Positions 1 through 64,000 of a stretch of DNA of 64,000 nucleotides are shown here, in pieces. The number at the start of each line of letters is the position of its first letter. Position 1 is the first letter of the stretch. A model generated the notes under the pieces. It saw only the letters and a program-made list of their open reading frames with translations, was not told the origin of the DNA and made no database searches. Location: contig CBDCXV010000010.1 in NCBI GenBank assembly GCA_965223905.1, positions 1,664,001 to 1,728,000 on the forward strand. Direction: 5' to 3'. A program made the position numbers and the translations under genes. The DNA is from Candidatus Latescibacterota bacterium. GTDB taxonomy: Bacteria; Latescibacterota; UBA2968; UBA8231.

Positions 1-786
1 GACATCGACCTCGTATTCGTCGGGCCCGCCACGGAAGAAATCCGTTCAGCAGCCCTCCAGATGGCCACGCGCTGGACCGAAGTCATTGCGGTCGACCTGC
101 GGGATGTTCCCGTACCCGACAACTCCGTCCATTGCCTGCCGGTGGAGCATCGTTTCTTTGGGACGGTGGATGACCTTGTGGTCTTCGTGGAAGTCGAGTC
201 CCTCACGGGTGCTGCGGGACTAGCAGGTTTGTGCCGGGCGCGCGACCGATTTACCCCATATGAGGCAAGGAGGTACCATGGTTCCTCCTTGCCATACATG
301 GGGAATATCATACTGGACACGGAGTTGGCGGCCCGGGGTGGAGAGTATTTTGCGCACGTGATCCTTCACGAGATAGGGCATGCCTTGGGATTCGGGATTG
401 TATGGGATGATACCGGCTTCCTGCAGGATAGCGGCGGAGCCGACCCGCACTTCAACGGCCCACTGTCCATAGAGGCATTCGACGCAGCCGGGGGCACGAA
501 CTACACGGCAGGTGCCAAGGTGCCCGTCTCCGCCGACGAAAGCCACTGGAGATTTGGGGGCGAACTCATGGGTAGGGGTGCCGGTTCTGCTCTTAGCGCC
601 ATCACGGTCCAGTCTCTGGCTGATCTCGGCTATGTCGTCGATGTCAGCCAAGCCGGTCCATTCCGGCTGCCAAGCTCCGCCAAGGCGATCGCGGACCAGG
701 GCCTCGATCTCCACGACGATATCCTCCAGGAGCCGATACGCGTGGTTGACGAAAATGGGCACGTCGTCCGCGTGATACACCCATGA
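1..786 (+). CDS. Leishmanolysin-like (M8-type) zinc metallopeptidase, 5' partial
   Basis: Frame open from base 1; VILHEIGHALGFG zinc motif, downstream SHW and ELM (third His, Met-turn), ITVQSLADLGY. Confidence 0.75.
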   Translation, partial: DIDLVFVGPATEEIRSAALQMATRWTEVIAVDLRDVPVPDNSVHCLPVEHRFFGTVDDLVVFVEVESLTGAAGLAGLCRARDRFTPYEARRYHGSSLPYMGNIILDTELAARGGEYFAHVILHEIGHALGFGIVWDDTGFLQDSGGADPHFNGPLSIEAFDAAGGTNYTAGAKVPVSADESHWRFGGELMGRGAGSALSAITVQSLADLGYVVDVSQAGPFRLPSSAKAIADQGLDLHDDILQEPIRVVDENGHVVRVIHP

Positions 787-805
787 AAATGCCCGGAATA
801 CAACG

Positions 806-1010
806 GTGACCATTAATCGTATCACCTCGATGGTCCCGATAACCGATCTGGATCAAGCTGTAACTTTCTACTCGCAAGGCCCGGGTCTGCACGTCGTCCA
901 CCGTAGAGACGATTGGGGCCATGCCTTGTTGGCAGGTGAACACGGGTTCGCGATCCGGATGGAAACGAGGTCTGGGTCGGCGCACGTGAGGCTCCCGCTG
1001 ACTGATTCGC
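806..1010 (+). pseudogene. VOC/glyoxalase family fragment
   Basis: N-terminus MTINRITSMVPITDLDQAVTFYSQG resembles VOC proteins; similarity fades after ~50 aa. Confidence 0.4.
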
Positions 1011-1339
1011 CGGCTTCGCGGATCCTGAGCGCGATCCGCTGCCGGCGGAGCTTTCCGAGGACCCTCCGCACATTGCCGGCGGCCTGCTCACCCTCGGGGA
1101 GGAGCCGGGCATGGGCCTGACCCTTCCCGAGGCGGCCCTGGCGCGGTTCGGCGAACGCATCACTCAGGAAGGAAGATGAGACCCACCGAGTTGCGCTGCG
1201 AGTACACGGTCGATCCGCTCGGGATCGACGCGCGCCTTGGGACAACGTATCCCCCGACCGCCTCCGAATCGTCGGACCACTCTTGCCTGCCAGGAAGCCA
1301 TGTCCCATCTGTTGAGGAAAAGGAGACAAGCAGAAAATC

Positions 1340-2283
1340 ATGAGTCACTATGACGACATACGCAACCGGATTCACCGTCAAATGGTCCCCTTGCCGGTCT
1401 TGTACCGCGACGATTTTTCGATCGATCATGCAGGGCTGGCCAAATATGTCGCCTGGCACCTTGAAAACGATACCCGAAACTTTTGTCTGACCTTCACCTA
1501 CAGCCAGCTCGATTTCGTTACCCCCGACGAGATCGTGGAGGTGACGCGCACAGTTATGGAGGTAGTACGGGACGACGCGGTGTTTATCTCTTGTACGGGC
1601 GGTGGTCCCTTGCGGGAGGCGATCCGGTCGGTTCAGGCATTCGAGAAGGCCGGGGCGCACGCGGCGTTCGTCCATCTGCCGGAGCACTGCCTGCAGAACC
1701 CCTCCCACTGCGGGGAGCTCTACGTGGAATACATCCGCGCCGTGGCAAAAGAAACCGAAATCCCTCTCCTGGCGGTGGCGCTGGCTGTCCCTTGGAGCGC
1801 TCCCTTCGAGACGATGCTGCCGGTTCAGCGTTTTGAAGAGCTTTGCGAAGAGGAGCAATTCATCGGTATCAAGGACGATATTTACATACTGGAAAACCGG
1901 ATGGAGCTGGTCCGCAAGTTTCAGGACGCATGGGTATCACCGGGGGCGGCAAGTTCACCCACTACATCTTCTTCCACCACCATCCCGACCAGGGTGAATT
2001 TTCCGGGATTTACAATCCCAAACGCGGTCAGCGCATGTTCGAGCTGCTCGATGAGAACAACTACCTGGAGGTGATCGGGATGCTGGAGGTGGACGCCCAC
2101 AGTGGACTTGCGCTGCCCGACCTCCATTGGATGGCACGAAACCAGGTGGTGTTTTTCGGGATGGGATTTGCCGAGACCTGTGTCATGCGTCCCCCGATTG
2201 CCACGGCAACCGAATCTCAGGCAAAGGCAGTCATTGAACACATGCACCGGACACCGTCGCTCTTTGAACGCGTAGCGCGATGA
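1340..2283 (+). CDS. Dihydrodipicolinate synthase (DapA)-family lyase, frameshift at ~1920
   Basis: DFSIDHAGLAKYV, FIGIKDD Schiff-base Lys motif; one extra T in AAGTTTCAGG joins ORFs 1340-2074 and 1843-2283; AGGAG upstream. Confidence 0.7.
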
Positions 2284-2632
2284 ATGAGAAAATCTCGCAT
2301 TTCTCAGGGTATCTTCTCGACCCCCGGCACGGCGCTTCTAGGCACCCCGTGAAACGTCAGGATGGCGATCTTCCCGTCCTTCGCCTGCTCAACTGCCCAG
2401 ACCAGATCCTCGAATCCCCAGTTTGGACCGGCGAGCCCCGTTGAATGTCCATATCGTGCATCTATCCGTCAGCGGGTTCCGCTCTACGGCGATGATAAGC
2501 TGGCTGGACATCCATTTCGATTGAGTTCCAGAAATACTTGAGCGGATCGTCGGCGTCCCACCCCGGGGCAAAGCGCGCGGTCAGACGGCGCGGGTTCATG
2601 ATTTTGCCCCCATGACCTGTATGAGCCCGGGC

Positions 2633-2885
2633 TCATACAGCTGACAGCTTTTCCGCCATCATCAGTACGGTGGCATGGATGTTCGCGCGGACACAGTCGG
2701 GCATGATTGACGCATCTACGATTCTAACCCCTCAAGGCCGTGTACGTAGCCGAGTTCATTCACAACGGCGTTGGCGTCATCCGACGACCCCATCCTGCAG
2801 GTAGAACTGACATGGTGGCCTGTGGAGACGTTTTCCATCATCCAATCATCGAGTCCCCCCTGCTCAGCCAAATCGTCATCTGGTG
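2633..2885 (-). pseudogene. GMC oxidoreductase C-terminal fragment
   Basis: Manual translation: GLDDWMMENVSTGHHVSSTCRMGSSDDANAVVNELGYVHGLEGL / RIVDASIMPDCVRANIHATVLMMAEKLSAV*, 1-nt frameshift at ~2725; N-terminus absent. Confidence 0.7.
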
Positions 2886-2894
2886 GGTAAACAG

Positions 2895-3000
2895 GACTCT
2901 TATGCCGAACCGGAGACCGTTTACTTCAAACACGGGTGCCTCGGAACCTGCAGTAAAGATCTCGTTCTCCGTTCCGTGTAGATTAATCTTGCGGTGCAGT
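2895..3000 (-). pseudogene. Carbon-nitrogen hydrolase (nitrilase-like) fragment
   Basis: Manual translation LHRKINLHGTENEIFTAGSEAPVFEVNGLRFGI resembles the nitrilase RKxxL...F..G...PVF...G segment. Confidence 0.4.
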
Positions 3001-3053
3001 ATATCTTCAGAATACTGGGAGATATACTGCAGGTTCTTTCTTTATTTTCCCAT

Positions 3054-3140
3054 CCCTATGCTTTCGGCATCCACGAACCCGCGAAGCGGGTTGGAGCGTA
3101 GGCACGAATGCACGGAAGCCGGGGGCACGGTGTTAGAGGC
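3054..3140 (-). repeat. Degenerate attC-like site downstream of HigBA cassette
   Basis: Minus strand GCCTCTAAC inverse core ~30 bp after the antitoxin stop; internal hairpin AACCCGC-GAA-GCGGGTT; same architecture as the site at 3835-3924. Confidence 0.55.
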
Positions 3141-3172
3141 TATGTGTAACCAGGGTGGGGCTGCCTGGTTGC

Positions 3173-3463
3173 TCAAGCGCTTAACGATCGCGCCACGGTT
3201 TCGGGATTTTCCGAAGCAATCTTGAGCAGGGCTCGGGCAGGACCCTCGGGACGGCGGCGTCCCTGCTCCCAATTCTGCAACGTGGAGACGCTGACGCCAA
3301 TCATCAGGGCAAATTCAGATTGCGATTTATCCAGCTTTTGCCGGATCATTCGAATATCGGCGGGATCCATCTGGATCGTGCGTCCTGGCTTCAACTTGCC
3401 GCGCTTGATCGCTCCGGCCTGCTTGACGCTGGCTGCAAGTTGGTCAAAGTCGCGCTCATTCAT
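3173..3463 (-). CDS. higA: HigA-like XRE HTH antitoxin (HigA2/NadS type)
   Basis: IRQKLDKSQSEFALMIGVSVSTLQNWEQGRRRPEGPARALL; ATGA overlap with toxin. Confidence 0.85.
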   Translation of the reverse strand: MNERDFDQLAASVKQAGAIKRGKLKPGRTIQMDPADIRMIRQKLDKSQSEFALMIGVSVSTLQNWEQGRRRPEGPARALLKIASENPETVARSLSA

Positions 3464-3777
3464 GCCAGATACTCCTTTACGAGTTTACTAAGCAGCTTAC
3501 ACTGTCGAGGGGTGAGATCTTCCTGTCGCCCCTTGCGATATACCCACAGCATATAAAGAGCCTCGGCCGGCTTGTCCCAATAGTAGATCACACGAAGACC
3601 GCCCTGTTCGCCAGCGTGCGGCAATTTCCATCTCAGTTTTCTCAATCCACCCGTACGCTGAAGTATCTCTCCTGATTCTGGCCGGAATAGGAGCGCCAGC
3701 TGTATTGCCCGGTAGTCCTCATCCGATAGTAGGGTCAAGATCTCCTTTGTGAAGATTGGCGTCTCAACGAAGATCAT
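3460..3777 (-). CDS. higB: RelE/HigB2-type toxin
   Basis: MIFVETPIF...GEILQRTGGLRKLRW...GGLRVIYYW...YMLWVYRK...EDLT. Confidence 0.85.
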   Translation of the reverse strand: MIFVETPIFTKEILTLLSDEDYRAIQLALLFRPESGEILQRTGGLRKLRWKLPHAGEQGGLRVIYYWDKPAEALYMLWVYRKGRQEDLTPRQCKLLSKLVKEYLA

Positions 3778-3783
3778 ATACGC

Positions 3784-3812
3784 AGTATACGCCAATGACG
3801 TATGGCGCGCAA
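3784..3812 (-). promoter_or_regulatory. Sigma70 promoter of higBA with overlapping operator
   Basis: TTGCGC-17-TATACT; palindrome ATACG-N7-CGTAT at 3787-3803; ATG 6 nt after the -10 suggests a leaderless mRNA. Confidence 0.6.
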
Positions 3813-3834
3813 GGTCTTACTTTGGGCACATGCC

Positions 3835-3924
3835 CTCTAACGTTCTCACAATTCACGAAGTCGCGAAAGCGACTTGCCGAAGGCCAAGCGCCGAATGGCG
3901 CGCAGCGTGAATTGCTGTGATATA
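3835..3924 (-). repeat. attC-like site, interrupted at one end by MITE/IS
   Basis: CTCTAAC...CAATTCACG...CGTGAATTG imperfect palindrome with internal hairpins; minus strand ends GTTAGAG. Confidence 0.65.
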
Positions 3925-4172
3925 TTACCAGGAGCGGTCAATAGTTGACAATTTTCCGCCTGATACAGAGGGGTGTGATGTCAACTTTGACTCCCTCGTA
4001 ACAACCCCGTTTTCAAGACAGATATTTTTTCTTGAAACTTTAGTTTCACCAACATGAAAAGAATCGGGAATGCGCCGCAATTTTAGCGGCTTCAGCGCTC
4101 TATCGTCCGATGGCCTCGAATCGGGCTTATACGGCCTTTTTCCGGCACCGAAAGGGGCCTCCGTTCCCTTTT

Positions 4173-5912
4173 TCAGCCCATCGCCGGAACTATGGCTTCG
4201 GGTTTGGGCGCAAGCGCCCGCACCATTCTCTTGATATTGCAGGCCAGCGCTTTCAGGTAGACGGCCAGCTCCACGCGCCAGCGTCCGCGCACGCGCAGGG
4301 CGCCCAGTCCGTGTCTTCGTTTCAGTTCCGAGACCGTGGCCTCGATGCCGGCACGAATGCGATAGCGCTCCTTGAAGGCGCCGCTGGCGATGGCGCGGCG
4401 GCGGCGTTCGAGGTTGGCCGCCCTCAGGTCCACGGTTACGGCGTAGCCGTCCCCGTCCTTGTTCGGCCGCACCGGGCAGAGGGGAAACAGGGCGCAGGTC
4501 TCGCAGCTTCGGCGCTCGAAGGTCAGCACCACGTGGTGCTTCTTCTTCTCACGCGACGTTTGCTCTCTGGCCAAGTGTCCGGCCGGGCAGATGGCCGGAT
4601 CCCGGAGACGGGCATCGACGAGGAAGTCGGCCTCGGTCACCGTATCGGGCCGCTCCTCGACGTCGACCTGGGGGCCTTTGACCGGGCTGACCAACTCGGT
4701 GCCGAGGCGTTCGGCGTGGATGGCATTGTCGCCGGAGCCGAAGGCGGTGTCGGCGACCAACTCGTCGGGTCGCTGCCCGCGCTCTTCGAGGGCCTCCAGC
4801 ACCGGCATCGTCGCGTGCTCGTCACTGGCGCAGGCGTCGGTCACCGCTACGTGGGTGATCATGTTCACGGTGTCGGTCTTGTCGTTGTCGGTCTTGTCGT
4901 TGTCGGTCTTGTCATCGTCGGTCTTGTCATCGTCGGCCTTGTCGTCGTCGGCCTCGACGCAGGTCTCGGCGATCTGCACCTCATACCCTTTGCCCTTGCG
5001 GCCGTTGTAGGTGGCCTCGGCATCATAGGGGCTTTGCAGCGAGTCGCTGCCGACGTGCTCAGGCGCCTTCAGCGCCACCGGCACGCCGCCTTCGCCGGCG
5101 TCGTCGTCCTCGGTCGAGGGGTGCTGCTTGTCCGCGATCACCTCACACTGCTCGGCCAGCAGGCGCTGCAGCAGCGCGTAGGATTCCAGGCCCTCGGCCG
5201 CCGTGCCCGCACACAGCTGATGGAGACGATACAGATCGCGCGCGCACACCGGCAGCCGCCTCTTGCCCGTGCCGGAGGGCGCGTCCTGGTAGGATGTGGC
5301 GCTGCCATCCTCCTTCAGGTAGCGAAGGCGCAGGCGCTTCGGCACCCGCCCGTACAGGCGCGGATGCTCCGCGGCCAGGGTTTTCAGAAAGTGACGGAGG
5401 GTCTCACACAACAGCCCCAGACGCGACAACACCGCGATGTTGCTGAGCACGTGGGTGGAGTCCAGACGCTGCCGGGTGACTTTCGTACCCAACGCTTGGA
5501 GAATGCCATCCGTGGTCGCCTCGAACGCCTGCCGGCCGCGGTCATGGGCCAGCAAGCGAGCGCGGAAGTTGTGCAGCGTCTTTTGCGCCAAGTGGGCCTC
5601 GTCCGGAGTCAGCTCCAGGGCGTGCTGCCACAACAGGCTGAACTCCAGCTGCTCCAGCGCCTCGGCGTCGGTCAGAGCGAACATCTCCTTGAGCAGAAGC
5701 ACGCCCAAGACCGTCGCCACCGGCTGGTTGGGACGACCGTTGTCGTCGCAATACAAGGGCGCGAACTGTTCTTCGTCGATCAGCGCCAAGGCGTGCGCGC
5801 GAAAGGTCTCGGCCCAGGTCGCCTGCAGGCGCCGCTGCTTGGCCGGAGGCACTAGGTTGCGACTCTCGAACAGGTTGCGTTGCGAATCCTTCTTACGAAA
5901 CATCAGCCCCAT
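4173..5912 (-). CDS. DDE transposase
   Basis: FAPLYCDDNGRPNQP (DUF772-like), QRLDSTH, LVADTAFGS, CPAGH, CETC..C, YRIRAGIEATVSELKRRHGL. Confidence 0.9.
   Translation of the reverse strand: MGLMFRKKDSQRNLFESRNLVPPAKQRRLQATWAETFRAHALALIDEEQFAPLYCDDNGRPNQPVATVLGVLLLKEMFALTDAEALEQLEFSLLWQHALELTPDEAHLAQKTLHNFRARLLAHDRGRQAFEATTDGILQALGTKVTRQRLDSTHVLSNIAVLSRLGLLCETLRHFLKTLAAEHPRLYGRVPKRLRLRYLKEDGSATSYQDAPSGTGKRRLPVCARDLYRLHQLCAGTAAEGLESYALLQRLLAEQCEVIADKQHPSTEDDDAGEGGVPVALKAPEHVGSDSLQSPYDAEATYNGRKGKGYEVQIAETCVEADDDKADDDKTDDDKTDNDKTDNDKTDTVNMITHVAVTDACASDEHATMPVLEALEERGQRPDELVADTAFGSGDNAIHAERLGTELVSPVKGPQVDVEERPDTVTEADFLVDARLRDPAICPAGHLAREQTSREKKKHHVVLTFERRSCETCALFPLCPVRPNKDGDGYAVTVDLRAANLERRRRAIASGAFKERYRIRAGIEATVSELKRRHGLGALRVRGRWRVELAVYLKALACNIKRMVRALAPKPEAIVPAMG
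4872..4954. repeat. 15-bp tandem repeat (~5.5 copies) inside transposase
   Basis: Unit GTCGG(T/C)CTTGTC(G/A)T(T/C), encoding DDDKA/DDDKT/DNDKT. Confidence 0.9.
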
Positions 5913-6131
5913 CCACTAGAGAGGAAGTGTGTGACGGATTGGTATACACCAATATACCAAGAATCCCTGATTATCAGGGCTGTGAAGGGGGGGTTTTTAC
6001 GAGAGAATCAACTTTAGGGTGCTCCCCGTGATATGACGTGGGTATGATTGCTCCAAGGCTGATCAACGCAGAGAGGTAGCGACGCGAGAGTGCGTTAGCG
6101 TGCATGGCTTTGCAACAGTGTCGCTTCCACG

Positions 6132-6705
6132 TCACCACGTGGTGGGAATAGGCAGCAACAGATCTCCTTGAATTGGCACAAATCGCGTCGACGATTCGAT
6201 TAGACGACTAGCAGTTAGTCCTGGGACACCGTACACCTCGACGGATACCTTGGATTCCTTGATTAGCTTGTCAATTGCAGGCGCGTAGTCTCCGTCACCT
6301 GAAGCCAGGACAGCGACATCCACGCGATCTGCGTACTCCAACATATCGACCGTAATGCCCACGTCCCAGTCCCCTTTGGCTGAGCCGTCAGCTCTCTGAA
6401 TATAAGGCGCGAGCTTTACCTCAAAACCGAGCCGTTTCAGAATTTGCTGAAATTGGGCCTGCTTTCTGTCGCCTTTGTCAATAGCATATTACCAGGAGCG
6501 GTCAATAGTTGACAATTTTCCGCCTGATACAGAGGGGTGTGATGTCAACTTTAGGGTGCTCCCCGTGATAGGCTACTGCCTTCACCAGTTTCCGGCCGGC
6601 TGTCGCCTCCCTGAGGAAAGAACCATAGTCGAAATGGCAATTATGTTGCTGCTTAACTGTGTAGTAAACATTCTGTACATCTGCGAATACGGCTACGCGA
6701 TCCAC
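6132..6705 (-). pseudogene. NYN-domain (LabA/DUF88) protein disrupted by MITE
   Basis: VAVFADVQNVYY...KAVAY|AIDKGD...KGDWDVGITVDML...LASGDGDY; removing 82 bp restores the frame. Confidence 0.88.
6487..6570. mobile_element. 80-bp MITE copy 2 (IS630/Tc1-like TA target)
   Basis: 28-bp imperfect TIR including TA: TATTACCAGGAGCGGTCAATAGTTGACA vs TATCACGGGGAGCACCCTAAAGTTGACA; TA duplicated. Confidence 0.88.
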
Positions 6706-6919
6706 GTCAGTTTTTCTCCAGCGCCTGCAGGCTCATGATTTCAACCGTGCCAGCTTTGCCTCTGTCGAATTTCACTGGTACTGTGACAACCCATGTCATA
6801 TATCTGATTGTTTGCATCCGAACAAATGGTTCGGGTAATGGCCTCCGGGGTTACTTATCTGAAACGACGGTAAGTATCCGGGTGAACAGTCGCAATCGAA
6901 CACGCCCACCCGACACCTC

Positions 6920-8002
6920 CTACTCCCGCACCGGCTCGGCCTTCCCCGATGCGGCGGAACGGTACGCGGCGTCGAGCATCTCGGCTCCTCTCATCGCCGC
7001 TTCCCCGGGAGCGGAATTGACCTCCGTCTTGCCGAGAATCAGCTCGACGAAGTTCGCCGGCGGGCCGTCGCACTCGTAGAAGCCGGCGTCCTCGGCGACG
7101 TCGGCGACCTCGTGGCGGCCATCGTGCCGGCGCAGGTGCATGCGCGCCCGCTCGCAGTCGAGGAGCAGCATCCCCTCGGTGCCGAAGAATCGCAGGTCGA
7201 CCTGGAAGGTCTGGTCCATCGGCACGGTGCCGGCGCCGCTCATCGAACCGATCCCCCCGTTGGTGAAGGTGACGGCGAGGGCGTCGTACATCTCCACCGC
7301 CGACTCGGAAGAGGACATGACGCTGTAGACGGTGCGGGCCTCGAGGCCGCTGAGCCAGAAGAGCATGCCGGTGGAGTGCGACATCTGCGCCAGGGCGTAA
7401 CCCCCGCCGGCAATCTTCGGGTCGGCCCAGGTCGACGGGGCCGGGTCGAACATGTTGCCGCCCGACTGGCCGCTGACCTCGTCTATCCTGAACTCCTCGC
7501 CGCGCAGCAACGGCCGGATCGGCGAGGCCATGTGGCAGAGGACGAACTCGATCTCGCCGACGGCCCCTTCGTCGAGCAGCGCCTTGGCCTGCTGCACGAA
7601 GCTTTTGTAGTGCCACCCGTACGGGACCAGCAGGTGCAGTCCGTTGCCGTCGGCGATCTCCACCAGCCTGCGGGCGTCGGCCCCCCTGGTGGTGATCGGT
7701 TTCTCGCACAGTACGTGCAGCCCCTTTTCGAGGGCGGCGCCGGCGTGCTCGAAGTGCAGGGTGTGGGGGGAAGCGACGACCACGCCGTCGAGCTCGCACT
7801 GCTCGAGCAGCTCGTGGTAGTCCTCGGTGGCGTAGGGAAAGCCGAAGCGGTCCTGGATCTGCTTCAGCTCCGGCCTGCCGAGGCGGCAGACGCCGGCCAG
7901 CTCGACGTCGTCCCGCGCCGCCAGCACCGGCATGTGGTTGCTCGTCGCCCACCACCCGGCCCCGATGAATCCGATTCTCGCTTTTCCGTTCGTTCCGCTC
8001 AC
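6920..8002 (-). CDS. Gfo/Idh/MocA family oxidoreductase
   Basis: RIGFIGAGWWA, VVVASPHTLH, HVLCEKPI; AGGAGG before the GTG. Confidence 0.9.
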   Translation of the reverse strand: MSGTNGKARIGFIGAGWWATSNHMPVLAARDDVELAGVCRLGRPELKQIQDRFGFPYATEDYHELLEQCELDGVVVASPHTLHFEHAGAALEKGLHVLCEKPITTRGADARRLVEIADGNGLHLLVPYGWHYKSFVQQAKALLDEGAVGEIEFVLCHMASPIRPLLRGEEFRIDEVSGQSGGNMFDPAPSTWADPKIAGGGYALAQMSHSTGMLFWLSGLEARTVYSVMSSSESAVEMYDALAVTFTNGGIGSMSGAGTVPMDQTFQVDLRFFGTEGMLLLDCERARMHLRRHDGRHEVADVAEDAGFYECDGPPANFVELILGKTEVNSAPGEAAMRGAEMLDAAYRSAASGKAEPVRE

Positions 8003-8156
8003 GACTGTGCCCTCCTGTGCATATTTGGTGTGCGCGTTTGGTGTGCGCGCTCGATCAAAGCCCCCCGACACACACCTGTCAAGGTTTTCTGCTATACTTG
8101 CAGTGGCTTGGATTACAATCGGATCCGCAACCCATAAAGAGGAGTGAACCGACAGC

Positions 8157-9110
8157 ATGGCCGCTACCGAAAACGCCCTGACCGACCCCTTCGCCCTGAA
8201 CGGGGACGAATATTTCTGGATGAAGGGAAACCTGCACAGCCACACGACCAACTCGGACGGCCGCGTTTCCCCGCAGGAGCGCCTCGACGGGTACGTCAAC
8301 CAGGGGTACGACTTTCTGTGCCTGTCCGACCACAACAACATCACCCGCGTCGACAGCGTCGACGCCCCGGAGGATTTCGCCCTGATCCAGGGGGCGGAGC
8401 TGCACCCCTCCAACCCCTTCGGCGGACAGGTGCACCACTTCGTCTGCCTCAACATCCACGAGGACATGGACGCCAGGCGCATGCCGCCGCAGATGGTGAT
8501 CGACGAGGTCCGCGAGCAGGGGGGCTGCGTCTGGCTCGCCCACCCGCACTGGAGTTCGGTCAACATTCTCCGCGATACCGTGCCTCTGAATGGACTGGCA
8601 GGCATCGAGGTCTTCAACACCACCTGCTGCCGGGCCGGCCGCGGCGACAGCTCCGTGCACTGGGACGACTGGATGAGCCTGGAGGACCGGCTCTACCCGG
8701 CCCTCGCCAACGACGATTCCCACGCGCAGGAGTCGGAGCGCCGCGACACCTACGAAGGCTGGACGATGGTGCGCGTCAAGGAACGGACCGTCGAGGCGGT
8801 GCTCGAAGCCCTGACCAGCGGCTGCTCCTACTCCACGACCGGGCCGGAGATCCGCGATATCTCGCTGCGCCGGATGCCGGCCGGAGACGGTGAGGAAGCC
8901 GGCAAGGTGGAAGCGACGGTGCGCTGCTCCGAGGCGCAGGCGGTGCGCGCCGTCAACGACGCCTACGGAACCGAGTACCGCGAGCACGGGTCGACCTTCG
9001 AGGAGGCGACCTTCCCGCTGCGCCCCGGGTCGCGCTGGGCCCGCTTCGAGGTCATCGGACCCGACGGCCTGAAGGCCTGGTCCAATCCCCGCGACCTGAG
9101 CGAGGTGTAG
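8157..9110 (+). CDS. PHP-domain (CehA/McbA-like) metallohydrolase
   Basis: KGNLHSHTTNSDG, LSDHN, AHPHWS, IEVFN, ANDDSH; GAGGAG RBS. Confidence 0.85.
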   Translation: MAATENALTDPFALNGDEYFWMKGNLHSHTTNSDGRVSPQERLDGYVNQGYDFLCLSDHNNITRVDSVDAPEDFALIQGAELHPSNPFGGQVHHFVCLNIHEDMDARRMPPQMVIDEVREQGGCVWLAHPHWSSVNILRDTVPLNGLAGIEVFNTTCCRAGRGDSSVHWDDWMSLEDRLYPALANDDSHAQESERRDTYEGWTMVRVKERTVEAVLEALTSGCSYSTTGPEIRDISLRRMPAGDGEEAGKVEATVRCSEAQAVRAVNDAYGTEYREHGSTFEEATFPLRPGSRWARFEVIGPDGLKAWSNPRDLSEV

Positions 9111-9331
9111 TGGCGGGTTTGTCCCCGGACCCCGGAGATTTCAATAGCTGTTCGATGCTTCCTGGGATGTCGCCGGAGGGACTTCCGCCCGCTGCCCTCC
9201 GGCGGCGCCCGGGCTCCGGGTGAGATGCAACATGGAACGCTGTATATGGAACGCTCTTTTCTGAACACATCTCCAGACAGCCCCATATCGGGTGCGGTTC
9301 GACCGGCATCCCGCAGGATGACGCAGCCGGT

Positions 9332-10886
9332 ATGAACGCTCCTCCCAATCACGTCGCGGTAATCGACCTCGGCTCCAACACCGCCCGCCTGGTTCTGATC
9401 GCCGCCATCCCCGGGTACTCGTACCGCCTGCAGGACGAGATCCGCGAGGTCGTGCGCCTGCGCCAGGGCATGACCAAGAAGGGGCTCGCCGAGGAAGCCG
9501 CGGCCCGGGCAATCTCGACCTTGAGGCTGTTCAAGCGGTTCTGCGAGAGCACCGGGGCCGATGTCGTGCTGTCGACGGCGACCAGCGCCGTGCGCGACGC
9601 CGCCAACGGGCGCGCTTTCGTGCAGCGGGTCCGCGACGAGGTCGGGCTCGACCTGCGGGTCCTCGACGGAGAGCGCGAAGCCTACTACAGCACGGTCGGC
9701 GCCCTGAACGACGTCACCCTGCGCGACGGCGCAGTCCTCGACATCGGGGGCGGCAGCGTCCAGGTGAGCGAGGTGCGGGACGGGCGCTACATCCGGGGGG
9801 AAGCGCGCACCCTCGGGGCGCTCGCCCTGACCGAGCGCTTCGTGCGCTCCGACCCGATCGCGCCCAAAGAGCGAAGGACGCTGGAGCTGGAGATCGAGTC
9901 GCAGCTCGATTCGATACCGTGGCTCGGAAAGGCCGGCGCTCTTGTCGGACTGGGCGGGACCATCCGCAACCTCGCCAAGATCGAGGCGGCGAGGCAGCGC
10001 TACCCCCTCAACACCCTGCACGGCTTCCGCCTGACCCGAAGCTCGGTCGAAAAGTCGATTGACTTCTTCTGCCGGTCCGATCTGAAGGCGCGCCAGGCCT
10101 TGCCCGGGATCAGTCCGGACCGCGCCGACATCATCCTCGCCGGGGCCCTGGTGCTGGCCGGGGTGCTCGACCGCCTCGGCCTCGACGACTTGACGATCTC
10201 GGCCTGCGGGCTGCGGGAGGGGCTCTTCTTCGAGCACTTCTGGCAGCACCTGCCCTTCCCCGTCATCCCGGACGTGCGCCGCTTCAGCGTCCTCAACGTC
10301 GCGCGCAACTACGACTACCAGAAGCAGCATTCCAACCACGTCCGCTACCTCGCCGGACGCCTGTTCGACCAGCTGGAACCGCTGCACGGGTACGGCGCCG
10401 GGGAGCGGGAGATGCTCGACGCCGCGGCCCTGCTGCACGACCTCGGCACCGTCATCGCCTACGCCGGCCACCACAAGCACTCGCAGACGCTGATCCACTA
10501 CAACGGGCTGGCCGGCTTTTCACCGCGCGAGATCGCCCTGATCGGCCTGCTGGCGCGCTACCACCGCAAGGGGCGCGCCCGATATCTCGACCTACGAGGC
10601 GCTGCTCGACGCCGACGACCTCGCCATCCTCACGCGGCTTTCCGCCATCCTCAGGCTGGCGGAAAACTTCGAGCGCGGCCGCAACGGCGTCGTCGACGAC
10701 GTCATCGTCAACTGGGGGGACGACTACCTGAGGCTGACCCTGATCGCCGACGAGTACCCCGCTGTGGAGCTGTGGGAGACCGAGCGCAACGCCCTGCCGC
10801 TGGTGGAGAAGGCCTTCGGGCGCAGGGCCCTGGTCGACAGCATCGCCGCGCCCGGGGAGTGGCCGCAGCACGGCTCGCGGCCGTAA
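9332..10886 (+). CDS. ppx: Ppx/GppA exopolyphosphatase, frameshift at ~10570
   Basis: IDLGSNTARL, ATSAVRDAANG, DIGGGS, GLREG, HD domain LLHDLG; removing one G in AAGGGGCG gives RKGAPDISTY...to TAA 10886. Confidence 0.88.
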
Positions 10887-10992
10887 GGGGTCGGCTTTCC
10901 TGCTGGAACTCTTTCGGGTGGGACGGTAGGGGCCGGGAGGTGGCATCCAGGTCGGAGGGCGCCTTCCTGAACCTGTCGTCTCCCCAACCCTT

Positions 10993-13900
10993 TCAGCGCA
11001 GCAGCATCAGCTTGCCTACCGCCTGGTACCGCCCCGCCTGCAGCCGGTACAGGTACGAGCCGCTCGCCAGGGCCCGCCCCGATTCGTCGCGGCCGTTCCA
11101 CTCCACCGAGTGGAACCCCGGCCCCCGCGCCCCACGGACCAGCACCGCCAGCTTCTGCCCCAACAGGTCGTACACCGCCAGCTCGACCGAAGCCCGGGCC
11201 TCCGGCAGGGAGAAGGAGAGCACCGTTCCGCTGTTGAAGGGATTGGGGTAGTTGGGATACAGGGCGAAGGCCGCAGGCTCCGCCTCGGACTCGATGGCCG
11301 TGGCAGTGGACGACAGAATCTCGAAGGAGACCACGGCCCCGACGTAGGTCAGATCCCCGGGCCGACCCAGGTTCACCGCCAGTCGATAAGGGCCGGTGGG
11401 GATCTCGGAAAAAAGCAGCTCGCCGTCGAAACGCCCCGCCTCTACCAACAGGCTCTGGGCGTCCGCCGCGGCCCCGGTGTTGCCTTCCTCGTCGAGGGGA
11501 TAGAGGACGAACTCCATCACGGTTGCCTCCGAATCCGTCACTTCGCCGCTGATGCGGAGGGGCTGGCCGACGTTGACCGAAGTCGGCAGGGGACGGTCGA
11601 GCCGCACCCGGTTGAAGTAGCCGGTGGGGGCCTGCAAGGGACCCTGGCCCTCGGCAATGCGCATGGGGTAGAAGCTTCCGACGAAGGGGGTCGGCTTCCG
11701 GTTCGCGACATGGACGTTGAGGGTGTAGGTTGCGGCCTCGTCGTGCCGAAAAAAGATGGTGCGCGAAAAACGCCCCTCGTCGACCAGAAGGAAAAAATCC
11801 TCGCCACCTCCTCCGCCCTCCGGGACGAATTCCAGATTCATCACCTCAACGCTGTCGGCCGTGGTTCCCTGGACGAGCAGCGGTTCCCCGGTAGCCAGCT
11901 CAAGGGGCAGGAGGGGATCGAGGGTGATGCCGTCGAAGTGGTCGGCCGCCATGGCAGCGGGAGCCGCCGCCTTGGCAACCGGCAGGACCACCGCCCCCAG
12001 TTGGGCATGCCCCTCGGTTTGAAGGCTCAGGCTTCCGGTACCGTTTCCGACCACGCGGAGGAACTGCAGCCCCCAGGGCGAGATGTGCATCTCCGGGGGT
12101 GCATCGCCCAACCGGTAGATCACCGAGGCCGGCAGGGGAAAGCCCCTTCCCTCCGGAGTCTGCAGGGTGGCAAGCCGGTAGTTGAAGCGCGGGTGTCCGC
12201 TCTGCCCGGTACCGCTGATGTAGAGCTGCGCCCCCCAGCGGGCCAGTACGTCGGCAAAGTACTCCCCGGTGGCCGCCTCGACATTGGCGCCGGCGATCAG
12301 ATCGGTCTGTACCAGGCGCAGCAGCACCCCCTCCCCCAGCAGATCGACAAGGCTGCGCACGAACAGGTAAACCCCCCCGCGCCATGGCGATAAATCCGTT
12401 GCCGTGTTCAACCCGACCGCACCCGGCTGTCTGAGAAAGCTGCGCACATACCGGTAGTTGAGGTTGTCCTGCTCCGCCACCAGATCCTGGGCCACGTGGG
12501 ACAAGCCCTCGTTGAGCCAGATAGACTCGGTGCTTGACCGGCGCACCAGAACGTGCTGGTTGAAATTGATGAGATGCTGGAAGTAGTGCGCCAGCAAAGG
12601 ACGGTACAGCTCGGAGCGGACCGGGCTCAGCCACAGCAGGTCTGCCATGTTGCCGTCTCCGCCCGACTCGGCAGGGACCACGGAAGTCGCGCGGAACAAG
12701 ACCAACCGCCCCAAATCGTGGATCAGGTGGGTGAAGAGCACGGCCATCTTGCCGTCTCCATCCACGTCCGAAGGGGTTCCGAAGGCTCCCGTCAGGATCG
12801 GGATATCCTCGGCGAACTGGTCGATAACCGTCTTCATCTGGTCTTCGTCGATGTAGTTTTCGTCTTCCCGCAGGTTCTCCTGGACGAAGGCTACGACGCG
12901 CTCGTTTACCGCCAACACCCTCGCTTCGATCGATTGGTCCGGAACCTCCCCTCGGGCAGCGAAGAAAAAGGAGCGGCGGTCTCCGACCTCGTACTGTACC
13001 CGAACCGGCTTTCCCGCTTTGCGCCCGCCCTGCTGCAGTCGCAGGGCCAGTGTTTCCTCCAGTTGGCGATCCTGTTTTTCAAGGGAATCGCGGCGATCCG
13101 CGAACGGGGCATGGATCGGTTTGGTTCGGACCGCATTGCCGTCAACCTCAATGTGGTACCTCGTCCGATCGGACGGTCCTTCGGGCGACGAATAGAGGGC
13201 GAAGACGAAATCCTGCTCCCGGAAATCGAGGTCCGCCTCCATACGCCCCGCGGCGTCGGCCCGCAGATGCACCAGGTCGGAGGCCGCCTCCCGGCGCCCC
13301 AGTCCGGACAGGGCGATGGAGACCCTGGGCCGAAAGGGATCGTCGCTGAGCACGGTCAGCAGACCCTGGTCATCCCCTGCGCCGCTGTAGCTCAGCACGA
13401 TCTCCCCGGCCTCGCCGGGCTCAAGCGCCAAGGGGTATCTCTCGACCGCAAAAGGACCTTCGATCAGGGGCGTCTCCAGCTCGACCGTCGCGTTTCCCCG
13501 GTTGAACAGGGGAATCGTCGCTTCCTTCCCGGCCAGCAAGGCCATTGAGAGCACCCCCACCTCGAGATCGGCGGCCTGCGGATCGATACCCACAATGACG
13601 TACTCACCCGCAGGCCAGAGGATACCGCCTTGCAGTTCGACCCTCGCGGCCAGGATGATGGGGCCCAGTTCCCAGGGCTCCAGCCGCACTGGGAAATTGA
13701 AGCGCCCTTCCTTCAGTTCCGGGGAGAGGACACGGGATTCCCCTCCGTTTACCGGCTCCAGCTCCAACCGGATTCCCTGCACGAACGGACGCACTTCACC
13801 GGCGAAAACCACAAGCTTGTTCACCGGCCATTGCACCGGCAGCGGCTCGTCCAGTACCAGCCCATCGAAAAACAGCCTGGGAATTACGGACGGTTCGGTA

Positions 13901-14601
13901 CCGCGCATGATTTCGAGGTGGAGGTACCAACCCATCAAGTCCGCCGTTTCTCCCCATCCAACCCCCAGGAACATGAGCACGGCATACGCTTCCTCCGCTT
14001 CCGGCGGCAGGAGAATGGTACGCTCGAACCGGCCCTCGTCGGCGCGAAAGACGAAATCCCACTGCGACCCTGTCTCGGACAGAAATCGAAAAGCGACGAA
14101 CGCGGGAAGGGGGAAGCCCTCCACGGTTCCGGCAATGTGCAGGGCCTCACCGGTGGTGATGCTGGCCGGCAGCGGCTCGTCGAGATTCACAAAGGGGAAA
14201 TAGCGCCGCGGCAGCGTCACCGGTCCCTGGCCCTGGTTGACCTGCAAGCCCTCGAAACGCCCTAAAACCCGGGCCCTTTCCCTACCCCTGTCCGCCTCGA
14301 CCTCCAGGTTGTACTGCCCAACCGCACTGTGGGGAAAAACGGCTTCGAAAACAAAAGCGCCATCACTTACAAATCCCCAGAAATCCAGTTTAAAGCCATC
14401 GTCACGGGTGAATGTGAAATTGATCTGGAAGATGTTGAAATCTTCGGATTTCCCGGACAGGGACAGGTGCTGGCCCGTCTCGAAGGTTGTGGGCAGGGGC
14501 TCGTCCAACAGGATGCGGGGGAAGAAATCCGCGGGAATGTCTTCGGCCTTCAGCAGGAGGGGATTCACCAACAGCAGGACCATCGGGAAGGCGTGGCGCA
14601 T
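10993..14601 (-). CDS. Large secreted M30-like protease paralog with degenerate HYFQH site and FlgD-Ig/T9SS-like tail
   Basis: Signal peptide; DVDGDGK, LLAHYFQH, WLNEGLSH; FALYPNYPNPFN...KLMLLR. Confidence 0.75.
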   Translation of the reverse strand: MRHAFPMVLLLVNPLLLKAEDIPADFFPRILLDEPLPTTFETGQHLSLSGKSEDFNIFQINFTFTRDDGFKLDFWGFVSDGAFVFEAVFPHSAVGQYNLEVEADRGRERARVLGRFEGLQVNQGQGPVTLPRRYFPFVNLDEPLPASITTGEALHIAGTVEGFPLPAFVAFRFLSETGSQWDFVFRADEGRFERTILLPPEAEEAYAVLMFLGVGWGETADLMGWYLHLEIMRGTEPSVIPRLFFDGLVLDEPLPVQWPVNKLVVFAGEVRPFVQGIRLELEPVNGGESRVLSPELKEGRFNFPVRLEPWELGPIILAARVELQGGILWPAGEYVIVGIDPQAADLEVGVLSMALLAGKEATIPLFNRGNATVELETPLIEGPFAVERYPLALEPGEAGEIVLSYSGAGDDQGLLTVLSDDPFRPRVSIALSGLGRREAASDLVHLRADAAGRMEADLDFREQDFVFALYSSPEGPSDRTRYHIEVDGNAVRTKPIHAPFADRRDSLEKQDRQLEETLALRLQQGGRKAGKPVRVQYEVGDRRSFFFAARGEVPDQSIEARVLAVNERVVAFVQENLREDENYIDEDQMKTVIDQFAEDIPILTGAFGTPSDVDGDGKMAVLFTHLIHDLGRLVLFRATSVVPAESGGDGNMADLLWLSPVRSELYRPLLAHYFQHLINFNQHVLVRRSSTESIWLNEGLSHVAQDLVAEQDNLNYRYVRSFLRQPGAVGLNTATDLSPWRGGVYLFVRSLVDLLGEGVLLRLVQTDLIAGANVEAATGEYFADVLARWGAQLYISGTGQSGHPRFNYRLATLQTPEGRGFPLPASVIYRLGDAPPEMHISPWGLQFLRVVGNGTGSLSLQTEGHAQLGAVVLPVAKAAAPAAMAADHFDGITLDPLLPLELATGEPLLVQGTTADSVEVMNLEFVPEGGGGGEDFFLLVDEGRFSRTIFFRHDEAATYTLNVHVANRKPTPFVGSFYPMRIAEGQGPLQAPTGYFNRVRLDRPLPTSVNVGQPLRISGEVTDSEATVMEFVLYPLDEEGNTGAAADAQSLLVEAGRFDGELLFSEIPTGPYRLAVNLGRPGDLTYVGAVVSFEILSSTATAIESEAEPAAFALYPNYPNPFNSGTVLSFSLPEARASVELAVYDLLGQKLAVLVRGARGPGFHSVEWNGRDESGRALASGSYLYRLQAGRYQAVGKLMLLR

Positions 14602-14805
14602 GGGTTTCTCCACCGGTAACGATTCAACCTAACCGCGAGCCGCGGAATGGTTGATCGGGGAGTTTCCGCCAAAAGAACAGGGGCCGCCATCCCCAGCCCC
14701 TTTCCGCATCGCCTTGATCACGAACCCCCGGTAGACTCCGCGGTCACGCGCCGCGGGGACATGCGAGGCCGCCCAAGAAGCCCGCGGTAAAGCCGATGCC
14801 CTCCC

Positions 14806-17800
14806 TCAGCGCAGCAGCATCAGCTTGCCTACCGCCTGGTACCGCCCCGCCTGCAGCCGGTACAGGTACGAGCCGCTCGCCAGGGCCCGCCCCGATTCGT
14901 CGCGGCCGTTCCACTCCACCGAGTGGAACCCCGGCCCCAGCGCCCCCCGGACCAGCACCGCCAGCTTCTGCCCCAGCAGGTCGTACACCGCCAGCTCGAC
15001 CTCCGGCCTGGACTCCGGCAGGGAGAAGGAGAGCAGAGTGCGGCTGTTGAAGGGATTGGGGTAGTTGGGATGGAGCGCAAAGGCCTGCGGCCCGGTCTCC
15101 CCTTCCTCCAGGACCGCGGTGATCGGTTCGAGGACCTCGAAGGAGACCACGGCCCCGACGTAGGTCAGATCCCCCTCCGGTCCGACCTCCAGCGACAGCC
15201 AGTAGATGCCGGGGGGCACCTCGTCGAAAAGCAGCTCCCCGTCGAAACGCCCCGCCACGACCGGCAGGCTCAGGGTCTTCTCGGCCTTTCGCGAGCGCTC
15301 CCCATCCTCGTTCTGGGGAAACAGGGAGAACTCCATCAGGGTCGCTTCGGCATCCTCCACTTCGCCGCTGATGCGGAGGGGCTGGTTGGCGGAGACCGAG
15401 GTCGGCAGGGGACCGTCGAGCTGCACCCGGTTGAAATAGCGGGTCGGCGCCTGCAGCGGACCTTGCCCCTGGGTCAGGCGAATGGGGAAGAAGCGTCCGA
15501 CAAACGGGGTCGGCTGCCGCTTGTCGACGTAGACGTTGAGGGAGTAGGTCGTCGCCTCGTCGTGCTGGAAAAAAACGGTCCGCAAAAAGCGCCCTTCCCG
15601 GACCAGCAGAAAGAACCGCTGCGCATCCCCCCCGTCCTCCGGGACGAACTCAAGGGTGATCTGCTCGACGCTGTCGGCGGTGGTTCCCTGAAGGAGCAGG
15701 GGCTCCCCGGTAGCCAGCTCCAGCGGCAGGGGCGGGTCGAGGGTGATGCCGGTGAAGTGGTCGGCGGCCATGGGAGCCGTGGCCGCGGCCTTTGCCACCG
15801 GCAAGGCCACCGCACCGAGACGGGCCTGCGGCTCGGTCTGCAGACTCAGCGTTGCCCCCTGGCTGCCTTCGAGGCGGAGGAACTGCACCCCCCGGGGCCG
15901 GAGCGACAGCCCGGGGGGCTCCTCCCCCAGGCGGTAGGTCACCGAGGCCGGCGGGGGAAACCCCCGGCCCTGCGGGGTCTGCAGGGGGGATATGCGGTAG
16001 TTGAACCGGGAGTGGCCGCTCAGCCCGGTGCCGCTGATGTAGAGCTGCGCTCCCCAGCGGGCCATCAGGTCGGCGAAGCTCTCCCCGGTGGCCGCCTCGA
16101 CGTTGTCGCGGTCGACCAGGCCGGTCTGCACCAGGCGCAGCAGCACCCCCTCCCCCAGCAGGTCGACCAGGCTGCGCACGAACAGGTAGGCCGCCCCGCG
16201 CGTGGGGGAATCGACCATGTAGCCGTCGATCAACCCCACCGCACCCGGCTCCTCCAGGAAGATGCGCACCAGGCGGTAGTTGCCGCTGACCTGGTGGCCG
16301 GCCACCAGATCCTCTGCAAGGTGCGACAGTCCTTCGTTGAGCCAGGAAGCCTCGCTGATTCCCCGCCGCACGAGGACGTGCTGGTTGAAGTTGACGAGAT
16401 GCTGGAACTCGTGCGCCAGCAGGGCCCGGTAGGACTCGGCGGGAAAGACCGGATTCACCCACATCAGGTCGATCATGTTGCCGTCTCCACCTGCGTCCCG
16501 GGGCAGCAGAGAAAAGGCGCGGAATTGCCCGCCGGCGTCGACGTCTTCTATCAGATGGGTGACGAGCACCGCTATCCTGCCGTCGCCGTCGACGTCCGAA
16601 GGGGCTCCGAAGGCCTCGACCAGGAGAGGGTAATCCACGGCGAACAGGTCGATGGCCTCCTTCAGCTGGTCCTCCTCGATGTTGTCGTCGTCCTCCCGCA
16701 GGTCCTCCTGGACGAAGGCGACGGCGCGCTCGTTGACCGCCACCACCCTGGCCTCGATGGACTGGTTCGGGACCTCCCCCTGCGCCGCGAAGAAGAAGGA
16801 GCGGCGGTCCCCTACCTCGTACTGCACCCCTGCCGGCTTGCCTGCCCAGCGCCCGCTCTCCCGCAGCCTCAGGGACAGGGTCCGCTCGAGCTGCCGCGCC
16901 CGGTGCTCGACGGAATCGCGGCGGTCCGCCCGGGTTGCGACGGTCGGTTTGGCAAGGGCGGCGGAGCCTTCCAGGGAGATCTCGTACACCTTCTCCCGAT
17001 GGAAGCGCTCCAGCGGAGCCGCATAGAGGGCGAGAACCTGGTCCTGTTCCATGAGATCGAAGCCGGACTCGATACGACCTGCGGCATCGGCGCGCAGATG
17101 CACCAGGTCGGAGGCCGCCTCCCGGGCCTCCAGCCCCGACAGGGCGATCGTCACACGCGGTCGGAAGGGGTCGTCGCTGACTACGGTCAGCTGGCCCTGG
17201 TCGCCACCCGAACCTTCGTAGCTCAGCTCGATTTCGCCGGCCTCGCCGGGCCCGAGCACCGGGGGGAAAGCCGCGACTGTGAACGGCCCCTCGACTTGGG
17301 GGGGCTCCAGCTCGACCGGACCGTTCCCCCGGTTCAACAGGGGAACCCCTGCTTCCCGACCTGCCAGCAGGGCCACCGCCACCACCCCCACTTCCAGGTC
17401 CGGGGGCTGCAGATCCACCCCCTCGATGACGAACTCGCCGGCGTCCCAGGTCGTGCCGTCCTGCAGCTCGACAACTGCCGACAAACGCAGCGGACCCTCC
17501 TCGCCGGCCGCCAGGCGCACCGGGAAGCGGAAGCGCCCTTCCTCCAGCCCGGGTGAGAGCACGCGGGGTTCCCCGCCGTCGAGCCGGGCCAGATACACCC
17601 AGAAGCGGCGCACGAAGGGACGCGCTTCTCCGGACAGGACCACGGCCCGCAGCAGCGGCCATTGCACCGGCAGCGGCTCGTCCAGCGCCAGCCCGTCGAA
17701 AAACAGCCGCGGCACCTCGGCAGGTTCGGCCCCGCGACTGATTTCAAGGTAGGGGTACCACTCGACAGGGAGCAGGTTTCCCTCGCGCGGACCGGCATAC

Positions 17801-18432
17801 AGGGCCAGGGCATGCGCCCCTTCCGCTTCTTCCGGCACGAGAATGGTGCGCTCGAAGCGCCCCTCCTCGACGAGGAAAAAGGAATTCCAGGACGATTCTT
17901 CCTGAGAAAGGAATCCGAAGGCCAGGGCCCTGTGCGCCGCGGCATCCTCCACCTCCCCGGCCAGGTGCAGGGGCTCCCCGGTTGACATGCGGGTCGGCAG
18001 CGGCCGGTCGAGAAGAAACCCGGGGAAGAAGCGCCGGGGAAGCATCACCGGGCCCCTGCCCTGGAGCATCTTCAGGCCGTAGTAGCGGCCGACGTAGTCC
18101 AGGGATTCCCTGGTCTGGCCTGTGTAGATCTCGAGGCTGTACTGCCCCTGCGCCGCATGGGGAAAGACGATTTCCCTGGCGAAGCGGCCCTCCCGGACCG
18201 GGGTGATGAAATCCACCTGCTCCCCCCCGCCGATGGGGAGGAAACTGAACAGGATCCAGGCGACGCCGTCCTGGTCGACGCTCCCGGACAGGGGAAGGGC
18301 CTGACCGGTGTCGAAGGTCGTGGGCAGCGGCTCCTCGAACCGGATGCCGGGGAAGAACTTTTCGGGGATGTTCTCCGCCAGGAGCAGCTGGGGCGCCATA
18401 ATCAGCAGGACAATCGGAAGTGTTATGCGCAT
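14806..18432 (-). CDS. Large secreted M30-like zinc protease with FlgD-Ig/T9SS-like tail
   Basis: Signal peptide; LLAHEFQH...WLNEGLSHLAE; PNYPNPFN...KLMLLR; collinear paralog of 10993-14601. Confidence 0.8.
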   Translation of the reverse strand: MRITLPIVLLIMAPQLLLAENIPEKFFPGIRFEEPLPTTFDTGQALPLSGSVDQDGVAWILFSFLPIGGGEQVDFITPVREGRFAREIVFPHAAQGQYSLEIYTGQTRESLDYVGRYYGLKMLQGRGPVMLPRRFFPGFLLDRPLPTRMSTGEPLHLAGEVEDAAAHRALAFGFLSQEESSWNSFFLVEEGRFERTILVPEEAEGAHALALYAGPREGNLLPVEWYPYLEISRGAEPAEVPRLFFDGLALDEPLPVQWPLLRAVVLSGEARPFVRRFWVYLARLDGGEPRVLSPGLEEGRFRFPVRLAAGEEGPLRLSAVVELQDGTTWDAGEFVIEGVDLQPPDLEVGVVAVALLAGREAGVPLLNRGNGPVELEPPQVEGPFTVAAFPPVLGPGEAGEIELSYEGSGGDQGQLTVVSDDPFRPRVTIALSGLEAREAASDLVHLRADAAGRIESGFDLMEQDQVLALYAAPLERFHREKVYEISLEGSAALAKPTVATRADRRDSVEHRARQLERTLSLRLRESGRWAGKPAGVQYEVGDRRSFFFAAQGEVPNQSIEARVVAVNERAVAFVQEDLREDDDNIEEDQLKEAIDLFAVDYPLLVEAFGAPSDVDGDGRIAVLVTHLIEDVDAGGQFRAFSLLPRDAGGDGNMIDLMWVNPVFPAESYRALLAHEFQHLVNFNQHVLVRRGISEASWLNEGLSHLAEDLVAGHQVSGNYRLVRIFLEEPGAVGLIDGYMVDSPTRGAAYLFVRSLVDLLGEGVLLRLVQTGLVDRDNVEAATGESFADLMARWGAQLYISGTGLSGHSRFNYRISPLQTPQGRGFPPPASVTYRLGEEPPGLSLRPRGVQFLRLEGSQGATLSLQTEPQARLGAVALPVAKAAATAPMAADHFTGITLDPPLPLELATGEPLLLQGTTADSVEQITLEFVPEDGGDAQRFFLLVREGRFLRTVFFQHDEATTYSLNVYVDKRQPTPFVGRFFPIRLTQGQGPLQAPTRYFNRVQLDGPLPTSVSANQPLRISGEVEDAEATLMEFSLFPQNEDGERSRKAEKTLSLPVVAGRFDGELLFDEVPPGIYWLSLEVGPEGDLTYVGAVVSFEVLEPITAVLEEGETGPQAFALHPNYPNPFNSRTLLSFSLPESRPEVELAVYDLLGQKLAVLVRGALGPGFHSVEWNGRDESGRALASGSYLYRLQAGRYQAVGKLMLLR

Positions 18433-18578
18433 GGCTCAGGTTGCCGTTTCAGTGGTGGGCGGGGGCAACCGGTTGGGAGTTTGGCCCCCGGACTGGGTAC
18501 CTGGCTACGGAAACAGGTGCATCAGTCTGACGTGCAGCCCCGGCGAATGACTAGCCCCTGCACATGTTCGCCAAGGGC

Positions 18579-18606
18579 TTGACAAATTGTTCGCTATTTG
18601 CGAACA
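18579..18606 (+). promoter_or_regulatory. Promoter/operator of relE-HTH operon
   Basis: TTGACA 18579-84; perfect palindrome TGTTCGC-TATTT-GCGAACA 18588-18606; extra half-site at 18565. Confidence 0.6.
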
Positions 18607-18631
18607 TGATCGGGATGAATGCGAGCAAGAT

Positions 18632-18889
18632 ATGGCAATCGAATGGACAACCCGGGCGATCAGGGATATGCGACGGCTTGAGGCGCAGGATCGCGAGAGG
18701 ATCATTGTCAAGATCGAACAGTATGCTGGAGATCCGGCATCTTTGGCCAACCAGGTGATCAAACTGACCGGCAGCGAGTACAGGAGGATGAGAGTTGGCG
18801 ACTACCGCGTTATTTTCGGCATTGAACACAACCAGACCACGGTCATGGTGGTACTGAGAGTTCGGCACAGAAGGGAAGCTTATGGCTGA
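18632..18889 (+). CDS. relE: RelE/ParE family toxin
   Basis: IEWTTRAIRDMRRL...IKLTGSEYRRMRVGDYRVIF...VRHRREAY. Confidence 0.88.
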   Translation: MAIEWTTRAIRDMRRLEAQDRERIIVKIEQYAGDPASLANQVIKLTGSEYRRMRVGDYRVIFGIEHNQTTVMVVLRVRHRREAYG

Positions 18890-19217
18890 CACCGAAACCA
18901 TTACCATGTCCCGAGCGGAATTCGAGGCCCTGATTGTCCGCAACGAAGACCTCGAAGACAGGTTGGCTGCCCTCGACGCGGACGACGGCAGCCGCATTCC
19001 CCACGACGTCGCTCTTGTCATCATGCGCGGCGGGAACCCGGTGGCGGCATTCCGAAATCATTTCGGCGTCACCTTGCGCCAGCTGTCCCAAAGAACGGGG
19101 GTTGCCGCCAGCTACCTTTCCGAGATTGAGCGAGGGCTCAAGCCCGGTTCCGTGGCGACGCTGTCCCGGATCGCCGATGCGCTTGGCACCACCATCGATT
19201 CCCTGGTGGCCGAATAG
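18882..19217 (+). CDS. XRE HTH antitoxin
   Basis: NPVAAFRNHFGVTLRQLSQRTGVAASYLSEIERGLKPGS; overlaps toxin stop. Confidence 0.85.
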   Translation: MADTETITMSRAEFEALIVRNEDLEDRLAALDADDGSRIPHDVALVIMRGGNPVAAFRNHFGVTLRQLSQRTGVAASYLSEIERGLKPGSVATLSRIADALGTTIDSLVAE

Positions 19218-19336
19218 AAGTGGACGCCGGCGGGGCCCTTCCGGACCGACGGAGCCGCCATCGTCTTCCCGCGGAACACCTCTCCAAGCCATAACGCCAC
19301 CGACTCCGAACCGGTTCCCGCGCAGAGGCAACCAGC

Positions 19337-19924
19337 GTGCGCATCGTCACCGGCTCCCTGAAGGGCCGCACCATTCCGTTCAACCCCCGCAGGCAGGGGG
19401 AGATCCGCGTCACCGGCGCGCGCCTGAAGGAGGCGGTCTTCTCCATGCTCGGCCCGCTCGAAGGCCGCGCCTTCCTCGACCTGTGCGCCGGCAGCGGCCA
19501 GATCGCCCTGGAGGCGTACAGCCGCGGGGCGAGAGTCACCGCCTGCGAGCCCGACGGCAGGCGCTACCGGATGCTCCGGGGGCTGTTGCAGGCCTGGGGC
19601 GTCGATGAGCGCCTGCAGCTGTTCAACGGGAAAGCGCAGGCGCTGATCCCCCAGGGACATGGAAGATACGCCGGTATCTACCTCGACCCACCGTACGAGG
19701 CCACCCTGGGGGGGCGGCCGCTGAGCCTGGCGCTCGCCGAGCAGCTGGGGGGCGCGCGGATGCTCGACAGCGACGGCATGATGTTCGTTCAGCATGCCGG
19801 CCGCCTGCACCTTCCCGAGGCCATCGATTCCCTGCGCCTGGAGCGCCGCCGCCCGTTCGGGGACACCGCGGTCAGCGTGTACGTCGCCGCGGAACCGGAC
19901 GGCCCCGGCAGCCTGGAAGGTTGA
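19337..19924 (+). CDS. rsmD: RsmD family rRNA methyltransferase
   Basis: MRIVTGSLKGR, LKEAVFSML, FLDLCAGSG, YLDPPY. Confidence 0.85.
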   Translation: MRIVTGSLKGRTIPFNPRRQGEIRVTGARLKEAVFSMLGPLEGRAFLDLCAGSGQIALEAYSRGARVTACEPDGRRYRMLRGLLQAWGVDERLQLFNGKAQALIPQGHGRYAGIYLDPPYEATLGGRPLSLALAEQLGGARMLDSDGMMFVQHAGRLHLPEAIDSLRLERRRPFGDTAVSVYVAAEPDGPGSLEG

Positions 19925-19959
19925 CCCCCTCCCGGTCCCCCGCTTTCGTTGTACTCATC

Positions 19960-20826
19960 ATGGAATTCACCCCGCTCACCGGGCAACAGCGCGACGACTT
20001 CGAACGCGACGGCTTTCTCGTGGTGCCGCAGGCCCTGCCGCCCGCAATGGCCGGACGCCTGCTCGAGGCCTGCGACCGCCTGTACGAGCAGGGTCGGCGC
20101 GCCGATGGCATGAACGAGCGCGGCTTCTGGCAGCTGCGCAACTGCCTGCCCGAGGACGACGTCTTCCTCGAGATCCTCGACTGGCCGGCCACGGTGCCGC
20201 TCGTGGTCCAGCTTCTCAACCACAACATCCAGCTGATCACCTCCCACCTCGTGGTGAGGCCGCCGATCCCCGCGGACTCCGATTCCTCGTACGGGCGCTC
20301 GGGTTGGCACCGGGACGGCGGCACCTGTCCCTCCGATCTCGGCGCCGCGCAGCCGCGCATGTTCATCAAGATCGCCTACTGGCTCAGCGACATCAGCGAA
20401 CCGGGCCGGGGCGCCATCCGGTTGCTGCCGGGCAGCAACGACACCGGGGTCGAGCCCCCCGAAGGAGACCCGGCCGGGATCGAGGACTTCGCCATGCGCT
20501 GCCGGCCCGGGGACGCCGTGTTGTTCGAAAACCGCACCATGCACGCGGTCGGTCCCAACCTTTCCGAGGTCACGCGCAAGACCCTCTTCCTCGGGTACGG
20601 GTACCGCTGGCTGCGCCCGATGGACTACCTGCGCATGCCGGAGGAGCTGCTCGACCGCTGCGACCCGGTCCGCCGGCAGCTCCTGGGGGATTGCAGCAGC
20701 GCCATGGGCTTCCAGATCCCCGAAGCAGGTGAGGTTCCCCTGAAGGAGTGGATGCAGGAGCACACCGGCGTCGGGATCGAACGCAGCGACGAGATCCCCG
20801 CCCTCAAGGTCGGCGCCGCGCGCTAG
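19960..20826 (+). CDS. Phytanoyl-CoA dioxygenase family protein
   Basis: FERDGFLVV, GWHRD, PGDAVLFENRTMHAV. Confidence 0.85.
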   Translation: MEFTPLTGQQRDDFERDGFLVVPQALPPAMAGRLLEACDRLYEQGRRADGMNERGFWQLRNCLPEDDVFLEILDWPATVPLVVQLLNHNIQLITSHLVVRPPIPADSDSSYGRSGWHRDGGTCPSDLGAAQPRMFIKIAYWLSDISEPGRGAIRLLPGSNDTGVEPPEGDPAGIEDFAMRCRPGDAVLFENRTMHAVGPNLSEVTRKTLFLGYGYRWLRPMDYLRMPEELLDRCDPVRRQLLGDCSSAMGFQIPEAGEVPLKEWMQEHTGVGIERSDEIPALKVGAAR

Positions 20827-20841
20827 CGTCCCGGCCGAGCC

Positions 20842-21606
20842 ATGCGCTTCCGCCCCTGCATCGACCTGCGCGACGGCAGGGTCGTGCAGATCGTCGGCGA
20901 CACCCTCGACGACCCGTCGCGGGGGACGCAGACCAACTTCACCAGCCCACAGCCGCCTTCCTGGTTCGCCCGGCGCTACCGCGACGACGGGCTCTCCGGC
21001 GGACACGTGATCATGCTGGGCCCCGGAAACGAGGCGGCCGCCGCCGAGGCCCTCGAAGCCTTTCCCGGAGGGCTGCAGATCGGCGGCGGCATGAACCCCG
21101 GCAACGCCCCCGGCTGGCTGCAGCGCGGAGCGAGCGCCGTCATCGCCACCTCCTGTCTCTTCGAGAATGCCGCCTTCTGGCCTGCCCGTGCCGAACAGAT
21201 GGCCGCGGCCGTCGGCGCCGGCAACCTCGTCCTCGACCTGAGCTGCGCCGCCCGGGACGGGCGCTACTTCGTGGCCGCGGACCGCTGGCGGACCCTCACC
21301 GACTTCGAGATCACCGCAGCCAACCTCGAAAGCCTCGCCCCCTGCTGCTCGGAGTTCCTCGTGCACGCGACCCAGGTCGAGGGAAGGCAGGGGGGAATCG
21401 ACGGGGAGCTGGTGCGGCTGCTAGCCGACGCCAGTCCGCTTCCGTCTACTTATGCGGGAGGCATCGCCTGCATGGGGGACGTCGAGCTCGTCGCCGAGCT
21501 CGGACAGGGCCGCCTCGACTTCACGGTGGGCTCGGCGCTCGACCTGTTCGGGGGAACGGGGGTGAAGTACCGCGACCTCGTCGAGCAGTACGGCGGCGGC
21601 CGCTGA
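20842..21606 (+). CDS. hisA: ProFAR isomerase (HisA, His6-like type)
   Basis: MRFRPCIDLRDGRVVQIVG, GGHVIMLGPGN, LVLDLSC, EFLVHA, DFTVGSALDLFGG. Confidence 0.9.
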   Translation: MRFRPCIDLRDGRVVQIVGDTLDDPSRGTQTNFTSPQPPSWFARRYRDDGLSGGHVIMLGPGNEAAAAEALEAFPGGLQIGGGMNPGNAPGWLQRGASAVIATSCLFENAAFWPARAEQMAAAVGAGNLVLDLSCAARDGRYFVAADRWRTLTDFEITAANLESLAPCCSEFLVHATQVEGRQGGIDGELVRLLADASPLPSTYAGGIACMGDVELVAELGQGRLDFTVGSALDLFGGTGVKYRDLVEQYGGGR

Positions 21607-21827
21607 AGCGAAGGCCCTCCCGGCGCCGGGGGATTCCGGGACCGAGGCGGTTCCCAAGCGCTTGGACCGTACTACCTGACGGGTCGGGTGCATGTGCCGG
21701 AGACCGATGGCGGATTCGCCTGCCGCAATCGCCGGCGCTGCTTCCCGCGGCGAAGTCGGGCTCCGGCCGCATATCGTTTTTGTCTCTACCCACTGATGCG
21801 CCCCTGTCCTCGCTGCGGAGGTGTTTC

Positions 21828-24497
21828 ATGAAACGGATCCTCATCTCATTCACCCTGCTGCTGCTCGCCAATTCAGCTCTGTCCGCGGCCGCGCTCAAGG
21901 GCAGGGTGCGCGATGCCGAGACCGGGGAGCCCCTGCCGGGGGCGAACGTGTACCTGGAGAACGCGGACCAGGGCACCTCCACAGGTCTCGACGGGGAGTT
22001 CGAGATTCCCGGCGTCGCCGAAGGCAGCCATACCCTGGTCGCAAGCTTCATCGGATACGAGGAGTTCCGCCTCCCCCTTCTCGTAGCGGCGGGTGCCGTC
22101 GACCTGCTCGTCGAGCTGGTGCCCGAGGTGTTCCGGGGCCAGGAGATCGTCGTCGTAGCCGACCGGGCCCGGCTGCGGGAAACACCGGTCGCCTTTTCCG
22201 ACATCCCCAAGGCGGAGATGGACCGCAAGCTCGGCTCCCGGGACCTGCCGCTGATCCTCGACGACACGCCGGGTGTGTACGCCACCGGGCAGGGCGGCGG
22301 CTCCGGCGATTCCCGCATCAGCGTCAGGGGGTTCGACCAGCGCAACGTCGCCGTCATGATCAACGGCGTTCCCGTCAACGACATGGAGAACGGCTGGGTC
22401 TACTGGTCCAACTTCGACGGGCTCGGGGACGCGACGTCGTCGATCCAGGTGCAGCGGGGACTGGGGGCCTCGAACCTCGCCATCGCCTCGGTCGGGGGCA
22501 CCCTCAACATCATCACCGACATCGCCGGGGCGAGGCGCGGATTCCAGGTCAGGCAGGAGGCGGGGAGCAACGCCTTCTACAAGACCAGGGTGGGCCTTTC
22601 CTCCGGGTTGATGAACGGAAGAACCGCCTTCGCTCTCGGGCTGACGCGCAAGACCGGCGACGGCCTTCCCGATCAGGCATGGGCATCGGCCTGGTCTTAT
22701 TTCGGTGCCCTGAGCTTCCTGGCTTCCGACACGCACAAGATCGATCTGTTCGTCGCCGGCGCCCCGCAGCGGCACGGACAGCGCCTCTACAAGCAGCCGA
22801 TCGCCACCTTCGATGGCGACTACGCCCGCTCCCTGGGGATCGACACCACGGACTCGGAAAGCCGCGGCGCAACCTACAATCCCAACTGGGGGCGGTCGCC
22901 GTTTCCGTCCTACCGGGAGCACTACAACGGCAAGCTCCACGACGCGCGCGACAGCGCCGTCATCATGGAGCGCGAGAACTACTACCACAAGCCGCAGGTC
23001 AACCTCAACTGGTACTGGACGCCCGGGGAGCAGCTGATCCTGTCCAACGTCTTCTACTTTTCCCGCGGCAAGGGGGGCGGCACCGGGCGCCTGGGATCCA
23101 ACCCCGGCCAGCTGGCCGACGGCAGCATCGACTGGCAGCGGGTCGCGGACGAGCTCAACACCCGGACCGCGGCGGAAGCGGATCCCGACCTGGTGGATGC
23201 AGGGGAAGTGGGGGAAAGCGAAATCGCCGCGCAAACCGTCCTCCGCAATTCGGCCAACCACCACTTCTGGTACGGATACCTGGGGACGGCCGAATACCGT
23301 CTGAGCAGGGCCTTCAAGCTGGCGTTCGGCGCGGACCTGCGATACTACCAGGGCCAGCACTGGCGCGAGCTGCGCAACCTTCTCGGCGCCGACTACTTCG
23401 TCTATCCCTGGGACGCCAACGCCGTGACTTCGGTCAAGCGGCTCGGAGACAAGGTCTCCTACCACAACGACGGCCTGACGCGCTGGGGCGGCGGTTTCGC
23501 GCAGCTCGAGGGGCGGTTCAACGACCTGACCGCGTTTTTGAGCACCTCGGGATCGGCAACCGGATACAAACGCATCGACTATTTCCGCCCCAAGGTCGGC
23601 GGCGAGTGGGATCAGACCAGCTGGGCGAATTTCACTGGCTACACCGTGAAGCTGGGAGGCAACTACAACCTGACCCCGGCGGTCAATCTGTATGCCAATG
23701 CCGGCTGGCTGTCGGCGGCGCCGAAGTTCGACTCCGTCTACCACTACGACAACAGCCTGTACGACCCGACGTTCAACGAGAAGGTCGCATCCTTCGAGCT
23801 GGGGGCCGGTTACCTCGAGCGCGGCCGCTTGACCGGCAACGCGAACCTCTACTACACCCGCTGGATGGACCGCTCCTGGCCCAAGAGCATCTACAGCGAC
23901 AAGCTCGACCAGAGCTTCCGGTTTCTCCTCAACGGCATCGACGCCCTGCACAAAGGGGTCGAGCTCGACCTCAAGGCGCGTCTCCACTCGATGCTCGAGC
24001 TGCGCGGCATGGTATCGCTGGGCGACTGGGAATGGCTCAACGACGTCGACGTCACCTTCTCACCCGAAGAGGATCCGGAAGCGATCGGCAGCTTCCAGAT
24101 CCATTCCAGGGGGCTGAAGGTCGGCGACTCGGCGCAGAAGACACTGGCCCTGAGCGCCGCGCTGTTTCCCGCGCGCGGCCTCTATGCCTCGCTGGGCTTC
24201 AGGCGGTTCATGGATCACTACGCCCGGTTCGATCCGGCCAACCGCACCGACCCCGGCGACCGCAGGCAGTCCTGGAAACTGCCGGACTACAACCTCGTCG
24301 ACCTGCACGCGAGCTGCAGGCTGCCCGGCGATGCCTTCGGCAACGGCAGGGCGAGGTTGCGTTTGCACGTCTTCAACCTGCTCGACGAGCTCTACGTGTC
24401 CGACGCGGACGACGGGGACGGGCACGATGCGGCGAGCGCCCTGGTGTTCCTCGGGCTGCCGCGGCGCTGGAACATCTCACTGTCGTACGAGTACTGA
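21828..24497 (+). CDS. TonB-dependent receptor with N-terminal carboxypeptidase-regulatory-like domain
   Basis: Signal peptide, GRVRDAETGEPLPGANV, plug SVRGFDQRNVAVMINGVP, C-terminal GLPRRWNISLSYEY; GGAGG RBS. Confidence 0.9.
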   Translation: MKRILISFTLLLLANSALSAAALKGRVRDAETGEPLPGANVYLENADQGTSTGLDGEFEIPGVAEGSHTLVASFIGYEEFRLPLLVAAGAVDLLVELVPEVFRGQEIVVVADRARLRETPVAFSDIPKAEMDRKLGSRDLPLILDDTPGVYATGQGGGSGDSRISVRGFDQRNVAVMINGVPVNDMENGWVYWSNFDGLGDATSSIQVQRGLGASNLAIASVGGTLNIITDIAGARRGFQVRQEAGSNAFYKTRVGLSSGLMNGRTAFALGLTRKTGDGLPDQAWASAWSYFGALSFLASDTHKIDLFVAGAPQRHGQRLYKQPIATFDGDYARSLGIDTTDSESRGATYNPNWGRSPFPSYREHYNGKLHDARDSAVIMERENYYHKPQVNLNWYWTPGEQLILSNVFYFSRGKGGGTGRLGSNPGQLADGSIDWQRVADELNTRTAAEADPDLVDAGEVGESEIAAQTVLRNSANHHFWYGYLGTAEYRLSRAFKLAFGADLRYYQGQHWRELRNLLGADYFVYPWDANAVTSVKRLGDKVSYHNDGLTRWGGGFAQLEGRFNDLTAFLSTSGSATGYKRIDYFRPKVGGEWDQTSWANFTGYTVKLGGNYNLTPAVNLYANAGWLSAAPKFDSVYHYDNSLYDPTFNEKVASFELGAGYLERGRLTGNANLYYTRWMDRSWPKSIYSDKLDQSFRFLLNGIDALHKGVELDLKARLHSMLELRGMVSLGDWEWLNDVDVTFSPEEDPEAIGSFQIHSRGLKVGDSAQKTLALSAALFPARGLYASLGFRRFMDHYARFDPANRTDPGDRRQSWKLPDYNLVDLHASCRLPGDAFGNGRARLRLHVFNLLDELYVSDADDGDGHDAASALVFLGLPRRWNISLSYEY

Positions 24498-24525
24498 GGC
24501 CAGAATCCGCAGAAGGAGTGCTCCC

Positions 24526-24909
24526 ATGGCACTGATTTTTCTAGCCATCGACATCGCCAACCCCGCCCGCTCCGAACACTTCCATACCGAACGTTTCCTC
24601 GTTGACTCGGGCGCCGTCTATTCGGTCGTCCCGCAGCAGGTCCTCGACGCCCTGGGAATCCGGCCGCACTCTCGCCGGACCTTTACCCTGGCCAATGGCG
24701 ACGAGATCGAACGCCAATTGGGGGATGCGCTGTTTCGCTACAAGGAACAGCGGGGGGCCGCGCCGGTAATCTTCGGGGAACCCGGGGACAGCAATCTTCT
24801 CGGCGTGGTCACACTCGAAGCTTTGGGGTACGTGCTGGATCCCCTGAAACGAGAGCTGCGTGCGCTGCCGATGCTGTTGGCAGGGCAGGAAAGTGAGGAG
24901 CGGGGGTAG
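24526..24909 (+). CDS. Clan AA aspartyl protease family protein
   Basis: FLVDSGA, NLLGVVTLEALG; AAGGAG RBS. Confidence 0.82.
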   Translation: MALIFLAIDIANPARSEHFHTERFLVDSGAVYSVVPQQVLDALGIRPHSRRTFTLANGDEIERQLGDALFRYKEQRGAAPVIFGEPGDSNLLGVVTLEALGYVLDPLKRELRALPMLLAGQESEERG

Positions 24910-25011
24910 TCGGGGCGCAGGAATTGCGCGACTCCAAGTCGAGAGCGGAACCGAGGTTTTCGGGATCGGCTTCCCGATGCTCAACCGAAGCCTGACCCGC
25001 CAGTTGCGGGG

Positions 25012-26367
25012 TCAGTGCCCCCCGCCGCCGCCCCAGAGCTGGAACAGGTTGAACCCGGTGAACATCGTCACCGCCCAGATCGTGGCCATCAACCCCAGCT
25101 CGATCGACATCGGCATGCGCACGCGCCCGTCGAGACGCATGGCGAGGTGCAGTACGCCGAACGCCAGCGGGATCAGCAGCAGGTTGTTGCAGTTGGCCCC
25201 GATCCGGAGAAGCAGGAACGGCGTCTTCGCATAGACCAGCTCGCCGATCAGCCAGAGCAGCGGGATGCCGATCTGCAGCACTCGCAGCAGGCGCATCCGC
25301 TGCTCGCGCGTCTCCGGCGCCACCGCCCCGGTCTGGCGCAGGAAATCGAGCATGATCCGCCCGGAGCTGGCGGCGAACACCAGCAGCGTCGAGAACAGGG
25401 TGCAGAAGGCGCCGAACATGAAGAGGTTCTTCGCCCATCCGCCCAGGGACTCGGTGAATATCAGCGATACGTTGTCGACGACCTCGTAGCCCTCGGGTAC
25501 CACCTCGAGCTTGTTGAGGATCGACGCCCCCAGCAGGTAGTAGGCGCAGGTGATGACGACGGCGATTCCGGTGCAGACGCCGGCGTCGACCGCAACCACC
25601 CGCATCCAGCCGCGGTAGCGCTCGCGCCACTCCGGGGAATCGTCGCGCGGCCCTATGAACTGCGGGTACCCCTTCTCCCTGATCCAGTAGGGATACATGA
25701 ACAGCTCGACCGCGGTGGCCCCGACCGAGCCCATCACCGCCAGCGCGGTGAAGGCCCCTTCGACCGGCATGGCGAGTCGCAGCCCCGAGGCGATCTGCCC
25801 CCCGGTGATGGCGTGCTCCGTGCCCTGCAGGGCGAGGACGCAGAAGATGACGACGAGGCTGAAGGCGGCGACCAGGAAGGAGACCATCTTCTCCAGGTCT
25901 TCGTAGAGGCCGCGGTAGAGCAGGACGCTCAGCAGCGCGAAGATGACGCAGTTCCACGTCCACTTGGGAAGCCACGGGAACACCGAGCTCATCATCCCGC
26001 CCACCGAGCCCAGGATGCCGACGAGGGCAACCATGACGCCGAGGAAGCCGGCGATGCACAGCCAGGCGTTCCAGGAGGTGTCGCGCAGCCTGAACCCCCT
26101 GACCCGGTCGAGCGACTGGATGGTGGTCTCGTCCTTGAGCAGGCACTGCCTGCCGAGCTCGAGCTGGATGAAATACTTGATCACCGAGGCGACGATGACC
26201 CCCCACAGGAACACGAAGCCGACCTCGGCCCCCATGCGCGTGGTCACCAGCAGCTCCCCGGAGCCGACCACCGATCCGGAGACGACGATCCCGGGGCCGA
26301 TGTTGCGCAGCAGGCCGCCGAAGCCTCGGGGCGCTTCCCTGATTTGGTGTGACGATTCGTTGTCCAT
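25012..26367 (-). CDS. Nramp-family transporter
   Basis: IGPGIVVSGSVVGSGEL motif, many TM segments. Confidence 0.8.
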   Translation of the reverse strand: MDNESSHQIREAPRGFGGLLRNIGPGIVVSGSVVGSGELLVTTRMGAEVGFVFLWGVIVASVIKYFIQLELGRQCLLKDETTIQSLDRVRGFRLRDTSWNAWLCIAGFLGVMVALVGILGSVGGMMSSVFPWLPKWTWNCVIFALLSVLLYRGLYEDLEKMVSFLVAAFSLVVIFCVLALQGTEHAITGGQIASGLRLAMPVEGAFTALAVMGSVGATAVELFMYPYWIREKGYPQFIGPRDDSPEWRERYRGWMRVVAVDAGVCTGIAVVITCAYYLLGASILNKLEVVPEGYEVVDNVSLIFTESLGGWAKNLFMFGAFCTLFSTLLVFAASSGRIMLDFLRQTGAVAPETREQRMRLLRVLQIGIPLLWLIGELVYAKTPFLLLRIGANCNNLLLIPLAFGVLHLAMRLDGRVRMPMSIELGLMATIWAVTMFTGFNLFQLWGGGGGH

Positions 26368-26393
26368 AAGCGTTTGATTTTCCCCGGGTTAGG

Positions 26394-26870
26394 TCATGAG
26401 CCGTCGCGGCTGCGGGCTCTCAGCATGTCGACGATGCGCTTTGCCCGCCGGCGAATGAACCAGGCGACCAGGACTCCAATGAGGACCGTGGATACCCACA
26501 CGGCCTGGAAAAGAAGACCATCTGCAGCTGCCGAAACGATCACGGCGGCGAACCAGCCGAGAAACAGCCAGCCTGTCCAGCGGACAAAGCCGGATTGCCG
26601 GGCACCGTGCGGAAGGGGGTCCGCCGACTCGACAAGGTCGCGTCGGATCTGCCCGATTTCCTCCCTGAACATGGCGGGAGCTTCGAGATGGCCCCAGCCG
26701 CGGTGGTTCTGGAAGACCCCCGCGTACGCTGCGTCGCGATACGATTTCAACAAGTGGGGGATGTTGCGGCTCTGAAGCTCCGATTCCACCCGGCGCGCTT
26801 CGAGCTCGTTTTCGAAGGTCGCCAGTCTGACGAAACCGGCCGGGGGTGTGCGCAGCTGATTTTCGGTCAT
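26394..26870 (-). CDS. DUF2007-like membrane protein
   Basis: LATFENELEARRVESELQSRNIPH...DAAYAG; two C-terminal TM segments. Confidence 0.6.
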   Translation of the reverse strand: MTENQLRTPPAGFVRLATFENELEARRVESELQSRNIPHLLKSYRDAAYAGVFQNHRGWGHLEAPAMFREEIGQIRRDLVESADPLPHGARQSGFVRWTGWLFLGWFAAVIVSAAADGLLFQAVWVSTVLIGVLVAWFIRRRAKRIVDMLRARSRDGS

Positions 26871-26931
26871 ATCCGACTCGGGCAACAAATGGCTGGGCGA
26901 GCCGGTAACCTAGGGGAATGGGTATCCCCTC

Positions 26932-27757
26932 TCAACCGGTCGGGGACGCGGCCAGCCGCCGCAGCTCGCGGGCGTGCTGGGCGAGAACGGCTTCGGCATC
27001 GCAGCCGCTACCGGGGCGGTGTATCACCTCAGACCGACACGTACCCTTCGAAGCCGGCGCGGCGCAGCAGCTGCAGGGGGCTGGAATGGTCGATCTCCCC
27101 GCCGCCGAGGCGGTCGAGCAGCTGCAGCCTGCCGTCGACGCAGCGGCCGTCGTGGGCGTGGGCGTGGCGGGTGAGCATGCCGACGGCGAGGAAGGACTCG
27201 GCCGGGGTCTCCATCATCCGCTGGGGATGCATGAAATCCCAGAGCACTTGCAGGCCGGGGTCATCCACCGCTTCGATCACGGCGCGCACCGGCGCGGTGG
27301 CGGACCAGTCGTCGTGGGTCTCCAGCAGCAGGGTGACGCCGGCGTCGCGGGCATGGTCCACCACCTGCCTGTAGCCGGCGGCGACGTAGTCGACCACCGC
27401 GGGCCATTCCGCGTCGCGGTCGCGGCGGCCGCCGAAGGTGCGCACCAGGCCGCACCCGAGGTCCGCGGCGAGATCGAGGTAGCGCCGCAGGTCCTCGATG
27501 TGGCCGGCGCGCTCTGAGGCATCCGGCTCCGCCATGCGAACCCCGGTGGCCAGGCAGCAGATCTCGAGTCCCTCGGAGGCGAGCAGGTCCCGGGTCTCGC
27601 GGCGGCCCCCCGCAGGCAGGTCCGCCTCGATGCCGCAGAGGTGCCCCCATTCGACGCGCGGCTCGAAACCGGTGTAGCCGTACTCTCTCATGGCGCCGGC
27701 AATCTCGCCGAGGGTCCAGTCGGGACAAACGCTGCTCATGAAGGCGAGCTTGATCAT
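26932..27757 (-). CDS. Sugar phosphate isomerase/epimerase (AP2/TIM barrel), frameshift at ~27030
   Basis: GYTGFEPR, LLLETHD, LWDFMHP, HAHAHD; removing one T restores GYVSVEVIH...TG*. Confidence 0.8.
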
Positions 27758-27881
27758 GGATTTTGCAGTTCAACTCCACATACCGGGGTGAAGGTCGCCC
27801 TGCCGGCGAGACTGGCAACCGGCGCGACGAAGGTAGGCCACCTCGGGCGGAAATGCAGGCCCCTCCCCTGGCACAGGTCTC

Positions 27882-28587
27882 TCAGGCGGCCTCGGCGAAC
27901 AGCTGCGCCCTGCCGCGCCTGCCGACCACCTCGAGGGCGCCCATCTTCTTGAGGCAATAGGTGAGTTTCCCCGCCAGCCCCAGGGAGTACGATGTGCTCT
28001 CGGCGAACTCCCGGTTGGTGAACGGCCTCTTCAGCTGCGCCGGAACGAAGTCGAGGAAATCGGCCGGCTGCGCGAAAATCCGGCGCTCCACCACCTCGAG
28101 CAGACGGCGGTCGCGGCGCGTCCATTCGCGGTGGCGCCAACTGCCCCGGCCGTCGTAGCAGCGCACCTCCTCCTCCTGAATCATCAGCACCTCGATGCTG
28201 AACGAGTCCCTGCTCACCAGGTCGGGAATACTGACGAGCTGCTCGAAAATGTGGGCGGCCATCCCCCGCTTCGGGGACTTGCGCCGGCCGATCACGGTCT
28301 CCTCGTCGGCGGCGAGCCGCAGGATCCACTTTTCGCGGGGGATCGGGTGAACCAGCCTGACCTCGTACTCCTCGGTCAGGCGCCGCAGCTTGCGCTTGAG
28401 AGGGGCGAAGCCGCGGGTCTGGATCTCGATCAGCAGCTGCCCGTCGCGGACGATGCTGCCGTCGCGGACGATGTCGACGACGTAGCCGCCCACCCTTTCC
28501 TCGAGCAGGTCGCCGGGAAGGGCGTACCACTGTTTCACCGAGGCGTGGAGCGAGCGCTCCCGGAGGATGCCGATATGTTCGGACACG
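27882..28587 (-). CDS. Conserved hypothetical PD-(D/E)XK nuclease-like protein
   Basis: ERSLHASVKQWY, GYVVDIVR...IEIQTRGF. Confidence 0.6.
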
Positions 28588-28805
28588 GAGTTCCCTGCGC
28601 GGTGGTTCGCGTCGGGAGGAGATGCGGTGGGGAAGCGCGGCGTTCGGCAGGGGATGCCGAGGGGTTTCAAATGTACCGACGGCCGGTCGGGGCCGCCACG
28701 GGATTTGGGAGTTACTTATGGAGCCTCGGGCAAGGGCAATGGCGAGGGGGCGATCTTCATACAAATACAGCTGTATCCCCCGGCGTTGAAATTTGTGGGC
28801 TTTTG

Positions 28806-29132
28806 TTATAGCTCATCGAGTGTGAGATCACGTCCTTCTTTTTTTGCAGTGAGCCACCGCTCAAAGGATCGCTTGCTTTCCCCTGAAGGCTGTCCAGTCA
28901 TCAGGTTCTCCACGCTGATATCCTCGTCGAGATCCTTCCAGTGGATGTGCTGCCCGTCGCCGATCAGCTCCCAGTGGTTTCGTTCTTCCTGCGTTGCGTG
29001 AACGAGCCTGGGATACCAAGTCAGCGGGACGGAGATACTGCGTCCGTCAGCCAACTCCGCTGTCAGTGTATCGTCGGTAGCTCGGATGCAAGTGGCCTTG
29101 GGTAATTCCAGTTCAATGGTCAAAGAAGTCAT
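28806..29132 (-). CDS. DUF2442 protein (putative antitoxin)
   Basis: LADGRSISVPLTWYPRLVHAT...IHWKDLDEDISVENL. Confidence 0.85.
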   Translation of the reverse strand: MTSLTIELELPKATCIRATDDTLTAELADGRSISVPLTWYPRLVHATQEERNHWELIGDGQHIHWKDLDEDISVENLMTGQPSGESKRSFERWLTAKKEGRDLTLDEL

Positions 29133-29349
29133 GCCACGCCTCCAAAAATGCTGTTTGATTCTGTCGTACGATCCTCTGAATGCGCTGAATTTCCGTTGTG
29201 TCGAAGCTACCTGCCTTCTGCAGAACAACGGGTTCCAACCAAAACTTGGCGAATTGCCGATCTCGCCTGACATGTACATGCGGAGGTTCGGCTTGGTCCC
29301 CGGAAAGAAAGTAAAATTGATACGGTCCGCTTCTCAGTATAGTCGGCAT
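29113..29349 (-). CDS. DUF4160 protein (putative toxin)
   Basis: MPTILRSGPYQFYF...EPPHVHV...AKFWLEP. Confidence 0.85.
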   Translation of the reverse strand: MPTILRSGPYQFYFLSGDQAEPPHVHVRRDRQFAKFWLEPVVLQKAGSFDTTEIQRIQRIVRQNQTAFLEAWHDFFDH

Positions 29350-29582
29350 GATTCCCGATGTATGTATCCAAACTTTACCCGAATCCCAAGGTCAAAGTAA
29401 CTTCGATCAACCTCCCGGGGCAACGCGCTGGAGGAAGGAAGCCGACGGGTTGGTGGGACTCCCGACAGACATTCCGAGGTTTGCCATCTGTTCATGACTG
29501 TTTTCAGGTTGACCCTGAAATACTCATGAGTAAATTAAAGTATTACCTGAAACACTAACGCCAATATGGAACCGGGAAAAGG

Positions 29583-30722
29583 ATGGAGCCGCGCTACATC
29601 AGGGACCATATCGAAGCGGATCTCGCGAATCGGATGGTGTTCATCGGCGGGCCGCGCCAGGTTGGAAAAACCACCCTTGCCCTTTCTCTGCTCGGACCTA
29701 GCAGGAACGAGTCGTCCCCCGCTTACCTCAACTGGGACGTGCTTTCCGATCGCGAGGATATCCTGGCGGAACGCCTGCCCTCCGGCCAGCCCCGCATCAT
29801 TTTCGACGAGATCCACAAGTTCGCGCGCTGGCGAAACCTGGTGAAGGGGCTGTTCGACAAGAACAGAACCTCCATTTCCTTCATCGTCGCCGGATCGGCG
29901 CGTCTCGACTACTACCGCAAGGGCGGGGATTCCCTGCAGGGGCGGTATCACTATTTCCGGCTGCATCCTTTCACGGCGACGGAGTACGGGACGGCTCCGG
30001 ATCAGGCGCTGACGGAGCAGCTGCTCAGGTTCGGCGGTTTCCCCGAGCCTTTTCTGAGGGGGGAGGTGCGCTTTCATCGCCGCTGGCAGCGCGAGCATTC
30101 CTCGAGAATCATCCACGAGGACCTCCGCGACCTGGAGAACGTCAGGGAGATTTCGATGCTGGATCTCCTGCTGTCTCACCTGCCGGCGTGCGTGGGCTCC
30201 CCGCTTTCCGTCAACAGCCTCGCCAGGCTGCTGCAGGCGTCGCACGAATCCGTCGAACGCTGGCTGGCGATCTTCGAAAGGATGTACCTCTGCTACCGCA
30301 TTCCACCGTTCGGGGGGAAGAGAATCAGGGCGGTCCGCAAGGAAAGGAAGCTCTACTTCTGGGACTGGTCGCGCGTTCCCGACCGCGGCGCCCGGTTCGA
30401 GAACATGGTGGCCGGCCACCTCCTCAAATACTGCCACTTCGTCGAGGACACGGAAGGATACGGGATGGAGCTGCGCTTCATTCGCGATACCGACAAGCGC
30501 GAGGTGGACTTCGTCGTTCTCCGCGACGGAGCTGCCGAGTTCGCCGTCGAGTGCAAGAGCGGCGAGCAGAGCACCTCCCCGGCATGCCGGTACTTCAGGG
30601 AGCGGACGGATATCCCGCGGTTCTACCAGGTTCACCTGGGCGAGAGGGACTTCGGCAACGAAAAAACCGGTACGCGGGTACTGCCGTTCTCCACGTTCTG
30701 CCGCGAAGCCGGCCTGCCCTGA
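29583..30722 (+). CDS. AAA_14 ATPase with DUF4143
   Basis: GPRQVGKT, IFDEIH, GSA, SLQGR, KLYFWD, FENMV, EVDFVV...ECK. Confidence 0.88.
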   Translation: MEPRYIRDHIEADLANRMVFIGGPRQVGKTTLALSLLGPSRNESSPAYLNWDVLSDREDILAERLPSGQPRIIFDEIHKFARWRNLVKGLFDKNRTSISFIVAGSARLDYYRKGGDSLQGRYHYFRLHPFTATEYGTAPDQALTEQLLRFGGFPEPFLRGEVRFHRRWQREHSSRIIHEDLRDLENVREISMLDLLLSHLPACVGSPLSVNSLARLLQASHESVERWLAIFERMYLCYRIPPFGGKRIRAVRKERKLYFWDWSRVPDRGARFENMVAGHLLKYCHFVEDTEGYGMELRFIRDTDKREVDFVVLRDGAAEFAVECKSGEQSTSPACRYFRERTDIPRFYQVHLGERDFGNEKTGTRVLPFSTFCREAGLP

Positions 30723-30761
30723 CAGCCCTCACATCAGACCCGAAATCAAGGACATGCGAAG

Positions 30762-32276
30762 ATGGAAACTGAACCAGCCGGCCGTTCGATTGCTCCGCGC
30801 GGGACTCGCCGCGTCCTGTTTGTCAGCGATCCTTCCAGCATCGCCACCAACCTGTTCCCGGATCCGGTGGTGGAAGAGGATCTTCGCCGCTGGGTGGACA
30901 TGCTCGCCGACAGTGGCGTCGACATCTTCCAGCAGGACGTCTACAACAAGGGCTGCACCGCCTACTGGCGGTCGGACCAGCTCCAGTACGACCCGCGCGA
31001 GCAGCACCGCCGGTTCCTGCCCCTGCTCGATGCCGGCATCCAGCCTCTGCAGGTGCTTCTCGAACACAGCCACCGCCGCGGCATGGCGTTCCACGCAGGG
31101 TTTCGCATGAACGACACCCACGCCGGAGCTCACTTTCCCCAGCGCGCCGATTTCGTCCAGTCTCACCCCGAGTGGCAGCTGAAAGACACCCGCGAGGGCC
31201 TCGGGTATCACGAGGGATTCCCTCTCGACTTCACCTTCGACGAGGTGCGCGACTTCGTCTTCGAGGTGATGCGGGAGGTCGTCAGCCGCTTCGACGTGGA
31301 CGGGATCGAGATGACGTTCCGGGATCCCGGGTACTTTCCGTTTCCCGAGGGCAGAGAGAGGGCCCACCTGATGACCCGGCTGGTCCGCCGCCTACGCGGG
31401 CTGGTCGATGAGCGCAGCCGCATCACGGGCCGGCGGATCTCGCTGGGGGCCAGGGTGTTCTCCACCCTCGACGAGTGCCTGGACATGGGACTCGACGTGC
31501 GAACGTGGGTCTCCGAGGGCCTGCTGGATTGTCTCAGCCCGATGGACACCATGTTCTGCGACTTCAACGCCGGGTGGGAGGAATTCGGAGCCCTGACCCG
31601 GGACAGCCGATGCCTGCTGTATCCGACGTTGAACCAATGGACCAGTCACCGCATGAGGATGGGAGGCGGAGGCATGAACCCGGCAAACTGCAGGGCGTTC
31701 GTGCACACCTTCTATGAAACCGGGGCCGACGGCCTCACCATCTACGCACCGGTCGCCGGATTTCTGTGGTCGCCTCCGTTCTATCCGCAGAGCCTGCAAG
31801 TGTTGCATCAGCTGCGCGACCCGCGCAGGGTCGCCGCCGGAGACAGGCACTACGTCTTCGACCCTACCTGGGAAGGGGTGACCGAGCTCGGTCGGGACCG
31901 TTGCTCGACCGGGGTCGTAAAGGCGCAGAGGGTCGTGCTCGACCGCGGCGCGGAAAAACCGTCGGGCACATACCGGTTCAGGTTGTACGAGCGCATGGAC
32001 AGGGTCCACCTGGCCACCTTGCTGTTGCGTGGGGGTCTCACCGGGCGGGACGAGCTGGAAGTGCAGCTCAACGGCGTGCCCCTGGCGCCCGGCCCCTTCG
32101 GCTGGCCCAACCCCAAGCTCCTCGAGAGGCATCCCGGCACACGCTGGTTCCCGGTGCCGCCGGATGCGATGGCATACGGCGACAACCGGCTGGCAATGAC
32201 GTTGACGAAGAGAGATCCGGATGCCGGCGGGGAAATCGTGATCGACGAAGTGGAAATCTGGGTGCAGCCGGAGTAA
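30762..32276 (+). CDS. Glycoside hydrolase-like protein (GHL10-like TIM barrel)
   Basis: GFRMNDTH, HPEWQL, LDFTFDEVR, FDVDGIEM, LDVRTWVSEGL. Confidence 0.65.
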   Translation: METEPAGRSIAPRGTRRVLFVSDPSSIATNLFPDPVVEEDLRRWVDMLADSGVDIFQQDVYNKGCTAYWRSDQLQYDPREQHRRFLPLLDAGIQPLQVLLEHSHRRGMAFHAGFRMNDTHAGAHFPQRADFVQSHPEWQLKDTREGLGYHEGFPLDFTFDEVRDFVFEVMREVVSRFDVDGIEMTFRDPGYFPFPEGRERAHLMTRLVRRLRGLVDERSRITGRRISLGARVFSTLDECLDMGLDVRTWVSEGLLDCLSPMDTMFCDFNAGWEEFGALTRDSRCLLYPTLNQWTSHRMRMGGGGMNPANCRAFVHTFYETGADGLTIYAPVAGFLWSPPFYPQSLQVLHQLRDPRRVAAGDRHYVFDPTWEGVTELGRDRCSTGVVKAQRVVLDRGAEKPSGTYRFRLYERMDRVHLATLLLRGGLTGRDELEVQLNGVPLAPGPFGWPNPKLLERHPGTRWFPVPPDAMAYGDNRLAMTLTKRDPDAGGEIVIDEVEIWVQPE

Positions 32277-32283
32277 CGCCGCG

Positions 32284-33033
32284 CTACTCGGTTGGCGTTC
32301 CCGGCGCCGGGGGAAGGGGTCCCGGCGGCTCGGGAACCGCGGCGCCCATCGCGAGCCAGAAAACCAAGAGGAACAGCACCATCCCCAGCGCCCGTTTCGC
32401 CGGCACCTGGGCCATCACCGACAGTCCGGTGCCGATGACGAACACCTGCCACAGGTCGAACAGGTTGATGCCGATAAGCAGCTTGCCGAAGAAGGTTTTG
32501 CCCGCCTCCTCCCCTACGAAGGCCCCCGGTCCCAGGTGGATGAACGGCTTCTGGGCGAACAGCATCAGCGGCGTGCTCACGACTTTCTCGATGGCGACGA
32601 TGACCGCGGCGTACCCCTTGAGGGTCAGCATCTGCCGCAGGGAAACCTCGACGCGGAAAATCCAGCGCCCGACGGCAAGCATCACCAGCCCGACGCAGAC
32701 CACCGTCGAGAACCCGTTCACCAGGGGCAGGGTCATCCAGCCGTGCTCGCGCCAGGTTTCCAGATTCTGCAGGGCCTCCTGCCGCTGCTCCTCAGGCAGC
32801 CCGTTCAGGCGATCCTGCATCGCCGGCAGTCCGGGGTCGGCGGTGACCGACAGGGTCGCGTAGTTCGAGCCGATCCAGACCAGGCACATCAGCATGACCG
32901 GCAGCAGCCAGTCCTGCGAGGTCGGGTCGTCGCGCACCGCTTCGAAGCTCGTCCGCGGGGCGTACACCACGCGCGCCAGCCGGTCCGTCAGGGACAGGTC
33001 CTCGTAACCGGTGGAGAAGGAAGGTTTGTTCAT
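32284..33033 (-). CDS. Yip1-domain membrane protein
   Basis: RLARVVYAPRTSFEAV...WLLP; ~5 TM segments; INLFDLW. Confidence 0.75.
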   Translation of the reverse strand: MNKPSFSTGYEDLSLTDRLARVVYAPRTSFEAVRDDPTSQDWLLPVMLMCLVWIGSNYATLSVTADPGLPAMQDRLNGLPEEQRQEALQNLETWREHGWMTLPLVNGFSTVVCVGLVMLAVGRWIFRVEVSLRQMLTLKGYAAVIVAIEKVVSTPLMLFAQKPFIHLGPGAFVGEEAGKTFFGKLLIGINLFDLWQVFVIGTGLSVMAQVPAKRALGMVLFLLVFWLAMGAAVPEPPGPLPPAPGTPTE

Positions 33034-33111
33034 GATGGCAGTGCCCTGAAGAGACCGAATATAGGGATGAACCCCGCCCTGCGGACAGGCTCCGTCGGCT
33101 CCCCGAACCCG

Positions 33112-33140
33112 TTGACAGAAGCGCCTTTGCGGGATAGAAT
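33112..33140 (+). promoter_or_regulatory. Sigma70 promoter of tRNA-Glu
   Basis: TTGACA-17-TAGAAT. Confidence 0.75.
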
Positions 33141-33163
33141 TAACCGATTCGCAACCGCTTTAT

Positions 33164-33239
33164 GGCCCGTTCGTCTAGAGGCCCAGGACGCCGGCCTCTC
33201 ACGCCGGTAACACGGGTTCGAATCCCGTACGGGCTACCA
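33164..33239 (+). tRNA. tRNA-Glu (CTC)
   Basis: Acceptor GGCCCGT/ACGGGCT, anticodon stem CCGGC-CTCTCAC-GCCGG, GGTTCGAATCC, encoded CCA. Confidence 0.95.
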
Positions 33240-33250
33240 TGAAATTTGAG

Positions 33251-33281
33251 AAGGGAGTGTCGGAAGGCACTCCCTTTTTTT
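33251..33281 (+). terminator. Rho-independent terminator
   Basis: AAGGGAGTG-TCGGAAGG-CACTCCCTT followed by a T run. Confidence 0.8.
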
Positions 33282-33367
33282 GTTGTCACCCAGCAATAGA
33301 CGCACCGGAACCGCTGCTGAAGCCATGGCCTCGAATGTGCCCGATACTGGCGGTATTCCGCGCCGGG

Positions 33368-33796
33368 TCAGGCGGCCCTGTCGGCGACCACGAGGCTGCG
33401 GCCGAGTGCGCGCAGGGCGGTTTCCACGCTGTCTACATGGGATCGATGGCCGGGATTGCACAGCTTGCGCACGGCCCCTTCGCTCAGGCCGAGAAGGCGG
33501 GCGAGCTCGACCTTGGTGACCCCCTGGCGCCGCATGGCCGTATAGAGGGCAAGCTTGGCGGCGAGGACGGTCGGGACCGCTACCAATTCCTGCCCGGGAA
33601 CCGCGGCGCTGGGAACGGGGATGTCCCAGCGTTTGTGGACGTATCCCGTCAGGGCGACGGCGAGGGCGTCCTCGGCCATCGCCAAGGCTTCCGCTCGATC
33701 ATCGCCGCAAGTCAACGCACCGGGGACATCGGGAAAGGAGACGAACAACCCTCCCTCTTCTTCCGGAGTCAGGACGCATGGATAGACATAATGCAT
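33368..33796 (-). CDS. hicB: HicB antitoxin
   Basis: YPCVLTPEEEGGLFVSFPDVPGALTCGDDRAEALAMAEDAL; C-terminal HTH. Confidence 0.9.
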   Translation of the reverse strand: MHYVYPCVLTPEEEGGLFVSFPDVPGALTCGDDRAEALAMAEDALAVALTGYVHKRWDIPVPSAAVPGQELVAVPTVLAAKLALYTAMRRQGVTKVELARLLGLSEGAVRKLCNPGHRSHVDSVETALRALGRSLVVADRAA

Positions 33797-33800
33797 GGCT

Positions 33801-34007
33801 TCAAAACTCCTTCTTGGGGATGTCGAGGTCCTTCAGCATGGCGGCCAGCAACCCGCTCCCGATCTCTTTGCGAGGCACAGTGGTCAGGCGGTCGCCCAGG
33901 TAGATCAGCCCATGGCTGCCTTTACCGTGGCTGGGATCGAAACTGTATTCCCTGCCTGTCTTCCTGGCATAACGCCTGACCCGCCTGATGAATTCCGCTC
34001 CGTTCAT
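33801..34007 (-). CDS. hicA: HicA toxin
   Basis: MNGAEFIRRV...GKGSHGLIYLG...TTVP...GLLAAMLKDL. Confidence 0.85.
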   Translation of the reverse strand: MNGAEFIRRVRRYARKTGREYSFDPSHGKGSHGLIYLGDRLTTVPRKEIGSGLLAAMLKDLDIPKKEF

Positions 34008-34139
34008 GCCCCCGATGAACCTGCACCGAAAAGAACGATTCATCAAGTATTTCGTAAAAAAAAGGACCTCATAGGGAACAAGGACCTCACCGGGACCCGC
34101 CCCCGCGGCGTCCCCGAACTCGATCGCCGGAGAAATGAC

Positions 34140-35540
34140 ATGCCACGTCCCGTTCGCATCGGCGTAATCGGCGCCGGTTCCGCCACCTTCACCCTCGGCC
34201 TCGTCAGGGACCTGAGCCTGACGCCCAACCTGAAAGGGAGCGAGGTCCACTTCATGGACATCGACGCCGAGCGCCTCGACGCGGTCACCCGCATGGCGCG
34301 GCGCTACACCGACGAGGTCGGGGCGGAGCTCCGTTTCGAGCAGACCACCGAGCGCGCCGAAGCGCTGCGCGGCTGCGACTTCGTCATCGACACCGCCATG
34401 GTGCAGAGCCATCACCACCAGGCCGGCATGAGGGAGCTGATGGCCAAGCACGGCTACTACTACCGCGGCGTCTCCGGCGGCTCCTTCTACCAGTTCCGCG
34501 TCATGATGGAGCTGGGCCGGGACATGGAGCGGCTGTGCCCGGAGGCCTGGCTGATCCAGTCGGGCAACCCGGTGTTCGACGGCTGCACCCTGATGACGCG
34601 GGAGATGCCGATCAGGATCTGCGGCCTCTGCCACGGGCATTTCGGGTACCTGCGCATCGCCGACGAGCTCGGCCTCGACCCCGACCGCGTCGACTTCGAG
34701 GCGCCCGGGGTCAACCACTGCATCTGGATGACGAGCTTCCGCTGCGACGGCGAGGACGCCTACCCGCTGATCGACCGCTGGATCGAGGAAGAGGGGGAGA
34801 ACTACTGGTCCACCCACGAGGCGGCCGGGACCCACGACATCCAGCTCTCGCGCGGCACCATCCACCAGTACCGCATGTACGGGCTGATGCCGATCGGCGA
34901 CACGCCGCGGTCGGGCGGCTGGTGGTACCACACCGACATCGACACCAAGAAGCACTGGTACGGGGAACCGTTCGGAGGCCCGGACACGCACATCGCGCGG
35001 CCGGTGTTCGTCGAGCGCCTCGACCGCAGGATGGAGCAGATACGGGCCGCGTGCGCCGACCCGGGGGCGCGCATGACCGAGGTTTTCGGCACCGAGCGCA
35101 CCCGCGAGCAGCAGGTGCCGATCATCGACGCGCTCGCCAACGACGTGCGCGGGAAGTTCCAGGTCAACGTCCCGAACCGGGGGGCCCTGCCCGGGGTCGA
35201 CGACGACGTCGTGGTCGAGGTGCCGGCGGTTATCGACGGCGAGGGGATCCGGCCGCTAAGGCTCGAGCCGCTGCCGAAGAAGATCATGCTGGAGCAGGTC
35301 CTGCCGGAGATCCTGCGCATGGAGCGGGGGTTGGAGGCATATCGCACGGGGGACCGGAGCATGCTGCTGTGGGGGGCGCTGGAGAACCACCAGACCCGTT
35401 CGTACGAGCAGGCCTGGGCGGCGCTGGAGGAGCTGCTGGAGCAGCCGGCCAACCGCGAGCTGGCCGAGCACTTCAGGTATCCGTGGGGCGAGGGGGAGGA
35501 GCGCAGGTGGCTGCGGGGGGTGGGTGAGGTGGCTGGGTAG
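34140..35540 (+). CDS. Family 4 glycoside hydrolase (alpha-glucosidase/galactosidase)
   Basis: IGVIGAGSATF, QSGNP, GLCHG, GVNHCIW, VNVPNRGA...VVEVP. Confidence 0.9.
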   Translation: MPRPVRIGVIGAGSATFTLGLVRDLSLTPNLKGSEVHFMDIDAERLDAVTRMARRYTDEVGAELRFEQTTERAEALRGCDFVIDTAMVQSHHHQAGMRELMAKHGYYYRGVSGGSFYQFRVMMELGRDMERLCPEAWLIQSGNPVFDGCTLMTREMPIRICGLCHGHFGYLRIADELGLDPDRVDFEAPGVNHCIWMTSFRCDGEDAYPLIDRWIEEEGENYWSTHEAAGTHDIQLSRGTIHQYRMYGLMPIGDTPRSGGWWYHTDIDTKKHWYGEPFGGPDTHIARPVFVERLDRRMEQIRAACADPGARMTEVFGTERTREQQVPIIDALANDVRGKFQVNVPNRGALPGVDDDVVVEVPAVIDGEGIRPLRLEPLPKKIMLEQVLPEILRMERGLEAYRTGDRSMLLWGALENHQTRSYEQAWAALEELLEQPANRELAEHFRYPWGEGEERRWLRGVGEVAG

Positions 35541-35707
35541 GGTCGCTGGCAAGCTGGGGGCAGGTTGGCCAACGGATCCTGAGGTGGTGGAGATCACTCC
35601 CGACGGCATCGGGGTGCCCGAGGAATGCTGGCAGACGCCCAGAGCGACTGAGCCGTTCTGCAAGACCGCGGGATTTCCCCGAGCCCGGGCTTACCCGCAG
35701 GTCCGCT

Positions 35708-36607
35708 TCAGGTCAGCGCCGGGGGGCGAAAGACCTCTTTCTCATGCCACTTCACGAACCTGGGGTCCGGGCCAAGGCAGGTGTTCCGGGGCGCTCGAAG
35801 CGGACTGTCGTGGTAGTCGAGGAACCAGCGGACCGGGGCGCTGAGGCCGTGGACCTCACTTGAAACAAGCACCCTGTAGCCCCCCTCTACCGGTTCCAGA
35901 CCGAGCGCGCCACGGTCGAAGGCCTTGTGGTGCAGCCCGCACAACGCCAGTCCGTTCGCGACCTCGTCGGGACCTCCGGCGGCGTGCCACTTGATGTGCG
36001 CCGCTTCCAGACCGATCAACTCATTCCCAAGTCGCACATCGAAGTCACAGACGGCGCAGCGGCGCTGGTACTCCCGCAGAACCTCGTCGCGGAAGGCCGG
36101 GTTGCGCCGCGGGGGTAGTGGCGCGTCCCGCACCGCCCAGGTTCGCGGGATTCCGACTGCATCGCGGATCTCGTCATGCAGCGATTCCGGGAAGTGCCCG
36201 TCCAGTAGTCTTTGCGACGCCTCTCTCGCCAGCTCCGGCCGGTTGCTGAGCAGGTCGTACAGCGGGGCTGGAAAACCGCCCTGCACTCCCCGCTCGCGAA
36301 GATCACGTACGCGAAGATCTCCGCTCGCGGTTCGGGACAAGGTTTCGCTCCCGGGGGTCTCCCAAAGTTCGTCGGCGGGAAGCCTGCCGAACGGGAACTC
36401 CGGACGCGGCTTGCGGGGTGGACCGAAATTTTTCAGGAGGTCCGTGAGCCGGGTCTCGATCTGCTGGTAGGAGGCAAGGCGTTCCTCCATGCGGAGGACG
36501 CGTCCGAGCGCCAACAACAGCAGCAGGGGCTTGTGCGGCGCGCGTTCACCGCGTCGCTGCCAGACGTTGATGCGCTCGATCTTCTCGAGGAACTCGTCCC
36601 GGTCCAT
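35708..36607 (-). CDS. Sulfur-binding-domain HNH endonuclease (phosphorothioate-DNA-binding type)
   Basis: RAPHKPLLLL and PEFPFGRL...W (SBD-like); CAVC...LEAAHIKWH...NGLALCGLHHKAFDRG. Confidence 0.8.
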   Translation of the reverse strand: MDRDEFLEKIERINVWQRRGERAPHKPLLLLLALGRVLRMEERLASYQQIETRLTDLLKNFGPPRKPRPEFPFGRLPADELWETPGSETLSRTASGDLRVRDLRERGVQGGFPAPLYDLLSNRPELAREASQRLLDGHFPESLHDEIRDAVGIPRTWAVRDAPLPPRRNPAFRDEVLREYQRRCAVCDFDVRLGNELIGLEAAHIKWHAAGGPDEVANGLALCGLHHKAFDRGALGLEPVEGGYRVLVSSEVHGLSAPVRWFLDYHDSPLRAPRNTCLGPDPRFVKWHEKEVFRPPALT

Positions 36608-36646
36608 AGATCAGAAAGAGGCCGAGATCCGGGCGAACCGTCAAGG

Positions 36647-37462
36647 TTACAAATGACACACGGCACAGCCTTCCGCTAAATCCGGGGCTGGGATCTCCTC
36701 CCGCTCCGGAAGCTCGGCAATTCTCAGTAGCGGCCGTCCGTCGACCCAGGTATAGCCCCGGTCTCCGGCGCTATCCTGCTCATACCCCATTGCTTTTTCG
36801 AAAAGATCGGGGTGCACCTCCTTGAGGTTCTGCCATTCCCCGACCTGCTGGTAAAAACAGAAGTAACAGCCGGAACGGGACCGCCAGCGGTAGTAGCCGG
36901 GCAACCCGATGCCTGATTCGGTCAGAATTCGCTTGATGTCCTCAAGGATCATCCCCGCGTCCTTGAAAGGGTACACGGGCAGGATGTTCGGCCGCTGGGA
37001 GATCACCGGTGGCTTCTTCGATTGGTACCCCTCCCTGTCCTCGTCACCGCGAATGCCGATGTAGCTGAACGCGTGGCTGTCGCCGACGAACCGCTCGAAC
37101 GGCTGAATCTTCAGCACTCGCGTGCACCATCTCGAACGCGGATTCGGCAGGAATCCGCCGTAGAGCTCGTTCAGGTAGACGTCGAAGGGATTGCGCCCGG
37201 GCTTCCTCGCGACTTTGAGGTCGTCGAGAGCATTGAGCCGCTGCACCTCCACGCCCAGGAGTGCTTCCAGCCGTTCGAGGTACTCGTAGGTTTCGGGCAA
37301 TTCGCAGCCGGTATCGCAGAACACGTACTCCGCGGGGATCTCAGGGAAATTCTGGCGCATGTACAGGGCGAGCGCGGTAGAGTCCTTGCCGCCGGAGATA
37401 CTGACGATGTGGCGAATGTTCTTGTCGGACAGGCTTTCAAGCGCCTCCTGCATACTAGCCAT
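36647..37462 (-). CDS. sspD: PAPS-reductase family protein (SspD/DndC-like)
   Basis: SISGGKDS, FCDTG.ELPETY, RWCTRVLK, GIRGDE, RSGCYFC, terminal CAVCHL. Confidence 0.8.
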   Translation of the reverse strand: MASMQEALESLSDKNIRHIVSISGGKDSTALALYMRQNFPEIPAEYVFCDTGCELPETYEYLERLEALLGVEVQRLNALDDLKVARKPGRNPFDVYLNELYGGFLPNPRSRWCTRVLKIQPFERFVGDSHAFSYIGIRGDEDREGYQSKKPPVISQRPNILPVYPFKDAGMILEDIKRILTESGIGLPGYYRWRSRSGCYFCFYQQVGEWQNLKEVHPDLFEKAMGYEQDSAGDRGYTWVDGRPLLRIAELPEREEIPAPDLAEGCAVCHL

Positions 37463-40400
37463 CGTGGGGTTCCTTCGTCCTTATTTGCCGAATTGCGGAC
37501 AGCCTCCTCTCCGCTTCCACTTCGCCGACCAGGTCGACAAGCTTGGCGAACAGTGCGCCAATACGGCCTTCGAGGAATTTCGACAAGCCGTGAGCGGCGC
37601 TGCTGTCCTCCAACAGGCCGCTGAGTTCGAGGGCCGACTCCTCGATCTGCTGCACTGTCGCCTGTAGTTCACGCTCGAAATGCGCGATGGTACTGTCGTC
37701 CCACCTGGCGAGGGGCTTACCGACGAGTAACGTGGCGAGGGAGTCCGCGAGCTTCTCGTCGGACCTGTACTTCATTTGCATGATCTTCAGCATGCTGGTG
37801 GTCGTGCTCGCCGGTCCCATCCTCTCAACGAAGCTCTGGGAAAAACAGCCGGCCCATTCCCTGGCCACGACCTGCAAGTTCTCTGCCTGATCGCGATCCC
37901 CCAGGCGTATCGCCCGGCGTACAGCCGCTCCTGCCTGTTGCGCGTACGTGCGTGTGACATCCATCAGCTCCTGCTTCGCCGCCTCTATGCCTTCGAGGGC
38001 TTCACTGGTCGCGCGGTCTTCCCCTCCTAGACGGGGCAGATCCTGCAGGATGAGGCGGACGGGGTCGCCCCCTTTGCGGATGAACTGCTGCAGTTTCTGG
38101 CCGGCTGGAGTCAGCTGGCGGGTGGTCAGGGCCGCTACCGGCAGCTGTGCCTTCCAGGCCTCCAGTGCGTCGTGACAGAGCCGGACCAGGTCGGCCTCCG
38201 GGGCTTCGTACTCCGGACCGGCGGTGAAGATGCGGTGCAGGCCGCGCAGGTACTTTTCGCTCTCGTCATCCAGCTCCAGCACGCTGACGCGGAAACGGTC
38301 CGGCTCTCGGCACAGGCTCTCGATGACGGAAGGCAGGATGTCTGCCACGTAGGCCCCGTCCTTCATCAGGGACAGGGCGCTTGGGAACGCCTTGAGTCCG
38401 GCGGCAAGCAGGATCGGCAGCAAACCTTCCCGTACCCCATGGGGCGGCTCCATCAACTTGTGCAGAAGCAGGCGAGGGTCCTTCGGCGTCGTGCTCGGCT
38501 CAGTAAGGAAGACCTCGACTTCCCTCCACACCTGCTTCAGGCCGGGGTCCTCGAGCTCTTCCGGATCCGCATATCGCCAGCGGCCGTTGTCCTGCCGGTA
38601 GAGCCCGGTGTGAAGCAGCACGCACCGGAACATCGACGAATCAGGGAAGTTCCCCTCGATGCCTAAGCCTTCCATGCCAGACCGTTCCAGGATCCCGAGC
38701 ATCAGCTTCTTGCGGGCGTTCACCACGACCGCGGAAGGACGGTGCCTGACGATCATCTCGTTGTTGATGCGGGGGCAGTGCCCGAACACTTCCTCCATGA
38801 TGTTCGACAGCGCCGTCCGCAGGCCGCGGGGGGAGTCGGCTCGCCGCATCGGCTTACCCTTGTGGAACCACCGCGGCCCATCGAAACCGGGCCAGACCAG
38901 CCGGTCCAAGAGCTGTTGCAGATGGCCTTGGGCGTCGTCGGTCATTTGCTGCAGCTCCGGACCGACGAGAGGATCGGCCCCGACAAGCTCGCTGTCGGTC
39001 TGCATCCTCAGCAGGCACCAGACCTCCAGGGCGGCCTCGCGGATCGGCAGCGGTTCCCGGGGCAGGGCCACCACGATCCGGTCGGCGTTCAGGTCCGACC
39101 GAACCGCCTGCTCGGCCTGTGAGATCTCCTCGTGGCTTTCCGCCAGGACGTACAGCACCTCTCCATCCGTGCCGGGATCGAGCCGCCTCAGGTACTGGTC
39201 CTGTCTAAGGGATTCGGGAAGGGTCGCTACGCACTCGTAGCGGCCGGCCAGGTATCTTCGGACGCAGCGCTTGGCGTTGTACTCGACGGGGCGCCAGGCG
39301 GGCGGCCTGGCTTCCTCGCTGAGGAACTTCAGGTCGTCGAACTGCTCTTCCTGCCTTCGCTTCTCCTCCTCAAGCCTGCCCCGCAAGTCGACGTCCGTGC
39401 CGTGCCATACGGCCACCTGGTCGCTGTGGCGGCGGTGCAGCAGCAACTTGCGATCGACCAGTTTCTCGACGACTTCCTCTCCCGCATCGCTCGTGGTGTA
39501 TCCCCTGAGCGCGAATTGCAGCAGGCCGAGGCCGGCGCGGGAGCGCTCGCCGCTCGTACCGAGACTGAGCAGGCAGGCTGCCTTCAGAGCCTTTGCCTCG
39601 TTTTCACCAGAGACCTTCGTCAGGGCGCTTTCCGTCTCGAGCCACTGACGGTAGGTGCCGCCAACCGATGTATCCGCCCTCATCACCGGGGCGAAGTAGT
39701 CGTACAGGGAGGCCGGTCCAACCTCCCCGTCCATATCCGCCGCGTAGAGGAAGCTGAACAGGGTGCGCTCGTTCTGCGCCACGCGGGCTGCCAGGCGAGG
39801 CAGCAGGTACAGCGTCACAGGTTCGAGGGGATATGCCCGGTGAAGCACCTGCTGGATCTCCGTGAGGGTGGCTTCTCCGAACAACCCATGAGTCTTGCAT
39901 TCACGGGCAGCCCTGAGCGCAAGGGGCCCCGCCAGCTTCTTCCCGCCTCTGCGGGAAGCCACTACCTCCGAGACGAGCCGGTAGATCTCCTTGCTCTCAT
40001 CGACGTACTGCAGGGTGCGGAAGCGGCCTTCGATCTTGGTCCACTCCGAACGGACCGACTGGGTCATGTTCCCCGCGTACTGGAGCAGACTCTGATGGAG
40101 GAACAGGCCCATCGTCGCCGGCACCCCCCTGGTGCGGCTGACGAACTCCGCCAGCACCTGGATTTCCGCCAGTGCGGAAGTCCGCCCCTCGCTGAGCAGG
40201 GCTTCGAGGTGCCGTCCGAACTCGTCCCACAGCAGGACGACCCGGTCGCACCCGCACACCGCGGCCTTCTTCTGCAGGGCGGCCAGCACGTTATCCAACC
40301 CGTTCTGCCCCCCGGTATTCAACCCTTCGATGCTCTTGGTCCGGCGCCCGAGCTTCAACCGTCTCATGCTGCGGATCGCGGCATCCCGCAACGCCTCGGC

Positions 40401-40793
40401 CACGTTCGGGCAGTACCCGTGGAGCGCCAGGACAAACCCTCGTTTTTCTGCGCTCCTTCCCCTTCTCCTCACGGAAAGAGCCAGTTCCGAACTGACCGCT
40501 TCCAGGCGATCGGTTACTTCACCCAGGGAATCGGCGGCAGCCGGCCTGTTCTCAATCACGTGCAGGGCGTAGGTCGCCGTCAGCGATTTGCCGCTTCCAT
40601 ACGGGGCCACGACGAAATAGGCGCGCTCGTTCTCTTGGCCGAAGAGGGCCTTGAGCAGGGGGACGGTCTTGGCAGTGGGACGAAAGTGGTCGATCCGCTC
40701 CGGCTCGTCGGCGTCGTAGACGAGGTTGATGGAACGCAGGAATGCGTCCTGCGAGACAGGCTCGCCCACCTCGGTTTTCCTTTTACGCTGCAT
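37455..40793 (-). CDS. sspC: Large ATPase (SspC-like)
   Basis: FLRSINL, Walker A APYGSGKS, Walker B LLWDEFGRHLE, EWTKIEGRF, AQNERTLFSFL; 1112 aa. Confidence 0.75.
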   Translation of the reverse strand: MQRKRKTEVGEPVSQDAFLRSINLVYDADEPERIDHFRPTAKTVPLLKALFGQENERAYFVVAPYGSGKSLTATYALHVIENRPAAADSLGEVTDRLEAVSSELALSVRRRGRSAEKRGFVLALHGYCPNVAEALRDAAIRSMRRLKLGRRTKSIEGLNTGGQNGLDNVLAALQKKAAVCGCDRVVLLWDEFGRHLEALLSEGRTSALAEIQVLAEFVSRTRGVPATMGLFLHQSLLQYAGNMTQSVRSEWTKIEGRFRTLQYVDESKEIYRLVSEVVASRRGGKKLAGPLALRAARECKTHGLFGEATLTEIQQVLHRAYPLEPVTLYLLPRLAARVAQNERTLFSFLYAADMDGEVGPASLYDYFAPVMRADTSVGGTYRQWLETESALTKVSGENEAKALKAACLLSLGTSGERSRAGLGLLQFALRGYTTSDAGEEVVEKLVDRKLLLHRRHSDQVAVWHGTDVDLRGRLEEEKRRQEEQFDDLKFLSEEARPPAWRPVEYNAKRCVRRYLAGRYECVATLPESLRQDQYLRRLDPGTDGEVLYVLAESHEEISQAEQAVRSDLNADRIVVALPREPLPIREAALEVWCLLRMQTDSELVGADPLVGPELQQMTDDAQGHLQQLLDRLVWPGFDGPRWFHKGKPMRRADSPRGLRTALSNIMEEVFGHCPRINNEMIVRHRPSAVVVNARKKLMLGILERSGMEGLGIEGNFPDSSMFRCVLLHTGLYRQDNGRWRYADPEELEDPGLKQVWREVEVFLTEPSTTPKDPRLLLHKLMEPPHGVREGLLPILLAAGLKAFPSALSLMKDGAYVADILPSVIESLCREPDRFRVSVLELDDESEKYLRGLHRIFTAGPEYEAPEADLVRLCHDALEAWKAQLPVAALTTRQLTPAGQKLQQFIRKGGDPVRLILQDLPRLGGEDRATSEALEGIEAAKQELMDVTRTYAQQAGAAVRRAIRLGDRDQAENLQVVAREWAGCFSQSFVERMGPASTTTSMLKIMQMKYRSDEKLADSLATLLVGKPLARWDDSTIAHFERELQATVQQIEESALELSGLLEDSSAAHGLSKFLEGRIGALFAKLVDLVGEVEAERRLSAIRQIRTKEPHDG

Positions 40794-41219
40794 GGAGACC
40801 CTTCATCTGCAGGAACCGTTGCAGGCCCTCGACGCACACCGCCTTGTCGAAGCGCTGCAGCTTGAAGCTGTTGAAGAACCAATCCCAGGTGGTCGCGTGC
40901 TCCTCGCTGCTGATCAGGTTCACGTGAAGCGCTCACCAGGTGCCTATGTCGGTGAAGTAGGGGTCGCGCTCCCAGACGAGATTGCCCAAGGGGGTAGGTT
41001 GCAACGGGGCGCTCTTTCGAGGCCGCCTTCCCGAGACTTGCTCGCACAGGCCGGTCGCCTGAAGCCATACCGGATCGACTTGGCCATGTTGCGGCCCACG
41101 CCGAGCCAGTCGGCAACGTGCTCGCCGATGAGTTTCTCGGGCTCTTCGACGACGAGCTTCAACCCTTTGTGCAGCCACCCTTCCCGAACGGGGAAGGTCT
41201 CGTGTCCACCGAACCTCAT
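40783..41219 (-). pseudogene. sspB: DUF4007 protein (SspB-like), disrupted and truncated
   Basis: MRFGGHETFPVREGWLHKG, LGVGRNMAKSIRYWL, DPYF; frameshift ~41066, in-frame TGA 40933-35, ends after ~145 codons. Confidence 0.8.
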
Positions 41220-42399
41220 CCGGCCACCTCCGAAAGCTCCATGCGGCTTGTGTCTCTCCAGTCCGAAAACGCCCTGATCCGGGCGACCACTTCCGCTACG
41301 GTCTCGGCGGCAGCGGCCACCTCCTCCTCGCTGTTCAGCACCGACATGCTGAAGCGGACGCTTGCGTACGCCTCCTCTTCGGTCAGTGCCATGGCCCGCA
41401 GCACGTGCGACGGCTCGGGCCGGTGGTTGGTGCATGCCGAACTCTGCGAACACCGGATCCCGCGCTGGTCCAACCGGGCTACCATTGCCTGTCCGTCCAC
41501 GCCGTCAAAGAGCAGGTTCGTCGTGTTGCACACGCGGGTGGCGCGCCCCCCGTTCACCGACACGCCGGCGCACCGGTCCACGATCTCGCTTTCGAACAGA
41601 TCGCGCAGCCTGCCGAGCTTGGTGATCGTCTCGGGGAGAGAGCCTGCACGGATGCCGGCAGCACATCCCATGCCGGCGATGCCCGGGACGTTCTCGGTTC
41701 CGGCCCGCAGGCCCGACTCCTGATCGCCGCCGTCCAGGAGCCCCCTGACCTCGACGCTGCCGCGCAGGTACAGGGCTCCTGTACCGGGCGGAGCGTGGAA
41801 CTTGTGCCCTGCAATCGACGCGAAGTCTATCGGCAGTTCCCGCAGATTCACCGGCAGCTTACCGACTGCCTGGGCCGCGTCAGTGTGGAAGGGCATTCCG
41901 GCTTCCGAGCAGATCCGCCCTAATTCCTCAACCGGTTGGGCGACCCCGGTCTCGCTGTTCACCCACTGAATCGATACCAGGGCGGCTTCCCCGGCGACCG
42001 CTTCCCGCAGGTCCTCCGAATCCACGATCCCGCTTCTGCCGACAGGAAGCAGCACGACTTCCGTTCCTTCACCCTCGGTCCTTTCGAGGGCGGCGAGGAC
42101 TGAGGAGTGTTCGACTGCGGTCGAGACGATCCTTTTTCCCGGCCCGGAGAAGCTGCGGATGACGGTGTTGTTCGCCTCGGTGGCGCCGCTGGTGAAGATG
42201 ATGGAGTCGGGCTGGCATCCGAGAAGTGAGGCCAGCGACGACCTGGCGTTGCGCAGCTGCCCGCGCGCACGGTCGCCGGCGGCATGGCTGCTGGAGGGAT
42301 TGCCGAACGTCCCCCCCATCGCATTCAACACGGCGGCGCGAACCTCGGGCAGTGCCTGAGTCGTCGCGTTGTTGTCGAGATAGATCTCGGAAGGTCCAT
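41216..42399 (-). CDS. sspA: Cysteine desulfurase (SspA/DndA/IscS-like); ATG at 42399 is one base out of frame
   Basis: IYLDNNATT, GNPSS, FTSGATEANN, HTDAAQAVGK, GHKFHAP, RAGTEN, SQSSACT. Confidence 0.85.
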
Positions 42400-42574
42400 G
42401 CTCAGGGCCTGAGAGGGTGCAGATGAGAGGTGGGTGTTGCGAATCGGAGGGCGAGGCAAGGCCCGTCTGGTCTCAGATGGGAACAAAAACGAGGCCAGGT
42501 TTCGGGGGGTGGCGAGCAGTCCAAGCCGGGGACCCTGGGAGATTTCAAGAGGTATTCAAGCCCTGAACTGTCCT

Positions 42575-42627
42575 AACCTATCCCAAATGTTGGGGAGTGG
42601 TCAAGCGAATTCCCAAGATGTTGGGGT
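42575..42627 (-). promoter_or_regulatory. Putative ssp-operon promoter with two palindromic operators
   Basis: TTGACC-18-TAGGTT; CCCAA-ATG-TTGGG (42582-42594) and CCCAA-GATG-TTGGG (42612-42625) flank the -35. Confidence 0.45.
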
Positions 42628-42802
42628 TTCCTGGTGAAAGAGCACCGGGGGAGTAGCCGGTTCCGCTCGGTCGTGGATCTGTTCCCTTAAGGTCGCAGTA
42701 ACGGCGGCTATTGGATACGGTTAATATACTGAACAAAAGTGCACACTGGCAAGGTCGGGTGCAACAGATTCTGCCAGCACTTCGGGCCCTCTGGAACGGT
42801 CG

Positions 42803-44311
42803 TCAGTCAAGCATGGTGGCCGCCAAACGGCCCATTCGCATGCAAACACGCCGGTATAGAAGGCTGAAGCGATCGCGCCAGCCCGCTCTCTTCTCCTTGA
42901 GGAATGGATACGTCGGCCGCCCGCGCTCGCCGAGGCCGAACCGCCTGTGGGTGAACTCGCAACTATCCACACAACGATCCGGATGTTCGAGCCACTGCGT
43001 CTCGGCTTCCACGAACCTGTGTTCGAAGGACCACTGGCCCGCAGTCGCTCCGCAGTCGTGCCACCAATCCTGGCCGACCAAATAGCGGACGAGGATGCGC
43101 ATCTCCTCGGCAGCTACAACATTGCAGAATGCGATCGTGTTCTGGCCGGGCTCTGGGCCGTCGTTCACTTCATCGTTGATGTACCGTCCTCTGCGTCTTA
43201 TGCCTAACCGCTCGTCTCTCGCGTCACTACTGGTGTACTGACCTCGGCAGCGCAGGCAGCGCATGTCCGGCCCCACCAAGTGGACGTTCCACTTTGCGGA
43301 GAGCAACCGCTCCCTCGATTCCACGAGAACGCCACCATCGATCAACGGAAGGCAGTTCGAATACGCGATGTGGTTAAGAACCTCGCGCGCCTCCGGATTG
43401 TCGACGCAGCATAGGATGATGTCCGCGTCGGCCGTGTGTCGATATGCCCGTTCGGTGCGTATCGACAGTGGCACAGCCCGAATGACCGGCCTCCCGGCCG
43501 TGGCCACCTTTCGAAGGTGTGCCGCCGCTACCTCCGCCTTTGGCAGCCCTAGGCAGTGCCGGTCGGCGTAGATCAAGCGATCCAGGTTCCTTTCCTCGAC
43601 CCAGTCTGAATCAACGACGGTGATTTCCTCGAATCCTGTGCGCGTTAGACACTCCAGCACGATGGAGCCGACACTTCCCGCTCCCACAACGCAGATGTGC
43701 GTACGAGCCAGCCGTGCCTGCGCTTCCACTCCCCAGCAATCCAACGTCCGCACCAAGCTTTGTCGGCGGACATAGGGAGGGTAGGCGTCCGGTGGGGAAT
43801 CGGCACTCGTGGATCGGGCTCCGACGCGCCGCACGTCCGTGCAGTGAACGGGCTGGACGCCGCGCCCCGATTCCCGCCAGAACCGTGCGCTCCAGCAACC
43901 GTCTGAGCCCATTGTCATCCCCAACAGAGGCAGTCGAGTCTCGCGGACGAACGGGGCGATCACGTTGCGCTCTGTATCGTGGTCCAAATCGCTCATCCCC
44001 TGCCAGCCGGATCCGGGATGGCTGTGCAGCACGGCTACCCCCGCCTCCGCCTTAAGCGCGCGGTCGAGCACTCGGTTCAGGTAGCCGCTATGCACTGTCA
44101 CATTCCCGTGCAGATCTCGATCCCCATCTTCAGGAAGGACGACTTCCCCGAGGATTCCCGTATAGCGGTTGAAACCGTCCCCCCGGCGCCACAGGGCCAA
44201 ACAAGCCTCCTCCTGGCAATGGCCATGTCGGAATCCACTCAGCAGGTGGTCTGCGAGTTCAGGGTGAAGTGCTTCCCGTATCACGACCCGATGGATGGGG
44301 ATTATATACAT
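42803..44311 (-). CDS. JAB-peptidase + ThiF (E1-like) fusion protein
   Basis: JAB: QEEAC...VLHSHPG...MSDLD; E1: VVGAGSVG, VDSDWVEERNLDRL, PKAEV, CVDN..AR, LIDGG, CLRC. Confidence 0.82.
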   Translation of the reverse strand: MYIIPIHRVVIREALHPELADHLLSGFRHGHCQEEACLALWRRGDGFNRYTGILGEVVLPEDGDRDLHGNVTVHSGYLNRVLDRALKAEAGVAVLHSHPGSGWQGMSDLDHDTERNVIAPFVRETRLPLLGMTMGSDGCWSARFWRESGRGVQPVHCTDVRRVGARSTSADSPPDAYPPYVRRQSLVRTLDCWGVEAQARLARTHICVVGAGSVGSIVLECLTRTGFEEITVVDSDWVEERNLDRLIYADRHCLGLPKAEVAAAHLRKVATAGRPVIRAVPLSIRTERAYRHTADADIILCCVDNPEAREVLNHIAYSNCLPLIDGGVLVESRERLLSAKWNVHLVGPDMRCLRCRGQYTSSDARDERLGIRRRGRYINDEVNDGPEPGQNTIAFCNVVAAEEMRILVRYLVGQDWWHDCGATAGQWSFEHRFVEAETQWLEHPDRCVDSCEFTHRRFGLGERGRPTYPFLKEKRAGWRDRFSLLYRRVCMRMGRLAATMLD

Positions 44312-44480
44312 AATTCAGCAAGTCTAATTTTAGTAATCTCATCCGCGAAATTAAAGAAAATCTGGTATAATATAATAGAGAAAATACCAGAGAGAAGGAC
44401 ATCCCAGGTCCTCAAGTGTTTAGCCTCGAACACACGGCAGCATGCCATATTGGCACCGTGGGTCTGGGTCGATACGCGCA

Positions 44481-45368
44481 TCATTTTCCGGATCTGCATA
44501 TCGTGGAGGCATGAAGGTCCAAGGTTACCGTTTTGATGACGTTTTCATATACCCTAATCCCATCAGCAAAAACGAGCTCCCGAGAATCGGGAGACCATGC
44601 TATACTATTGCTCCCCAGTTCCCACTTGTGTATAAGCTTCTTGTTGGAGCCATCCAGGTCCATTGTCCATACGCTTTTCTCGTATCCTGCGATCTTATCG
44701 TCCGGGAAATCGCTGTAGTCGTCCCGATTAAATTCTTCCCCACGAACAATAACTGCCATCCTTTTCCCGTTAGGAGCTACGTCAGAATATGTGCCTTTGC
44801 TTATGAAGTGCGACGTATCTCCATCGGTTATCCAGACCTCCGAGCTTCTTGTCCAGTATATGATGCGTCCACCGGGAGCCCATGTAATCCCGAAAATTTG
44901 CCTGCTGTCTAATACATCATTAGGGATACGTTTGACAACGCCACCTTCCAGAGTTATTACAATAATTTCCTGGGCTCCTCCTCCTAAGAATAGAAAAGCC
45001 AATAGATCATCTCCAACAGGAGACCATTCCACAGATCTTAATGGTCCGTCACTCCCGCTATTAAAGATTGGCCATTCTGGCCTTTCGGAACCATCTAAGC
45101 TCCTCCAAGTAACTCCCCAATCATCAAAGCCCATTTCACTTGCGTTAAAAGCATAGGCCATCCTTGTTCCATCCGGAGATAGATCTCCCCGATAGACCAG
45201 GTTATAGTTGCCCAATTTTGTAAAGTGAGAATTGTCTGGATCAACTACACCAAATCCGTATTTTTTGTTTCCCCTTTCCACTTTCCAGGAGAAATCGAAA
45301 TAAACCTGTCCCCAGACGGAAGACGCTACTATCAGAATAATAACTGACACTCCGGCAAGTCTTTGCAT
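44481..45368 (-). CDS. TolB-like (PD40) beta-propeller secreted protein, probably C-terminally truncated
   Basis: Signal peptide; LSPDGTRMAY, WSPVGD, WAPGG, VAPNGKR, WSPDSREL repeats. Confidence 0.72.
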   Translation of the reverse strand: MQRLAGVSVIILIVASSVWGQVYFDFSWKVERGNKKYGFGVVDPDNSHFTKLGNYNLVYRGDLSPDGTRMAYAFNASEMGFDDWGVTWRSLDGSERPEWPIFNSGSDGPLRSVEWSPVGDDLLAFLFLGGGAQEIIVITLEGGVVKRIPNDVLDSRQIFGITWAPGGRIIYWTRSSEVWITDGDTSHFISKGTYSDVAPNGKRMAVIVRGEEFNRDDYSDFPDDKIAGYEKSVWTMDLDGSNKKLIHKWELGSNSIAWSPDSRELVFADGIRVYENVIKTVTLDLHASTICRSGK

Positions 45369-45369
45369 T

Positions 45370-46380
45370 TCACTTACTCTTCACCTCTCCCCAGGTTGCA
45401 GGAGAAACCCTCGTAGTTTTGTCTCCCGAAGGCGACCAAGCTATTGAGTTTATGTACTCGGGAAAATCAATTATATCTCGTACGATGCCATCCAGAGAAA
45501 CAGCCTTAATCTCTCTAATTGTAATAAAAGCAACCTCCCTGGAATCAGGAGACCAAGAAATGCGGAACTCTTGTAAGGGTACGTATCCTCTGAATTGATG
45601 TACCAGTTTTCTGTTGCTGCCATCCATATCCATTACCCATATTTCCAAATCAGTTGGACTACTTCCTGTATATCCTGGAGCAATTAAAAAAGCTACTTTC
45701 GTTTCATCCGGAGATACGTCTGGGCTTCTTCCTTCTCCCAATGACTGTGAAAAATCACCGTCTGTAATCCACATTTCGCCTGACTCACTGTATATGAATT
45801 GTCCATCTGGAGCCCAATCGCAATACTTGTAAGTTCCATACTTTGCTTCAGTGGAAATTTCTTGTAGTATGATCCCTCGTCTTATGTCGCTAAATGGATC
45901 TACTACAATTAATTCAGGAGGTTCAGAAGGTTGAATATCGGCAAATAAGAGTATCTTTGTCCCGTCAGGTGACCATCTTGGAGAATAAATACGTGGAGTA
46001 TCTGACGATCCCTGATAGAAAACATATTTCCATGATTGATACGGGTCGTCATTGTCATGAATGTTCCCCCATTTTGGGAGGTAGTCCCAACGGTTTGACA
46101 TTGTGAGGCCATATGATGTTCCATAGCTTTTAACTGAACTGTAGACATCTATGATGTAATTACCGTCAGGAGATAGATCAAATGCCTCACCGGTCCAATA
46201 TCCTATAAGGGTAGAGGGATCAGTTCCCTTAGAATCTGTGTAGTAACTTGCTCCCTCTTCTGCAATAAAAGCTATCTCGTCTGCTCCGGATGCCACTATC
46301 CCGAGGCAGGAAAGAACAACTATTATGGTAATCATATGGCCGCTCCTTAGTGATGTAAGCAGACGTATTTCCGCGTTCAC
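45370..46380 (-). CDS. TolB-like (PD40) beta-propeller secreted protein with PATWGEVK tail
   Basis: LSPDG, WSPDG, WAPDG, VSPDE, WSPDS, WSPSG repeats; start uncertain. Confidence 0.75.
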   Translation of the reverse strand: MNAEIRLLTSLRSGHMITIIVVLSCLGIVASGADEIAFIAEEGASYYTDSKGTDPSTLIGYWTGEAFDLSPDGNYIIDVYSSVKSYGTSYGLTMSNRWDYLPKWGNIHDNDDPYQSWKYVFYQGSSDTPRIYSPRWSPDGTKILLFADIQPSEPPELIVVDPFSDIRRGIILQEISTEAKYGTYKYCDWAPDGQFIYSESGEMWITDGDFSQSLGEGRSPDVSPDETKVAFLIAPGYTGSSPTDLEIWVMDMDGSNRKLVHQFRGYVPLQEFRISWSPDSREVAFITIREIKAVSLDGIVRDIIDFPEYINSIAWSPSGDKTTRVSPATWGEVKSK

Positions 46381-46535
46381 TTCAATGATGACTTTATCTG
46401 TCCCCAGGTTGCAGGACGAACACTCGTTGCCCCACTGCCTGGAATCCAGTCAACGTCCCATACAACATCAGTCTCAAACAGAAACACAGAGTCCGTTCCG
46501 TCCGCATCTACCATGTAAAGACCGCGCCCAGTGAT
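46377..46535 (-). pseudogene. C-terminal fragment of a third propeller paralog
   Basis: Manual translation ITGRGLYMVDADGTDSVFLFETDVVWDVDWIPGSGATSVRPATWGQIKSSLK*. Confidence 0.6.
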
Positions 46536-46809
46536 TCAGGACGATCTGAATTAACCTCAAGCGCGACTTCCAGACTGAATTGTCAACCAGGGTCCAGAAC
46601 AATTCCACCCGTTCGTAGGGAAATCCCAAAGCCTTCGGCCTTATCGAGGATGGAATCGTCATTGAACCTCAGATGCCTGACCCCTCCTGGATCTTGTTAG
46701 CTGTCCGGGTGGAAAAGTCGGAATCGGAAGGACCTGGGGGTTAGAAATGTGCGTGAGAGGCGTGTGGTGTTTCGCCCGCGAGGAAATCAAGCCTGTCAGG
46801 GAATTACCG

Positions 46810-47076
46810 TTAAGAACGGAGAGCTCTGCCATATGCATCTCCAAACTCTTCCAGAGACTCGCGAAGTTTGCTAATGTCCCGAATCACAGCCTGATGCTTG
46901 TTCCGGAAAAGAGAAATCTCGTCCGCGTCTGAAAGTGTGCGAAGTGAAGGAAAATCCGATAGCCTGGGCCTATGAGTAGTCTCAAAGACCGTCTTTTCCC
47001 TTGATAGCCAGTTTATTTGATCTTGAAGTTTTTGGTCGAATATCTCAATCGTGCGTTCAATCTCTTCATGATTCAT
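46810..47076 (-). CDS. Hypothetical protein
   Basis: 88-aa ORF with GGAGGA upstream. Confidence 0.45.
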   Translation of the reverse strand: MNHEEIERTIEIFDQKLQDQINWLSREKTVFETTHRPRLSDFPSLRTLSDADEISLFRNKHQAVIRDISKLRESLEEFGDAYGRALRS

Positions 47077-47135
47077 AGTAAGAACGAATCCTCCGGTTCA
47101 AGCGCCTTTTAAATTTAAATTCTCTTCTTCCCTGA

Positions 47136-47930
47136 TCAGTCCTGCAAGCCGTCGTTTAGGTCAGGAGAATAGTTATCAGAAATCACTCGGAAAATGTAAT
47201 CCGCCAAGATAAGCATATTTAAGCTATGCTTATACGTAGAGTAGGGCACTAAACCATGCACCACAGCATGGCGATTCGGAACAGAATCCCTGATATATCC
47301 TTCCCTATTACTGTCAGTTACTCCTTCATAAATATGCTCCACAAGGCGTCCAAAAAGGATCAGTCCATGCGCTTTTTTTGGCAGAAAATCCTCTAACGAT
47401 CCACGATTGGCAAACGATTCAAGGAGCTTCTTCGAGCCAATACGACCTGCCTTGTCCTCAAAAACACACTCCCTGAGTATTCGTTCCATTTCAGGAAACA
47501 ACAATCGACAGACACATCGATGAAGACCTTCTCTATGAGCGATCAAGGCTTCCCGGAAGGTCTCTTTGCTCTCTTCTGAGATAGGACAGGTTACTAATCG
47601 TAGCTCCATCTCTTGCTGAATACGGTTCCAGTTCTTCCTATAGAACTCGGACAAACGACGATCCAATAGAGAGGTATCTCCGGCACAAGCTTCTACAAGC
47701 TGGATGGAAACAGAATCGTAAGGCAGCCAACCTGTTGCATCTACTGAATCCATGAAATCTGAGTACCTTTGAAAATGGCTTAAATGCCTAACGAAGAGGC
47801 AGTCTTTTCCCCCGTCTCTTTCATTCAGCAATCCGGCCATGCCTTCATTTCCCTCCTTTCCACCTATATGGCCCCCGGGATGATCGAGATCGAGTTGTGA
47901 GGCCAAGATGTTCATCACTTCTCCTCCCAC
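47136..47930 (-). CDS. Hypothetical protein with RxxxxH (HEPN-like) motif
   Basis: ALIAHREG..., C-terminal VPNRHAVVHG. Confidence 0.5.
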   Translation of the reverse strand: MGGEVMNILASQLDLDHPGGHIGGKEGNEGMAGLLNERDGGKDCLFVRHLSHFQRYSDFMDSVDATGWLPYDSVSIQLVEACAGDTSLLDRRLSEFYRKNWNRIQQEMELRLVTCPISEESKETFREALIAHREGLHRCVCRLLFPEMERILRECVFEDKAGRIGSKKLLESFANRGSLEDFLPKKAHGLILFGRLVEHIYEGVTDSNREGYIRDSVPNRHAVVHGLVPYSTYKHSLNMLILADYIFRVISDNYSPDLNDGLQD

Positions 47931-48308
47931 CGGCGCGCCAGGAAGGCGATCCCGGAACCGGCTTCCCTTCTCTGTCTACTATCCGCTACTGTTTACCGAA
48001 ACTTGTACCACGCTAAATCCATTCTAACCCATTCTTTCCTGCAGGCAACGGCAAGGTAAGGGCAGACGGCTGTTACCGCTACCGGCTCGATGAACTCTGC
48101 CACGGGTTCCCCCCTCCAATCCCGATCCTACCGGACCCGAATACCCTTTCAATACCCCGCCCAGGCAAGCTGTCTCAGGGTCGTTTTCTCTACCCCTTCG
48201 TCGGTGAAGGAGGTCCTAACCGAAAAAACGTTCCTGATTGCCGGTCAGGTCCGCGTTTTTCGAAAAAATCTGGTATAACATAATGGAAAGGTATCTAACC
48301 CCGATGGA

Positions 48309-48735
48309 TCAACGCGCCCTCCAGATCCTACGGAGATGTCGGTCCAGGTAGGTTCTCAGGCTCTTTCCGTCCGGCGTCTCGATCTGGTCCCAGAAGTCCC
48401 CCCGACGGGGCACTGATCGCCATCCAACTGAGCCCGTCTTCCCCTTCATAGTGGTTGACGACTCCCCTCGGCTGCGACCCCTTGACCTGCTCTGCCAGGA
48501 CATCATCCGGCGGCGACAAGTACAGCCAGTGTGGCGCAACTTCGGGCCATTCTCCTTCGTCTGGGTGCAGGGCGAGCCCCAACGTCACGGTCTCTCCAGC
48601 GCGACTGCCGTCCTCGATCTGATAGTCGAAGCGGACACCTTCTGCACCGCCTTGGTCCTTTGGCGCCGAGAACGACTCGTGCCGGTAGCCCAGCCCGGCA
48701 AGCTCCGCCGCCATTCGCTCCGAGTTCTGGCTCAT
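48309..48735 (-). CDS. Prokaryotic E2-like protein, frameshift at ~48400
   Basis: VRFDYQIEDGSRAGETVTLGL...EWPEVAPHWLYLSPP...WMAISAP/SGDFW...YLDRHLRRIW; removing one base in a C6 run joins the frames; originally coupled to JAB-E1. Confidence 0.6.
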
Positions 48736-48817
48736 GCGAAAGGCGCACCTTTCTCGGGTGCCGCCCGGAAGATTTTGTAGTTTGTCAACTGTAGGTTGTG
48801 CGAAAGGAGAGAATGGC

Positions 48818-49915
48818 ATGTTTGGAATACGACTTCGGCTCGCTCGTAAGCGAGCAGGCCTTTCCTTGCGGTCACTTGCAGAACAGATGGAGCCGAGAGT
48901 CACCGCGCAGGCCATCAGCAAGTACGAGGCGGGCATGATGATGCCCTCTTCGTCGGTTCTGGTTGGCCTCGGCAAGGCGCTTGACGTCTCGCTGGACTTC
49001 CTCATGAGCGCCCAAGTCGAGGCGGTCGACGGCCTTGAGTTCCGCAAGCATTCCAGCACTTCGCCGAGCGACCGCGCGAAGGCCGAAGCCGTCCTGATCG
49101 ACAACCTTGAGCGGTATCTGACCATCGAAGAGGTTCTCGAAGTACCCCCGCCGGGCGACTCGTTCGAGGACCGCCGCTACGACAGCGTCGCTACCGAAGA
49201 AGAGATCGACACTAGGGCCGATGAGGTCCGCAACGCGTGGGACCTTGGCAACGATCCAGTGCCCAGCCTATGCGCCCTCCTTGAGGAAAAGGGAATAAAG
49301 GTGGTCGAAGGAGACCTCCCTGAGCGCATCAGCGGCTTGGCGTGCCGCGTCATGCGAGACGGCAGGGTGGTCGCCGATGCAGTAGCGGTATCGAAGCGGA
49401 CGAACGTGGAGCGCAAACGCCTCACCCTGGCCCACGAACTCGCACACAGAATCATCCGTTCCACCGGAAACCCCGCCATCAAGCTGGAGGCCGCAATGAA
49501 CCGCTTCGCAGGCGCCTTCCTCGTCCCACGCAAACATCTCCTCAAGGAAGCCGGAGCAAGCCGTCACCGCGTCACCTACTACGAGATCATCCGCCTCAAG
49601 CACACCTACGGCGTCTCAGCGGCCGCAATGTTGGTCCGCCTCGGTCAAGTCGGCATCCTGCGTCCTTCCGCCGTCGAGCGCGCCTTCAGATCCTTTGCCC
49701 GCTCTTGGCGCAAGACGGAACCAGAACCGATCGGCTCCGATCAAGGATTCGGGGCATTCGAGAAGCCCCAGCGCTTTGAGCGACTTGTCTGGCGCGCCAT
49801 CGGCGAAGAGCTGATCTCGCCGGTGCGTGCGGCCGCTCTTCTCAACGAGTCCCTCGACGCGGTCGAGCAGCAGATCAGCGGTCCGCTATCCAGTGACGTG
49901 TGTCATTGTCAATGA
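48818..49915 (+). CDS. XRE HTH + ImmA/IrrE metallopeptidase
   Basis: FGIRLRLARKRAGLS, ISKYEAG, RLTLAHELAH, ANRFA-like MNRFAGAFLVP, YGVS; AGGAGA RBS. Confidence 0.88.
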   Translation: MFGIRLRLARKRAGLSLRSLAEQMEPRVTAQAISKYEAGMMMPSSSVLVGLGKALDVSLDFLMSAQVEAVDGLEFRKHSSTSPSDRAKAEAVLIDNLERYLTIEEVLEVPPPGDSFEDRRYDSVATEEEIDTRADEVRNAWDLGNDPVPSLCALLEEKGIKVVEGDLPERISGLACRVMRDGRVVADAVAVSKRTNVERKRLTLAHELAHRIIRSTGNPAIKLEAAMNRFAGAFLVPRKHLLKEAGASRHRVTYYEIIRLKHTYGVSAAAMLVRLGQVGILRPSAVERAFRSFARSWRKTEPEPIGSDQGFGAFEKPQRFERLVWRAIGEELISPVRAAALLNESLDAVEQQISGPLSSDVCHCQ

Positions 49916-50070
49916 CGCTTCCTGCCTGATCGACCTCCGCAAGGGTGGATTGCTGGAGGCCCTCTGCAATCTGCCGTACCGACTCGTGGTTCCGCTGCCC
50001 GTACGCGCGTCGGAAGTCCTCGACTTCGCCGACCAGCAATGGCAACACCTCGAGGACCACGGCATGATCG
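49893..50070 (+). pseudogene. PIN-domain protein, truncated
   Basis: VIVNDASCLIDLRKGGLLEALCNLPYRLVVP...SEV; similarity lost after ~60 aa. Confidence 0.65.
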
Positions 50071-50541
50071 ACTCGAGTCTTTGGCCGGACGGCTTTGACG
50101 GTTGCGGGCTACCCCCACTGCATGCGGGGACCCCGACACAGATGCGCGCCATCGGTCAGGGTGGGGGGGCCCAGACGAGCATGAGGTCGCCGACCCCGCC
50201 GGCGATCAGCTCGTCCTGGACGCGCTCGTCCTCGAGGAAGTCGAAGGGAGGGAAGACGAAGGGCAGTGGGCGCAGCAGCGGCATGGCGTTCTCCCGGGTT
50301 TTTTGTGGCTGGGCAGCAGCTTCGGGCGGTGCCGGTGACGACACCGAAATACCGCGCTGACTGCCCGGGGGCTTCTGGGGAGCAGCGTGGCGGTCGTGCG
50401 GAATCGCGAGGGCTTCGCGCCGGTGTCAAGCACTGGGGGCGATCCGTCACACCGAGGTTTGCGCGCATCCGGGCAGCCCCTATGTTGGACGAATCCCCTG
50501 CCGCAACTGCTTCATCCCCCATCACCCGACGGTTTCTTCGT

Positions 50542-51354
50542 ATGTCCGAGGTCACACTCGTCTGCATGGTCGCGGGCCTTTCGCGGCGTTTCGGCGGCCG
50601 CATCAAGGGGTTCGCAAAGGTCGGCCCCCAAAACGAAAGGCTCGTCGAGCTGATCCTCGACCAGGCGCTGAGCGCCGGAATCTCGAGGATCGTCTTCGTC
50701 GTCGGCGAGGCGACGCACACCCCTTTCGAGCAGCTGTTCGGTTCACGGCACAGGGGGGTTCCGGTCGACTACGCCATGCAGGAGTTCGACGGCGCGGCCC
50801 GGAAGAAGCCGTGGGGCACCGTCGATGCGGTCTGCGCCGCCCGGGACTTCATCGGCGGTCCGTTCGTGGTCTCCAACGGCGACGACATATGCGGCGGGCA
50901 GGCGTTCAGGCTCCTCGCCGATCACCTGGCGAGGTCGGGGAACGCCGTCACCGTGGGGTTCCCGCTGGCGAAGATGCTGCCTGAGGAAGGGACGGTGAAC
51001 CGGGGGGTCTTCGAGCTCAACGACGACGGGACCCTGAAGGCGGCCACCGAGCTGTTCGATCTCGACCGCGACAACATCGAGGCCCGGGGCCTGGGGGCGG
51101 ACACCCTCTGCAACGTCAACCTGTTCGGGTTCCACCCTCCGGCGCTCGCGCTGTTGGAGGAGGCGCTCGCCTCCTTCAAGGCGGAGCATGCCGGCGATCC
51201 CGCGGCGGAGTGCCTGCTGCCGACCGAGATCGACGGTCTCGTCGGTTCGGGAAAGCTGGTGATGGACGTGTACGTCTCCGAGGAAGACTGGATCGGCGTC
51301 ACCAATCCCGGCGACGAGGAGAAGGTGCGGGAGCTGCTCGCACGACGACCCTGA
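50542..51354 (+). CDS. Nucleotidyltransferase (NTP_transferase) family protein
   Basis: MVAGLSRRFGG..K, KPWGT, SNGDD, GTVNRG, WIGVT. Confidence 0.82.
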   Translation: MSEVTLVCMVAGLSRRFGGRIKGFAKVGPQNERLVELILDQALSAGISRIVFVVGEATHTPFEQLFGSRHRGVPVDYAMQEFDGAARKKPWGTVDAVCAARDFIGGPFVVSNGDDICGGQAFRLLADHLARSGNAVTVGFPLAKMLPEEGTVNRGVFELNDDGTLKAATELFDLDRDNIEARGLGADTLCNVNLFGFHPPALALLEEALASFKAEHAGDPAAECLLPTEIDGLVGSGKLVMDVYVSEEDWIGVTNPGDEEKVRELLARRP

Positions 51355-51479
51355 GGCGATAACGGCCAGAATTTCCTGCCGCCGGACAGATCGTCATCCC
51401 TATGGGCTGTTTCTACAGATACAGAAAGATCTGGATGTGCGGCCTGAACAACTCTACCCCAGTGGGGGCGAGTGTCAGG

Positions 51480-51660
51480 TAATTACATCTGTCTATCTCC
51501 CTATAGTTATTGTGGTAGTAATTCCATGCATTTTCTAAATCTTGAATAGTCAGATTAGGATATGCCTCCAGTAGCTTCTTATCATCCACTACCAACTCTT
51601 TTGAACGTACTAATCCCCAAACTGGAATTCTTGTGTTCTTTTATACGATAATTGGGTGAA
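51480..51660 (-). pseudogene. DUF433 fragment
   Basis: RTRIPVWGLV...LLEAYPNLTIQDLENAWNYY. Confidence 0.6.
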
Positions 51661-51665
51661 TTCAT

Positions 51666-51980
51666 TCATTTCTGTCTCCTTCGAAGATCTGAGGGGGCTT
51701 CGTGAATCGAAATTATCGCATTATGAGAAACCCAATATACCGGATTGCCTTCTTCATCCCACATATCAGTCAGCCGAACAACCCTTTGTATGTTTGGCTT
51801 CATTCTCAAAGTTGTTCCATCCTCAAGGCGTATTTCGCTGAATCTCTCTCTGGATTCTATGATACCAACAACAACTCCCTCCACACTGTTGCCATCAGGT
51901 CCTGGAACATTAACGCGACGTTCTGTCACTTTTCTTATCCTCCTTCTTGCCCTGCTTTTTGCCGTTGTTAGTTCATGAAC
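51666..51980 (-). CDS. Hypothetical protein (start uncertain)
   Basis: ESRERFSEIRLEDGTTLRMKP...DEEGNPVY; AT-rich islet. Confidence 0.5.
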   Translation of the reverse strand, partial: VHELTTAKSRARRRIRKVTERRVNVPGPDGNSVEGVVVGIIESRERFSEIRLEDGTTLRMKPNIQRVVRLTDMWDEEGNPVYWVSHNAIISIHEAPSDLRRRQK

Positions 51981-52330
51981 TGCATCTGTGTGACATCGGT
52001 TGCTCCAAAAAGCCCAGGGTCCATACATAACCGGGGGTGCGACATCCCCCACTAGCAGATTTGGGTAAGTAAGGTGGGGAATGGCAACAGCCGAAAACCG
52101 CATTGCTGCCTGAATCAGCACTGTCCCATGCAGCGATCTATTTGATTCCAACTGACGAGAAGTCAGTCTGCCAATCATTTAGTGTTTCTGGCTTCCGTTG
52201 CGAACACCAACCAATCTGACAGAAAAATACGCATTATTTCGCGGAAACCTACCTGCCTGCTTGTTCTTTCCCGGTTGCCCGCAATTCGAGAAGGCCCCTT
52301 GGTTTCCATACCTTGGCGGGCAACTCCAGC

Positions 52331-54661
52331 TCAGCGCAGCAGCATCACCTTGCGCGACTGCATCAGCCCGCCTGCCATCAGGCGGACCAGGTAGACACCG
52401 CTCGCCCGGACCCCACTGTCCCAGCGCAGCAGATGGCGGCCGGCCGGGGTCGTTCCCTCCAGCAGCGTCTCGACCCGTTGGCCCGCGAGGTTGAACAGCT
52501 CCATACGGACCTCCCCGGCAGCGCCGATAGCGAACGGTATCGACAGGGTCGCGTTGGCCGGGTTGGGGTACGGCGGCAGCAGGGCGAACTCCTGCGGAAG
52601 CAGCTCCCCGCCCAGCGCCACTTCGACTGCGGTCGGATCCCCGAGGCGCTCGATCCAACTGCTCACCAGCCGCGCCCCCTGCGTGTCGACCAGGGCGGTC
52701 GCCAGCGGCGGCATCCGCCACCTGCCGGTTTCGAGCATGCGCAGGTAGAGCAGGGAACGCCCCGGCTCCCCCGGCTCCACGATCTTTGCCTCGTGCAATC
52801 CCAGGTTCCCGAGCCGCGCGCTCTCGAGTATCCCCGTCTCTGCCAGCGGCGTGTCGAAGCGCAGGTCGAACTCCGCCCGGATGCCGTGGCCGGGGCGATG
52901 GCAGTTGGCGCAGTTGGCCGCGAGGTAGGCGCGGGCCCGCGGCTCCAGGGGGACGCTCTCGTCCGCCGGCTCCGGCCACTTCGCCCAGGTACCGGCCGGC
53001 GGCAGCTCGCCGGCAAACAGCCCGTCCCCTTCCCAGCTCTCGATCCGGCCGCCGCGGTTCATCTGCCCGGTGCGCAGGCCGAGCACGTACCCTGACGCCG
53101 GGGTGTGGCAGTCGCCGCACTGACCGCGCGACGGGAAGTAGTGCTGGTGGGTGCGGGCCCCGTCCGGCGAGGTGACCGCGTACTCCGCGGTCTCGGCCAC
53201 CTCGAGCAGGAAGGCCCCGGTCTCCTCGTCGTTCCATTTGTAGGAGTAGCCGTCCCATCCCGGGTTGCCGGTGCGCTTGATCAGCAGCCGCGTCTCGGCG
53301 ATCCGCTCTCCTACGTAGAAGCTCTTGATCAGCACGGTCCCGTCCGGAAGCTCCCAGGCGCCGTCGGACCGGTAGCGGATGCGGCCGTTCTCCGGCAGCC
53401 ACAGGTAGCGCCGCTTGCCGGCCCCGTCCGACCAGAGCGGGGCGTTGACCTCGTACGGCCTCACCCGGGCGGCCGGCTCCTGCGCGGCAATGCGTGAGAA
53501 GACCCCGGTCTGCGACAGCCGCGGCGGCGGCAGTTCCCGCCCGGCCGCGGACTCGAGCCGGTACACGGCGTTGCGCGCCAGCACGTACAGCTCGTCCTCG
53601 GCGTCCCGCCCGAAGGCGAGGACGTGGCCGTCGGCCACCGCCAGCAGCTCGCTGCTCCAGACCTCCCCGTCCCGGCGCAGGGCCCAGACCTTGCGGGTGC
53701 CGAAGTCGCCGAACAGGTAGAGGCCGGCCAGCCGCGGCCAGCGGCTCCCCTGGTACACGAACCCCCCGATCACGGCGACTCCTTCCTCGCGCCCGTACTC
53801 GAAAACCGGCGGGATGAAAGCGGGGTCGTCACACCCATCGGCGTCCCGGCACAGGGTCCCCTCCACGCGCGCCCAGCCGTAGTTGCCGCCTCGCTCGACC
53901 AGGTCGATCTCCTCGCGGTGCTTCTCGCCGACGTCCCCCACCCAGATCAGCCCGGAGAGCGGGTCGAAGCTGAAGCGCCAGGGATTGCGCAGGCCGTAGG
54001 CCCAGATCTCCTCGCGCCAGCCGCGCTCGTTGCCGGCGAACGGGTTGTCCGCGGGAATGCCGTACCCCTCGCCGCCGGCATCGACGTCGAGCCGCAGGAT
54101 CGCCCCCAGCAAGGTGGTGAGGTCCTGGCCGTGGTCGTAGCGTTCCTCCCCCTCCACGCCGCCGCCGTCTCCGAGTCCCATGTAGAGGTAGCCGTCGGGA
54201 CCGAACTCGATGTGGCCGCCGTTGTGGCTGTCGGTCGGCTGCGAAACCACGAGGCGGATCCGCTCCTCCGGGTCGGCGCGGTCCGGGTCCTCTTCGGAAA
54301 CGCCGAACTCCGACAGCACGGTGCGGAAGCTCTCGCCGGAGTAGTGCACGAAGAAGCGCCCGTTGGCGGCGAACCCGGGATGGAAGGCCAACCCGAGAAG
54401 GCCGGTCTCCGGCCTGAAGTCGCGCGTCTGGGGCCGCAGGTCGATGAAGATGGCGCCGGTGTCCTGCCGCGCCGGGTCGAACACCCGGATCAGGCCCGAC
54501 TTGTCGGCGACGAAAAGGCGGCCGCTGCCGTCCCCGGACGGTCCCATGAAGACCGGGGACTCCACCGGCAGGGTGGGGAACGCCCGCACCAGGGTGAAGG
54601 GAGGGGATTCGGCGGCGTGGGCAACGGCCGCCGCGGCCGCGAAAATCAGCAGGAACAGCAT
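52331..54661 (-). CDS. PQQ-dependent sugar (glucose/sorbosone) dehydrogenase with two CxxCH motifs and FlgD-Ig/T9SS-like tail
   Basis: GLLGLAFHP, HNGG, FGPDGYLY, AYGLRNPWRFSFD; CGDCH, CANCH; YPNPAN...KVMLLR. Confidence 0.85.
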   Translation of the reverse strand: MLFLLIFAAAAAVAHAAESPPFTLVRAFPTLPVESPVFMGPSGDGSGRLFVADKSGLIRVFDPARQDTGAIFIDLRPQTRDFRPETGLLGLAFHPGFAANGRFFVHYSGESFRTVLSEFGVSEEDPDRADPEERIRLVVSQPTDSHNGGHIEFGPDGYLYMGLGDGGGVEGEERYDHGQDLTTLLGAILRLDVDAGGEGYGIPADNPFAGNERGWREEIWAYGLRNPWRFSFDPLSGLIWVGDVGEKHREEIDLVERGGNYGWARVEGTLCRDADGCDDPAFIPPVFEYGREEGVAVIGGFVYQGSRWPRLAGLYLFGDFGTRKVWALRRDGEVWSSELLAVADGHVLAFGRDAEDELYVLARNAVYRLESAAGRELPPPRLSQTGVFSRIAAQEPAARVRPYEVNAPLWSDGAGKRRYLWLPENGRIRYRSDGAWELPDGTVLIKSFYVGERIAETRLLIKRTGNPGWDGYSYKWNDEETGAFLLEVAETAEYAVTSPDGARTHQHYFPSRGQCGDCHTPASGYVLGLRTGQMNRGGRIESWEGDGLFAGELPPAGTWAKWPEPADESVPLEPRARAYLAANCANCHRPGHGIRAEFDLRFDTPLAETGILESARLGNLGLHEAKIVEPGEPGRSLLYLRMLETGRWRMPPLATALVDTQGARLVSSWIERLGDPTAVEVALGGELLPQEFALLPPYPNPANATLSIPFAIGAAGEVRMELFNLAGQRVETLLEGTTPAGRHLLRWDSGVRASGVYLVRLMAGGLMQSRKVMLLR

Positions 54662-54750
54662 GACGCGAAGAAGGGATTGCCCGCGGGGCGGGGCAAGTGA
54701 AGGAGGCTGGCGCGTGCCCGGGTCCTCCCCGTGATTTTCGCGACGCCACC

Positions 54751-57186
54751 ATGACCGACGCAACGCAAACCCCCGAGCAGGCCCGGCTCGTGGTCATCGG
54801 CGCCGGCATCGCCGGCTGCAGCGCCGTCTACCACCTGGCCCAGCTCGGCTGGCGCGACATCGTCGTCCTCGACCAGGGCCCCCTCTTCGAGACCGGCGGC
54901 TCCACCTCGCACGCGCCGGGAGGGGTCTTCCAGACCAACTACTCCCGCATGATGACCGGGTTCGCGCGCTACACGGTGGAGCTCTACCGCGCCCTCGACC
55001 TCGACGGCGAGCCCTGCTTCCACTCCGTCGGAGGCCTCGAGGTCGCCGCCACCCCGGAGCGCTGGCACGACCTGAAGCGCAAGGCGGGAGCGGCGAAATC
55101 CTGGGGGGTCGAGGCGGAGCTGATCACCCCTGCCGAGGCCGGCAGGCTCGTCCCCATCCTCGACGAAACCAGGATCCACGGCGCCTACCACGTCCCCGGG
55201 GACGGCATCGCCAGGGCGGTGCGGGCGGCCGAGGCCATGGCCCGTGAATCCGCGGAGGCCGCGACCTTCGTCGGGCGCACCGAGGTCGCCGGCATCGAGG
55301 TAGAGGACGGCCGCGTGCGCGCCGTGCTGACCTCGCGGGGCCGCATCGCCGCCGGGACGGTTCTGGTCTGCGCCGGCATCTGGGGGCCGCGCATCGGCCG
55401 CATGGCGGGCGTGGAGATCCCGCTGGCCCCGGTCCAGCATCAGTACGCCGTGACCGCGCCGCTTCCCGAGCTGGCCGGGGAGACCCGGGAGGTCGTGCAC
55501 CCGGTCCTGCGCCACCAGGACCGCGCCATGTATTTCCGCCAGCACGCCGACTGCTACGGGATCGGCTCGTACCAACACGAGCCCCTGCTGGTCGCCCCCC
55601 GGTCCCTCTCCGGTTTCGAGGGGAAGGCCCCGCCTCCGGCGCTCAGGGAGTTCACCCCGGAGCATTTCGAGGCCGCCCATGCCGACGCCGTCGAGCTGCT
55701 GCCGGCCCTGCGCGGCGCCGGGCTGGCCCACCGCATCAACGGCATCTTCTCGTTCACGCCGGACGGCATGCCGCTGATCGGCCCCTCCCCTGACGTACGC
55801 GGCTTCTGGGTCGCCGAGGCGATCTGGATCACCCACGCCGGCGGGGCCGGCAAGGCAGCGGCGGAGTGGATGACCTCCGGCGCCCCGGAAGTCGACCTGC
55901 ACGAGGCCGACCTCAACCGCTTCCCCGCCCATGCCCTGTCTTCCGCGTACGTCGAGGCGCGCGGGGCGCAGCAGTACCGCGAGGTGTACGACATCATCCA
56001 TCCCCTGCAGCAGATGGAAAACCCCCGCGACCTGCGCCTCAGCCCGTTCCATGCCCGGCAGCGGGAGCTGGGAGCGGTCTTCTTCGAAAGCGCCGGCTGG
56101 GAGGTACCGCAGTGGTTCGAGGCGAACGCCCGCCTGCGGCGCGACCCCTCGCCCCTGCGGTCCGGCTGGGAGGCCCGCGGCTGGTCGCCGATCGAGGCAG
56201 GGGAGCACAAGGCCGCCCGCGAGCGCGCCGTGCTCTACGACCTGACGCCGCTGGCGAAGATCGAGATTCGGGGCTCCAGGGCGGCCTCCTTTCTGCAGTT
56301 CATCGCCGCCAACCAGTTGGACCGGCCGCCCGGAACGGTCGTGTACACCCCGATGCTGGACGCCGGCGGCGGCATCCGCGGCGACGTGGTCGTCGCCCGC
56401 CTCGAGAAGGAGCGCTTCCTCGTCTTCACCGGGGCGGCCTCCGGTCCGTCGGACCTCGCCTGGCTCCGCCTCCACGCCCCCGGCGACGGTTCCGTGCAGA
56501 TCGCCGAGGTGACCTCCCGGTACTGCGGCGTCGGACTCTGGGGGCCCAAGGCGCAAGCGGTCCTGCAGCCGCTTTGCCGCGACCGGCTCGACGAAGGGGC
56601 GTTTCCCCGTTTCACCGCCCGGCGCATCGACGCCGGCGCCGTTCCGGCGCTGGCGATGCGCCTCTCCTACGCCGGCGAGCCGGGTTGGGAGATCTACACG
56701 AGAGCCGAGTACGGATTGAAGCTCTGGGACTATCTGTGGGAGGCGGGACAAGACGCCGGGATCGCCGCCCTGGGCTCGGGGGCCTTCGACTCGCTGCGCC
56801 TGGAGAAGGGGTACCGCCTGCGAGGCAGCGACATCGACACCGAGCACGATCCCTTCGAGGCCGGCCTCGGCTGGACGGTGAAGCTCGACAAGGGGAACTT
56901 CCTCGGCCGGGACGCCCTGCTGGCGCTGCGCGAGCGGGGCGTCGAACGCAGGCTGAGCTGCATGACCCTCGACGACCCGGAGGCGGTGGTCCTCGGGAAG
57001 GAGCCGATCCTCGACGGGGACCGGGTGCTGGGCTCGGTCACCAGCAGCAACCGCGGCTACAGCGTCGGCAGGCATATCGCCTGCGGCTACCTGCCGGTGC
57101 GGAACGCCGCGCCGGGAACCCGCGTCGAAATCGAGTACTTCGGAGAGCGGCTCGGCGCCACCGTGGCCGCGGAACCGCTTTTATAA
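54751..57186 (+). CDS. GcvT-family FAD-dependent oxidoreductase (dimethylglycine/sarcosine dehydrogenase-like)
   Basis: VIGAGIAG, GSTSHAPG, FSFTPDG, LYDLT, SYAGEPGWE, SLRLEKGY. Confidence 0.9.
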   Translation: MTDATQTPEQARLVVIGAGIAGCSAVYHLAQLGWRDIVVLDQGPLFETGGSTSHAPGGVFQTNYSRMMTGFARYTVELYRALDLDGEPCFHSVGGLEVAATPERWHDLKRKAGAAKSWGVEAELITPAEAGRLVPILDETRIHGAYHVPGDGIARAVRAAEAMARESAEAATFVGRTEVAGIEVEDGRVRAVLTSRGRIAAGTVLVCAGIWGPRIGRMAGVEIPLAPVQHQYAVTAPLPELAGETREVVHPVLRHQDRAMYFRQHADCYGIGSYQHEPLLVAPRSLSGFEGKAPPPALREFTPEHFEAAHADAVELLPALRGAGLAHRINGIFSFTPDGMPLIGPSPDVRGFWVAEAIWITHAGGAGKAAAEWMTSGAPEVDLHEADLNRFPAHALSSAYVEARGAQQYREVYDIIHPLQQMENPRDLRLSPFHARQRELGAVFFESAGWEVPQWFEANARLRRDPSPLRSGWEARGWSPIEAGEHKAARERAVLYDLTPLAKIEIRGSRAASFLQFIAANQLDRPPGTVVYTPMLDAGGGIRGDVVVARLEKERFLVFTGAASGPSDLAWLRLHAPGDGSVQIAEVTSRYCGVGLWGPKAQAVLQPLCRDRLDEGAFPRFTARRIDAGAVPALAMRLSYAGEPGWEIYTRAEYGLKLWDYLWEAGQDAGIAALGSGAFDSLRLEKGYRLRGSDIDTEHDPFEAGLGWTVKLDKGNFLGRDALLALRERGVERRLSCMTLDDPEAVVLGKEPILDGDRVLGSVTSSNRGYSVGRHIACGYLPVRNAAPGTRVEIEYFGERLGATVAAEPLL

Positions 57187-57203
57187 ACCAAAGGCGCAGC
57201 CTC

Positions 57204-57500
57204 GTGACCACATCGATAACGGACAAGCTGAAGGAAGGCATGACGCCTGGGGACGCCGCGAAGGCGCTAGAGCAGGCGGGGGCCGACATCGTCGGCGTCA
57301 ACTGCTGGCAGGACCCGACCTTCATGCTGCCTGTGGTCGAGGAGATGCGGGCCGCGGTCGGCTGCTGCGGCTGCCAGGGCTCGCACATCCTCCAGATGGC
57401 CAGGGCCCTCGGCAAGATGCCGGCCGAGGAGCGGGAGTGGGCAATCGACTACGAGCGCCCGCAGTCCGCCACCGAGGCCTACCACCACATGCGGCAGTGA
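57204..57500 (+). pseudogene. Internally deleted homocysteine S-methyltransferase (BHMT-like)
   Basis: MTTSITDKLKEG|...AGADIVGVNC...|GCCG...QMARALG; 98 aa versus ~300+ for the family. Confidence 0.6.
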
Positions 57501-59453
57501 GCCCGCTTCTTCGCAGCCTGTGGGCGCCGCTGGCTTTCTGCGCCTGCGTCCACCTTCGCTCCCCGGCGCCCGAACCGCCGCCGCTCGAGTGGCGCTACCA
57601 CGGCGGCAATGCCGCCAGCACCCGCTTCGCCCCCATCAGCGGAATCGACAGCACCAACTTTTCGCAACTGCGGGTGATCTGGCGCTGGCCTGCGCCCGAC
57701 CCCCGGATCCGCGAGACCGAGGACGTCAGGATCAACCCGAGCGGCAACGAGTGCACGCCGCTGATGGTCGACGGAACCCTCTACGTCAGCAGCCCGTACA
57801 ACATCGTGGCGGCTCTCGACGCGGCGACCGGCCGCGAGCTCTGGACGTTCGATCCCGAGGCGTGGAAGGTGGACGCGGGCTTCAACGCCAGCCGCGGCGT
57901 GGCCTATTGGAGCGACGGTACCCGGCACCGCATCCTGACCGCTACCTCGTCGGCGTACCTCTATTCCCTCGACGCCGTCACCGGCGAGCCGGACAGGGCA
58001 TTCGGCGACAGCGGGCGCGTCGACCTGACGCGGCATCTCCGCAGGCCGGCGGACCGTTTCGTGTACGGCGTCTCCTCCCCTCCCATGGTCTGTGAGGACG
58101 TCGTCATCGTCGGTTCGAGCCATAGCGGGTGGAACGACAGGGACGTCCCGGAATTTCTGCCCCTCGGCGACGTGCGCGGCTTCGACGTGCACAGCGGAGA
58201 GTTGCTGTGGACTTTCCGCACCGTTCCGCAGGCAGGAGAGCTCGGCAGCGAGACGTGGGAGGAGGGCAGCTGGAAACGCTACGGCGGCGCCAACGTCTGG
58301 GCCCCGATGAGCGCCGACCTCGATCTCGGCTACGCCTACCTGCCGATCAGCGCCCCGAGCCACGACTTCTACGGGGGCGAGCGGCCGGGCGACAATCTGT
58401 TCTCCGAAACCCTGGCCTGCGTCGACTGCGCCAGCGGACGCCGCATCTGGCACTACCAGCTCATCCACCACGGACTCTGGGATTACGACGTCGCCGCGGC
58501 GCCCATCCTCATGGACGTTTCAATAGACGGCAAGCCGGTCAAGGCGGTCGTGCAGCTGACCAAGCAGGCGTTCGCCTATGTCTTCGACCGCGTCACCGGA
58601 GAGCCGCTCTGGCCCGTGGAAGCACGCCCGGTCCCGCAATCGTCGGTCCCGGGCGAACGGCCCTCGCCGACACAGCCCTTTCCGACCCGGCCCCTGCCCT
58701 TCGACCGCCAGGGATTCGGCGAAGAGGACCTGATCGATTTCACCCCGGAGCTGCGGGAACAGGCCCTGGAGATCGCCAGACGGCACGACTTCGGGCCGCT
58801 CTACACGCCTCCGAGCGCACGGGGCACGTGGACCCTGCCGGGTGGCGTGGGCGGCGCCGACTGGGGCGGCGGGGCCGCTCATCCCAACGGCTGGGTGTAC
58901 GTCCCGTCGAGGACGGTGCTTTCCGTTTTCGGCCTCAGGGAGTTCGACAGCGAGACCTCGTTCTCGAGGTACACCCCCCTCTTCTTCTCTTCCGGCGGGC
59001 CGCAGGGGTTGCCGCTCGTCAAACCGCCGTATGGCCGAATCACCTATTATCGACATGAACACCGGAGAGCACCGCTGGATGATTCCCACCGGTCTCGGGC
59101 CGGTCGATCATCCCGCCCTTCGGGAGTTGGACCTGCCGCTTCTCGGATGGGATTCGCGCGTCTTCGTGCTGACGACGCCGGAGATGCTGATCGCCGCCTC
59201 TGAGCCGCCGGGTAAACTGAGAGGATTCCGCGAACAGTACTGCATCGACCCCGAGAAACACCTCTCCGCCTACGACCTGCGGGACGGGCGTCTCATCGCC
59301 CGCGTCGACCTGCCCGGGAACGCCAGCGGCAATCCCATCGCCTACACCGCAGCCGGCCGCGACTACATCGCCGTTTCCATCGGCGGAGGGAGCAGGGGCC
59401 CCGAATGGGTGGGGCTCGCCCTCCCCCGCCCCGGGGAGCAGTTGCCTCCATAG
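57497..59453 (+). CDS. PQQ-dependent quinoprotein glucose dehydrogenase-like protein, frameshift at ~59047
   Basis: ECTPLMVDG, SRGVAYW, GGANVW, YQLIHHGLWDYD, GGADWGG, KPPYGRIT/IDMNTGEH. Confidence 0.82.
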
Positions 59454-59612
59454 GGGTATGACCGCGCCCATCCCGATCGCCCTTCCTTGTTGTCAGAGCC
59501 ATGCCAATAAGGACCGTTGGTCCAGGTAACTTTCGGCAGGCGAGGCTACCGATGACGGGGAGCGACGGACGACGCTGAACAGGGGCTGAAACCGGTCCCG
59601 GACAGGCCCGCT

Positions 59613-60740
59613 TCAGGCCGGCGGTTTCTCGATGTCGGCGCCGGGCGGACGCCAGCGCCGCCCCAGGAACCTGACGGCGCGCCCCTGCCCCGATCCGCCG
59701 GTTTCATCCCCCGGCCAGATAGCTGTCAACCGCCCTGGCCAGGCGCTCCGCTCCGCCAGGGCCGCTGCCGCCCGCTCGATATTCCCCTCCTCACCGGGCC
59801 GGATGGGCAGCTCGACCCCGTAGCTGCCCTCGTGGAACACCCTGCTGTCGGTCTCGAGGTCGATCAACCCCACCTTGGCAACGAAAAACCGTATCATCCA
59901 CTCTTCGATCTCCGTCTGCCCGGGATTCGAGAGGTCGTACCTGTAGCGGACCTCGAGGCGGTAGTCGGGCTGCAGGCGGTTGCCGGCAGCGGCGACCGCC
60001 CACTTCACCTTCCCCGACCTGGGAAGCGCTTCGACCAAGGCGCCCTTCACCGCGGCGAACAGCTCATTCGACTTGTCGAGGACCTCCTGGGGCGTGCCGA
60101 CTCCGAAGAATATGTAGTAGTTGTTGTCCGGTTCCTCCAGAAGGTGCGCCCGCAGGGCCTCCAGCCGGTCCTCGGGGTCCTCGCGGGGGCTGTCCCCGTG
60201 CAGGAGGAACGGCCTGGCGTCGACCAGGATCCCCACCTTCTTGCTGCCTGCGGGCCGAGCCGGGGAGGCACGGCGCGACGGATCGCCGATAAGGCCAAGC
60301 AGCAGCGCCTGTCCGTCGTAAGCGAGCCGCGCCCTGCGGCCCGCCTTGTCGATCGCCGCATCCAGCGACCTGCTCCCCTCCTCCTCGAGCAGCTTGCGCG
60401 ACTCCTTCAGCAGGTGCTTGAGGAAGTCGGCCGCCTCTCTTTCCTCAACCCCTTCCGGCCGCGCCGCCAGCAGCGTTTTCCAGGCCCCGTTCTTCCCCTT
60501 GCGCCGGGCCTCGAGGCTGTCGGTCAGGGCCAGCAGTTTGCTCCGCACCTCCGCCGCCTCCATGCCGGTAAGGGCGCTCAGCTCTTTCAGGAAGTCGGCG
60601 GAGCGGCCCATTTTCGGAGCGTTGAGCCGCGCGTGCCCGACAGTGAGAAGCTGCGTATCGAAGCTCGGCGTATCGGCGGCCGACGCCGGGGCGGTCAGCA
60701 GAAACCCCAGCGCCAGGCAAGCCATCGGTGGCGTCATCAT
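59613..60740 (-). CDS. Hypothetical secreted protein
   Basis: Signal-like MACLALGFLLTAPASA; long ORF, no family recognised. Confidence 0.5.
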   Translation of the reverse strand: MMTPPMACLALGFLLTAPASAADTPSFDTQLLTVGHARLNAPKMGRSADFLKELSALTGMEAAEVRSKLLALTDSLEARRKGKNGAWKTLLAARPEGVEEREAADFLKHLLKESRKLLEEEGSRSLDAAIDKAGRRARLAYDGQALLLGLIGDPSRRASPARPAGSKKVGILVDARPFLLHGDSPREDPEDRLEALRAHLLEEPDNNYYIFFGVGTPQEVLDKSNELFAAVKGALVEALPRSGKVKWAVAAAGNRLQPDYRLEVRYRYDLSNPGQTEIEEWMIRFFVAKVGLIDLETDSRVFHEGSYGVELPIRPGEEGNIERAAAALAERSAWPGRLTAIWPGDETGGSGQGRAVRFLGRRWRPPGADIEKPPA

Positions 60741-60908
60741 CCCGCGTCTTTTGGCGGCGCCGGGCCGGCAACCAGGATCCCGGGATTCCATGCCTGTCGT
60801 CTGCCTTTCTGTGGCTGTGAACGCATTCGCTTCATGTTCATTGGCGACCGGTAACCGGCCTTGCATCCCCCGTCCCTGCAGAACCGCGGGCATTCCCGAC
60901 GCCGATCC

Positions 60909-62060
60909 TCAACGGGACGGGGTGCGAGCCTGCAGCCGCAGTTGCGGCTGCCATTCCCCGGAATCGCGGGAAAACCGCTCCGCGTCCGCGTCCGGCATCT
61001 CCCCCACCAGATCACTCTGCGGCTTCTCGTCATAACGGGCGCATACCGAACCTTTCTCGCAGGAGATCGAGATGATGTCGTTGAGGATCAGGTCCTGCTC
61101 CTGCGAGGTCACCACCGGGAAGAGGTAGTTCCGGTTCACATGTTTCATCCGCCCTCCTTCTTCCGCCCTCCTCCTGGTGAACTCGACGTGCCGAAGAAGC
61201 CGTCCCCGCGTGTACTCGTTCGCGAATCCCGCCAGGGAGCGGAGCATGTTCTCCGCTGTCGCGAGAAGCCCCCGGTCGATCTCGACGGCGACCGAGCTCC
61301 TCCCGGCCGCCATCGCCGCGGCCGCGGTCATGCCGGTGCCGGAGAAGGGATCGAGCACCACGTCCCCCTTGATCGAGTGCATGCAGACCAGCCTGTAGGC
61401 CAGCTCGAAGGGGAAGGCGGCGCTGCGTTCCCGCGAGGCCGGATCGACCAGCTTCTGCCCGGCCCCCGGGAGGTCGAACCAGACGTCGGAAAACCAGGAG
61501 TTCCTCTCCTCCCAGAAAAAGGCGCTCTGCCGCCGCAGGGCCTTTTCCCCCGGCTCGGTGAACTGACGGCGCTTCCCCTTCCTGGCGATCAGGATGTACT
61601 CGTGCTCGTAGGTGACGTAGGCGCCGGGAGGCAGCATTCCCGATCCCATGAACTTGGTCGGCGCGTTGGTCGGCTTGCGCCACAGGATGTCCGGCAGCGT
61701 CGCGAAGCCGAGCTGCGACAGCCCGGCGAGTACGCGCGAGTGGTTCGGGTAGAGGCGGAATTCCCCGGCGAGGGTGCGCGTCGCGTCGCCGATGTTTATG
61801 CAGGCGATCCCCCCGGGCCGCAGGACGCGATGGACCTCGCGCCAGGCGGCGTCGAGGTGGTCGTGCATCGACGCGAAGGCGCGGTCTCCGGCCGCGGCAG
61901 CGAGCGCTTCCCCGACCCCTTCCACCTGCTGACGGAAGAGCCCGTCCCACATCTCGATCATCGGGTACGGCGGCGAGGTGACCACGAGGTCGACCGATTC
62001 GTCCGCCACCTCATCCATGCCGATGGCATCGCCGCAAATCAGCCTGGCGGTTGTTTTCAC
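60909..62060 (-). CDS. Site-specific DNA methyltransferase (N4-C/N6-A, beta class)
   Basis: DLVVTSPPY, ILWRKP, AAFP, VLDPFSGTGMT. Confidence 0.88.
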   Translation of the reverse strand: MKTTARLICGDAIGMDEVADESVDLVVTSPPYPMIEMWDGLFRQQVEGVGEALAAAAGDRAFASMHDHLDAAWREVHRVLRPGGIACINIGDATRTLAGEFRLYPNHSRVLAGLSQLGFATLPDILWRKPTNAPTKFMGSGMLPPGAYVTYEHEYILIARKGKRRQFTEPGEKALRRQSAFFWEERNSWFSDVWFDLPGAGQKLVDPASRERSAAFPFELAYRLVCMHSIKGDVVLDPFSGTGMTAAAAMAAGRSSVAVEIDRGLLATAENMLRSLAGFANEYTRGRLLRHVEFTRRRAEEGGRMKHVNRNYLFPVVTSQEQDLILNDIISISCEKGSVCARYDEKPQSDLVGEMPDADAERFSRDSGEWQPQLRLQARTPSR

Positions 62061-62204
62061 GATCCCTGCTTCTGCGGGAGAAGGGGGCGCAAAGATCCGG
62101 TTTCACCCCTTGCCCCTGCTCTTGACGGACCCCCTTGCATCTCTTTCTTCATTCCGATATGCGCGATTTTCGCGCAAAGATAGCCATCCCCCAGGAGGAC
62201 AACC

Positions 62205-62861
62205 ATGACACTGAGAATCAACGACGAGGCGCCCGACTTCACCGCGGAAACCACGGAGGGAACCATCGACTTCCACGAGTGGATCGGCGACGGCTGGGCC
62301 ATCCTGTTTTCCCACCCCAAGGACTTCACCCCGGTCTGCACCACCGAGCTGGGAACCGTGGCCGGCCTCAAGCCGGAGTTCGAGAAGCGCAACTGCAAGG
62401 TCCTCGGGATCAGCGTCGACGGCGTCAGCGACCACGAGGAGTGGTCGAAGGACATCGAAGCTTCGCAGGGCCACGCGATCAACTACCCGCTGGTCGGCGA
62501 CCCGGAGCTGGAGGTCGTGAAAGCCTACGACATGCTGCCCGCCGACGCCGGCGACACCTCCGAGGGGCGCACCCCGATGGACAACGCCACCGCGAGATCG
62601 GTGTTCGTCATCGGCCCCGACAAGAAGATCAAGGCGACGATCACCTATCCGATGAGCACGGGCCGCAACTTCGAGGAGATCCTGCGCCTGCTCGACTCCT
62701 GCCAGCTGACCGCGACCAAGAAGGTGGCGACCCCCGCCAACTGGCAGCAGGGAAGGGACGTGATCATCGTGCCGGCGGTGTCCGACGAGGAGGCGAAGGA
62801 GACCTACCCCGACGGTTGGGAGACCCCGCTTCCGTACATCCGCATCGTTCCCCAGCCGTAG
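62205..62861 (+). CDS. Peroxiredoxin (Prx6/1-Cys type)
   Basis: FSHPKDFTPVCTTELG, YPMSTGRNF, ATPANW; AGGAGG RBS. Confidence 0.92.
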   Translation: MTLRINDEAPDFTAETTEGTIDFHEWIGDGWAILFSHPKDFTPVCTTELGTVAGLKPEFEKRNCKVLGISVDGVSDHEEWSKDIEASQGHAINYPLVGDPELEVVKAYDMLPADAGDTSEGRTPMDNATARSVFVIGPDKKIKATITYPMSTGRNFEEILRLLDSCQLTATKKVATPANWQQGRDVIIVPAVSDEEAKETYPDGWETPLPYIRIVPQP

Positions 62862-63133
62862 CGCCGGGCGGGCATTCCGCATTGGTCCGGCCCTCGCATC
62901 CCTCCCGGCGCCAGATTCCCTGCCCGGACGCATGCCCGGGCACCGGCAGCCGGCTGGGCCGTCGCGCCCGTTTCGGGGCCGCTTTCCTGCCCGGACAGGT
63001 GCCATGCTGCCGGCAGACGGCCTGCCCACCGGCCTGAATCACCGGGCCTGAAACGACAGCCGCGTCTCTCCCGGGTGCCGCTCAATGGAGCGGGCCTGCG
63101 GGGGACGCGGCATTTTTCTGTACGGATGCGGCC

Positions 63134-63925
63134 TCAGCTGCCGGTCGAGCGGTAGCGGCGGACCCCGAACCCCCAGACCCGCAGGCAGACGAGCAGGAAC
63201 AGCGGGCCCGCGGCCGGCGCCAGCCAGCGCAACGCCCCGGCCCCGTCGTCGATCTCCAGGAGCGCCAGCACCGGGTAGTAGCTGACGCAGGCCAGCGGCA
63301 CGACGCCGGTGAAGAAACGGCGGAACCACTTCCGGTAGATCGACAGCGGATACTGGGCGGCGAACACGCCGCCGTTGGTCAGCGCGTTCATCGCCTCCAG
63401 CCCCTCGATGGTCCAGAAACAGAGCGTCGCCTGCAGGATCATGATGCCGCTGAACAGGCAGACGCCCCCGGCGACGGCCGCGGCGAGCAGCAGCATCTTC
63501 TGCGGCGACCAGGCGAGCTGCAGCTCCGCGGCCGCCCAGGCCAGCACCATCGCTCCCTGAAGCAGGCGGCCGGCCCGCCGCAGCTGGAACTCGTGGCCGA
63601 CCAGCTGCAGCACCGTGCCGCGCGGCCGCAGCAGGACGCGGTCGAACTCGCCGCTCCGTACCAGCAGGGCGAAGCTGTCGAAGCCTCTCACCACCGCCTC
63701 GGAGAGCGCGAACGACAGGTTGACGACGCCGTAGAACAGCCCGACCTCCCAGAGGGACCAGCCGCGCAGCTGGCCGAAGCGGTCGAACAGCATCCAGACC
63801 GTGGCGAACTCCAGGGCAGTGGTGAAGAAGTGGCCCGCCGCCGTCATCGCGAACGAAGCGCGGTACTGCATCTGGCCGCGCAGCGAGACGGCGAGGTAGC
63901 GGCCGTAGAGCGACAGCGTGTCCAT
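63134..63925 (-). CDS. ABC-2 family transporter permease (DUF990)
   Basis: QMQYRASF, GWSLWEV, GEFDRVLLRP, QYPLSIY. Confidence 0.85.
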   Translation of the reverse strand: MDTLSLYGRYLAVSLRGQMQYRASFAMTAAGHFFTTALEFATVWMLFDRFGQLRGWSLWEVGLFYGVVNLSFALSEAVVRGFDSFALLVRSGEFDRVLLRPRGTVLQLVGHEFQLRRAGRLLQGAMVLAWAAAELQLAWSPQKMLLLAAAVAGGVCLFSGIMILQATLCFWTIEGLEAMNALTNGGVFAAQYPLSIYRKWFRRFFTGVVPLACVSYYPVLALLEIDDGAGALRWLAPAAGPLFLLVCLRVWGFGVRRYRSTGS

Positions 63926-63984
63926 GGGCGGGACGATACGGTCGATGCCGCCGCGGGTCCGCGGAAAGGCTCGGGGCAAGCGGT

Positions 63985-64000
63985 TCAGCCTCCCTGCACG
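63985..64000 (-). CDS. 3' end of upstream ABC-2 permease (partial)
   Basis: Ends ...VQGG*, typical of the partner permease; only 16 nt visible. Confidence 0.4.

Follow-up and report, generated by a model that had tools for sequence, protein, structure and literature searches.

The locus described here is probably a decaying phosphorothioate (PT) modification operon of the Ssp type, followed by an intact two-domain enzyme that would cut PT-containing DNA by means of a sulfur-binding domain (SBD) and an HNH nuclease domain. It belongs to a genome of Candidatus Latescibacterota (GenBank assembly GCA_965223905.1), and lies within the 64,000-nucleotide stretch of contig CBDCXV010000010.1 that is referred to here, as a whole, as the window. 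All five genes are carried on the minus strand in the order sspA, sspB, sspC, sspD and nuclease, where the initial annotation had placed them, and searches with PADLOC, Pfam and NCBIfam confirmed that they had been correctly identified as genes for a cysteine desulfurase, a DUF4007 protein, a large ATPase, a PAPS-reductase and an HNH protein (Table 1). The writer genes also overlap as originally described: sspA and sspB share an ATGA at their junction, the stop of sspB overlaps with the start of sspC, and sspC and sspD have 8 nt in common. The search for terminator-like sites found none in the 39-nt gap to the nuclease gene. A single sigma-70-like promoter match, upstream of sspA, was found across the region; with 0.6 expected, it is weak.

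Table 1. Features of the Ssp-type locus, in window coordinates.
Feature	Position	Strand	Basis
SBD-HNH nuclease gene, 299 aa, intact	35708..36607	-	NF045808, 299.6 bits
HNH catalytic core, residues 184-237	35897..36058	-	Pfam HNH_2, 40.9 bits
Predicted sulfur-binding domain (SBD), residues 1-156	36140..36607	-	phmmer against PDB, Foldseek, conserved residues
Spacer, 39 nt, sspD stop to nuclease start	36608..36646	-	Sequence read
sspD (PAPS-reductase-like ATP pyrophosphatase), 271 aa, intact	36647..37462	-	PADLOC SspD, 301.4 bits; Pfam PAPS_reduct
sspC (BrxC-like ATPase), 1112 aa, intact open frame	37455..40793	-	PADLOC SspC, 519.2 bits, residues 17-1052
sspB (DUF4007 nickase) remnant, pseudogene	40783..41219	-	PADLOC SspB, two pieces, 93.8 + 115.6 bits
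In-frame TGA in sspB	40933..40935	-	TGG in relatives
-1 frameshift in sspB	41066..41067	-	TAT/GG; TATTGG in relatives (three-frame translation)
sspA (cysteine desulfurase) body, open, without in-frame start	41216..42382	-	PADLOC SspA, 404.1 bits; Aminotran_5, 224.3 bits
sspA start region, ATG at 42399	42383..42399	-	1-nt loss puts ATG out of frame with sspA body
Sigma-70-like promoter match upstream of sspA	42723..42752	-	10/12 matches

The writer is broken. Four separate lesions are present in the operon of the window, and through them sspB has been destroyed and the start of sspA frameshifted. What is left of sspB is still matched by DUF4007 in Pfam, but extends over no more than positions 1-141 of the SspB profile, which has 293; 474 bp of internal sequence are missing in comparison with the intact sspB of a congeneric genome (L086), with the junction at about 40800-40804. 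The remnant is further interrupted by a frameshift, at which L006 and L086 have an extra T, and by a stop codon that L007 and L086 read as TGG. In sspA, no ATG, GTG or TTG is found in frame ahead of the conserved SspA N-terminus, the sole upstream ATG being out of frame, whereas the start of L006 sspA is in frame (M-E-P-S-E-I-Y-L-D-N-N). Both small lesions, the sspB frameshift and the sspA start, match the contigs of run X1 and are absent from related strains in runs X3, X4 and X7, the contigs of which have an extra base after 41066 and another after 42394.

SspB, a nickase, chooses the target strand and opens it. It has been called essential for the formation of single-strand PT, and mutation of sspA abolished PT in the model strain (PMC7188994). 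No second sspB/DUF4007 gene, no dndC and no DndB gene were found in the 93.6%-complete genome. We infer that the host no longer writes PT, and that its own DNA is free of sulfur. The initial annotation had pointed to the paradox of a working PT writer joined to a PT reader; the gene set stands but the working writer does not, and for this genome the paradox falls away, sspB being destroyed, the sspA start frameshifted and a second sspB not found. Some damage had evidently been seen, since the same annotation spoke of a 'repaired' operon, yet the set was treated as a working writer.

The sspC and sspD genes and the body of sspA are all still open, with dN/dS values of 0.05-0.20 between the window and L006. 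Values for sspC are 0.15-0.19 and those for sspD, the product of which is 94-98% identical in amino acids to its relatives, are 0.03-0.08, with an unusual constraint on sspD, at 0.03-0.06, that extends even to loci without sspC. Either the loss of the writer is recent, or these genes have kept some function. In this context one has to consider that the survivors make up a reduced unit which works without SspB, for instance one of SspC, SspD and nuclease, in which the ATPase and pyrophosphatase would serve the nuclease or some other sulfur chemistry. The intact 1112-codon sspC frame in both the window and L006 speaks for it, as does the unusual constraint on SspD, and two genomes (G118 and G125) hold exactly sspC-sspD-nuclease, bounded by a TonB-receptor gene, with DUF4007 absent from the whole genome. 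We give this reading only a slight chance, as sister genomes retain sspA-sspB and a deletion of about 2 kb accounts for the arrangement in these two, and two other nuclease-linked loci (G104 and G167) are missing sspC rather than sspB, so that no single reduced set is conserved. To our knowledge, no activity of SspC or SspD without SspB is known.

The nuclease is best read, from its sequence and modelled structure, as an ordinary type IV enzyme that would cut PT-DNA. It exceeds the cut-off of 180 bits for NCBIfam NF045808, a family titled 'phosphorothioated DNA-binding restriction endonuclease', with residues 6-294 aligned to positions 3-284 of the 284-position profile. Its N-terminal domain is predicted to be an SBD both by sequence and by fold, as the initial annotation had proposed. 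In phmmer searches of the PDB this domain matched the SBDs of SprMcrA (7cc9, E 5.4e-9) and ScoMcrA (5zmm, E 2.2e-8), and an AlphaFold2 model (mean pLDDT 81) found its best Foldseek match in the ScoMcrA SBD 5zmo_A (E 1.5e-8, TM 0.82 on the target, rmsd 2.2, 156 columns). The top ten Foldseek matches were all SBDs of ScoMcrA or SprMcrA, and the Hga SBD structure 8h0l was also matched (E 7e-5).

The predicted sulfur pocket comprises H25, K26, F71 and P72, judged equivalent to ScoMcrA H116, R117/K, Y164 and P165, the roles of which are described in PMC6224610; R75, also listed as a pocket residue, stands where ScoMcrA has A168. K26, P72, F73 and W82 do not vary among 42 relatives of the nuclease. 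At the lid, the window nuclease has F and ScoMcrA has Y; 20 of these relatives carry F and 12 carry Y. The Y164F exchange in the ScoMcrA SBD led to the loss of 65% of binding (PMC6224610), and the F lid and R75 count against the reading favoured here. The catalytic His/Asn/His and the zinc cysteines of the HNH motif are present, and all seven residues (C184, C187, H204, N218, C223, H226 and H227) are invariant in the 42 relatives.

It is very unlikely that the entire cluster, nuclease included, is on its way out and that the nuclease has no current function. In addition to the lesions of the window operon, this would be supported by the congeneric genome G104, whose sspD-adjacent nuclease gene has a frameshift of its own, and by truncated nuclease copies in G134, G146, G135, G082 and G138. 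However, the window nuclease has an intact frame with its catalytic and pocket residues all in place, its dN/dS against the two closest relatives is 0.12 over a dS of 0.40-1.0, and the gene is intact in five of the six linked loci of the window's phylum.

Comparison with known systems places the nuclease among the EcoWI-type two-domain PT-dependent type IV enzymes (NF045808), with which it shares the order of an N-terminal SBD winged helix and a C-terminal HNH. The fold, together with the H-K and aromatic-P pocket motifs, also corresponds to that of SBDs solved in complex with PT-DNA (SprMcrA, ScoMcrA). It differs from ScoMcrA in having no SRA domain, as well as at F71 and R75, and from Hga of Hahella ganghwensis in the nuclease domain, which in the latter is of the PD-(D/E)XK type and is likewise joined to an SBD. 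Hga has been called the first SBD-bearing PT-dependent nuclease reported to recognise the Ssp motif CpsCA, and restricted an Ssp-type cluster 10-fold, compared with 1000-fold for a double-strand PT writer (PMC10602919).

PT-reading nucleases have been expected to avoid PT writers, and the share of predicted PT-dependent enzymes reported near dnd clusters was below 3.6% (PMC7461809), whereas the window nuclease directly follows sspD. Linkage of writer and reader has already been published for Dnd systems: nucleases of wHTH(SBD)+SAD(SRA)+HNH architecture in Dnd neighbourhoods also bring a PT-reading HNH immediately downstream of a PT writer, and are proposed by Krishnan et al. 2024 (PMC10853773) to act as an alternative means of restriction. 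That survey describes DndABCDE and a three-domain protein, whereas the window holds an Ssp-type operon with a broken writer and a nuclease without SAD/SRA. In comparison with SspABCD-SspE and SspFGH systems, the window likewise has all four gene families, closely packed and in one direction, ordered A-B-C-D and then SBD-HNH; SspC and SspD qualify as members of such a module, but an intact SspB and a usable SspA start are lacking. As implied in the initial annotation, neither SspE nor SspFGH was found beside the operon (PADLOC, five flanking ORFs scanned), and a DndB-family gene is absent both from its vicinity and from the genome. Six DUF262 genes are present in the genome, the nearest at about 73 kb from the operon.

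The linkage of reader and writer is real and old, and the HNH gene recurs next to sspD homologues elsewhere; with this and the SBD model, neither of the two checks set by the initial annotation went against it. Ssp genes occur within 10 kb in 9 of 80 related nuclease loci; the same nuclease clade is solitary in 67 and stands beside Dnd writers in L076 and L009. In the window's phylum sspD is found in 44 of 168 genomes, with the nuclease directly after it in six of the 44. Genomes that have both genes carry them linked in six of nine cases in this phylum and in three of four in a second one, and nuclease and Ssp writer co-occur in genomes above chance. The nuclease lies 89 nt after sspD in G118, which has a different Ssp subtype, and is divergent from sspB in L052, L064 and L080. 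Between genera, the dS of the nuclease is 1.0 and that of sspD 0.92; since synonymous divergence matches, the two genes have travelled together. Above-chance co-occurrence is a pattern that a functional partnership would give as well.

Such closeness, near-constant linkage, co-occurrence and matched divergence are in favour of a cognate pair, in which the SBD-HNH enzyme is, or was, the Ssp restriction effector and reads the PT of host DNA as a mark of self or as a licence, as SspE does, the system here being broken and the nuclease orphaned. It would then be one missing effector of the many sspBCD clusters (2,211 of 2,678) without the known restriction partners sspE or sspFGH (PMC8092258), and would resemble the role proposed for the wHTH(SBD)+SAD+HNH proteins of Dnd loci. 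We nevertheless regard a cognate pair as unlikely. All six such loci in the window's phylum are without a complete writer, five of them with an intact nuclease; loci with intact writers often have a candidate effector pair of their own, an unknown protein of about 430 aa and a DndB-family protein; the nuclease clade also occurs alone or beside Dnd writers; and every SBD nuclease characterised in the sources cited cuts, rather than spares, PT-DNA (PMC6224610, PMC7461809, PMC10602919).

In the window's lineage, the linkage has repeatedly been resolved through loss of the writer. Each of the six loci with the nuclease directly after sspD lacks sspB or sspC. The losses go back to at least four distinct deletions, those of the window, L006 and L086 being three different events within one genus. 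Incomplete writers are found in 6/6 loci with the nuclease versus 5/36 without it (Fisher p 8.8e-5, among kin that are not independent). Intact sister Ssp operons do exist in this phylum, and G134, G146 and G135 have a complete-looking sspB-C-D with only fragments of the nuclease. In the second phylum intact writer and intact nuclease occur together, as neighbours in L052, L064 and L099 and without linkage in G367; therefore incompatibility between them is not general. The repeated losses fit either a mild conflict between reader and writer or a nuclease that is indifferent to the writer, and the six incomplete writers argue for antagonism or independence over licensing by self PT. Licensing or inhibition by self PT, as the initial annotation had suggested, is thus not supported here, and its further suggestion of a role in abortive infection has no support. 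As a target for mutation, the writer genes are about six times as large as the nuclease, so that a writer that breaks first is also expected from random decay.

Of the suggested targets, we prefer a foreign PT motif. According to the account favoured here, of a decaying operon followed by an intact PT-dependent nuclease, the winged-helix SBD would accommodate the Rp sulfur of a PT linkage in the H25, K26, F71 and P72 pocket, and the zinc-bound HNH would then cut nearby. The DNA cleaved would be that of incoming phages or plasmids which had been PT-marked in a neighbour bearing Ssp or Dnd; such writers are common in the phylum, as judged by sspD.

More tentatively, and as a possibility rather than a probability, SBD-HNH readers and Ssp writers may form an inherited, mildly antagonistic cassette, in which the reader favours loss of the writer over time and the lineage switches from marking itself to cutting marked foreign DNA. 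The pair could coexist because single-strand CpsCA marks would be poor substrates, and the switch would leave a trail of writers deleted repeatedly and independently next to intact readers, and of fragmentary readers where writers are intact. A weaker corollary is that readers beside intact writers might tend to have either an inactive HNH or a lid residue that is not aromatic.

These data link an SBD-HNH clade physically and evolutionarily to Ssp writers, and in one phylum this linkage goes with repeated writer loss. Should phylogenetic correction leave this pattern standing, it would document, in nature, a conflict between opposite uses of one DNA mark, and intact pairs of the L052, L064 and L099 types, together with the broken pairs, would provide a concrete set for deciding between partner and antagonist. 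For annotation, Ssp calls that rely solely on HMM hits would mistakenly list this genome as PT-modifying.

The five co-directional genes had been read in the initial annotation as an Ssp-like phosphorothioation (PT) set followed by an HNH nuclease. These identities were upheld by PADLOC (SspA 404.1 bits; SspB 93.8 and 115.6 bits, in two pieces; SspC 519.2 bits; SspD 301.4 bits), by concordant Pfam matches (Aminotran_5, DUF4007 and PAPS_reduct; SspC without a family) and by NCBIfam NF045808, 'phosphorothioated DNA-binding restriction endonuclease', which the nuclease matches at 299.6 bits (cut-off 180). The nuclease starts 39 nt past the sspD stop codon, and scans of the region for regulatory signals were uninformative, with a single promoter-like site (0.6 expected) and terminators less numerous than in shuffled sequence. 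G+C content is level throughout the ssp cluster and its flanks, and synteny with the closest relative (locus L006) spans the entire stretch including the flanks; the cluster is thus no fresh insertion. Upstream of sspA lies a ThiF/E1-like gene with PADLOC E1-E2 (Cap2-like) matches, which places the ssp locus in a defence-gene neighbourhood, and adjoining it is a low-GC stretch with ORFs bearing PD40/WD40 repeats. An ATPase gene 5 kb past the nuclease, amid glycoside-hydrolase genes, showed no connection with the Ssp and nuclease finding.

Coordinates of features in the window and in fetched loci (genome in brackets)
Feature	Locus	Position	Strand
Ssp operon with nuclease	window	35708-42399	minus
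SBD-HNH nuclease, 299 aa	window	35708-36607	minus
sspB frame shift	window	41066/41067	minus
sspB in-frame TGA	window	40933-40935	minus
sspA upstream ATG	window	42399	minus
Points joined in X1 contig	window	37464, 40717	
ThiF/E1-like gene, 502 aa	window	42803-44311	
Low-GC stretch, 43-48% G+C	window	44287-48311	
AAA_14 + DUF4143 ATPase gene, 379 aa	window	29583-30722	
sspA-like gene	L105 (G134)	1446-2627	
sspA-like gene	L106 (G146)	1438-2619	
Second nuclease copy, H227R	L064	10978-11853	
Nuclease, H204Y + H227Q	L016	10001-10894	
HNH_4-motif protein, 474 aa	L090 (G164)	7312-8736	
NOV_C-domain protein, 359 aa	L094 (G159)	9022-10101	
Recurrent pair	L091	7557-10054	
Recurrent pair	L095	6209-8675	
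Recurrent pair	L099	15090-17621	
Recurrent pair	L080	593-3205	
Recurrent pair	L079	12663-15858	
Recurrent pair	L060	12568-15065	

The PT writer, SspABCD, is dead in this window. Three-frame translation of sspB gives 51 codons before a frame shift; the gene also contains an in-frame TGA and stops after ~145 codons. What is left matches the 293-position SspB profile at positions 1-141 only, and 474 bp are missing relative to L086, a genome of the same genus with an intact sspB. A truncation common to the window and L006 was considered and rejected, as block alignment against L086 resolved two non-nested deletions. The body of sspA is open, with its sole upstream ATG out of frame; the same region of L006 reads straight through. 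Assembly error as the source of the sspB frameshift and the sspA start lesion is opposed by contigs of sequencing run X1, which match the window at both sites, an agreement that is not fully independent support as X1 is possibly the source sample. Contigs from three runs of two further studies (X3, X4 and X7) carry an extra base at each site, which is the unshifted form, and both small lesions therefore belong to this strain. One X1 contig omits 3252 nt, almost the whole of sspC, has 14 other letters at the junction, and so points to a co-occurring strain or relative without sspC in the same sample.

The nickase role of SspB is reported to be essential for single-strand PT formation, and sspA mutation to abolish PT in the model Vibrio (PMC7188994). 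A second DUF4007, a second SspD, DndC and a DndB-family gene were all absent from the organism's own genome (7.9 Mb, 93.6% complete). With sspB destroyed and the sspA start out of frame, the working writer initially assumed for this genome has to be given up, and we infer that PT writing has ceased in this organism.

The reader, in contrast to the writer, is intact. Its N-terminal 140 residues, proposed at the outset to be a sulfur-binding domain (SBD), can be aligned with the SBD structures available for SprMcrA (5.4e-9) and ScoMcrA (2.2e-8). An AlphaFold2 model built from 42 relatives (pLDDT 81, pTM 0.72) confirmed the proposal: its ten best Foldseek matches are all SBD structures, led by 5zmo_A (E 1.5e-8, TM 0.82 on target, rmsd 2.2 Å), and the Hga SBD is also matched (7e-5). 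The ScoMcrA pocket is described as H116, R117 (K in most homologs), Y164 and P165 (PMC6224610); the counterparts here are H25, K26, F71 and P72. K26 and P72 are invariant in the alignment, as are the HNH residues C184, C187, H204, N218, C223, H226 and H227. An SRA domain is absent from the window nuclease, and dN/dS against its two closest relatives is 0.12.

Synonymous divergence between genera is similar for the nuclease (1.0) and sspD (0.92), so their linkage dates back to an ancestor in which sspB and sspC were still present. The sspC, sspD and sspA genes still have open frames, and comparison of the window with L006 gives dN/dS values of 0.05-0.20 for them; both results tell against a simple conflict between writer and reader. 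SspD protein is 94-98% identical across genera, against 75-91% for SspA, SspC and the nuclease. Four relatives that have lost sspC (L090, L094, L007 and L086) retain full-length sspA, sspB and sspD, with SspD dN/dS of 0.05-0.06 over dS of 0.24-0.48, which suggests a role for SspA, SspB and SspD without SspC, or supply of SspC from elsewhere.

Linkage of such a nuclease to sspD recurs elsewhere. From 7689 candidates, 3080 nuclease relatives were retained at E ≤ 0.001; a genome-collection scan confirmed 364 encoding loci, of which the best 80 (48-91% identity) were kept. Gene presence was scored by tblastn and HMM matches, simple ORF picking being unreliable in high-GC loci (e.g. for sspD and the nuclease of L087). 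SspC and SspD lie within 10 kb of the nuclease in nine of the best 80 loci, including L052, L064 and L080, where PADLOC finds sspB-C-D in full, accompanied by sspA and oriented divergently from the nuclease. Dnd writers adjoin it in two more (complete dndBCDE with dndA in L076; dndA and a short dndC in L009), other PT-system pieces are kept in L066 and L040, and the remaining 67 yielded no PT-system genes by these tests. Two tandem nuclease copies occur in L064 and in L084.

Co-occurrence was surveyed in two samples. Among 168 genomes of the window's phylum (titles of the closest records name Candidatus Latescibacterota), SspD was found in 44, DUF4007 in 45 and the nuclease in 18 (15 above cut-off). 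In six (the window's own genome G000, G103, G104, G167, G118 and G125) the nuclease directly follows sspD on the same strand, the two genes of G125 meeting across a contig break. A second-phylum sample of 401 genomes around that of L052 contained the nuclease in 20, SspD in eight and both in four, at most 7 kb apart in three of these four. In both samples the two genes occur together more often than chance predicts (p 0.02 and 0.0003), with p = 0.03 once the two genomes brought in by the analysis are left out; kin are not independent in any of these values.

A complete writer is absent from all six nuclease-linked loci of the phylum. The sspB deletions of the window and of G103 differ and are not nested; G104 has a 3.1-kb internal sspC deletion and a frameshifted neighbouring nuclease; G167, which has acquired an IS-like insert, shares its sspC deletion with G159 and G164, both without the nuclease; and G118 and G125 have lost sspA-sspB, with no DUF4007 anywhere in the genome. 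The other SspD-bearing genomes number 38, or 36 once G123 and G032, with contigs too short, are dropped. A full-length sspB match lies 3.3-3.6 kb from sspD in 30 of these 36 loci without a linked nuclease, 'complete' here being judged by spacing, with sspC checked only in fetched loci; one is ambiguous (G061) and five are incomplete (G037, G071, G075, G159 and G164). The association between a broken writer and a linked nuclease (Fisher p 8.8e-5; a rough count per event gives 4.7e-4) is overstated by shared ancestry, the counts not being phylogeny-corrected. An earlier break in the writer is also what random decay would tend to give, the writer genes being ~6 times the nuclease as a mutational target. 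G134, G146 and G135 carry a complete-looking sspB-C-D, with the nuclease present only as fragments elsewhere; in G134 and G146 an sspA-like gene upstream has stop codon(s) within its tblastn match, which may reflect either a pseudogene or an artefact of the alignment.

Strict incompatibility of writer and reader is ruled out by the second phylum, where both are intact and adjacent in L052, L064 and L099 and intact but unlinked in G367. Elsewhere sspA is split (L080) or sspB lies in two frames (L084, L016), and as the relatives are metagenome-assembled genomes throughout, assembly error may account for small frameshifts among them. The second nuclease copy of L064 and the nuclease of L016 have lost HNH catalytic residues and kept the SBD pocket, and may be PT binders without cleavage. 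Near intact writers the lid at position 71 shows a weak tendency to be non-aromatic (A, A, N, H, A, A, H, N), whereas loci with a broken writer have F/Y; a fixed rule fails on L099, which adjoins an intact writer, and on L100, which shares its genome with one, as both have Y.

By analogy with EcoWI, SprMcrA and ScoMcrA, the SBD would bind Rp-PT and the HNH domain cut nearby; in a presumably PT-free host, the enzyme would restrict incoming PT-marked DNA. The SprMcrA SBD is reported not to bind CpsCA (PMC7470945), and Hga has been termed the first PT-dependent enzyme to recognise it, with restriction of only 10-fold for an Ssp-type cluster against 1000-fold for a double-strand writer (PMC10602919). 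Weak activity on single-strand marks would permit coexistence yet favour writer loss over time, and this is our preferred, speculative account of the writer-loss pattern.

The individual components are unremarkable representatives of established families, and their linkage varies a theme already in the literature. Of the predicted PT-dependent enzymes, fewer than 3.6% were reported near dnd clusters, and the explanations listed were mutation of the cluster, inactivity of the enzyme or a difference in specificity (Lutz et al., 2020; PMC7461809). In 698 taxa the Dnd locus was found to encode a wHTH+SAD+HNH protein, proposed as an alternative restriction component (Krishnan et al., 2024; PMC10853773), and 2,211 of 2,678 sspBCD clusters were reported to lack sspE or sspFGH (Wang et al., 2021; PMC8092258). 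Our full-text literature search found no paper describing an SBD-HNH protein paired with sspABCD; the contribution of the present analysis lies in the recurrence of writer loss across the loci compared.

Finally, the slot downstream of sspD, filled by the SBD-HNH gene in the window, differs among close relatives: it holds an HNH_4-motif protein in G164, a NOV_C-domain protein in G159, and a no-family protein with a DndB-like partner in G166 and G094. A recurrent pair follows many Ssp operons, comprising a 420-460-aa protein without family match (608 aa in L079) and a 350-470-aa DndB-family (PF14072) protein; in L060 the latter is partnered by a second DndB-like protein. PADLOC SspE models gave no match at the thresholds used, and the pair may constitute an undescribed Ssp-associated effector or regulator module.
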